Part shown: positions 1-32,000 of the stretch, in pieces
How positions within the stretch are numbered: position 1 is the first letter of the stretch
Layout: the number at the start of each line of letters is the position of its first letter
Notes under the pieces: generated by a model
Databases searched by the model: none
What the model saw: only the letters and a program-made list of their open reading frames with translations
Told to the model about the DNA's origin: nothing
Program-made: the position numbers and the translations under genes
Assembly: GCF_000010065.1 (NCBI RefSeq)
Contig: NC_006576.1
Span: 1,731,522-1,763,521 of the forward strand
Direction: 5' to 3'
DNA from: Synechococcus elongatus PCC 6301
GTDB taxonomy: Bacteria > Cyanobacteriota > Cyanobacteriia > Synechococcales > Synechococcaceae
DNA length: 32,000 nucleotides

Positions 1-768
<768 letters not shown>

Positions 769-791
769 GCCAGTTGCACTCAAGGCGGTAC

Positions 792-810
792 GGGGATGAT
801 TGTTATCCCC
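792..810 (+). terminator. Candidate stem-loop downstream of por (GGGGAT-7 nt-ATCCCC)
   Basis: A 6-bp GC-rich inverted repeat lies about 24 nt after the por stop. No U-tract follows, so the call is weak. Confidence 0.25.
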
Positions 811-949
811 ATGGACAGAAAGGGTGACTCTCTAGCTCAGCTCCAATCGTCCTAGAGAACTTGAAGGTTTCTATGGCTTGCCAGCTCTGGCTGCTTCAGT
901 CGAGGTCATTTCGTCTTTAGCCTAGACAGCAGGCCTTTCGATCGCGCTT

Positions 950-2263
950 GTGACTGATTTCAAAATCATTGTTCTGGATGACGATCCTACGGGATCGCAG
1001 ACCGTGCACAGTTGCCCATTGCTGTTGCGCTGGGATGTCGAGACGCTTGTAACTGGACTGCGTCATCCATCGTTGCTCTGTTTCATTCTGGCGAACACAC
1101 GATCGCTCAGCACTGAGGCCGCCGCTGCCCGAACTCGCGAGATCTGCCGCAACTTACAGCAAGCGATCGCTCAGCTCAGGCTCCAGCATTGGCTGATTAT
1201 CAGTCGCGGTGACTCGACTCTGCGCGGTCATTTCTGGACGGAACCCCAAGCGATCGCGGCTGAACTAGGCCCATTTCAAGCGCAATTTCTCGTTCCTGCT
1301 TTTCTGGAGGGTGGCCGGATCACGCGGCAAGGCTGGCACCTCCTGCGAACTCCTAGGGGCGATCGCCCCTTGCATGAAACAGAATTTGCCCAAGATCCGC
1401 TGTTTGGCTATCGCACCAGTTATCTACCCACTTTTCTGGCGACTCAAGCCGAGGATCCCAGTCTGAGCGATCGCATTCCGGTCTTGACTGCCGACAATCT
1501 AGAAACTGCTTTTACAACTGCATCTGCAACGAGCGATCGCTGGTTTGTGGTCGATGCAGAAACCCCTGATCAACTGCAACAGTTTGCCAATCGCCTCAAA
1601 GCCGCAGTTCTCAACCACGGTCACTACCTCTGTCGCAGTGCTGCCAGCCTACTCAGTGCTTTGGCGCAACTGCCGCTGCAACCGATCGCACCCCAGCAAT
1701 TCGGCCAACTCAATCCGCAGCATCGTACTGGTGTTGTGGTTGTTGGCTCTTGGACGACAATCAGCACAGGGCAACTCGAAGCTTTATTGGAACAACCGCA
1801 GGTTGCCGCGATCGCAGTTCCGATTGAGCCATTTGTCGAGTCTGACGGTCGCGATCGCCCCCCGCTCGCGGAGGATCTCGATCGCCAGATTCAGCAAGCT
1901 TTGCAGCAAGGTCAAACGCCTGTGATCTTCACTGAGCGGCAATTTCACGCCTGCGCCAGCCCAGAGCAGCAACAGCAACTGAGTCGAGCGATCGCGGATT
2001 TTCTGGCTGAGCGCGTCTGTGCTTTACCCGCAGAGATTGGCTATCTGATCTGTAAGGGCGGGATCACGACCAACACGATTCTGGCGAACTTGGATGCCGC
2101 GATCGTGGAGTTGCGCGGACAAATTCGGACTGGCGTCAATTTGGTGCAGCTTCCCGCCAGCCATCAAAAATTCCCCAGTCTGCCGATTGTCAGCTTCCCG
2201 GGGAATATTGGCGATCGCCACGATTTGGTGACGATTCAGCAGATTCTCAGTAGCGCTAGTTAA
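950..2263 (+). CDS. Four-carbon acid sugar kinase family protein (DUF1537 / YgbK-OtnK-like)
   Basis: 437-aa ORF with a GTG start. The N-terminus IIVLDDDPTGSQTV is the hallmark of the DUF1537 kinase family. The C-terminal ICKGGITTN...FPGNIGD fits its nucleotide-binding domain. HIP1 is dense in this gene. Confidence 0.8.
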   Translation: MTDFKIIVLDDDPTGSQTVHSCPLLLRWDVETLVTGLRHPSLLCFILANTRSLSTEAAAARTREICRNLQQAIAQLRLQHWLIISRGDSTLRGHFWTEPQAIAAELGPFQAQFLVPAFLEGGRITRQGWHLLRTPRGDRPLHETEFAQDPLFGYRTSYLPTFLATQAEDPSLSDRIPVLTADNLETAFTTASATSDRWFVVDAETPDQLQQFANRLKAAVLNHGHYLCRSAASLLSALAQLPLQPIAPQQFGQLNPQHRTGVVVVGSWTTISTGQLEALLEQPQVAAIAVPIEPFVESDGRDRPPLAEDLDRQIQQALQQGQTPVIFTERQFHACASPEQQQQLSRAIADFLAERVCALPAEIGYLICKGGITTNTILANLDAAIVELRGQIRTGVNLVQLPASHQKFPSLPIVSFPGNIGDRHDLVTIQQILSSAS

Positions 2264-3324
2264 GCCAAGGACGGGACTAAGCCGCGCTGGGCTCGGGCTA
2301 GCTCCCGCAGCATTTTCTCTGTGGTCGGAAAGTCGACGCAGGGATCGGTGATGCTTTGGCCGTAGCGCAACTCTGACAAGTCGGCTGGGATGGGTTGATT
2401 GCCTTCAACCAGGTGGCTTTCAATCATCACGCCCATCAGGTGACGCGATCCCTCAGCAACCTGTTCGGCCAGATCTGAGAGCACCACTGACTGACGGCGA
2501 TAGTCCTTGTTGGAGTTGCCGTGGCTGCAGTCCACCATCACTCGTGCATGGAGGCCCATGCTAGCCAGTTGATAGGCTGCTTCTTCAATGTCCGCTGCTG
2601 CGTAATTTGGACCTTTGCTGCCGCCGCGCAGCACTAAATGACCGTCTGGATTGCCGGTGGTCGAGACAATGCTGGCCAGACCGTCATGGTTAATTCCCAG
2701 GAAATGGTGGGGCTGGCTGGCGGAAAGCATGGCATTGGCTGCGATATGGAAGCTACCATCGGTGCCATTTTTGAAGCCGATCGGCATCGACAGGCCCGAA
2801 GCCATTTCGCGGTGAGTTTGACTTTCGGTGGTTCGCGCCCCAATCGCCGTCCAAGCAATTACATCAGCGATGTACTGCGGAATAATCGGGTCGAGCAGTT
2901 CTGTCGCGGCGGGCAAGCCCATATCTGCCAAACCGAGCAATAACTTGCGAGCCCGCTGGATGCCGGTATTGATGTCGTAGCTGCCGTCGAGGTGGGGATC
3001 GTTGATCAATCCTTTCCAGCCGACCGTCGTGCGGGGCTTTTCAAAGTAGACCCGCATCACGATTTCAAGTTCATCCGCCAGCTCTTCGCGCAGTGGCAAG
3101 AGCTTTTGGCCGTAGTCGTAAGCTGCGTTGACGTCGTGAATGGAGCAGGGCCCGACAATCACCAACAGGCGGCGATCGCTATTGCGCAAAATGCTACGAA
3201 CGCGATCGCGGGTAGAAGCCACCAAGTCTGCTGCTGTCTCGGAAAGGGGCAGCTTCTGGTGAATTTCCGCAGGACTGATCAAGGAACGCGTCTCGACGAC
3301 GTGGAGATCGGAAGTCTGTTTCAT
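2260..3324 (-). CDS. 3-deoxy-7-phosphoheptulonate (DAHP) synthase, class I (AroF/G/H family)
   Basis: The ORF is 2260-3360. Homology begins near MKQTSDLHVVETRSLISP, so the ATG at 3324 is the preferred start. Motifs: LLVIVGPCSIHD, YFEKPRTTVGWKGLINDP, DCSHGNS. Confidence 0.93.
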   Translation of the reverse strand: MKQTSDLHVVETRSLISPAEIHQKLPLSETAADLVASTRDRVRSILRNSDRRLLVIVGPCSIHDVNAAYDYGQKLLPLREELADELEIVMRVYFEKPRTTVGWKGLINDPHLDGSYDINTGIQRARKLLLGLADMGLPAATELLDPIIPQYIADVIAWTAIGARTTESQTHREMASGLSMPIGFKNGTDGSFHIAANAMLSASQPHHFLGINHDGLASIVSTTGNPDGHLVLRGGSKGPNYAAADIEEAAYQLASMGLHARVMVDCSHGNSNKDYRRQSVVLSDLAEQVAEGSRHLMGVMIESHLVEGNQPIPADLSELRYGQSITDPCVDFPTTEKMLRELARAQRGLVPSLA

Positions 3325-3546
3325 GGGCGGCTGAGAAAGCAAGCGCTGCGGCCGCCGCAACGCCTTCCCATATTAGCGCCGCCGATCGAGGCATCGGGAT
3401 CCTCCTGCAGAAACGTGACTGAGCTTAAACAACTGGCGATCGCTTAAGCATGGCCCGAAGACTGCAAAACATTAAGGGCGGAGCGGCTTTTATTGATCGC
3501 CCGCAACCCTTGGTGCTTAATAGGGGCGTATTCGGCTGGATCACGA

Positions 3547-4167
3547 ATGATCAGCGTCTATTGGTTTTGCTTTTTATTCGGTGGCATTTTTGTGGCACTT
3601 GCCGCTGTCGGAGGGCTGGACCACGATTTCGGTCATGACTTCGACTCTGACTTTGACCACAGTTTTGACGCTGAAGCAGCGGTTGAGCCCGATGTAGCCG
3701 CTGATGTCGATCTGCCAGAGCCTCCAAGTTCAGGGCGGCGGCTGTGGTTGCCGATTACCAGCTTTAAGTTTTGGACCTTTGGCCTTTGTTTCTTTGGCAT
3801 GACGGGTCTGCTGCTGGGCTGGCTCAATCCGAACTTGCCGGGCTCTCTGCAGTTGGGCCTTGCGATCGCGATGGGTCTGCTGCTGGGTACGGGCATGGCT
3901 GGTCTGCTGCGGCAGTTGCGCAATCGCCAGGTCGATAGTCTGGTGCGGAGTACGGATCTGGTTGGTGCCCGCGGCATCGTTGTCTTGCCTTTCAATGCCC
4001 AAAGCCGCGGCAAGGTGCAGCTGGAAGTCAAAAACAGTGTGATTGAGCTCAGTGCTTGTACCGATTCGCCCTTGGATTTTCAGCGGGGCGATGAAGTGGT
4101 GGTGCTGCGATCGGAAGGGCAACGACTGTGGGTGATTGGTCGCACGGAATTAGATCTGCAACCTTGA
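3547..4167 (+). CDS. NfeD/YqiJ-like membrane protein (SPFH-partner protein)
   Basis: The ORF opens at TTG 3493 and the first ATG is at 3547. It has N-terminal and central TM segments, an acidic His/Asp stretch (HDFGHDFDSDFDHSFD) and a C-terminal OB-like segment (ARGIVVLP...GKVQLEV...GDEVVVL). It sits directly upstream of two flotillin genes, as in yqiJ-yqiK and yuaF-floT. Confidence 0.7.
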   Translation: MISVYWFCFLFGGIFVALAAVGGLDHDFGHDFDSDFDHSFDAEAAVEPDVAADVDLPEPPSSGRRLWLPITSFKFWTFGLCFFGMTGLLLGWLNPNLPGSLQLGLAIAMGLLLGTGMAGLLRQLRNRQVDSLVRSTDLVGARGIVVLPFNAQSRGKVQLEVKNSVIELSACTDSPLDFQRGDEVVVLRSEGQRLWVIGRTELDLQP

Positions 4168-4207
4168 ACCGCTGCTGTCTGAGAGCTTGTTTCCTAGGAG
4201 AGTCTGT

Positions 4208-5548
4208 ATGTCCCTGCTCCCGCAATATTCCCCGCTGGTGCTAGCGCAATTTGAATCTCAGCCGTCCAGCCGTAATACCGGACAAGAAAGTGACTGGGTG
4301 GGCGGCACCCTCGGCTTTGGGATTGTTGGATTCCTTGTCCTGTTTGTCATCCTCAAATCCTGCCTGCGCATTTGTAACCCCAACGAAATTCTGATTGTGT
4401 CGGGGCGAAAGCATCGCAATCCCAAAGGGGAGATGGTGGGCTACCGTGTGCTGTTTGGTGGACGGACGCTGACGATCCCGGTGATCGAAACTGTCAAGCG
4501 CATGGACGTGACTACGATGCCCGTACCGGTTGAGGTGACTAATGCCTACGCCAAGGGCGGCACACCGATCAATATCCAAGCGATCGCCAACGTCAAAGTT
4601 TCAACGGATCCCCGCTTGGTCGGCAATGCGATCGAACGCTTCCTCGATCGCAATCGCTCTGAAATTGCCCGCGTCGCCCGCGAAACCCTAGAGGGCAACT
4701 TACGAGGGGTGGTCGCGACCCTCACTCCTGAAGAGGTCAATGAAGACCGGCTGCGGTTCGCGGAACGGATTGCTGAGGATGTCAGCCACGATCTCTCGAA
4801 ATTAGGGCTGCGGTTGGACACGCTCAAAATTCAAAGTGTGGCCGACGATGTGGACTACCTCAAGTCAATTGGTCGTCGTCGCATTGCCCAGATCACTCGC
4901 GATGCAGAGATTGCTGAGGCCGAAGCCCTAGGGGAAGCCGATCGCCGCGAGGCCGATGCCCAGCAGCAGGCAGAAGTTGCTCGCGCCCAGGCGGCAACGG
5001 TGGTGCAGCAGCGCCAGAACGAACTGCGCAAAATCAAGGCGCAACTCGATCAGCAAGTCCGCTCCGAGGAAGAACGGACAACCGCCGCCGCTAAGGAAGC
5101 TCGTGCTCGGGCGGAGCAGCGCCTCCAATCGCTACGGGCGGAGCTCGAAAAACTCCGGCTAGAAGCCGATGAGGTCTTACCTGCCGAAGCTCAACGGGTG
5201 GCCAAGACCCTGCAAGCCCGCGGTAGTGCGGCGGTGCTGGCTGAGAATGCCAAAGCGGCTGCAGAAGTGAGCGATCGCCTCAGTCAAGTCTGGCGATCAG
5301 CAGGCCCCGAAGCGGCGGAACTCTTCTTGATTCAACAGATTGAAATGGTGCTGCGAGAAGCGGCGCAAATTCCCGGACGGCTGCACCTCCACAAGGTTCG
5401 GGTCGTCGATGGCGGCGATGGCCAAGCCCTAGCCCGCTTGATTAATGCCTATCCAGAAATTGTCCAGCAGTTCCTACAGAGGGTGGACTCCACCTTGGGG
5501 CTGGATGTGATCGGAACCCTGAGCCGTCGTCCTGGAGGTGAAGTCTAA
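4208..5548 (+). CDS. Flotillin / SPFH (band 7) domain protein, paralogue 1
   Basis: The ATG at 4208 is preceded by AGGAG (4196-4200) with a 7-nt spacer. The protein has an N-terminal TM segment, an SPFH core (ILIVSGRK...RTLTIPVIETVKRMD...) and a long Ala/Glu/Arg/Gln-rich coiled coil typical of flotillins. Confidence 0.87.
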   Translation: MSLLPQYSPLVLAQFESQPSSRNTGQESDWVGGTLGFGIVGFLVLFVILKSCLRICNPNEILIVSGRKHRNPKGEMVGYRVLFGGRTLTIPVIETVKRMDVTTMPVPVEVTNAYAKGGTPINIQAIANVKVSTDPRLVGNAIERFLDRNRSEIARVARETLEGNLRGVVATLTPEEVNEDRLRFAERIAEDVSHDLSKLGLRLDTLKIQSVADDVDYLKSIGRRRIAQITRDAEIAEAEALGEADRREADAQQQAEVARAQAATVVQQRQNELRKIKAQLDQQVRSEEERTTAAAKEARARAEQRLQSLRAELEKLRLEADEVLPAEAQRVAKTLQARGSAAVLAENAKAAAEVSDRLSQVWRSAGPEAAELFLIQQIEMVLREAAQIPGRLHLHKVRVVDGGDGQALARLINAYPEIVQQFLQRVDSTLGLDVIGTLSRRPGGEV

Positions 5549-6792
5549 TGTTTGAAACGATTTTTGCGCTGCTGATTGTTCTAGGCGCTGGCGCCGGGGC
5601 TGGCAGCTTAGTCCTGCGCAATCTCTACTACATCTGCCAACCCAGTGAAATTTTGATCTTTGCTGGCAGTAGTCGCCGCAGTAGTGATGGCCGCCGAGTT
5701 GGCTATCGCTTGGTCAAGGGCGGCAGCAGCCTGCGGGTACCTCTGCTGGAAAAAGCGCTCCGCATGGATCTGACCAACATGATCATTGAGTTGCGCGTTT
5801 CCAATGCCTTCTCCAAGGGCGGCATTCCCCTGACTGTTGAAGGCGTTGCCAATATCAAGATTGCTGGGGAAGAACCGACCATCCACAACGCGATCGAGCG
5901 GCTGCTTGGCAAAAACCGTAAGGAAATCGAGCAAATTGCCAAGGAGACCCTCGAAGGCAACTTGCGTGGTGTTTTAGCCAGCCTCACGCCGGAGCAGATC
6001 AACGAGGACAAAATTGCCTTTGCCAAAAGTCTGCTGGAAGAGGCGGAGGATGACCTTGAGCAGCTGGGTCTAGTCCTCGATACGCTGCAAGTCCAGAACA
6101 TTTCCGATGAGGTCGGTTATCTCTCGGCTAGTGGACGCAAGCAGCGGGCTGATCTGCAGCGAGATGCCCGAATTGCTGAAGCCGATGCCCAGGCTGCCTC
6201 TGCGATCCAAACGGCCGAAAATGACAAGATCACGGCCCTGCGTCGGATCGATCGCGATGTAGCGATCGCCCAAGCCGAGGCCGAGCGCCGGATTCAGGAT
6301 GCGTTGACGCGGCGCGAAGCGGTGGTGGCCGAAGCTGAAGCGGACATTGCTACCGAAGTCGCTCGTAGCCAAGCAGAACTCCCTGTGCAGCAGGAGCGGA
6401 TCAAACAGGTGCAGCAGCAACTTCAAGCCGATGTGATCGCCCCAGCTGAGGCAGCTTGTAAACGGGCGATCGCGGAAGCGCGGGGGGCCGCCGCCCGTAT
6501 CGTCGAAGATGGAAAAGCTCAAGCGGAAGGGACCCAACGGCTGGCGGAGGCTTGGCAGACCGCTGGTGCTAATGCCCGCGACATCTTCCTGCTCCAGAAG
6601 CTCGAGTCCCTGCTCGTCACGCTTTCAGGCACCGTGCCAGATATCGACGTGGAGTCGATCACTGTGATTGGCGAAGGGGAAGGCAGCGCTACCCAAATCG
6701 CTAGCTTGCTGGAGAAGCTGAAACAAACCACGGGCATTGATCTGGCGAAATCCCTACCGGGTCAATCCGACTCGCCCGCTGCGAAGTCCTAA
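5548..6792 (+). CDS. Flotillin / SPFH (band 7) domain protein, paralogue 2
   Basis: The start overlaps the upstream stop (TAATG at 5546-5550), and GGAGG lies 9 nt upstream. The architecture matches paralogue 1 (ILIFAGS...SLRVPLLEKALRMD..., EA-rich coiled coil). Confidence 0.87.
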   Translation: MFETIFALLIVLGAGAGAGSLVLRNLYYICQPSEILIFAGSSRRSSDGRRVGYRLVKGGSSLRVPLLEKALRMDLTNMIIELRVSNAFSKGGIPLTVEGVANIKIAGEEPTIHNAIERLLGKNRKEIEQIAKETLEGNLRGVLASLTPEQINEDKIAFAKSLLEEAEDDLEQLGLVLDTLQVQNISDEVGYLSASGRKQRADLQRDARIAEADAQAASAIQTAENDKITALRRIDRDVAIAQAEAERRIQDALTRREAVVAEAEADIATEVARSQAELPVQQERIKQVQQQLQADVIAPAEAACKRAIAEARGAAARIVEDGKAQAEGTQRLAEAWQTAGANARDIFLLQKLESLLVTLSGTVPDIDVESITVIGEGEGSATQIASLLEKLKQTTGIDLAKSLPGQSDSPAAKS

Positions 6793-6851
6793 GAGATAGC
6801 GATGTGACCGCGATCGCTTGTCAAGAATCCCAGTGATCCCGAACCATAGGA

Positions 6852-6872
6852 AGGCAAGCTCAATGCTTGCCT
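6852..6872 (+). terminator. Candidate terminator hairpin after the flotillin operon
   Basis: AGGCAAGC-tcaat-GCTTGCCT forms a perfect 8-bp stem about 60 nt after the stop at 6792, followed by cgtctt. The U-tract is only modest. Confidence 0.4.
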
Positions 6873-6891
6873 CGTCTTGAGGACTATCTAG

Positions 6892-7347
6892 ATGTCTGTG
6901 GAACGCACATTTATTGCCATCAAGCCCGATGGCGTTCAGCGGGGTTTGGTCGGTACGATCATCGGCCGCTTTGAGCAAAAAGGCTTCAAACTGGTGGGCC
7001 TAAAGCAGCTGAAGCCCAGTCGCGAGCTGGCCGAACAGCACTATGCTGTCCACCGCGAGCGCCCCTTCTTCAATGGCCTCGTCGAGTTCATCACCTCTGG
7101 GCCGATCGTGGCGATCGTCTTGGAAGGCGAAGGCGTTGTGGCGGCTGCTCGCAAGTTGATCGGCGCTACCAATCCGCTGACGGCAGAACCGGGCACCATC
7201 CGTGGTGATTTTGGTGTCAATATTGGCCGCAACATCATCCATGGCTCGGATGCAATCGAAACAGCACAACAGGAAATTGCTCTCTGGTTTAGCCCAGCAG
7301 AGCTAAGTGATTGGACCCCCACGATTCAACCCTGGCTGTACGAATAA
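6892..7347 (+). CDS. ndk: Nucleoside diphosphate kinase
   Basis: 151 aa. Contains [18 protein letters not shown] and the NIIHGSD active-site His motif. Confidence 0.97.
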
Positions 7348-7376
7348 GGTCTGCATTCCTTCAGAGAGACATTGCC

Positions 7377-8576
7377 ATGCCCGTGCTGCGATCGCCCTTC
7401 CAAGCTGCCTTGCCCCGCTGTTTCGGGCTGGCAGCCCTGGCGTTGGGGCTGGCGACCGCTTGCCAAGAAAGCAGCGCTCCGCCGGCTGCCGGATCCCAGC
7501 CCTTGGGCTTGGCGATCGCTCAAACCGGCAATGCCTCTCTGTTTGGTCAGGAACAGTTGGCGGGTCTTCAGATTGCCAAAGCAGTCTTTGAACGACCTGC
7601 TACTGGTGTTCCGATTGACTTTCGCTTGCAGGACAGTGGCAGTGATGAAGCCAGTGCAATCAATGCCTTCCAGACGTTGATCAACGTCAATGAAGTGGTC
7701 GCGATCATTGGTCCGACCCTGTCGCAGCAAGCCTTTGGAGCCGATCCAATCGCTGAACGCGCCGGTGTGCCTGTCCTAGCCGCCTCGAATACCGCCAAGG
7801 GAATTCCAGAACTCGGCCAATTTATCGTCCGCCTCTCGGCTCCGGCCGCCGTCGTTGCGCCCCAAGCGATCGCGGCAGCCCGCAAGCTCAATCCTCAAGC
7901 GCAACGGGTGGTGGTTGTCTACGCCCAAGATGATGCTTACTCGCGCTCGGAGACAGAAGTTTTTCAAAAAGCGGTCAAAGACGCTGGCTTGAATCTGACG
8001 CTGGTGCAGCGCTACCAAGTCAGTGACAGCGACTTTCAAGGCTTGATCAGTCAAGCACTCCAGCAGAAGCCCGATATCATCGTGCTCTCGTCGCTAGCAG
8101 CCGATGGTGGCAACCTCGTGCGGCAACTGCGAGAGCTAGGCTATGGCGGTCTGATCGTCGGCGGCAACGGCTTCAATACGCCGAATGTGTTCCCCGTCTG
8201 CCAGCAGCGCTGCGACGGTATCATCGTCGCCCAAACCTACAGTCCCAACTTCGATAGCCCCGTCAACAAGGACTTTCGCCAGCGATACGAGGCCCAGTTT
8301 GGTAAACAGCCCTCGCAGTTTAGTGCCCAGATTTTTTCAGCAGTACAGGTGATTGCAGAATCACTGAACCGCGTCAACCAAAAGCAACCGGTGGTAGACC
8401 TTCCCCTACCGGAGCGCCGTAAAGCTTTGCTGCAAGCGATGCTGACGGGCACCTATGACACGCCGTTAGGGCGTCTCTCGTTTACACCTGGCGGTGAAGT
8501 CAACCAAGAGCAGTTCTACGTGGCGCGGATTCGCATGAAGCCCGACGGTCAAGGCGACTTTGAGTTGTTGCCCTAA
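7377..8576 (+). CDS. Liv/Nat-type (branched-chain/neutral amino acid) ABC transporter substrate-binding lipoprotein
   Basis: The ORF opens at 7311 and overlaps ndk. The ATG at 7377 gives a signal peptide with a lipobox (LALGLATAC). The protein looks like a type-1 periplasmic binding protein and is first in a five-gene ABC operon. Confidence 0.85.
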   Translation: MPVLRSPFQAALPRCFGLAALALGLATACQESSAPPAAGSQPLGLAIAQTGNASLFGQEQLAGLQIAKAVFERPATGVPIDFRLQDSGSDEASAINAFQTLINVNEVVAIIGPTLSQQAFGADPIAERAGVPVLAASNTAKGIPELGQFIVRLSAPAAVVAPQAIAAARKLNPQAQRVVVVYAQDDAYSRSETEVFQKAVKDAGLNLTLVQRYQVSDSDFQGLISQALQQKPDIIVLSSLAADGGNLVRQLRELGYGGLIVGGNGFNTPNVFPVCQQRCDGIIVAQTYSPNFDSPVNKDFRQRYEAQFGKQPSQFSAQIFSAVQVIAESLNRVNQKQPVVDLPLPERRKALLQAMLTGTYDTPLGRLSFTPGGEVNQEQFYVARIRMKPDGQGDFELLP

Positions 8577-9517
8577 TGGATTGGTTGCAACCGCTGATCA
8601 ATGGTCTGGCCATCGGGGGCGTCTATGCCCTGTTTGCCTTGGGGTATACCTTGGTCTTTTCGATCCTGGGGGTCATTAACTTTGCCCATGGTGCCGTTTT
8701 TACCCTCGGTGCCTACCTGACTTACGCTCTAGTGGGTGGGCGTTTCAGCTTCAACGGGTTGCTCGCCAATGCCGCGCTGCCCTTCAGTTTGCCGTTCGCC
8801 TTGGCTCTGCTGCTCGGCAGTTTGCTGGCCGGCGGTGCCAGCCTCTTGATTGAGCAAGTGGCCTTTCGTCCCCTGCGCCGCCGCCAAGCGGATCCCCTCC
8901 TAACCCTGATCTCCAGCCTTGGCGTGGCGGTGTTTATCGTCAATTTGATTCAAATCTTGGTGGGAGCCGAGATTTACACCTTCCCAAGCAACATCTACGG
9001 CGACCTACCCAGTGCCATCAACTTAGGCAGCAGCGATCGCCCGATCCAGATCCGCACGGTGCAAATCATCCTGTTTGTCGTGGCGATCGCGATGTTCAGT
9101 CTGCTGACTTGGCTGATCAACGGCACCCGCGTTGGCCATGCCCTGAAAGCTGTTGCCGAAGATGCCACCACCGCTAGCCTGCTGGGCATCGATCCCGATC
9201 GCTACATCCGGCTGACCTTCTTCCTGAGTGGCGTCCTTGGTGGTTTGGCGGGCACCTTGGTCGGTACCAGTGTCAGTATCACCGGCCCCTATTTCGGGAT
9301 TGCCTACGGGCTGAAAGGCCTGAGTGTGATGGTCTTAGGTGGACTCGGCAATATTCCCGGCACGATTGCGGGCGGCTTGTTGTTGGGTCTGGCGGAAGCT
9401 TGGGTGCCGCCACAATGGTCGGGCTATCGCGATGCCGTTGCCTTTGCGCTGCTATTTGCCATGCTCTTGATCCGTCCCCAGGGCTTGTTTAGTCGTGCTC
9501 GGACAGAGAAGGTGTAG
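8576..9517 (+). CDS. livH: Branched-chain amino acid ABC transporter permease (LivH family)
   Basis: The start overlaps the upstream stop (TAATG). The protein is polytopic and has LivH-type motifs (INFAHGAVFTLGAY, LKAVAEDATTASLLGI). The symbol is a family-level assignment. Confidence 0.88.
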   Translation: MDWLQPLINGLAIGGVYALFALGYTLVFSILGVINFAHGAVFTLGAYLTYALVGGRFSFNGLLANAALPFSLPFALALLLGSLLAGGASLLIEQVAFRPLRRRQADPLLTLISSLGVAVFIVNLIQILVGAEIYTFPSNIYGDLPSAINLGSSDRPIQIRTVQIILFVVAIAMFSLLTWLINGTRVGHALKAVAEDATTASLLGIDPDRYIRLTFFLSGVLGGLAGTLVGTSVSITGPYFGIAYGLKGLSVMVLGGLGNIPGTIAGGLLLGLAEAWVPPQWSGYRDAVAFALLFAMLLIRPQGLFSRARTEKV

Positions 9518-9520
9518 AGC

Positions 9521-10444
9521 ATGGGCAATGTGGTCGCCACCTACGGGTTTCTGTTGGTTTCGATGCTGCTGGGCGCGACGCTGGGTCTGTCAGTCTATCT
9601 GCCGCTGATGGCAGGACAACTATCCTTGGCATCGCCCGCTTTCTATGCTCTGGGCGGCTATCTGGCGGCCATCCTCTCGACGAAAGGTCTGACTGCCAGC
9701 CCTGAATACAGTGTTGGGGCTTTGCTGCTAGAGATGGGTCTTGCAGCGATCGCGGCGGCGGTTCTCGCCTTTCTGGTCGGCTATCCGGTGCTGCGGCTGC
9801 GCGGCATTTATCTGGCAATCGCCACGATCGCGCTCGTGGAAATTGTGCGGGTTGTCGCACTGAATCTCTCGATCACGGGCGGTGCCGTCGGCATTTTTGG
9901 GATTCCCCAGCCCTTTAGCTCGGCGGTTGGCTACCTCTGGATTGCCTTGCCGCTGCTGCTGATCGCAGTTGCTGCCTGCTGGCGCCTGCAACAGGTGCGG
10001 ACTGGCCTAGTGCTGGCCGCAATCCGTGAAGATGAACTCGCAGCCAGTGCGATCGCGGTCAACACAACCCGCTACAAGGTGCTGGCCTTTGTGCTGGGGG
10101 CGGTTCTGGCCAGCCTTGTCGGAGCGGTTAGCGCCCACTTCCTCAATACCTGGAACCCGCGCCAAGGCACCTTTGATGCCAGCATCACCTTTCTGGCCTT
10201 TGTGCTGATCGGCGGATCGCGCAGTGCCTTTGGCCCTGTGTTGGGCGGGATGGTGCTGACTGCCTTGCCAGAACTATTGCGGGCGATCGGTTCGGTGCCG
10301 GGCTTGTGGCCGGGACTGAGTCGCCTCTTGCAGGACGGTCGCCTGTTGATTTTTGGGCTGCTGCTGGTCTTGGGCAGCATCTATTTCCCGCAGGGATTGA
10401 TCAAGCCCCGCGCCAGCCAGCCACGCCGACGGAGGACCTCATGA
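9521..10444 (+). CDS. livM: Branched-chain amino acid ABC transporter permease (LivM family)
   Basis: Polytopic membrane protein with LivM-type motifs (LRLRGIYLAIATIALVEI, AIREDELAASAIAVN). The symbol is a family-level assignment. Confidence 0.88.
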   Translation: MGNVVATYGFLLVSMLLGATLGLSVYLPLMAGQLSLASPAFYALGGYLAAILSTKGLTASPEYSVGALLLEMGLAAIAAAVLAFLVGYPVLRLRGIYLAIATIALVEIVRVVALNLSITGGAVGIFGIPQPFSSAVGYLWIALPLLLIAVAACWRLQQVRTGLVLAAIREDELAASAIAVNTTRYKVLAFVLGAVLASLVGAVSAHFLNTWNPRQGTFDASITFLAFVLIGGSRSAFGPVLGGMVLTALPELLRAIGSVPGLWPGLSRLLQDGRLLIFGLLLVLGSIYFPQGLIKPRASQPRRRRTS

Positions 10445-11202
10445 GCCTCCTGCAGCTCGAGCAAGTGACGCGCCGCTTTGGTGGCCTTGTTGCGGTCAAT
10501 CAAGTCTCCTTCAAGGTCGAAGTGGGTGAGATCTTTGGACTGATTGGCCCCAATGGTGCGGGCAAGACAACGCTCTTCAACTTGATCACCGGCTTACAAC
10601 CGTTAAGCGGCGGTGAGATTTGCTTTCAGGGCGATCGTCTCGATCGCCAGCGACCGGATCAGATCGCGCAGCGGGGCATTGCCCGAACATTTCAGAACCT
10701 GAGGCTGTTCAATCAGCTATCAGTGTTCGAGAACGTGCTGGTGGCGCGTCATCGGCAAGCTCGTACTTCTCTGTGGGATGAGCTGATCGGGTCGAGCCGA
10801 GCGACCCGTCAAAGTCGAGGCGATCGCCGCCGTGTGCAGGAATTGCTGGAGTTGCTCGAGCTGAGCGATCAAGCGGATCAGCCCGCTGCCAGTTTGGCCT
10901 ATGGCGATCGCCGCCGTTTGGAAATTGCCCGTGCGCTAGCGCTAGAGCCGCAACTCTTGCTGTTGGATGAGCCTGCAGCTGGACTCAACCCTCGGGAAAA
11001 ACAGGATTTAAGCGATCGCATTCGGGCGATTCGGGAGCAATTCCAGCTGACGGTGGTTTTGATTGAGCACCATGTGCCGCTGGTGATGGGTCTGTGCGAT
11101 CGCATTGCGGTATTGGATTTTGGGCAATTGATTGCCCTTGGCGATCCGGCCACGGTTCGCCAGGATCCGGCTGTGATTGAGGCATACCTAGGCGATGAGT
11201 GA
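10441..11202 (+). CDS. livG: ABC transporter ATP-binding protein (LivG family)
   Basis: The ATG at 10441 overlaps the livM stop (ATGA). Contains Walker A GPNGAGKTT, signature LAYGDRRRLEIARAL and Walker B LLLLDEPAAG. The ORF-track start at 10306 lies inside livM and was rejected. Confidence 0.92.
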   Translation: MSLLQLEQVTRRFGGLVAVNQVSFKVEVGEIFGLIGPNGAGKTTLFNLITGLQPLSGGEICFQGDRLDRQRPDQIAQRGIARTFQNLRLFNQLSVFENVLVARHRQARTSLWDELIGSSRATRQSRGDRRRVQELLELLELSDQADQPAASLAYGDRRRLEIARALALEPQLLLLDEPAAGLNPREKQDLSDRIRAIREQFQLTVVLIEHHVPLVMGLCDRIAVLDFGQLIALGDPATVRQDPAVIEAYLGDE

Positions 11203-11908
11203 GCCCCTGCTGCAACTGAGTCAGATCGCAGTGAACTATGGGGCTGTGGTCGCCCTGACTGACTTGACGCTCGAGATTTTTCCGGGCGAGATCGTGGCGC
11301 TAATCGGGGCGAATGGCGCCGGCAAAAGCACGACCCTACGGGCAATTTCTCGCCTTGTGCCGCTTCAACAAGGCCGGATCTACTACGACCAGCAGGATCT
11401 GGGTTTGATCCCAGCGCCGCAACTGGTGGGACGAGGACTAGCGCATTGTCCTGAGGGTCGCCGTGTCTTGGCTCGTCAGAGTGTGCGGATCAATCTGGAA
11501 CTTGGAGCTTACTGTCGGCGCGATCGCATTGGAATTCAAACGGATCTAGAGCTGCAATTCGATCGCTTTCCGCGCCTGCGGGAACGACAGAATCAACCGG
11601 CTGGTACCCTCAGTGGCGGCGAGCAACAGATGCTGGCGATCGCCCGAGCGTTGATGAGTCGTCCTCGCTTGCTGCTGTTAGATGAACCGAGCTTGGGCCT
11701 AGCTCCTCAGATCGTCCAAGAGATTTTTAGCGTCATCCGCAGCTTGCGTGAGCAAGGTATGACGATTCTCTTGGTTGAGCAGAATGCTACTTTGGCGCTC
11801 CAGACTGCCGATCGCGGCTACGTTCTGGAGGCAGGACAACTGCTCTTCTCAGGGCCAGCAGCGGATCTGCTGATTGATCCCCGCGTCAAGCAAGCCTATC
11901 TGGGCTAG
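11195..11908 (+). CDS. livF: ABC transporter ATP-binding protein (LivF family)
   Basis: Overlaps livG by 8 nt. Contains Walker A GANGAGKST, signature LSGGEQQMLAIARAL and Walker B LLLLDEPSLGL. Confidence 0.92.
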   Translation: MSEPLLQLSQIAVNYGAVVALTDLTLEIFPGEIVALIGANGAGKSTTLRAISRLVPLQQGRIYYDQQDLGLIPAPQLVGRGLAHCPEGRRVLARQSVRINLELGAYCRRDRIGIQTDLELQFDRFPRLRERQNQPAGTLSGGEQQMLAIARALMSRPRLLLLDEPSLGLAPQIVQEIFSVIRSLREQGMTILLVEQNATLALQTADRGYVLEAGQLLFSGPAADLLIDPRVKQAYLG

Positions 11909-12074
11909 GAGCAGCCGGCGCTCCAACGAGTTGGCTGTATTGCATTTAGCAAGAAAATCAGGACTTTTGTGTCTAAGCTGCCTAGTCTCCAACCCGTGGT
12001 CACCACCGGCAAGTTTTACCCGCCGCGATCGCGATCCAGCCGATCAGTCGCACCCGAAATCTTGTTGCGGGGGG

Positions 12075-12129
12075 CTGGGGGAGTCGAGTCCCCCAGTGCG
12101 TGGGTGTGGGGGTGCGCAATCACCCCCAC
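12075..12129. terminator. Two adjacent G/C-rich hairpins in the livF/gyrB convergent intergenic region
   Basis: CTGGGGGA-gtcgag-TCCCCCAG (12075-12096) and GTGGGGG-10 nt-CCCCCAC (12106-12129). They could act as a bidirectional terminator or be part of a small RNA or repeat element. Confidence 0.3.
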
Positions 12130-12313
12130 GGACAGAGGCTGTTGAATCCAAACCAACCAACTCAAAAATCGTCCTAACCTTCCTGCAGAATGCTATGGGC
12201 ACCAACAAACGCCGCATTGACCGGCACTAGGATGCCTTAGCCGACTGCTGTTTGCTGAAGACTCGTTATGGCGGCAGAGCAAGACTGATGAGGAATTGCG
12301 ACGGGCTGGGACT

Positions 12314-14311
<1,998 letters not shown>

Positions 14312-14372
14312 TCAAAATACTAGCACAAAAGCCTTAAAGCCGCTTCTGGATGGCTCTCAAGGCGCGATCGCA

Positions 14373-15299
14373 GTGGAGATGGAATCGCGTTTGAAACCAG
14401 GTTTGATTGTCCTCTGTGGGCCAACGGCGGCAGGAAAATCGAGTTTGGCGATCGCGATCGCCCAGCGTTTGGGCAGCCCAATTTTGAGTGCTGATTCGCG
14501 GCTGGTTTATCGCGACTTTAATATTGGCACCGCCAAGCCCACCCCTGCCGAGCAGCAGCAGGTGCCCCACTATTTAATGGATCTCTGTGATCCCCGCCAA
14601 GTTTTTACCGTTGGGGATTATCAAGATTGTGCAGTGCCACTGATTCAGCAACTCCAGGAAAAAGGAATGCTGCCCTTGTTGGTAGGGGGTACAGGTCTCT
14701 ACATCAAAGCGATCGTCAACGGTTTACGCTTTCCCCGCATTGCACCGCAGCCTAAGCTGCGATCGCAACTTCAAGCGTTAGGTCAGCCACTCTGTCATGC
14801 CCTATTACAGCGGGTTGATCCGGTGGCTGGCGACCGAATTCATGTCAATGATCGCGTTCGGACCTTGCGAGCCTTAGAAGTCTTCTATGTCAGTGGCGAT
14901 CGCCTGACGGATCTGCAGCAGGAGCAACCGCCGAGCTATCCAATTCTGCAGATTGGCTTGGATAGCGATCGCTTAGAAGCCAGGATTCAGCAGCGCACCC
15001 AGCAGATGTTAACGTCGGGCTTCGTTGAGGAAGTGCAAGGATTGTGCGATCGCTACGGTAGCGATCTGCCGCTGCTCAATACCCTGGGCTATCGCCAGGT
15101 TTGTGCTTTTCTACAGGGAAGTTTGAGTCGGTCAGAGTTGCCAGAGCAAATCGTCCTGCAGACGCGCCAGTATGCCAAACAGCAGCGCACTTGGTTCCGG
15201 GCCGATTCATCGATTCAGTGGATTGATGCCGAAGCCGGCAATCGCCTGGAGCGGGCGCTAGACCTGATTGAGCGCTTCCGAAAGAGTGAGGGCGTTTGA
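14373..15299 (+). CDS. miaA: tRNA dimethylallyltransferase
   Basis: P-loop CGPTAAGKSSLAIAIA plus SADSRLVYRDFNIGTAKPT. The start is either GTG 14373 or ATG 14379. Confidence 0.95.
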   Translation: MEMESRLKPGLIVLCGPTAAGKSSLAIAIAQRLGSPILSADSRLVYRDFNIGTAKPTPAEQQQVPHYLMDLCDPRQVFTVGDYQDCAVPLIQQLQEKGMLPLLVGGTGLYIKAIVNGLRFPRIAPQPKLRSQLQALGQPLCHALLQRVDPVAGDRIHVNDRVRTLRALEVFYVSGDRLTDLQQEQPPSYPILQIGLDSDRLEARIQQRTQQMLTSGFVEEVQGLCDRYGSDLPLLNTLGYRQVCAFLQGSLSRSELPEQIVLQTRQYAKQQRTWFRADSSIQWIDAEAGNRLERALDLIERFRKSEGV

Positions 15300-15393
15300 G
15301 CTAAGCTTCAGTCCCTACATCAAGCTCGGGGTCGAAGAGTGCTGAGAGCATAAGCACAAGCTTCGAGAAACGTGGCAAGGGGGAAACAGCTGC

Positions 15394-15669
15394 TCAGCGA
15401 CCGTATTTGTAGCCAGCCGCGAGAGCCTCCTCGAAGCACGACTTCAGGCTAGGACTCTCATCCAAGAGCTGTCCAACCACCAAGTGTGGATTTGCGATTG
15501 TAATCCGCTCATTGCGACTGCGACGATCGGACTGATATTGCCATTTCAGATGGTGCAGGCCGAGCTGCTGGAAAGCAGACCCTAAAGCGCAGTACTCGCT
15601 TGTGCCCCAGTCTTCGATCTCCACAATCACAGTGGCCCAAGCTACCTGCTCGTAGCGGCACAGCCGCAA
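15394..15669 (-). CDS. Hypothetical protein (91 aa), coding status uncertain
   Basis: The composition looks protein-like, but the ORF has no ATG at all. Only a TTG sits immediately after an in-frame stop, plus internal GTGs. I recognised no family. Confidence 0.4.
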   Translation of the reverse strand: MRLCRYEQVAWATVIVEIEDWGTSEYCALGSAFQQLGLHHLKWQYQSDRRSRNERITIANPHLVVGQLLDESPSLKSCFEEALAAGYKYGR

Positions 15670-15751
15670 CAGTTAGGCTGCAGAGCAAGCTGAACTGCGA
15701 AGATCTTGATCGCAGCAATTGAGAGGCAGGGGATTTTGCAGTGCCAAGAAC

Positions 15752-16360
15752 CTACGGCTGGCGGGGTTTGAGTCGTGAGGGCTTGCTTGGTGCTGGCTGA
15801 GAAGCTGGCGTCTGCAGCTCTGAGACTTTGCAGTCCTTCTTCAGGAATAAGTCAGTCAAATGTTCGCGGCGGGCGGTCGCCGTCCCTAGTTCACCGCCAA
15901 GCTTCATCAACTCTCCTTGGCTGGTCTCGAGTTCAGCTATTTGGGCTTCCAAAGCACTGAATTCGGCGGCTTGGGCTGCAGAGCTGGCAAGGCTGCCGAC
16001 AGTACTAGTAATCAGGCCCGCACCTGGAATCAAACCTGCGAGGCCACTAAGCGTACTGATGGCGCTGGATGCCCCCCCAATACCACCAGCAGAGGAAGTC
16101 ATGGCGCGGCTCGTGCGACTGACTTTGTCCATCAGAGCTTCGTACTGGGTTTGGCGATCGCGGATCGTTGTTTCCAGATCCTGCACTTCGGTGTAGAGCT
16201 GGGCACAGGTCAGCTCGCCATCGCCGAGTTTTTTGACTGGGCCGGTGGGAAATACCCCTTCGGAATCGAGCAGAGGGTCAAAAGTTTGAGCAAAGGCAGC
16301 ACCGATACTCGAACTCAAGAGCATGGGGACGAGCAAAAGCTGACTCAGGAGCCAACGCAT
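15752..16360 (-). CDS. Secreted or periplasmic hypothetical protein with coiled-coil arms and a Gly/Ala/Ser-rich core
   Basis: Clear signal peptide (MRWLLSQLLLVPMLLSSSIGAAFA|Q), heptad-like acidic segments on either side of an SSAGGIGGASSAISTLSGLAGLIPGAGLITSTVGSLASSAAQAA core, and a Pro/Lys-rich tail. Confidence 0.6.
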   Translation of the reverse strand: MRWLLSQLLLVPMLLSSSIGAAFAQTFDPLLDSEGVFPTGPVKKLGDGELTCAQLYTEVQDLETTIRDRQTQYEALMDKVSRTSRAMTSSAGGIGGASSAISTLSGLAGLIPGAGLITSTVGSLASSAAQAAEFSALEAQIAELETSQGELMKLGGELGTATARREHLTDLFLKKDCKVSELQTPASQPAPSKPSRLKPRQP

Positions 16361-16431
16361 AGTGGTGTCTCTCGGAAAGGTTAGGACTGCTGGAGACTGG
16401 GGCGATCGCTGCCTTCGCAGTGAACCCCAAG

Positions 16432-16650
16432 TTATGCAGCGGATTGCAGTTGATCGAGTCGCAACCAGACATTGGGCGTTGGGCGCGAGAAGCGAACAAG
16501 GGCATAGTCGCCTTTGATATCCAAGATCTCGCCGTTGGTTTCGAGCACATAGCTGGGAATGCGACCGTCACTGGCCAACAGTTCGACGCTGCCTTGAAGT
16601 TGCTCGGCGATCGCACGAACCAAAGATCCTTTCTTGAGGGCTGCAGCCAT
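16432..16650 (-). CDS. ndhO: NAD(P)H-quinone oxidoreductase (NDH-1) subunit O
   Basis: 72 aa. The pattern KKGSLVR...[35 protein letters not shown] matches my memory of the cyanobacterial NdhO family. Confidence 0.7.
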
Positions 16651-16957
16651 GGGGCTTATCCGAGGAGCAATACGCCCCTCATTGTAGGCAGAGTTGGCGA
16701 TCGCAACAGTTCAGGGACCTGATCAGAGATTGATGAAAATCATAAATTTAGGAATGATGACCTGACAGAACAGCCTTAGTTCTTATTTATTTAATAATCC
16801 TGAAGACTGGCAGCAAAGCTTCATTGAGACTTGACCTAGCGCTTTGGTAAACGCCGTGTTTGAACAAGGTTTGTATCCCGTGTAGCTAGTTACGGATCAG
16901 GTTGACTAAAGTCCGGCAGAATAGAATTAGATTTAAGAGAAGAGGGCCAGACGGTCT

Positions 16958-18538
16958 ATGGCTCGACGATGGGTCCACAAAAAACGCAACAGCAGCGATC
17001 GCGGCTATATCCTAGGCATCGTAATTGTCCTTGCCTTAGTTCTAGGGGTTAGTGTCGCTGCCCTAGCGCTCCGGAGTGCTGGTGAAAAAGCTGGGTCGAG
17101 CCAGCGGAATAGTGTTGATCTGAGCCTTTCAGCAGCAGAAATCGGTCAAGACCGCCTCTTTGCTAATCTCAATGGAGTTTTTGGACCTTATGCCTCAGCG
17201 GCGTTCCCTGATACAACGACAGGAGTTGCAACGACCGCAACTCGTTCTTGGGCACAACTCAGAACAGTTCTGACTTCGGGAGGGACAGCTAACGCTAATC
17301 CCTGCTCAACTCCAACTCCAGACTTTAATATCCTCACGACAGTTGGAACGAGTACTTTAGGAAATAGTGGTCAGCTGAGTTGGCAGTTGGTTAGCTATAA
17401 GCCTCAGGCTAACAATACAGCCCGGGTCGTCATGCGGGGTTTCCAAGGTACAAGTAGCTCAAACATACGAACAGAAGTTGAGCGAACCTACGCCACACGT
17501 CGAGTAACAGCCTTTAATACTGCTTCTACGTTTCCTGCACTGCTGACGGGCAGTGTGACACTAGGGAACAACGATGTAATTTCTGTCGTAGATCCAAATA
17601 CAGGACAATCTGTTTGTAACGCTAATGTTTACTGTCTAACTTGTACCGGTATTAATAATTTTGGCCAGAACCCTCAAAGTGTTGTTGATGGTGACTTGGT
17701 TTATCGTGCAACAACACCCGACGCCGATGGGAACTCTCTACTAAGTAATGGCATTGACTGGAATCAGAATACTAATTTTCCAGCTCCTAAGGTATGGCCA
17801 GGTTATCCAACAATCCCTATTCCTTTTTCTGCAGTAACTAACTTGCAAATTGCAGCTCTTTTTGCGGCACCTTCTTCTACTCTAAATCCTGGGTTCTACA
17901 ATGACTTAGGGGGTAGGCTAAGCCCAAGTAACCCGCTAGATTTACGGCTGAATCCAGATATCACAGGAAGTATCACTCTTCCGCGCTCAACTGATGTTAT
18001 TGGAGCAAATGGAGCCTACAACTATTTAGTCCGGGATGTAACAACCAACGGTAATGAGTTTATTCGCGTCAATACGCCTGGCTGCGAAGGTGTAACCCCC
18101 GTCCCAACTTCAACCTGTAAGCCAGTTTATCTATATGTCGTGGGTGACGTGAATGCTGATTTCTTGCATACAAACTCGCCCACTGGGACTACAACGGTTA
18201 ATGAGCCGGAAGACTTTGTGATTTTTGGTCGGCCTGGTGACTACACTGCCTCTGGCATTGATCAGACCATTACTATCAATGGTGGCTCGCGAGTAACCAG
18301 TGCTTTAGTGGTCGCTCCCCGCGCACGAGTAGGCGTCAACGGGGGGTCTAACAACCCAGACTTTTACGGTGCTGTCTGGTCAAAGGAATGGAATGGCTCT
18401 AGTAGTAATAACGTTGAGATTGTTGTTCCCCTCGACATTGCTGAGAGAGCAAGAGAATTCTACAATTCACCCCGTCCAACGGTCCTTCGCCTGAACTTCC
18501 TAGATATTTGGAGAGCAGGGGGTACGTTTAATCCATGA
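16958..18538 (+). CDS. Large PilX_N-like pilus protein, module A (526 aa)
   Basis: The basic N-terminus is followed by G|YILGIVIVLALVLGV, a pilin-like hydrophobic helix without Glu+5, as in the PilX_N family. Six Cys are conserved with the paralogue at 20096. The C-terminal region (VYLYVVGDV...ITINGGSRVTSALVVAPRARVGVNGGSNNPDFYGAVW) suggests repetitive beta-strands. Confidence 0.7.
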   Translation: MARRWVHKKRNSSDRGYILGIVIVLALVLGVSVAALALRSAGEKAGSSQRNSVDLSLSAAEIGQDRLFANLNGVFGPYASAAFPDTTTGVATTATRSWAQLRTVLTSGGTANANPCSTPTPDFNILTTVGTSTLGNSGQLSWQLVSYKPQANNTARVVMRGFQGTSSSNIRTEVERTYATRRVTAFNTASTFPALLTGSVTLGNNDVISVVDPNTGQSVCNANVYCLTCTGINNFGQNPQSVVDGDLVYRATTPDADGNSLLSNGIDWNQNTNFPAPKVWPGYPTIPIPFSAVTNLQIAALFAAPSSTLNPGFYNDLGGRLSPSNPLDLRLNPDITGSITLPRSTDVIGANGAYNYLVRDVTTNGNEFIRVNTPGCEGVTPVPTSTCKPVYLYVVGDVNADFLHTNSPTGTTTVNEPEDFVIFGRPGDYTASGIDQTITINGGSRVTSALVVAPRARVGVNGGSNNPDFYGAVWSKEWNGSSSNNVEIVVPLDIAERAREFYNSPRPTVLRLNFLDIWRAGGTFNP

Positions 18539-19128
18539 AGAGAATTCATAAACGATCGCGCCGGTCGCAGTTAGGCTTCTCACTGGTCGAGATCCTAGTC
18601 GCTGCTATTCTGACTGTCCTCTTAGCTCAAGCAACTGCGGCTGCTTTAAGAATTTCAGTCCAAACTCAAAATCGGGCCAGCACTGAAAACTCTTTTGAAA
18701 ATGCCATTGTTGCTGATTTAGAGCAAGTTAGAGCTATCAATCGAAATCTTTGCCGTAATCCTAACTTTGATCGCACTGCAACAACTTCTCCTAACAACCT
18801 GAGCTATGGTCCTTTTGGTGACTGTGCTGGAACTATCTTTCAGGAAAGATGCCGGGCAACGGGCACCACACCCGGATTTGGTAATCTTCTCCAAGCGCAA
18901 GTCCCTAATTTTACGAGCCAGACTGTGATTGTGAATGGACAGACTTGGACTATATCTCGACAAACTCTTGTTCCCGATCGTCCTCTCAACTCAGGAGATG
19001 CCGGCTATGCAGAATCGAGTCAGTCAGTATTGAAGGTTAGATATGACTTGACTAGAGGAAGTACAACAATTGCACCGGCTTTTGTCACCGAGTTTGTTCC
19101 TGATGCAGTAGGCTCGTGTCAAGGATAA
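18535..19128 (+). CDS. Type IV minor pilin, PilV-like, module A (197 aa)
   Basis: Class III signal: MKRIHKRSRRSQLG|FSLVEILVAAILTVLLA, with Gly-1, Phe+1 and Glu+5. The start overlaps the upstream stop (ATGA). It has four Cys. Confidence 0.8.
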   Translation: MKRIHKRSRRSQLGFSLVEILVAAILTVLLAQATAAALRISVQTQNRASTENSFENAIVADLEQVRAINRNLCRNPNFDRTATTSPNNLSYGPFGDCAGTIFQERCRATGTTPGFGNLLQAQVPNFTSQTVIVNGQTWTISRQTLVPDRPLNSGDAGYAESSQSVLKVRYDLTRGSTTIAPAFVTEFVPDAVGSCQG

Positions 19129-19273
19129 GTTAATTAACCCTAGTATTAAACTTTCTACTAGATTAAAGGTTTGCCCTTTCTAGCATGTCCATAGCATTCG
19201 TTTAATTCATTCTTTCATCCTGAAACTCAGTAGTCAGTATGACTCGTAGCCTAGCAACAGGAGAACTATCGAG

Positions 19274-19966
19274 ATGAGTACGCAACGCCTCTTTTGGCGA
19301 TGGTTTTTACAGCGTCATGGTGAAGCTGGTATCACTCTAGTCGAGGTTCTAGTTGCGGGTATTATTGGCGTGTTGGTTGTTTTGGCGGGCGGTTATGCGT
19401 TAGTGACCAACCTCCGAGTCGATCGCGAACTGTCATCAGCCGCAATTCAACGCAATCTTCAAACGAGAGCTTTGGAGTACATCAGTAGTGAAGTCCGTCA
19501 AGCCAACTTAATCTACGCGCCGAATAACACACCGAACCTGTGCAGTAGCTATACGAGAGTCTTGGGGCTGCAAACAACGGTGAATGGTAGCAATCGCAAT
19601 ATTGTTTATGCGGTTGGCAATGCCAACAACCCATGGCGGGGCGATCGCGTGCTATATCGCTGTGGCCCGCCAATCGATACCTCCACTGGACGTTACAGCT
19701 CAGGTAGCGACGTTGAAGAAGTGATTTTGGATGGCTTGAGCAGCGCTACCCTGGTGGCTAATAGCAATGGATGTGGTGCTGTCCCGACGGCCTACGCTGT
19801 TAGCAGCAGCAATACAGCAGGCCTGCGTGCTTTTTTCCGTACTGCCAGTAACGTCGTGAACACTAATTCCGCACAAATTCTGCTGGGGATGCAAATTGAT
19901 CGAGGTATTCAAGGAAATGCAACGAGTTGTGCAAGCATTGTTGCTTCCAATCGTTCGACCCCTTGA
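19274..19966 (+). CDS. Type IV minor pilin, PilW-like, module A (230 aa)
   Basis: Class III signal ...HGEAG|ITLVEVLVAGIIGVLVV, with Ile+1 and Glu+5. AGGAG lies 8 nt upstream of the ATG. The PilW-like N-terminal region is LVTNLRVDRELSSAAIQRNLQTRALEYISSEVRQAN. Confidence 0.75.
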   Translation: MSTQRLFWRWFLQRHGEAGITLVEVLVAGIIGVLVVLAGGYALVTNLRVDRELSSAAIQRNLQTRALEYISSEVRQANLIYAPNNTPNLCSSYTRVLGLQTTVNGSNRNIVYAVGNANNPWRGDRVLYRCGPPIDTSTGRYSSGSDVEEVILDGLSSATLVANSNGCGAVPTAYAVSSSNTAGLRAFFRTASNVVNTNSAQILLGMQIDRGIQGNATSCASIVASNRSTP

Positions 19967-20095
19967 TAAATGAGTAATGCTAAGTATTTAGCGATTTTTG
20001 ATCGCCTAGAGAATCTAGTGAACTGTACTTGTCTACCGCTAGCAGCAAAAATTCACTAAGATTTGGGTATATTCGTCTCTGGTGCTTAGGCTGCA

Positions 20096-21583
20096 GTGAT
20101 GGTGAGACCTATCCAACTTGTGCGGGCGTGGTTGATCAGGCGATCGCCTAAGGCACGGTACCGTAAGCCCGGTGGGTACATTTTGGCGACCGTCATTGGT
20201 TTGAGCCTTATTTTGGCGGTTGGCATCACCTCAGTCAGCATCCGAGCTGCTGCCGAGCGAGCAGGTAGTTTGCAGACAACGACGATAAATCTTTCTCAAT
20301 CCGCAGCCGAAATTGGGATCGAGCGCTTGTATGCCGTTCTCAACAACGGACCTTATCAGTCATTAGCAAGCAAAAGATTTGATAGAGATTCAGACACAAC
20401 TACTTGGACAACAGAGATCAGTAATATCAACTCGGCAGCCAATCAGAACAGTAACAACGTAAGAGGGTGTGGTATTACCCCAGCAGTTACCACCCAGCAG
20501 CAGCTAAATGACTTGACAGCCGGGACTACAACAATTGCTTCTACTTCAAACAATATCTGGTGGAGACTGAAGAGCTATTCCCCACCGGATCTAACAACTA
20601 ATCCAAAAACCCCTGCAACTATCGTGATGCAAGGTGGAACAGGTACTAGCTCTGGTGATACCTCAGGTCGAAGAACCGAAATTGAGAAAAAGTTTTTCCC
20701 TGAGAATGGAACCCCCATTCTTCGCAATGCACTAGGAAATGCTGCACTCTTTGCCGGGTCAATTGACCTTGGCAACAATGATGTCCTCTCCAGTGATGCT
20801 ACTCAGGGCTGCGCCAACGTCTATTGCCGGGATTGCCAAACTGGGCAAGGTCCAAACAGTACTGTTGAAGGGGCCGTTATTACCTTGCCAGCTTCAGTTC
20901 CATTCCCGGAACCAAAAGTCTGGCCATCTTCTGGAGCAACCCAAGCGAATGGTTTCTACGACCGTAAAGGTCAAGCGCAACCTTTTGGAACTCCCCCACT
21001 CTTACGAGTTGCAGATTTTCCTAATACAGATGCCAATAAGTTTATCAACATTCGAGTTGATGATATTCCTGCCAATTTAAAAGTCATTAATGACAGTTGT
21101 GGGGGAGCTATCAGCACTCCTGATCGATTGCCTGTCAATACCAATTCCGGCTGTAAGCGAGTTGCAATTTACTTTGAAGGCAATATCACTGGACCTATTA
21201 CTCAACTTTATGCAGACCTTCCTACGGCTACCTTTCTTCCTTACCCAGAAAATCTAGTTCTTTATGGCTTGCCTTCCACTGCCACCGGCAATCAAAACAT
21301 TACCTTAAGTGGCAACAGTGACAAAATTCAAGGAGCAGTTATCGTAGCTCCCAAAGCCCGTGCTGGGATTAACGGTGGTCCGCCGAAAAGTCGTACTAAC
21401 CCAGATGTTTATGGGCCACTCTATGTGGGAATTTGGGATCGCTCTAACAGTAATAACGCAGAAATTGTCGTTCCTTATGATATGTTTGCCCGAATTGATG
21501 GCTTAATTCCCAATCTCAATGAGATCACGACTTTAGTTTCACTGCGGAGTGCAACATCATGGCAAAAGGGAGGCAATCTCTAG
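20096..21583 (+). CDS. Large PilX_N-like pilus protein, module B (495 aa), paralogue of 16958-18538
   Basis: G|YILATVIGLSLILAVG helix. Colinear similarity to the module A protein is visible along its length (LSQSAAEIGIERLY, W.L.SY.P, LGNNDV, ANVYC..C, FPEPKVWP, VAPKARAGINGG, SNNAEIVVP). The start is GTG 20096 or ATG 20099. Confidence 0.7.
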   Translation: MMVRPIQLVRAWLIRRSPKARYRKPGGYILATVIGLSLILAVGITSVSIRAAAERAGSLQTTTINLSQSAAEIGIERLYAVLNNGPYQSLASKRFDRDSDTTTWTTEISNINSAANQNSNNVRGCGITPAVTTQQQLNDLTAGTTTIASTSNNIWWRLKSYSPPDLTTNPKTPATIVMQGGTGTSSGDTSGRRTEIEKKFFPENGTPILRNALGNAALFAGSIDLGNNDVLSSDATQGCANVYCRDCQTGQGPNSTVEGAVITLPASVPFPEPKVWPSSGATQANGFYDRKGQAQPFGTPPLLRVADFPNTDANKFINIRVDDIPANLKVINDSCGGAISTPDRLPVNTNSGCKRVAIYFEGNITGPITQLYADLPTATFLPYPENLVLYGLPSTATGNQNITLSGNSDKIQGAVIVAPKARAGINGGPPKSRTNPDVYGPLYVGIWDRSNSNNAEIVVPYDMFARIDGLIPNLNEITTLVSLRSATSWQKGGNL

Positions 21584-22152
21584 TGGGATTGAGTTTTCTT
21601 ACCAAGCCTTACAAATCCCTTGGCCGGCGGCGTCGCTCTCAACGAGGCTTTAGCATAACTGAAGTTATCGTTGCTGCCATCCTGACCATTTTGATCGCTC
21701 AGGCAACAACTGCTGCTTTAGTGGTTAATGCTCGAACTCAGGGCACCTCTGTCGAAGAGTCGCAATTTCTGAGGATTGTTAACCAAGATGTTGAGCGAGT
21801 CCGAGATGTTGCTAGTGCACTGTGTAGAAGCTCAACTTCTCCCTTGAGCTACAACGGTTGCAATCCTCCAACTAATCCCAGCTTGAAACAACGCTGTGAC
21901 AGTACAAGTTCTAATGCTGGGCTGGCACAATTACTTTCAAGTAGCCTACCCGCTTTCTCTGACAATATATTTACAAGTAAAAATCGTTCGACTGTGACGA
22001 TCACTAGAACTTCCTCTATCCCGACTGTCCCGGGTGCCTCATCTTTCTCTGTGTTACGTCTGGCCTATACTTCATCTGGTCTATCACCGAATTTATCGTA
22101 TGTGACGGAAGTGGTGCCGGACGTCGTCGGTTGGTGCTCAACTGCCATTTAA
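21559..22152 (+). CDS. Type IV minor pilin, PilV-like, module B (197 aa)
   Basis: Class III signal ...RRRRSQRG|FSITEVIVAAILTILIA. The start is either ATG 21559 (25-nt overlap with the upstream gene) or GTG 21583 (overlapping its TAG). It has four Cys in the same order as the module A paralogue, and the C-terminus YVTEVVPDVVGWC compares with FVTEFVPDAVGSC. Confidence 0.8.
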   Translation: MAKGRQSLVGLSFLTKPYKSLGRRRRSQRGFSITEVIVAAILTILIAQATTAALVVNARTQGTSVEESQFLRIVNQDVERVRDVASALCRSSTSPLSYNGCNPPTNPSLKQRCDSTSSNAGLAQLLSSSLPAFSDNIFTSKNRSTVTITRTSSIPTVPGASSFSVLRLAYTSSGLSPNLSYVTEVVPDVVGWCSTAI

Positions 22153-22194
22153 AAACCTTCATTCAACTGATCACTAGTTTTTACAGGCATATCC

Positions 22195-23427
22195 ATGAAG
22201 AGCGATAACTTAAGTGCCTTGCTAAGAATCTATTGGGCTCTAGTACCCAAGGATGAAGCGCGATCGCAGCAAGGGTTTACGATTACCGAGTTATTGGTCG
22301 CCAGTACCATTGGTATCATTGTGATTTTGGGCGGAGGCTATCTGCTTAAGACTAATCTCGATGTCGATCGTGTTAGCTCTACCAACTCAGCTCAAAGGAA
22401 TATTCAAAATCGAGCCTTAGATTTTATTAGTAATGAAATTAGGCGGGCCAATGCTGTTGTGAGTTCAAGCTCTCGTTCCTGTAACGGAGTAACGCCAGTC
22501 CTCAGTATTCGAGTACCTGATCCGAGCAACTCTACGAGCACTTCCGCAGTCAGAATTATCGACTACGCCGTTGCTACTCCAGCTGCTCCTTGGCAAACGA
22601 CTAGTAATGCTCGGGCGATTTATCGATGTGGCCCAGAGATTAACAGTTCTGGTCAATATGATTTCACTTCTTCCACAACCGTGACTGACCTGCTCGTTGA
22701 TCGAGTTGCAAATGCTAACCCTACGGCAAGCGGTGTTTGTAGCAATCTTAATGCCAATGCAATTACTTCACCTTTTTCGGGCTCAGCAACAACTAGTGGA
22801 ACAAACGGTTTAGTTGTTCGCTACGAAGCAAGTGATCCGCGATCGGCTCAAGTCTTGATTGCCTTCTTGCGAAACGTAGGGAATGGAGGTTCTCCAGGTA
22901 CCGACTGCGTCACGAATATTGTTGCTGCTCGCGCGATTGATCCTGCCAATATTGCGTCTAGCCCATCGCCTAGCCCTACGCCGACACCCACGCCTACGCC
23001 GAGCCCATCTCCTACTCCGTCACCTAGCCCTACGCCGACACCCACGCCTACGCCGAGCCCATCTCCCACTCCGTCACCTAGCCCTACGCCGACACCCACG
23101 CCCACGCCAAGCCCATCACCTGCGCCGACTCCCGTTTCTATCTCAATTGCCTCAATTTCTGGTGGAGGTAATAACTCAACTGTTGGGCTTAACCTTGGTA
23201 GCCTTAGTTTGCTCGCAGGTGTAACCGGTTTCAGGATTTTTGGTTGCACACAAAACAATAGTACCTGTACACCTTCCACGGGCGGTACGCCGACCTTAAC
23301 TACTTCATCCACTACCCCTACTATTCCAAATATCGACTTGCAAGGTAATAGGAGAGCTTGTTTTACTGCTCAAGCAGTTGGACCTCTCAATATTGTTTTA
23401 GGAACTTCTACTGTGTGCACAAATTAA
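22195..23427 (+). CDS. PilW-like minor pilin, module B, with a Pro/Ser/Thr repeat linker and an extra C-terminal domain (410 aa)
   Basis: Class III signal ...EARSQQG|[18 protein letters not shown]. The first ~250 aa are colinear with the 230-aa module A protein. These are followed by about 58 aa of (S/T)P repeats and a ~95-aa Ser/Thr/Gly/Asn-rich domain with four Cys. Confidence 0.8.
22960..23135 (+). repeat. In-frame 54-bp tandem repeat, about 3.2 copies, encoding [18 protein letters not shown] units
   Basis: Unit starts (AGCCCATC...) fall at 22960 (a 42-nt short copy), 23002, 23056 and 23110 (partial, diverging). Copies 2 and 3 differ at only a few bases by eye. Confidence 0.9.
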
Positions 23428-23438
23428 GTTCTATTCTT

Positions 23439-24317
23439 GTGAATTTTGACTTGAAGCCTCTAAATTTGATAAAAACTATTTATGATTTCAGTCGACAAGA
23501 GGTTCTTTTAACTGAAACTGAGTTGTTTCAGTTACTCCAAAGCTTTGAGGACTGTCCACCTCGTGAGAGTCTACAAAGTTCCTCTTTTCAGTGGAGGAAC
23601 CTGTTGTTTTCTCAGGTGTCAGCGGGTAATACGACTTACTGGTATTCCCAACAAATACCGATTCAAATCAATTCAAATTTAAGTGGTATTGCCAACCATC
23701 TAGCTGTAGAGTCTTCAACAGGGAAGCCAGATATTTTATATTGGCGAATCCTTGATTTTTTAAGCCCTGAAAAGCTACAACAGCTTTGGAATTATTTACT
23801 AACTGCCCGATCGCAATTTAATCCGGCTCACAACTCCGCAGGTTTGAATAACTATCGACAATCTCTTTTTACTGCTCCTCCTCCTGAAATTTATTCCGAG
23901 ATCAGTGAAAAGATTTTAGGTGCTTTGATACCAATTGCCGATGAGCTGCCCAATTCCTCACAAGAAATTGGCGAGATAGAGATGCAAATAACAGCTCACA
24001 ACGATGGTCATTATTACAAAATTCATAATGATAACGGCAGTCCTGATACAGCTACACGTTTTCTCACTTACGTTTACTACTTCTATCGACAACCCAAACC
24101 ATTTACTGGTGGCGAGCTGCGACTGTATGAACTTGCTATCAAAGATGGCTTTTACGTTGCAGGCGATCGCTATCAAGACATTGAACCGCTACACAATAGC
24201 CTGATTGTTTTCCCAAGCCACTACATGCACGAAGTTCTACCGATTCGATGTCCTTCTCAGCGATTTGAGGATAGCCGCTTTACAGTTAATGGTTGGATTC
24301 GAGTTGCTATTGACTGA
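23439..24317 (+). CDS. 2OG-Fe(II) oxygenase, prolyl-4-hydroxylase-like fold, with an uncharacterised N-terminal half
   Basis: The C-terminal half carries the double-stranded beta-helix signature: KIHNDN (HxD), RFLTYVYYFY, GGELRLYE, distal His in SHYMHEVLPI, and RFTVNGWI (2OG-binding Arg). The start is uncertain: TTG 23358 (70-nt overlap with the upstream gene), GTG 23439 or TTG 23451. The gene is very AT-rich. Confidence 0.75.
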   Translation: MNFDLKPLNLIKTIYDFSRQEVLLTETELFQLLQSFEDCPPRESLQSSSFQWRNLLFSQVSAGNTTYWYSQQIPIQINSNLSGIANHLAVESSTGKPDILYWRILDFLSPEKLQQLWNYLLTARSQFNPAHNSAGLNNYRQSLFTAPPPEIYSEISEKILGALIPIADELPNSSQEIGEIEMQITAHNDGHYYKIHNDNGSPDTATRFLTYVYYFYRQPKPFTGGELRLYELAIKDGFYVAGDRYQDIEPLHNSLIVFPSHYMHEVLPIRCPSQRFEDSRFTVNGWIRVAID

Positions 24318-24321
24318 TTTT

Positions 24322-24888
24322 CTAGCTTGAAGTTCGACAGCTACCGCTTTGCACAGTACCAGTTCTGACTAGCCCTAGGGGTCGTGCAAGAACGACACAG
24401 CGTTGTACTGGCGTTAATGTACTACTCAAGCGAATTTCTTGGGTTGCATTACCTGTCCAGTAAACATTGCCGCTGGGATATGCGAGTACGTTTGAACTTA
24501 GATTCTGAGCTACTGTGATTTGATTTCTAGCAAAGCTACGACTACGTAAAAGACAATTCCCCGTGGGTGCTGCTGTTGTATCACGGTTAATTCCACCAGC
24601 AACAAGATCAGTGGCTTTCAAGGTACAGGTTCGATTTAACCGCTGAGCTTCACGTTGCATCTCTAGAATGGCTGACTGTACTTCTGAAGTAGCTTGATCT
24701 AGCTCTTGCTGACCCAAAAAACCAGCCACGCTAGGTCCTGCGATCGCGGCTAGAATCCCTGCCACAATTAAAACGACTAAGATCTCAGTGATTGTAAAAC
24801 CTTGCGATCGCACTGCTCGGCGTAAATGAGCATAAAGTAAACGCTGCTCTAAGACGAGTTTTAATCGTGACATTGCTAACCTTTCCAT
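24322..24888 (-). CDS. Type IV minor pilin, FimT/FimU/GspH-like (188 aa)
   Basis: Class III signal ...RRAVRSQG|FTITEILVVLIVAGILAAIAGPSVAGFL, followed by QQELDQATSEVQSAILEMQREAQRLNRTCTL, typical of the GspH/FimT family. The start is ATG 24888 or 24873. Confidence 0.8.
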   Translation of the reverse strand: MERLAMSRLKLVLEQRLLYAHLRRAVRSQGFTITEILVVLIVAGILAAIAGPSVAGFLGQQELDQATSEVQSAILEMQREAQRLNRTCTLKATDLVAGGINRDTTAAPTGNCLLRSRSFARNQITVAQNLSSNVLAYPSGNVYWTGNATQEIRLSSTLTPVQRCVVLARPLGLVRTGTVQSGSCRTSS

Positions 24889-25388
24889 CCCAACGCGATC
24901 GCAGCTTACCTCTATTCTCGCAAACGATGCAGGGATTAGCTTGCCCTAGGCGAGCGATCTTGTGCCAAAGACCGATCGCCTGGCCTTTCCTGATCAATAC
25001 TCAGTGACTCTCTAACTATAGTCAGCGCATGATCAACAGAGGCTACCTAGTAAAAAAGATAGGACTGGTGTAGTCGAATAAGGATCAGCTTATCTTCAAC
25101 AACAACTCACTACGCTCAAACATTGCTTAGCTACTCTCTGAGACTGTCGCGATCGCCTTCAACCCCTGCCAGAGTAGTACTGCCAATGTCTGAATTCTTG
25201 TTGTGTCTACCGCTTCTCCTGCGCAGAGAGTAGATCAGTGATCGACCCCAAGAACTCTCTGGTATTCCAAAGAAACCAGTAATCTCCTATCCATTAGTGA
25301 TAGCGATCGCTGTTGGGGCGGATTTCTCGCCTGCCAGCATCAAGGCCCGAGTGTCAGAGTAGAAGGAGAACCCTTCAGAGGCAGACTG

Positions 25389-25763
25389 ATGACCGACGTA
25401 CTGCCCACGATCGAACTGTTTGATGGCATCGCTGAAGAACTCGATAACGTCAGCTTGCGGCGCGATCGCCAATCCGGCACCCGCAATGTCTTGCTCCGCT
25501 TCCGTGCCCTCAAAGCCCTTGATCGCTTCAATAGTTTCCGAAGCCGCTTTTCCAAAGCGATTCGCCTCACCGATAGTGAAGGGGCAATCGAACTTTGGCC
25601 CGACTCCTCCAAGTTGGTGTTTGGCGGTGATGACGGCGATGAACTGGACCGCGTCGAGTTTGTCGTCCCGATCGACAATGAAGACCACTGGCAACGCTTC
25701 ATGCGATTTATGGAGCGCTACGCTGCGGCCAATGACATGACCTACGGCGATCGCCAGGCATAA
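25389..25763 (+). CDS. psb28: Photosystem II assembly factor Psb28 family protein (Psb28-2-like paralogue)
   Basis: 124 aa. Contains the family signature HWQRFMRFMERYAAANDM and an N-terminus (PTIELFDGIAEELDNVSLRRDRQSGTRNVLL) that matches my memory of the Psb28-2 subgroup. Confidence 0.85.
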   Translation: MTDVLPTIELFDGIAEELDNVSLRRDRQSGTRNVLLRFRALKALDRFNSFRSRFSKAIRLTDSEGAIELWPDSSKLVFGGDDGDELDRVEFVVPIDNEDHWQRFMRFMERYAAANDMTYGDRQA

Positions 25764-25778
25764 CGACGGGAGATAGGT

Positions 25779-26675
25779 GTGAAGATTGCGATTACGGGTG
25801 CGACAGGCTTCGTTGGGCAGCGCTTAGTCGAACGACTGCAGGCCGAGGGTCACGAACTGCGCATTCTCAGTCAGCGACCGACTGTGGCGCAGCAACTGAC
25901 GGGCTGCCAAGTCTTCGATACTGCGACTGAAACGAGCTGGTTAGCAGCGCTAGAAGGTGCTGATGCAGTCGTCAATTTAGCGGGGGAACCGATCGCAGAA
26001 CAACGCTGGACACCAGCCCAAAAACAACGCCTTAAAAACAGTCGTGTTCAAACCACTCGGGCCTTGGTGACTGCGATCACGGCCGCAACCCAGAAACCCC
26101 AAGTCCTCGTCACTGCCTCTGCGATCGGCTACTACGGCACCAGCGAAACGGCGCAATTTACGGAGGAGAGTGCTGCTGGACAGGATTACCTCGCGGAAAT
26201 TTGCCAAGCCTGGGAACAGGAGGCGCAAGCGGTAACAGTGAGTGGGACCCGTTTGGTGACCCTGCGAATTGGAATTGTTGTTGGCCCAGGTGGCGCGATC
26301 GGCAAAATGCTTGGTCCCTTCAAGCTGTTTGCTGGTGGCCCGATCGGCAGCGGTCGGCAGTGGGTCTCTTGGATTCAACGAGAAGACTTGGTCTCGCTGA
26401 TTCTGGAAGCGATCGCTAATCCCAGCTATCAAGGGACTTACAACGCCACAGCGCCACAGGCAGTGCGAATGGCTGACCTCAGTGCCACCCTTGGTGAAGT
26501 CCTACAGCGGCCATCTTGGTTGCCAGTGCCGGCGTTTGCCCTCGAAGCACTCCTGGGTGAAGGGGCGCTACTAGTTCTGGAAGGTCAGCAAGTGCTGCCC
26601 AAACGCTTGGAAGCCGCGGGTTTTCAATTCCGCTATCCCGATCTGAAATCAGCGCTGCAGCAATTCCTGCCCTAG
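25779..26675 (+). CDS. YfcH/TIGR01777-type epimerase-family SDR (C-terminal DUF1731)
   Basis: GTG start. Rossmann motif ITGATGFVG, and a C-terminus (RPSWLPVPAFALEALLGE...VLPKRLEAAGFQFRYPDL) typical of the YfcH family. Confidence 0.85.
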   Translation: MKIAITGATGFVGQRLVERLQAEGHELRILSQRPTVAQQLTGCQVFDTATETSWLAALEGADAVVNLAGEPIAEQRWTPAQKQRLKNSRVQTTRALVTAITAATQKPQVLVTASAIGYYGTSETAQFTEESAAGQDYLAEICQAWEQEAQAVTVSGTRLVTLRIGIVVGPGGAIGKMLGPFKLFAGGPIGSGRQWVSWIQREDLVSLILEAIANPSYQGTYNATAPQAVRMADLSATLGEVLQRPSWLPVPAFALEALLGEGALLVLEGQQVLPKRLEAAGFQFRYPDLKSALQQFLP

Positions 26676-27049
26676 CTGACAACCGCCATCGGAGCGATCG
26701 CCGCAGGCGTGAGCGATCGCTTCAGGATGACAAGTTGAATCAGGCCGCAAATCACCGTCAAGCCACAGAGGATAAAGGTGGGAGCGGCAACCACACCCAC
26801 TGCCCACCAGCTATAGACATGGAGCACCATCAAGATCGCTGGCAGCGCTCCAGCCAGGGCGAGGCTGCGTTGCCAAATGCGAGGGGCTTCCGCCAATACC
26901 AGCAAAATCGCACTGAAGGTCAGCAGAATCGTCAGCGGTACCAAGGCGCCACAAAGGGCGATACAGTGCTCACGCGAAAACATCGACAGACTGCACAACC
27001 AAGACACGCGATCGCAAACTCCTACCGAAACAGAGACCGGCGATAGCAC
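26672..27049 (-). CDS. Small hydrophobic membrane protein, hypothetical
   Basis: Three to four predicted TM helices. The start is ATG 27049 or, more compactly, ATG 26983 (MFSREH...). I recognised no family. Confidence 0.55.
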   Translation of the reverse strand: MLSPVSVSVGVCDRVSWLCSLSMFSREHCIALCGALVPLTILLTFSAILLVLAEAPRIWQRSLALAGALPAILMVLHVYSWWAVGVVAAPTFILCGLTVICGLIQLVILKRSLTPAAIAPMAVVS

Positions 27050-27146
27050 GGCTCGCTGATCAGCCTAACGCTGATACCAGAGAAAAACCGCGAACCGTAA
27101 CGATCGGTGAGTATTTGCTCAGATTCGCAGCATCGAGCGATCGGCT

Positions 27147-28571
27147 TTAACAAGTGGCTTCCAAGCGTTGCCGCACAGAGGCCAAGGCTGATCGTACTTG
27201 CTCAAAACCCGTGCCACCCAAGCTGTTGCGGGCTGCAACAACCTGTTGCGGTGCGATCGCTGTGTAGATGTCGGCTTCAAACTGCGGGTGTAGAGCCTGC
27301 CATTCAGCCAAGCTCAAATCCTTCAGGAGTTTGCCTTGCTCCAAACAGGTGCGCACCACGCGACCGACGAGGTTGTAGGCTTCTCGGAAAGGCACACCCC
27401 GCGCTGCCAAGTAGTCTGCGACATCTGTAGCATTGGAAAAATCGGCTTCGACCGCTGCCGCTAGGCGATCGGGCTGGAAGCTCAGACCTTCTGCAAACAA
27501 AATCGTCATGGCTTCGAGGCAGCTTTCCACGGTTTGCACTGCGTCAAACAAGCCTTCTTTGTCTTCCTGCAAGTCCTTGTTGTAGGCCAACGGTAAGCCT
27601 TTCAAAACGACGAGCAGCGCTTGCAGATGCCCAAACACCCGTCCCGTCTTGCCCCGCACTAGCTCTGGCACATCAGGATTTTTCTTCTGCGGCGTGATAC
27701 TGGAGCCAGTGGCGCAGCGATCGCTGAGGCGAACAAAGCGAAACTCCTCCGAAGCCCAGAGGATCACTTCCTCAGCCAAGCGGCTGAGGTGCACCATGAT
27801 CAAGCTGGCGGCTGCCAGAAATTCCACGAGACTATCGCGATCGCTGACGGCATCCAAGCTGTTGGCGTAGATGCGTTCAAAGCCGAGTAATGCCGCCGTG
27901 CGCTGGCGATCGATTGGGAAAGTTGTCCCCGCCAAGGCCCCTGCGCCCAAAGGAGAGGTATTCAGGCGCTTGCGCAGGTCGCCTAATCGTTCCCAATCAC
28001 GCTCTGCCATCTCTAAGTAGGCATGGAGATGATGTGCCAAGCTCAAGGGCTGGGCGCGTTGCAGGTGGGTATAGCCCGGAATTAATGTCTCAAGGTGTTG
28101 CTCGGCTTGGCTCAGTAGAACACGCTGATAGTCACGCAATTGCTGACGAATGTGATCGACGCGGTCGCGCAGATAGAGCCGCGTATCTGTACCCACTTGG
28201 TCATTGCGCGATCGGGCGGTGTGGAGCTTTTTACCAACATCGCCGAGGAGTTCTGTCAGTCGCCGTTCCACCGCAAAGTGGACATCCTCAGCATCCAATC
28301 CTGGCTGGAATTGACCGGTGCGATATTCACTGCGAATCTGCTCAAGCCCAGCGACGATCGCCTCACCTTCCTCGCGGCTGATGATGTCTTGCTCTGCCAG
28401 CATTTGCGCATGCGCCTGGGACCCCGTGAGGTCATATTCGATCAGCGCCAGATCAAAACCGATACTGGCATTGAAAACCACGATCGCTGGATGGAGCGCT
28501 GTCTCGAAGCGATCGCTCCAGGGTTGTGGGGCAGCAGCTTGGGTCACCAGAATCTTTGTGCGGAAGGCCAA
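27147..28571 (-). CDS. argH: Argininosuccinate lyase
   Basis: WSDRFE N-terminal motif and the fumarate-lyase signature [15 protein letters not shown]. The true start may be GTG 28547 rather than ATG 28571. Confidence 0.96.
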
Positions 28572-28654
28572 AGGCGATCATAGTCCCGACTGGCCTGTTA
28601 GGGGCAGCCAGACTGCAGCCCGGCCAAAGGCGCGATCGCCTCGGGGACTCACAA

Positions 28655-28816
28655 TCAGCCGTAGCTGGTGAACTTGGCAACAAAATAACCAAACGCCATC
28701 CCAAACAGCGCTGCCCAAGCCTGACCAGAACTGACAAAGCCCTCCCAAGCCTGGCGCATATTTTGAAGGACATCGCTATTGCTGACGTCAATGGCAAACC
28801 GGACCGCTTCTAGCAT
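28655..28816 (-). CDS. Candidate small protein (53 aa) with a C-terminal hydrophobic helix; below the ORF-track length cutoff
   Basis: Hand translation: MLEAVRFAIDVSNSDVLQNMRQAWEGFVSSGQAWAALFGMAFGYFVAKFTSYG*. It fills the otherwise empty gap between the phosphatase gene and argH on the same strand. No obvious SD sequence and no family recognised. Confidence 0.4.
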   Translation of the reverse strand: MLEAVRFAIDVSNSDVLQNMRQAWEGFVSSGQAWAALFGMAFGYFVAKFTSYG

Positions 28817-28871
28817 TGTTGCGTTTCCACAAAAGGGTCTACAGCAGATCGCTCACCGATCCATCGTCTCG

Positions 28872-30260
28872 TCAAACGGCCCGCAGGACTACGAGGGTCA
28901 TGTCATCTTCATTGTGGCGATCGGGCCCAATGAAGCGCTGGACTCGGTTGAATAGGTCGGCTAGGAGGGCTTCTGCTGACAGTCGTCGCCGGCAAGCCTC
29001 ACGGAAGGCGATCGCGACGTTCTCCTCATCGAAGCGGTTACCCCGCGGATCAGCCGCATCGGTCAAACCATCGGTGTAGTAGAGAACCACATCGCCCGGC
29101 TGAAGCTGCACGTGCTGTTCGGCGTAGGCATTATCGGCTTCGAGGCCAATCATCATGCCAAAGGTGTCGAGGCGCTTGAGGGTGCCCGTTGCCTGTTGCC
29201 AGAGCAGGGGTGGATTGTGGGCCGCATTGCTAAAGGTCAGCAAGCGCGAGCTGGGATCGTATTCCGAGTAAAACAGCGTGGCGAAGCGATTGGAATGCTC
29301 GAGGTCCGCGTAGATCACCTGATTGAGGTGTGCCAAGACCCGACTGGGCCGGTGCCGGTTCAGCACCTCTGCCCGCAGCATGCCGCGCAGCATCGTCATG
29401 ATCAAGCCAGCGGGGACGCCTTTGCCCATGATGTCGCCGATTGCGATCGCCCAGGGCGAGCCTGCATCGGGCTGCAAGCGTCCCTGTTCATCGCTGTGGG
29501 TGCGGGTAGGAATGAAGTCGTAGTAATCCCCGCCCACGCGGCTCGCTGTTCGACAGGCCGCCGCAATTTCTAAGCCTTCAATCGCCGGGCACTGACTCGG
29601 CAGTAATTGCAACTGAATTTCAGCACCAATTTCTAATTCGCGATCGAGGCGTTCTTTTTGGCGTAGCTCGGTGGTCAGCGCATCATTTTCTATCGCAACA
29701 GCAGTTTGATCCGCCACTAAGCGAACCAGTTTTTGACGCGATTCATTCCAGCTGTACTGGCCATCTAAGCTGAAGACGTACAGCCGTCCACGGGCTTGGT
29801 TCCGCACCAAAACGGCGGTGGCAAATAACTGCGCGTTGCGGCCTAGACAGCGTTGCACTTGGCGATCGATCTCAGCGATTGCTTCCGTTGGGGAACCACT
29901 GGGAGCCGTCCCAACCGGCAAGCTTGCGGGAATTCGATTCAGGGTCTCCGCAAGGCGGGGATCAGTGCAGTGTAGTTGCGCCTGCCAAAAGCGACCGTCG
30001 GGCCGAAAGGTCAATAACAGACTGCCTTCAGTGTCGGTGACTCGACTGGCAATGAGTGGGATCAGTTCTAGGAACTGGCCCAAATTGGTGAAGCTGCGGA
30101 GCGCGAACCCTAGGGAGGCCAACAATTCCTGAGCTTTGCGCTGTTCGCGATCGAGGCGCGCGACCAGATCCTTGAGGGCAATGACTGGTGAAAGGCTAGC
30201 TGAACCTTCCCCCGCCGAAGCCGGCGAAGCCGCGGGTTGGAAATAGGGGAGCGTCGTCAT
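28872..30260 (-). CDS. GAF-domain-containing PP2C/SpoIIE-family protein phosphatase (RsbU/IcfG-like)
   Basis: The C-terminal half has SpoIIE/PP2C motifs (RVGGDYYDF, AIGDIMGKGVPAGLIMTMLR, LYYTDGLTDA, DDMTLVVLRA). The N-terminal ~200 aa look like a GAF-like sensory domain. Confidence 0.85.
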   Translation of the reverse strand: MTTLPYFQPAASPASAGEGSASLSPVIALKDLVARLDREQRKAQELLASLGFALRSFTNLGQFLELIPLIASRVTDTEGSLLLTFRPDGRFWQAQLHCTDPRLAETLNRIPASLPVGTAPSGSPTEAIAEIDRQVQRCLGRNAQLFATAVLVRNQARGRLYVFSLDGQYSWNESRQKLVRLVADQTAVAIENDALTTELRQKERLDRELEIGAEIQLQLLPSQCPAIEGLEIAAACRTASRVGGDYYDFIPTRTHSDEQGRLQPDAGSPWAIAIGDIMGKGVPAGLIMTMLRGMLRAEVLNRHRPSRVLAHLNQVIYADLEHSNRFATLFYSEYDPSSRLLTFSNAAHNPPLLWQQATGTLKRLDTFGMMIGLEADNAYAEQHVQLQPGDVVLYYTDGLTDAADPRGNRFDEENVAIAFREACRRRLSAEALLADLFNRVQRFIGPDRHNEDDMTLVVLRAV

Positions 30261-30439
30261 AAGAGGACGGGCAGCTACGCTAAAAGCGATGGGAGAAAAG
30301 TTCCCAACGGTTATAGCACCTTATTTCTGGATTCGTGCAAATCCCCATCTAAATTGAGGTTCCTTGCAGTGATTGCCCAAAACAACCGTCAGGCATGGTC
30401 AATCTAGTGCGAATCAATGTCGATTCAGTTCAAAAAAAC

Positions 30440-31996
30440 TTAGCCATCCAACAGCGCTTGGATGAATTCATAGCTGGAGAAAGGCCGCAGATCTTGAATC
30501 CGTTCACCTGCTCCCAAGAATCGAATCGGTAGCTGGAGATCCTGGGCGATCGCGAGGGCGACACCGCCTTTGGCTGTGCTGTCCAGTTTGGTCAGGGCAA
30601 CCCCGCTCAGTTGGGCTGCTTCGGCAAAGACTTGGGCTTGGCGCAGCCCGTTTTGCCCTTGGGTGGCATCGAGGACAAGCAGGGATTCAACGATCGCATC
30701 TGGAGCTTTGCGATCGATAATGCGGCGGACCTTAGCCAGTTCGTCCATCAAATTCTTTTTGTTCTGGAGGCGACCGGCTGTATCTACTAGCAGTAGCTCA
30801 GTGCCCCGCGCTTGCGCTGCCGCGATCGCATCAAACACGACGGCAGCCGGGTCGGTGTTCTGGCCGGGGTTAGCAATCACATCCACCTCACTGCGATCGC
30901 CCCAGACTTTCACCTGCTCAACAGCAGCGGCCCGGAAAGTGTCAGCGGCGGCAATCAGACAGCGATAGCCCGACTTAGTGGCCAGATGGGCGAGTTTGCC
31001 AATCGTCGTCGTCTTACCGACGCCATTAACGCCGCAGACCAGCCAGACGTTGAGGCGACCCTTTTCAGGAGCCAGAATGTAGCGCCCCGAGGTTTCTAGG
31101 GGTTGATCCAACAACTGCTGCAGCAATTGCTTGAGATAGGCGATCGCCTGTTCTGGTGGCAGGGCTTCTTGGCGAAGCTTGGCTTGCAGCTGCGTCAGGA
31201 TGCGATCAGTGGCTTCGACCCCCACATCCGCCTGTAGCAACAGTGCCTCGATTGTCTCAACTGCATCGGCGCTGAGGGGGCCTTGGCCCACCGCAGACTT
31301 CAGTTGGTTGACGAGGCTGCGGCGGGTTTTATCCAGACCGCGCCGCAGGCTACTCAGCCAGTCGATCTCTTCGATCGAAATTTCTTCAGGACGCCGCCCT
31401 TGAGCTGCTAGCACTTCAGACGACCAGACAAAGTCATCGTCAAAGGTTAGCCCTTGGGGGGCTGAGGGTTCTGCGATCGCAGGGGGCTGGGGCTTCGGTT
31501 CTGGCTCCGGCTCCGCGATCGCTTCAGCAGTTAATTGTTCGAGGCGGGCTTCCCGCTCGCTGGCGGCGAGGTCAAAGAAAGAAGGGGGCTCAGCCGGAGC
31601 TGCAGGTTCTGGTTCTAGCTCGGGAGTGGCCTCAGCGATCGTCTGAGGTGCACTGGTCGTAACGGCTGTGTCGTCGGTTGTTGGCTCAACCGTAGCGGCT
31701 AGGTCGTCAGAGACCGCCCCAGGATCTTCCTCAACGGCAGCAGGATGATCTTGCTGCTTCAGATTCTGATAAGCCGCCTTCGCCCAAGCCAAATAATCAG
31801 GGTTGATTGTGGGAGTGGGCGCAGGAGGGCTTGCCGGTGCAGCTTCGGCTTCGGCTGGTTGTTGCTCCGTCGGTGGTTCTACGGGAGTGCGATCGGCCTC
31901 ACCAGTCGGCTCGCTAGCCTCCGGGGCAGCCTCGCTGGGCGCCTCAGTTAGGGACTCGGGTTGATTGAACTGACGGCGAAACCAATCGAAAACCAT
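30440..31996 (-). CDS. ftsY: Signal recognition particle receptor FtsY
   Basis: Acidic, Pro-rich N-terminal A-domain followed by an NG domain (GVNGVGKTTTIGKLA, DTAGRLQ, TKLDSTAKGG). Confidence 0.96.
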   Translation of the reverse strand: MVFDWFRRQFNQPESLTEAPSEAAPEASEPTGEADRTPVEPPTEQQPAEAEAAPASPPAPTPTINPDYLAWAKAAYQNLKQQDHPAAVEEDPGAVSDDLAATVEPTTDDTAVTTSAPQTIAEATPELEPEPAAPAEPPSFFDLAASEREARLEQLTAEAIAEPEPEPKPQPPAIAEPSAPQGLTFDDDFVWSSEVLAAQGRRPEEISIEEIDWLSSLRRGLDKTRRSLVNQLKSAVGQGPLSADAVETIEALLLQADVGVEATDRILTQLQAKLRQEALPPEQAIAYLKQLLQQLLDQPLETSGRYILAPEKGRLNVWLVCGVNGVGKTTTIGKLAHLATKSGYRCLIAAADTFRAAAVEQVKVWGDRSEVDVIANPGQNTDPAAVVFDAIAAAQARGTELLLVDTAGRLQNKKNLMDELAKVRRIIDRKAPDAIVESLLVLDATQGQNGLRQAQVFAEAAQLSGVALTKLDSTAKGGVALAIAQDLQLPIRFLGAGERIQDLRPFSSYEFIQALLDG

Positions 31997-32000
31997 AGGA

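Follow-up and report, generated by a model that had tools for sequence, protein, structure and literature searches.

The window is a 32,000-nt stretch of the Synechococcus elongatus PCC 6301 genome, and between positions 16958 and 23427 its + strand carries a three-gene minor-pilin (pilus-tip) module in two tandem copies that diverged long ago. Copy 1 begins with rntA (16958–18538), the orthologue of Synpcc7942_2486, which encodes a large PilX-type minor pilin; it is followed by rntB (Synpcc7942_2485; 18535–19128) for a PilV-type and Synpcc7942_2484 (19274–19966) for a PilW-like minor pilin. Beyond a 129-nt spacer (19967–20095), copy 2 is made of Synpcc7942_2483 (20099–21583, PilX-type), Synpcc7942_2482 (21559–22152, PilV-type) and Synpcc7942_2481 (22195–23427, PilW-like). 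The next gene on the same strand, Synpcc7942_2480 (23451–24317), encodes a 2OG-Fe(II) oxygenase of the prolyl-4-hydroxylase-like type (P4H-like; PF13640, E 2e-18), and pilA2 (Synpcc7942_2479; 24322–24888, - strand), for a FimT/GspH-like minor pilin, is convergent with both copies. Two starts are in play for 2482 (ATG 21559 or GTG 21583; gene calls of both 189 and 197 aa exist) and for 2480 (TTG 23451 or GTG 23439, checked against a relative). The locus tags are fixed by a published N-terminal peptide of Synpcc7942_2483, taken from a set of signal peptides picked from proteins detected outside cells, which matches exactly from ATG 20099; copy 1 is therefore rntA(2486)-rntB(2485)-2484 and copy 2 is 2483-2482-2481. 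The annotation order (pilA2, prolyl 4-hydroxylase, hypotheticals, rntB, rntA, miaA as 2490) agrees with this mapping. The spacer probably marks the boundary of two transcription units, and the gene groups that flank it differ in expression class.

Tandem three-gene copies with mirrored order and strand had been proposed from the letters of the DNA, and pairwise BLASTP bears this out. The PilX-type frames (16958–18538 and 20096–21583) share 34% identity over 531 columns (E 1e-53), the PilV-type genes 38% over 192 columns (E 2e-32) and the PilW-like genes 32% over 245 columns (E 8e-24), all three pairs being aligned across their whole shared length with identical gene order and strand. The original prediction had put the identity at roughly one third, close to these values, and the open reading frames and peptide strings that it quoted are all present. 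It was also right that the first two genes overlap by stop and start codons in both copies: copy 1 has an ATGA at 18535–18538, and in copy 2 the PilX stop TAG (21581–21583) overlaps the PilV gene by 25 nt from ATG 21559 or by 1 nt from GTG 21583. At the DNA level nothing is alignable between the copies beyond one 41-nt stretch at 80%, which indicates that the divergence is old and that no recent gene conversion has occurred. Relative to 2484, 2481 has two additions: an (S/T)P linker, for which a 54-nt tandem repeat (22969–23121) codes, and a C-terminal domain (~95 aa).

That these genes are pilin-like is supported by their class III leader motifs, each followed by a hydrophobic stretch (a slash marks the leader end): G/FSLVE in RntB, G/ITLVE in 2484, G/FSITE in 2482, G/FTITE in both 2481 and PilA2, DRG/YILGI in RntA and PGG/YILAT in 2483. 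The V, W and FimT types have Glu5, which both large X-type proteins lack. Type IV pilins and pseudopilins have a short, basic leader that ends in Gly, a hydrophobic residue at +1, Glu at +5 except in K/X-type subunits, and a hydrophobic helix (~20 residues), and the proteins of this locus show this pattern. The profile searches that were suggested as a check gave a divided result. For N_methyl (PF07963/TIGR02532, cut-off 21.2 bits), PilA2 scored above the cut-off (22.4 bits), RntB (18.6), 2482 (15.9) and 2481 (20.5) fell below it, and 2484, RntA and 2483 had no match; the other family profiles also stayed under their cut-offs. RntA matched DUF7305 at 16.1 bits (cut-off 27) and 2483 did not match it, while the profile relatives of the X proteins bear PilX_N or DUF7305 (PF23981) names. 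The TIGR02523 PilV profile reached only E 0.055, and Pfam PilW (PF16074) gave no match to 2484, to 2481 or even to the named PilW (2591). PilA2 matched PF12019 GspH at E 0.0025 (18.8 bits, cut-off 21) and TIGR01708 at E 8e-8 (32.5 bits, cut-off 80), and PilA3 showed a similarly weak GspH match.

AF2 models of moderate confidence were available for one protein of each copy, and both show a pilin fold with a long N-terminal helix and an antiparallel beta sheet: helix 22–76 and then 8 strands in 2484 (pLDDT 73), and helix 28–82 followed by beta structure in 2483 (pLDDT 70.7). Fold searches with the two models returned no significant PDB match; the 2484 search placed T. thermophilus TTHA1219 (5g23), a PilW-family fold with an extended alpha-beta loop, at rank 8 (E 0.42, TM 0.26–0.31). 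Members of the PilX-Com subfamily lack Glu5 and bear a large beta-solenoid within the pilin fold; the C-terminal half of the 2483 model is all-beta. ComZ of Thermus thermophilus is a large tip pilin that has a role in competence and whose pilin fold is interrupted by a beta-solenoid (cited in Schuergers et al., 2026; PMC13759059), and the X-type protein is likewise large and may carry such an insertion. Foldseek with the 2483 model did not return ComZ, its best PDB match being the fungal ice-binding beta-solenoid 5b5h (E 0.053, probability 0.80).

The FimU-PilV-PilW-PilX proteins (with PilY1) of Pseudomonas aeruginosa and GspH-I-J-K of type II secretion form four-protein tip or priming complexes whose K/X subunit lacks Glu5. 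The present locus shares with them X-type proteins without Glu5, and its FimT/GspH-like protein has the weak GspH match given above, but it differs in the gene order X-V-W, the convergent H-type gene, a PilX of ~500 aa with a beta-rich insertion, the absence of PilY1 and profile scores under the family cut-offs. Its protein classes are the same as those of the cyanobacterial Com-type sets (PilX-Com/PilV-Com/PilW/FimT; Synechocystis PilA5-8 with PilX, Thermosynechococcus tll2333-35; Schuergers et al., 2026; PMC13759059), whereas here two X-V-W sets stand head to tail with a single adjacent FimT-type gene and a further PilW/FimT pair elsewhere. The same authors annotated RntA/RntB/PilW/PilA3 as a Com priming complex with RntB, like Synechocystis PilA5, as a member of the PilV-Com subfamily, to which 2482 belongs by its similarity to RntB and by the position of each PilV gene directly downstream of, and overlapping, its PilX gene. 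They also reported that S. elongatus has two sets of the Com type and none of the EPS type; both the two-set arrangement and the proposal that the species has two priming complexes are already published there (PMC13759059).

The further pair, pilA3 and pilW, lies ~108 kb from the locus and consists of paralogues of pilA2 (35% identity between PilA2 and PilA3) and of 2484 and 2481 (33% identity, E 2e-24, and 41% identity, E 3e-26, to PilW(2591), respectively). The genome counts three PilW and two FimT-like paralogues and only two PilX and two PilV. The transposon screen that the original prediction credited with naming pilA3, pilW, rntA and rntB does exist (Taton et al., 2020; PMC7125226); copy 1 is the rntA-rntB locus of S. 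elongatus PCC 7942 described there. In the available text of that study rntA and rntB are called enigmatic, 2483-2481 are not described as a paralogous copy, and 2481, 2482 and 2484 appear only among pilin-like candidates. The accompanying idea that the four competence genes would be one module plus the FimT-like gene was not borne out: of the four, copy 1 contains just rntA and rntB, PilW and PilA3, which are also required for transformation, are encoded at the distant site, and 2484 and the pilA2 of the window are dispensable. The transformation fitness values given there were -2.7 for rntA, -2.3 for rntB and +0.32 for 2484 in copy 1, -0.7 for 2483, 0.0 for 2482 and -0.35 for 2481 in copy 2, and +0.97 for pilA2 (PMC7125226).

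The two copies differ in regulation and phenotype in published data. By the excerpted data of Taton et al. (PMC7125226), copy 1 belongs to circadian class 1, with a peak at 11–12.4 h (dusk) and a shade response of +1.4 to +1.8 log2, whereas copy 2 shows no circadian pattern and shade alters it by +0.2 to +0.36; strains deleted for rntA/rntB remain piliated. RNA-seq of PilB::Tn5 placed 2480-2483 in down groups (DF5/O-A4), 2480 sharing the groups of 2481-2483, and put rntB and rntA among the up genes of group O-A1. For 2484 the only groups given are DF3/OT3. Expression of 2482 is also down in sigF1 and pilB mutants. Cofitness of 0.95–0.99 with pilBCMNOQ, ogt and sigF1 was reported for rntA, rntB, 2484 and pilA2, with the same association for comFB; pilA3, pilW and the copy 2 genes are absent from those lists. 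Since the genes cofit with the pilus are those of copy 1 and pilA2 and not those of copy 2, copy 1 may have a part in general pilus functions as well as in competence. In a pooled RB-TnSeq screen, rntA, rntB and 2484 were ‘consistent biofilm formers’ and pilA2 is listed as ‘represses biofilm’; on biofilm validation, single rntA, rntB and 2484 mutants were WT-like. Single 2480 and 2483 mutants were likewise WT-like, the 2482 knockout was planktonic and the 2481 mutant was a sporadic biofilm former. The statement that the other module is the uncharacterised one was essentially right, copy 2 having no assigned role.

Taken together, the locus very probably comprises two paralogous Com-type core minor-pilin sets that serve a single type IVa pilus machine. 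Each set would combine a large PilX-type cap (without Glu5 and with an all-beta C-terminal half), a PilV-type and a PilW-type pilin, and, joined by a FimT/GspH-type pilin (PilA2 from this locus or PilA3 from the distant one), it would form its own tip complex that primes polymerisation and sets the role of the filament, an association on which the published genetic and cofitness data bear. Copy 1 is the rntA-rntB-2484 operon, dusk-peaking, RpaA-dependent and shade-induced, whose RntA and RntB, essential for natural transformation, would work with the distantly encoded PilW and PilA3. Copy 2, co-regulated with the P4H-like 2480, is a separate regulatory unit dispensable for transformation; its most likely task is to prime pili of another class, one that does not serve competence. 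A split between DNA uptake and adhesion is plausible, with a hypothetical adhesion role for copy 2. Whether a single pilus machine takes up DNA, adheres, moves the cell or secretes is determined by its minor pilins. As a main model organism and chassis, S. elongatus owes its transformability to the rntA and rntB found here, and next to them sits a conserved, selected paralogous set to which no role has been assigned.

An old duplication that has been kept, as the original prediction held, fits the conservation of the locus. The same 8-gene locus occurs in two Logan assemblies (L016 and L017), the more distant L019 retains the order 2484-2483-2482-2481, and neither copy has decayed in related lineages, where purifying selection acts on both, dN/dS being 0.03–0.14 for every gene and 0.07–0.12 for copy 2. 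Separate acquisition of the two copies as foreign cassettes, instead of duplication in situ, is very improbable, even though the block looks like a low-GC, HIP1-poor island (GC 0.44–0.49 against ~0.57 in the flanks, GC3 0.35–0.48 against 0.57, and 4 HIP1 sites in ~7.2 kb, or ~0.55 per kb, where the whole genome averages 2.7 per kb) and the syntenic site of the sister species (G001) holds remnants only, its PilX genes being at other loci and one of them in another subclade. Against it, all three gene pairs are colinear, mobility genes are absent from the locus, and in a tree of 147 relatives (from a search of 1.84 billion representatives) both PilX copies group in one small clade, in which the RntA and X2 (2483) clades are mutual closest full-length relatives (UFBoot 91 / SH-aLRT 89) or form a trichotomy with a long-branch G001 protein. 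Among 121 sampled cyanobacterial genomes, two tandem PilX matches at E <= 1e-8 were found in this genome only. It is also improbable that copy 2 is redundant, lacking a function of its own and priming the same pili as a back-up if copy 1 is absent. Mutant phenotypes of 2480-2483 are weak or none, pili are still made without rntAB according to the available part of Taton et al. (PMC7125226), and redundancy was raised for 2482 by the authors of the 2482-knockout study; however, the paralogues are only 32–38% identical, copy 2 alone has a P4H-like gene and, in its PilW-like protein, the (S/T)P linker and the additional C-terminal domain, the copies respond oppositely to PilB loss and differ in circadian class, and copy 2 is under the strong purifying selection noted above.

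A further alternative is possible but less likely than the main reading: RntA-RntB may be a shared PilX-PilV core that joins either 2484 and PilA2, for general and biofilm-suppressing pili, or PilW and PilA3, for competence at dusk, with copy 2 as a third, minor or conditional complex. The cofitness of rntA, rntB, 2484 and pilA2 with pilus genes, the biofilm classes of the pooled screen, the need of transformation for PilW and PilA3 but not for 2484 and pilA2 in the accessible data (PMC7125226) and the surplus of PilW and FimT-like paralogues over PilX and PilV all point this way. Nevertheless, the single rntA, rntB and 2484 mutants were WT-like on validation, the rntAB deletion strains keep their pili (PMC7125226, as far as available) and cofitness is correlative. 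A more elaborate form of such combinatorial tips, which is possible but rather unlikely, would have RntA-RntB re-used with 2484 and PilA2 from day to day or with PilW and PilA3 for DNA uptake at dusk, and copy 2 as a third tip with a stalked extra PilW domain, possibly hydroxylated by the P4H-like enzyme, and an opposite response to the status of the pilus machine. The presence of just two PilX-PilV pairs beside three PilW and two FimT paralogues, together with copy 2, turns the assembly of tip complexes and their exchange over the day into a testable question.

The best reading of the locus is that it holds two paralogous core minor-pilin sets of the Com type (Schuergers et al., 2026, PMC13759059) in two transcription units. 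Each set would be able to cap and prime a pilus on a common machine, copy 1 acting as the dusk or competence set and copy 2 as a constitutive one, whose PilW bears an additional stalked domain and which is co-regulated with a prolyl 4-hydroxylase (P4H)-like enzyme. Schuergers et al. already credit S. elongatus with two Com-type sets, annotate RntA/RntB/PilW/PilA3 as a priming complex and name RntB as a PilV-Com member, and the genes are already named or listed across several papers. Added here are explicit paralogy statistics, the positions of a third PilW and a second FimT paralogue, selection estimates, a tree and the decay of the locus in a sister species; these leave the kind of system unchanged.

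The six ORFs of the original prediction lie at the coordinates claimed and map to rntA (2486) through 2481 (numbers are Synpcc7942_ locus tags): copy 1 is rntA (window 16958-18538), rntB (2485; 18535-19128) and 2484 (19274-19966), and copy 2 is 2483 (20099-21583), 2482 (21559-22152) and 2481 (22195-23427). The N-terminal peptide of Synpcc7942_2483, printed in a paper whose signal peptides (that of 2483 included) were drawn from proteins detected outside cells, agrees letter for letter with the ORF from ATG 20099. This match and the published annotation order (pilA2 2479, prolyl 4-hydroxylase 2480, hypotheticals 2481-2484, rntB 2485, rntA 2486, miaA 2490) fix the locus tags of the remaining genes, among them pilA2 (24322-24888, minus strand). 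Proteins of other S. elongatus strains are one or two residues off those of the window; residue 321 of RntA (window 17918-17920) is Leu here and Val in a variant on 92 contigs (longest 2,695,906 bp), the sole difference between the two and probably a trivial strain polymorphism.

The homology of the two copies, seen by eye at the outset, holds under formal alignment, with all three protein pairs significant by BLASTP: the two large proteins, RntA and 2483 (34% identity over 531 columns, E 1e-53), the two 197-aa proteins, RntB and 2482 (38%, 192 columns, E 2e-32), and 2484 and 2481 (32%, 245 columns, E 8e-24). Gene order and strand are identical in both copies, and the predicted stop/start overlap of the first two genes is real in each (ATGA at 18535-18538 in copy 1; TAG 21581-21583 with ATG 21559 or GTG 21583 in copy 2). 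A direct-repeat search between the copies found a single surviving DNA match of 41 nt at 80%; the divergence is therefore old, as had been proposed, and recent gene conversion is ruled out. A consensus promoter and terminator scan of 16.3-25.4 kb gave counts no higher than those of shuffles and is thus silent on the operon boundary.

All of the proteins except the two large ones carry the prepilin motif Gly/hydrophobic-x-x-x-Glu followed by a hydrophobic helix; RntA and 2483 read G/YIL and lack Glu5, which is typical of a GspK/PilX-type cap subunit. Curated profiles matched weakly overall: N_methyl scores ran from 15.9 to 22.4 bits around a cut-off of 21.2, so that some proteins passed and others fell below, DUF7305 reached 16.1 (cut-off 27) and GspH 18.8 (cut-off 21), and the Pfam PilW model matched none of them, the named PilW included. 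A profile of RntA and 2483 found 147 relatives at E <= 0.001 among 1.84 billion representatives, those bearing a source name being PilX_N-domain or DUF7305-domain proteins of Thermosynechococcus. Word-based searches turned up only 3 close matches to 2484; with the PilX profile they turned up 9 (5 of the 9 with PF23981), so the AF2 alignments were shallow. In the resulting models, of moderate confidence (pLDDT 70.7 for 2483 and 73.2 for 2484), a long N-terminal helix leads into beta structure. Neither model returned a PDB match at E <= 0.001 in Foldseek: the best match of 2483 was an ice-binding beta-solenoid (E 0.053, not significant), with ComZ, GspK and PilX not among its returns, and for 2484 the T. 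thermophilus pilin TTHA1219 stood at rank 8 (not significant). These model-based matches echo the descriptions of Schuergers et al. (2026), which is no proof of membership. Searching PDB sequences gave no match to the PilX pair, and for PilA2 it gave matches confined to the N-terminal helix.

A genome motif scan combined with BLASTP and profile searches yielded two PilA1 genes, two PilX (RntA, 2483), two PilV (RntB, 2482), three PilW-like proteins (2484, 2481 and the named PilW) and two FimT/GspH-like proteins (PilA2 and PilA3, 35% identical). The pilA3-pilW locus lies at G000:C1:1641513-1642693 in the source genome, ~108 kb from rntA, so the suggestion that one module plus the neighboring FimT-like gene forms the competence set fails. 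PilW is closer to 2481 (41% identity) than to 2484 (33%), whose gene is next to rntB. As with rntA and rntB, there is an overlap between pilA3 and pilW, here of 4 nt (pilA3 end 1642178, pilW start 1642181).

In the (S/T)P linker (window 22969-23133), found only in the PilW-like protein of copy 2, the coding DNA of 2481 consists of 2.8 copies of a 54-nt repeat (94% matches). Linker length varies among relatives (410, 412 and 434 aa), and 2481 has an extra C-terminal domain of ~95 aa. Gene 2480 (window 23451-24317, or from 23439) begins 12-24 nt past the 2481 stop and encodes a P4H-like 2OG-Fe(II) oxygenase (PF13640, E 2e-18) with the same RNA-seq groups as 2481 (Simkovsky, 2022). Because of the linker, this adjacency and the common groups, 2480 is a candidate pilin prolyl hydroxylase.

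Published phenotypes bear on how the sets are used. In Taton et al. (2020, PMC7125226), transformation fitness was -2.7 for rntA, -2.3 for rntB, -2.7 for pilA3 and -2.2 for pilW, +0.3 for 2484 and +1.0 for pilA2, and -0.7 for 2483 (P 2e-4, not 'high confidence'), 0.0 for 2482 and -0.35 for 2481. There, copy 1 belongs to circadian class 1 (peaks 11-12.4 h; shade induction +1.4 to +1.8 log2), 2480-2483 show no circadian rhythm and a slight shade response, and strains lacking rntAB retain piliation. Genes 2480-2483 fall together in RNA-seq groups with lowered expression in PilB::Tn5, rntB and rntA fall in a group with raised expression there (O-A1), and 2484 appears under DF3/OT3 only (Simkovsky, 2022). 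A serious rival, or a refinement, has RntA-RntB re-used with two alternative PilW/FimT pairs, as the published datasets suggest, and it holds an appreciable though minority chance. The pooled RB-TnSeq screen lists rntA, rntB and 2484 as 'consistent biofilm formers', and the same study lists pilA2 as biofilm-repressing (Simkovsky, 2022); the cofitness lists for ogt and sigF1 include rntA, rntB, 2484 and pilA2 and leave out copy 2, pilA3 and pilW, and comFB reportedly shows cofitness with pilA2 and with the rntAB (2484-2486) operon. Mutants lacking only 2480 or one of 2483-2486 have a wild-type appearance, biofilm formation by the 2481 mutant is sporadic (Simkovsky, 2022) and the 2482 knockout is planktonic. 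That copy 2 is purely redundant is less likely, and indeed improbable: dN/dS against the Logan assemblies L016 and L017 is 0.03-0.14 for every gene, indicating purifying selection on both copies.

That the two copies came separately from foreign sources is also less likely, and very improbable. The pilin block (window 16700-25300) has a GC of ~0.46 (0.44-0.49) versus ~0.57 and a GC3 of 0.35-0.48 versus 0.57, with 4 HIP1 sites (GCGATCGC) in ~7.2 kb (~0.55 per kb; 2.7 per kb genome-wide), and no mobility genes were seen in it. PilX trees join the RntA and 2483 clades (UFBoot 91 / SH-aLRT 89); with both proteins of the sister species G001 included, these clades and one long-branch G001 protein form a trichotomy.

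The locus can be followed in relatives. It recurs with all eight genes in L016 and L017, where it lies between ndhO and psb28, with amino-acid identities of 95% (RntA), 89% (RntB) and 87% (2484) in copy 1, 84% (2483), 81% (2482) and 88% (2481) in copy 2, and 70% (2480), 81% (PilA2) and 98.8% (gyrB) elsewhere. The dN of copy 2 is ~1.2 to 4 times that of copy 1; dN/dS and the intact orthologues rule out copy 2 as pseudogenes. The order 2484-2483-2482-2481 is also preserved on L019, a contig further removed, with identities of 78%, 61%, 54% and 67%. In G001, with flanks 82-83% identical, the locus is decayed: the syntenic site (G001:C1:1616465-1619692), ~2.7 kb from the 2487 orthologue to the downstream flank, holds just two fragments, 186 aa of a PilX N-terminus and 84 aa of a FimT-like C-terminus. 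Intact G001 sets lie at two other loci, one an X-V-FimT-W operon whose PilX belongs to another subclade, the other an X-V pair beside pilD. Among 121 sampled cyanobacterial genomes, 13 match the PilX profile, the tandem pair occurring in this genome only. Absent from the window, an NTP_transf_2/HepT toxin-antitoxin-like pair lies between pilA2 and psb28 in the relatives (L016 13187-13883; L017 13131-13827).

Follow-up and report, generated by a model that had tools for sequence, protein, structure and literature searches.

A PHD-type Fe(II)/2-oxoglutarate oxygenase closing a minor-pilin gene set in Synechococcus elongatus, with proline-repeat linkers of surface proteins as its possible substrates

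In Synechococcus elongatus, the gene of a putative Fe(II)/2-oxoglutarate (2OG) oxygenase, Synpcc7942_2480 (hereafter 2480, the other genes of the locus being shortened likewise), directly follows that of a minor pilin, 2481, whose product carries a long linker of alternating serine or threonine and proline. This arrangement raises the question of whether the enzyme hydroxylates prolines of the neighbouring pilin, as had been proposed from the DNA alone (the sequence-only reading), or whether its substrate lies elsewhere in the cell. Prolyl hydroxylation of a bacterial pilus protein is unreported in the literature searched, where no paper was found joining prolyl hydroxylase, hydroxyproline, pilin and bacterial, and where Synpcc7942_2480 occurs in the main text of no paper. 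We analyzed here a stretch of 32,000 nucleotides of S. elongatus PCC 6301 (the window), together with 160 homologous loci, and the main features of the locus are collected in the table below.

The 319-aa open reading frame (ORF) initially delimited, from a TTG codon at 23358 to 24317 on the + strand, is present in the window and shows 100% identity with ABB58510.1, the product of Synpcc7942_2480, which was deposited with a length of 300 aa under the names “prolyl 4-hydroxylase, alpha subunit” or “2OG-FeII oxygenase superfamily protein”. The ORF thus stands, but not its start: sequence comparison makes the GTG at 23415 (GenBank model) or the GTG at 23439 a likelier initiation codon than the TTG. 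The RefSeq model of 237 aa truncates a conserved domain, because conservation among homologs begins around residue 15 of the 300-aa form. The first GTG places the start of the gene 13 nt inside the end of 2481 and the second places it 11 nt past the 2481 stop (-13 or +11 nt), which in both cases bears out the same-strand contiguity or overlap with the linker-bearing pilin gene first noted from the sequence.

Table. Position of the genes, domains and residues discussed in the text (window coordinates; the residue numbers H204, D206, H272 and R288 refer to the 300-aa form of 2480)
Feature	Coordinates	Strand	Basis or remark
First minor-pilin set: rntA (2486), rntB (2485), 2484	16958..19966	+	sequence comparison
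Synpcc7942_2483, 495-aa RntA paralog, opens second minor-pilin set	20096..21583	+	34% identity to 2486, E 1e-53
Synpcc7942_2482, 197-aa prepilin-type protein, RntB paralog	21559..22152	+	sequence comparison
Synpcc7942_2481, 410-aa prepilin-type minor pilin	22195..23427	+	GFTITELLV; 2484 paralog
Prepilin cleavage/methylation motif G|FTITELLV of 2481	22273..22299	+	motif
58-residue alternating X-Pro linker of 2481, residues 256-313	22960..23133	+	strict alternation; proposed hydroxylation target
Synpcc7942_2480, P4H/PHD-type Fe(II)/2OG oxygenase	23415..24317	+	ABB58510.1 identity, PF13640 67.5 bits
N-terminal small alpha/beta domain (“type b”) of 2480, residues ~15-80	23457..23654	+	AF2 pLDDT 76-93; alignments
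Catalytic double-stranded beta-helix domain and its N-terminal helices, residues ~106-300	23730..24317	+	Foldseek, PDB profile search
H204-N-D206, iron-binding HxD (KIHNDN)	24024..24032	+	invariant in 28 homologs; aligns with PhyA HxD
H272, distal iron-binding His (HEVLP)	24228..24230	+	invariant in 28 homologs
R288, predicted 2OG C5-carboxylate-binding Arg (SRFTVNGW)	24276..24278	+	invariant in 28 homologs
Synpcc7942_2479 (pilA2), GspH-like pseudopilin	24322..24888	-	profile match, annotation

Compactly joined to 2481, 2480 is the final gene of an operon-like minor-pilin arrangement, 2483-2482-2481-2480, which follows a first set of genes including rntA and rntB, both needed for natural transformation. 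It is convergent with 2479, the stops of the two genes being 4 nt apart. The 2481 protein is composed of a pilin domain, with an N_methyl match just under the Pfam cut-off, followed by the (S/T)P linker (29 Pro, 15 Thr, 13 Ser and 1 Ala) and by a C-terminal domain of ~97 aa with 4 Cys. It is 32% identical to 2484 across residues 11-247 (E 8e-24), and its pilin domain has a single homolog (P0125), devoid of linker, among the 5.8 billion proteins searched. Published differential-expression groups establish that 2480 is co-regulated with the pilin genes: in RNA-seq data, 2480, 2481, 2482 and 2483 are all labelled DF5 and O-A4 (down in PilB::Tn5), and 2484-2486 and 2479 bear other labels (PMC9260433). 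Expression values are also similar in a second dataset, with a peak at 13.8 h versus 14.8 h and an amplitude of 0.18 versus 0.22 (Taton 2020).

The identification of 2480 as a 2OG oxygenase proved well founded, as every motif quoted for it was found, the iron-binding triad and the arginine are invariant and the PF13640 (2OG-FeII_Oxy_3) match, which covers residues 209-315 of the 319-aa ORF, reaches 67.5 bits (E 2.1e-18), the cut-off being 27. The 2OG-binding role of R288 is predicted from its place in the fold. In the AF2 model, whose pLDDT is 85-95 across the catalytic domain, the oxygenase fold spans ~195 aa and begins around residue 105. A Foldseek search with this model gave 278 PDB matches at E<=1e-3, the best 50 of which are all of 2OG-oxygenase type, and ranks 1 to 33 are occupied by PPHD, PHD2 or PhyA (E 6.7e-11 for 4iw3 PPHD, 6.5e-10 for PHD2 and 6.9e-10 for PhyA), with alignments covering 200-225 columns. 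A sequence-profile search against the PDB placed PhyA first (6t8m, E 2.4e-10), PPHD being retrieved at E 0.014. Profile and structure comparisons therefore confirm 2480 as a genuine PHD-type protein prolyl-hydroxylase-like Fe/2OG oxygenase, for which prolyl hydroxylation itself is predicted, and the check proposed for the C-terminal half of the protein returned protein prolyl hydroxylases of this type as its top fold matches. Neither a signal peptide, by inspection, nor a transmembrane (TM) segment was found in 2480, the Kyte-Doolittle-19 maximum reaching 2.25 in the pilin but 0.91 in the oxygenase. This lack of hydrophobic segment led us to reject a membrane or periplasmic enzyme, and the family (PF13640, PHD-like) to reject a free-proline hydroxylase.

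Comparison with characterized systems provides indications on what such an enzyme may act upon. The best fold match, the Pseudomonas PPHD (4iw3/4j25, TM 0.70 on target), is like 2480 a bacterial, soluble protein with a single double-stranded beta-helix (DSBH) and the HxD...H...R arrangement, but shares only 21% identity with it, lacks the extra N-terminal domain, is unlinked to pilus genes and modifies one proline in a folded GTPase loop (EF-Tu). PhyA, the Skp1 prolyl 4-hydroxylase (P4H) of Dictyostelium, and human PHD2/EGLN1 match the fold at ~1e-9 and are both cytoplasmic; they differ by their eukaryotic origin and their single target proline, the identity of 2480 to the three enzymes being 20-23%. 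The hydroxyproline (Hyp) formed by PhyA is later O-glycosylated, whereas no glycosyltransferase gene adjoins 2480. As an observation apart, PPHD, PHD2 and PhyA modify single defined prolines rather than repeats, which counts against a linker as substrate. The Tpa1/OGFOD1/Ofd1 prolyl hydroxylases of uS12 also match over ~225 columns (E 1e-6), and many homologs of 2480 are labelled “Tpa1-like” or “SM-20-related” (COG3751) by JGI. Tpa1 has two DSBH domains, and the matched PDB chains count 533-546 residues against 300 aa in 2480. This two-DSBH architecture (about 530-650 aa) was rejected for 2480, composed of one DSBH and an unrelated N-terminal domain of ~85 aa.

The P4Hs of collagen, plant, viral and related types hydroxylate prolines in repeats such as (SP)n, PAPK or collagen-like sequences, and those known as C-P4H, Chlamydomonas CrP4H-1, PBCV-1 vP4H and Bacillus anthracis P4H belong with 2480 to a common Pfam superfamily. 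The plant and algal enzymes had been taken as the nearest analogs of 2480, a view that the present data contradict, the closest relatives being of PHD type (PPHD, PHD2, PhyA). The PDB profile search retrieved no collagen- or plant-type P4H with E<=1, and the sole P4H outside PHD/PPHD/PhyA among the best 50 fold matches, from Phytophthora (6iuq, 3e-7), ranks lower. Moreover the eukaryotic collagen and plant enzymes act in the secretory pathway, whereas 2480 lacks a signal peptide, and the assignment of 2480 to the collagen/plant/algal class was abandoned on both grounds, closer PHD-type matches and no signal peptide or anchor. A modifying enzyme encoded beside its pilin is otherwise represented by TfpO/PilO and TfpW in Pseudomonas and PglL in Neisseria, TfpW arabinosylating Thr/Ser in a Pro-rich pilin segment. 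These are however membrane glycosyltransferases or oligosaccharyltransferases working on the periplasmic side, and 2480 is a soluble oxygenase.

The N-terminal half of 2480, of ~190 aa, had been described as matching nothing recognizable. Part of this half in fact belongs to the oxygenase fold, and the portion that folds separately is limited to the first ~85-100 aa, for which neither PDB nor Pfam gave a match. Modelled as a succession of helix, strand, two helices and three strands, this type-b domain is conserved in a subset of the cyanobacterial homologs (FWVTxxEL...FxWRNF...YWQI). Its best PDB fold match has an E of 0.16 (probability <=0.38), and it gave no consistent Pfam match. The catalytic domain is strongly conserved: the full-length homolog alignment, in which different orders are represented, has 45 invariant columns, a conservation which would also fit a single conserved non-pilin substrate.

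Members of the oxygenase family occur in no fewer than 546 species genomes, nearly all cyanobacterial. About 85% of the 160 homologous loci have housekeeping surroundings, with neither Pro-rich nor pilin neighbour, and hflX, purH, sppA, grx-gshB and ftsZ are common around the gene; no consistent functional neighbour indicating a substrate and no biosynthetic-cluster neighbour were seen among these loci. A pilus protein is encoded next to the oxygenase at three of 161 loci (the window and the loci L107 and L092) and has P-(S/T) repeats in all three, the other 158 showing no prepilin within 5 kb. With a strict prepilin-motif regex, none of the 160 homologous loci yielded a pilin, the N-terminus of the L107 pilin being cut by the contig end; this pilin was recognized by a profile search and by the homologs of its fragment. 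Likewise, SEG-filtered tblastn with the seven pilus proteins of S. elongatus as queries gave no match in any locus, the divergence of minor pilins being too rapid for BLAST.

In the L107 locus, a metagenomic contig, a member of the oxygenase family is preceded, at a distance of 91 nt, by the gene of a homologous prepilin that has two (TP)n linkers. This prepilin has the motif NRAxDFIxxEvR, its full-length relatives carry PF07963, and its homologs P0127-P0130 are devoid of Pro-repeat linkers. No oxygenase adjoins the linker-less pilin homologs P0128 (loci L164-L167) and P0125. At L092, the gene convergent with the oxygenase encodes a 2483/RntA-like protein that has an (SP)n repeat at its C-terminus; no pilus gene occurs in the context of P0106, which is closely related to the L092 enzyme, and the L092 adjacency may therefore be incidental. 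A wider set of neighbours emerges beyond pilins. At two loci, a membrane-tethered oxygenase fusion follows a PqqD-TM-(TP)n-Cys-rich protein (gap of 15 nt in L015 and 223 nt in L082), and at about 20 Nostocales loci and L150 the +1 gene encodes an exosortase/PEP-CTERM surface protein with an (AP)n, (TP)n or other Pro-rich linker. Co-transcription is doubtful at L107, because of a 14-bp hairpin between the two genes, and in the Nostocales, because the pairs are 370-940 bp apart.

Genes of Pro-rich exported proteins account for 26 of 293 genes at positions +/-1 against 10 of 1249 elsewhere. Counted by neighbour gene families, single-linkage synteny grouping being uninformative (101 loci in one group), the enrichment is 7/103 versus 6/622 (odds ratio 7.5, p = 8e-4), or 5/101 versus 6/622 (p = 0.011) with the Nostocales taken as one family, in a test that was devised after inspection of the data and on crude gene calls. 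The Pro-rich-neighbour cases are dispersed over the oxygenase tree. The recurrent adjacency is thus with Pro-repeat surface proteins and not with pilins in general. As to the co-occurrence of the oxygenase with PT-repeat pilins, the L107 recurrence and the linker-less homologs without oxygenase speak for it, and the count of 3/161 loci speaks against it; a lack of phylogenetic association, announced as the outcome that would speak against a pilin substrate, is nearly what is seen for pilins, and is not what is seen for Pro-repeat surface proteins.

From the fold, the catalytic residues, the operon-like layout, the co-regulation and this recurrent adjacency, we tentatively propose that across cyanobacteria the 2480 family 4-hydroxylates prolines of cell-surface proteins, within disordered linkers made of Pro-(Ser/Thr/Ala) repeats, its client in S. 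elongatus being the 58-residue (S/T)P linker of 2481. The comparative data argue moderately, though not decisively, for hydroxylation of Pro-rich linkers; proline as the modified residue, the linker as substrate and the timing relative to export are what we infer. The modification would precede export or accompany it, the polypeptide being reached on the cytoplasmic side while still unfolded, and the variable N-terminal domain of the enzyme could be a targeting or docking module. The original idea of a pilin prolyl hydroxylase accordingly gains from the enzyme class, the linkage, L107 and the Pro-rich enrichment, and loses from the few pilin neighbours and the missing signal peptide. With neither signal peptide nor TM segment in 2480, nothing in the protein accounts for how it would reach a linker that is exported. 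Translocation of a prepilin linker is moreover to be expected, probably co-translationally, which counts against the linker as substrate.

The family could instead consist of intracellular protein hydroxylases with one conserved cytoplasmic, non-pilin substrate such as a translation factor or a ribosomal protein, a possibility to be taken seriously although we hold it somewhat doubtful. Precedents exist in the pairs PPHD/EF-Tu, Tpa1/OGFOD1/uS12 and PhyA/Skp1, and the fold ranking headed by PPHD with EF-Tu (4iw3), PHD2 and PhyA, the JGI labels, the soluble nature of 2480 without export signal and the breadth of the family with its mostly housekeeping neighbours all fit such a function, as does the contrast between a highly conserved catalytic domain and hypervariable minor pilins, 2481 having a single detectable homolog. 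The position in the pilin operon would then be incidental to the way the island formed or the gene was relocated, with transcriptional hitch-hiking at most. In agreement with this, no pilus-related phenotype was seen in the 2480 mutant, which forms biofilm like the wild type and has a non-significant transformation fitness of -0.98 +/- 0.54 (FDR 0.10). On the other hand, an intracellular substrate leaves unaccounted for the Pro-repeat neighbour enrichment and the L107 recurrence, as well as the co-regulation with 2481-2483; no consistent functional neighbour suggests any particular substrate, and the low identity to PPHD and PHD2 (20-23%) weakens the transfer of function.

That the hydroxylated residue is a protein Lys, Asp, Asn or Arg, or that the substrate is a metabolite, as may be the case for the PiuC/YbiX-type PKHD enzymes, is improbable. 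No family member has a known substrate, PiuC and the Shewanella 3dkq are among the fold matches, and the NCBIfam model PRK05467 (PiuC-type; NF003974) weakly matches residues 131-315 of the 319-aa ORF (E 8e-5). Its score of 22.2 bits is nevertheless far below the curated cut-off of 143, on which membership of the PiuC/YbiX PKHD type was rejected, every better match is a protein prolyl hydroxylase, and the lack of biosynthetic-cluster neighbours does not favour a metabolite. Improbable too, and slightly more so, is an O2/2OG/Fe-sensing regulator that would attach to DNA or to a partner protein through its variable N-terminal module while the oxygenase senses or auto-modifies, tuning expression or assembly of the adjacent surface proteins: local regulators are typically encoded next to their targets, the L107 homolog begins with a ribbon-helix-helix-like segment (VTFMLPEDLIHTIDSLALATGKDRTTVVLQALRQ; RHH_1 E 0.007, sub-cut-off) followed by a coiled coil, and the helix-strand-helix-helix-hairpin order of the S. 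elongatus domain recalls a winged helix, MecI and the RecQ winged-helix domain being among its weak Foldseek matches, but the RHH match is sub-threshold, the type-b domain has no significant fold or Pfam match, type a, the commonest N-terminal type, has no DNA-binding signature and most homologs are not beside surface-protein genes.

Returning to the hydroxylation of linkers, it might extend to a prokaryotic counterpart of the hydroxyproline-rich glycoprotein pathway in cyanobacteria, in which a PHD-type family with swappable N-terminal targeting domains would act before export on minor pilins such as 2481, Nostocales exosortase/PEP-CTERM proteins and others, possibly priming Hyp-O-glycosylation or stiffening the linkers; we consider this broader scheme unlikely. 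If linkers are hydroxylated, this would constitute a new post-translational modification in type IV pilus biology, with 2481 as the first hydroxyproline-bearing type IV pilus protein, would mean that bacterial proline-rich linkers, usually deemed inert spacers, are enzymatically modified, and would give a function to an uncharacterised and widespread oxygenase family. The genetics of S. elongatus PCC 7942, the existing 2480 insertion mutant UGS 17A4 and the defined 58-residue segment on which a mass shift is predicted make the question tractable. If they are not, the family remains the main PHD-like enzyme of oxygenic phototrophs, and its true substrate bears on cyanobacterial O2/2OG sensing.

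The AT-rich composition attributed to both the island and the oxygenase is confirmed by GC3: the oxygenase gene has 0.34-0.36, the pilin genes have 0.30-0.48 (leaving out the repeat-linker segment, 0.53) and the flanking core genes have 0.57-0.66. The window contains no tRNA gene, and therefore no obvious integration site for this low-GC island. A promoter and terminator scan from 16.4 to 25.4 kb gave a number of sites no higher than in shuffled sequences, and a “terminator” at 23578-23600 was discarded as it sits within the oxygenase ORF. The DNA of the 2481 linker is itself a tandem repeat of a 54-nt unit, present in 2.8 copies with 94% identity between positions 22969 and 23121.

The reading frame assigned to an oxygenase by the sequence-only reading is real, and its product, 2480 (Synpcc7942_2480; neighbouring genes are numbered likewise), shows 100% identity to ABB58510.1, a deposited protein of 300 aa named "prolyl 4-hydroxylase, alpha subunit". 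Its enzyme class was assigned about twenty years ago, and the oxygenase itself is not new. The motifs quoted in that reading are all present and in the correct register, since 2OG-FeII_Oxy_3 (Pfam) matches residues 209-315 of the 319-aa frame (67.5 bits, cut-off 27), an alignment with 27 homologs shows no variation at H204, D206, H272 and R288 (300-aa numbering), and the HxD aligns to its counterpart in PhyA, a prolyl hydroxylase of Dictyostelium. By sequence, 2480 is a catalytically intact PHD-type oxygenase. The TTG opening the longest frame is an unlikely start; conservation across the homologs begins at about residue 15 of the 300-aa form, which favours one of two downstream GTG codons (see table). 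The RefSeq 237-aa model (WP_231621377.1), opened at an internal TTG, for the same reason loses the conserved N-terminal domain (FxWRN... motif), and its start is probably mis-called.

Positions of the oxygenase gene, the pilin sets and overlapping frames along the window
Feature	Position	Strand	Details
Genes of the low-GC island	16958-24888		GC3 0.30-0.48
First minor-pilin set, rntA-rntB-2484	16958-19966		
Second minor-pilin set, 2483-2482-2481	20096-23427		
Antisense ORF over 2481	22848-23312		GVGL repeats; artefact of linker repeat
+2-frame ORF over 2481	22883-23224		artefact of linker repeat
Tandem repeat encoding 2481 linker	22969-23121		54-nt unit, 2.8 copies, 94% identity
2480 ORF	23358-24317	+	319 aa in longest form, from TTG 23358 (unlikely start)
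Candidate 2480 start	GTG 23415	+	overlaps pilin stop by 13 nt; AGGA 11 nt upstream
Candidate 2480 start	GTG 23439	+	11 nt past pilin stop
Region concerned by RefSeq 237-aa model	23415-23603		
psb28	25389-25763	+	Pfam E 8e-31
Long ORF over psb28	25287-25694	-	most likely spurious
Long ORF over psb28	25340-25702	-	most likely spurious

The oxygenase fold covers about 195 residues (~106-300), with Foldseek alignments spanning 200-225 columns, and is not confined to the last 110 residues as had been supposed. In place of an unrecognised N-terminal half of ~190 aa, the only separate part is a small helix-strand-helix-helix-three-strand domain (residues ~15-80, pLDDT 76-93) with no significant match in the PDB (best E 0.16) or in Pfam. 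Searched against all PDB sequences, the family profile retrieved PhyA (6t8m, E 2.4e-10) and the Pseudomonas hydroxylase PPHD (4iw3, E 0.014) and no collagen, plant, algal or viral prolyl 4-hydroxylase (P4H) at E<=1. For the AF2 model (mean pLDDT 81, with 85-95 over the catalytic part) the best matches were PPHD (6.7e-11, TM 0.70), PHD2 and PhyA, followed by PiuC, Phytophthora P4H 6iuq and Tpa1 at 1e-7 to 1e-6; the NCBIfam PiuC model scored far under its cut-off, and no hydrophobic segment was found in the enzyme. These results place 2480 in the P4H superfamily as a soluble, PHD-type enzyme, alike in fold to PPHD, PHD2 and PhyA and not close kin to the plant enzymes with which it had been compared. 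These relatives lower the case for a plant-type P4H, but not that for hydroxylation of peptidyl proline.

With a GC3 of 0.34-0.36, 2480 belongs by composition to the low-GC island, as proposed from its AT-richness; the repeat-linker segment reaches 0.53 and the flanking core genes gyrB, miaA, psb28 and argH 0.57-0.66. The island (~16.5-25 kb), in a window with no tRNA or integrase, carries two tandem paralogous minor-pilin sets (16958-23427; pairwise identities 34%, 37.5% and 32%), and rntA and rntB of the first are needed for natural transformation (PMC7125226). 2481 combines a 2484-like pilin domain, a linker of 58 residues in which X and Pro alternate strictly (29 P, 15 T, 13 S, 1 A) and a ~97-residue 4-Cys domain; since the linker is encoded by a tandem repeat, strains may differ in its length. 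The second set is compact: 2483 shares 25 nt with 2482, 42 nt separate 2482 from 2481, and 2480 follows 2481 at -13 or +11 nt. The pseudopilin gene pilA2 (2479), convergent with 2480, has its end 4 nt past the 2480 stop.

No main-text discussion of 2480 was found in the literature searched; the gene is present in two supplementary tables. RNA-seq places 2480, 2481, 2482 and 2483 together in groups DF5 and O-A4, down-regulated in PilB::Tn5 (Simkovsky et al. 2022, PMC9260433), as would be expected if 2483-2480 form a co-regulated operon. In the same data 2484 and 2485 fall in DF3/OT3, 2485 also in O-A1, 2486 in O-A1 and 2479 in none, so the two pilin sets belong to different response groups. Operon-like coupling and co-regulation of 2480 with the PT-linker pilin place it, for the first time, in the 2483-2481 minor-pilin unit. 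The 2480 insertion mutant forms biofilm like the wild type, and that of 2481 is described as a "sporadic vessel-dependent biofilmer" (PMC9260433). Transformation fitness is -0.98 +/- 0.54 for 2480 (FDR 0.10, not significant) and -0.35 for 2481 (FDR 0.064), with circadian peaks at 13.8 h (amplitude 0.18) and 14.8 h (0.22), respectively, both genes being non-circadian on the authors' high-confidence call (Taton et al. 2020, PMC7125226, Supplementary Data 1).

The analysis also newly defines a cyanobacteria-wide oxygenase family with swappable N-terminal modules, essentially restricted to this phylum (>1000 matches at 90% clustering; at least 546 species genomes), in which 2480 sits on a long branch (0.29 vs median 0.04) outside any particular clade. 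Two loci labelled in GenBank as Actinomycetota and Rhizobium MAGs (L031, L042) have typical cyanobacterial neighbours and are probably mis-binned cyanobacterial contigs. In six loci (including L006, L013, L084 and L085) a second, ~292-aa paralog lies immediately downstream (+1), a tandem duplication beside purH. Along with the long branch of 2480, the surroundings of the family speak against the pilin idea: motif and profile searches of the window and of 160 fetched loci (80 genome, 80 metagenome) detected a prepilin-type gene less than 5 kb away in two cases alone, the window and L107. Most often the oxygenase gene lies near hflX, purH, sppA, Mg-protoporphyrin methyltransferase, grx-gshB and ftsZ, and it is a serious possibility, a close second in our ranking, that 2480 acts on a conserved non-pilin intracellular substrate, its adjacency to the pilin being incidental.

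In favour of the idea, a link between the family and P-(S/T/A) repeat surface proteins recurs, although in a minority of loci, and this link is itself new. In L107 a prepilin gene, its N-terminus lost at the contig end, lies 91 nt upstream of the oxygenase on the same strand and encodes two (TP)n linkers, DUF4082 and an NRAxDFIxxEvR helix common to 2481; in its full-length relatives, P0126-P0131, both PF07963 and GFTLIELLVAM are found. A 14-bp perfect hairpin (TTGTACGGGGAAGG/CCTTTCCCGTACAA) separates the two genes, and the oxygenase bears a ribbon-helix-helix (RHH)-like N-terminus and coiled coil in place of the family's alternative type a or type b domains (2480 has type b; region L107:2082-3186). 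The linker-less homologs P0127-P0130 stop after the pilin domain, and no oxygenase adjoins P0128, which lies in a four-gene set (of these four, context was fetched for P0128, L164-L167), or P0125, which has no linker and is the sole homolog of the pilin domain of 2481. Linker and oxygenase thus go together in both pilin lineages.

Elsewhere, L092 encodes a 591-aa 2483/RntA-like protein that bears an (SP)n repeat at its C-terminus, its gene being convergent with the oxygenase; a close relative of this oxygenase is without such a pilus-type neighbour. In L015 (region 6372-8621) and L082 (region 2618-5054), Coleofasciculus-like genomes, a five-TM MauE-like domain at the N-terminus and a thioredoxin-like (CxxC) domain are fused to the oxygenase, which comes 15 and 223 nt, respectively, after a PqqD-TM-(TP)n-Cys-rich protein. 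Inspection by the positive-inside rule would put this oxygenase on the cytoplasmic face, and the arrangement may be a membrane-tethered modification module. At ~20 Nostocales loci and at L150, position +1 encodes an exosortase/PEP-CTERM surface protein that belongs to the XDD4 or "cistern" family and has linkers rich in Pro, such as (AP)n or (TP)n; this slot is filled by four different N-terminal domain families. The Nostocales slot, between oxygenase and grx-gshB (L005, L017, L021, L033, L035, L037, L043, L067, L074, L075 and others), holds PEP-CTERM surface proteins that have in common a signal peptide, a sorting signal and long (AP)n/(TP)n linkers but show, among them, at least four unrelated central domains. 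This looks like a cassette-like exchange of domains at one locus, and strains differ greatly in repeat length. Pro-rich genes occupy 26/293 positions at +/-1 vs 10/1249 elsewhere, and by families 7/103 vs 6/622 (OR 7.5, p = 8e-4), or 5/101 vs 6/622 with Nostocales collapsed to one (p = 0.011), an enrichment treated as suggestive because the test was designed after the pattern was seen, on crude gene calls.

From these data we infer proline as the modified residue and the linker as the substrate; that 2480 is a linker hydroxylase is tentatively, and by a narrow margin, our first choice. The enzyme looks cytoplasmic and the prepilin linker is exported, probably co-translationally, so 2480 would have to act on the nascent or pre-export chain of 2481, and this topology is the main obstacle. 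Hydroxylation of another residue or of a small molecule seems improbable. A sensor or regulator using its N-domain, as the RHH-like segment of L107 and the winged-helix-like topology of the 2480 N-domain might suggest, is more improbable still, both resemblances being without statistical support. Prolyl hydroxylase, hydroxyproline and a bacterial pilin were not found together in the literature searched; linker hydroxylation is a specific hypothesis, surprising if true, resting at present on indirect evidence and testable with the existing mutant. Beside the island, psb28 is overlain by two long antisense frames, most likely spurious.
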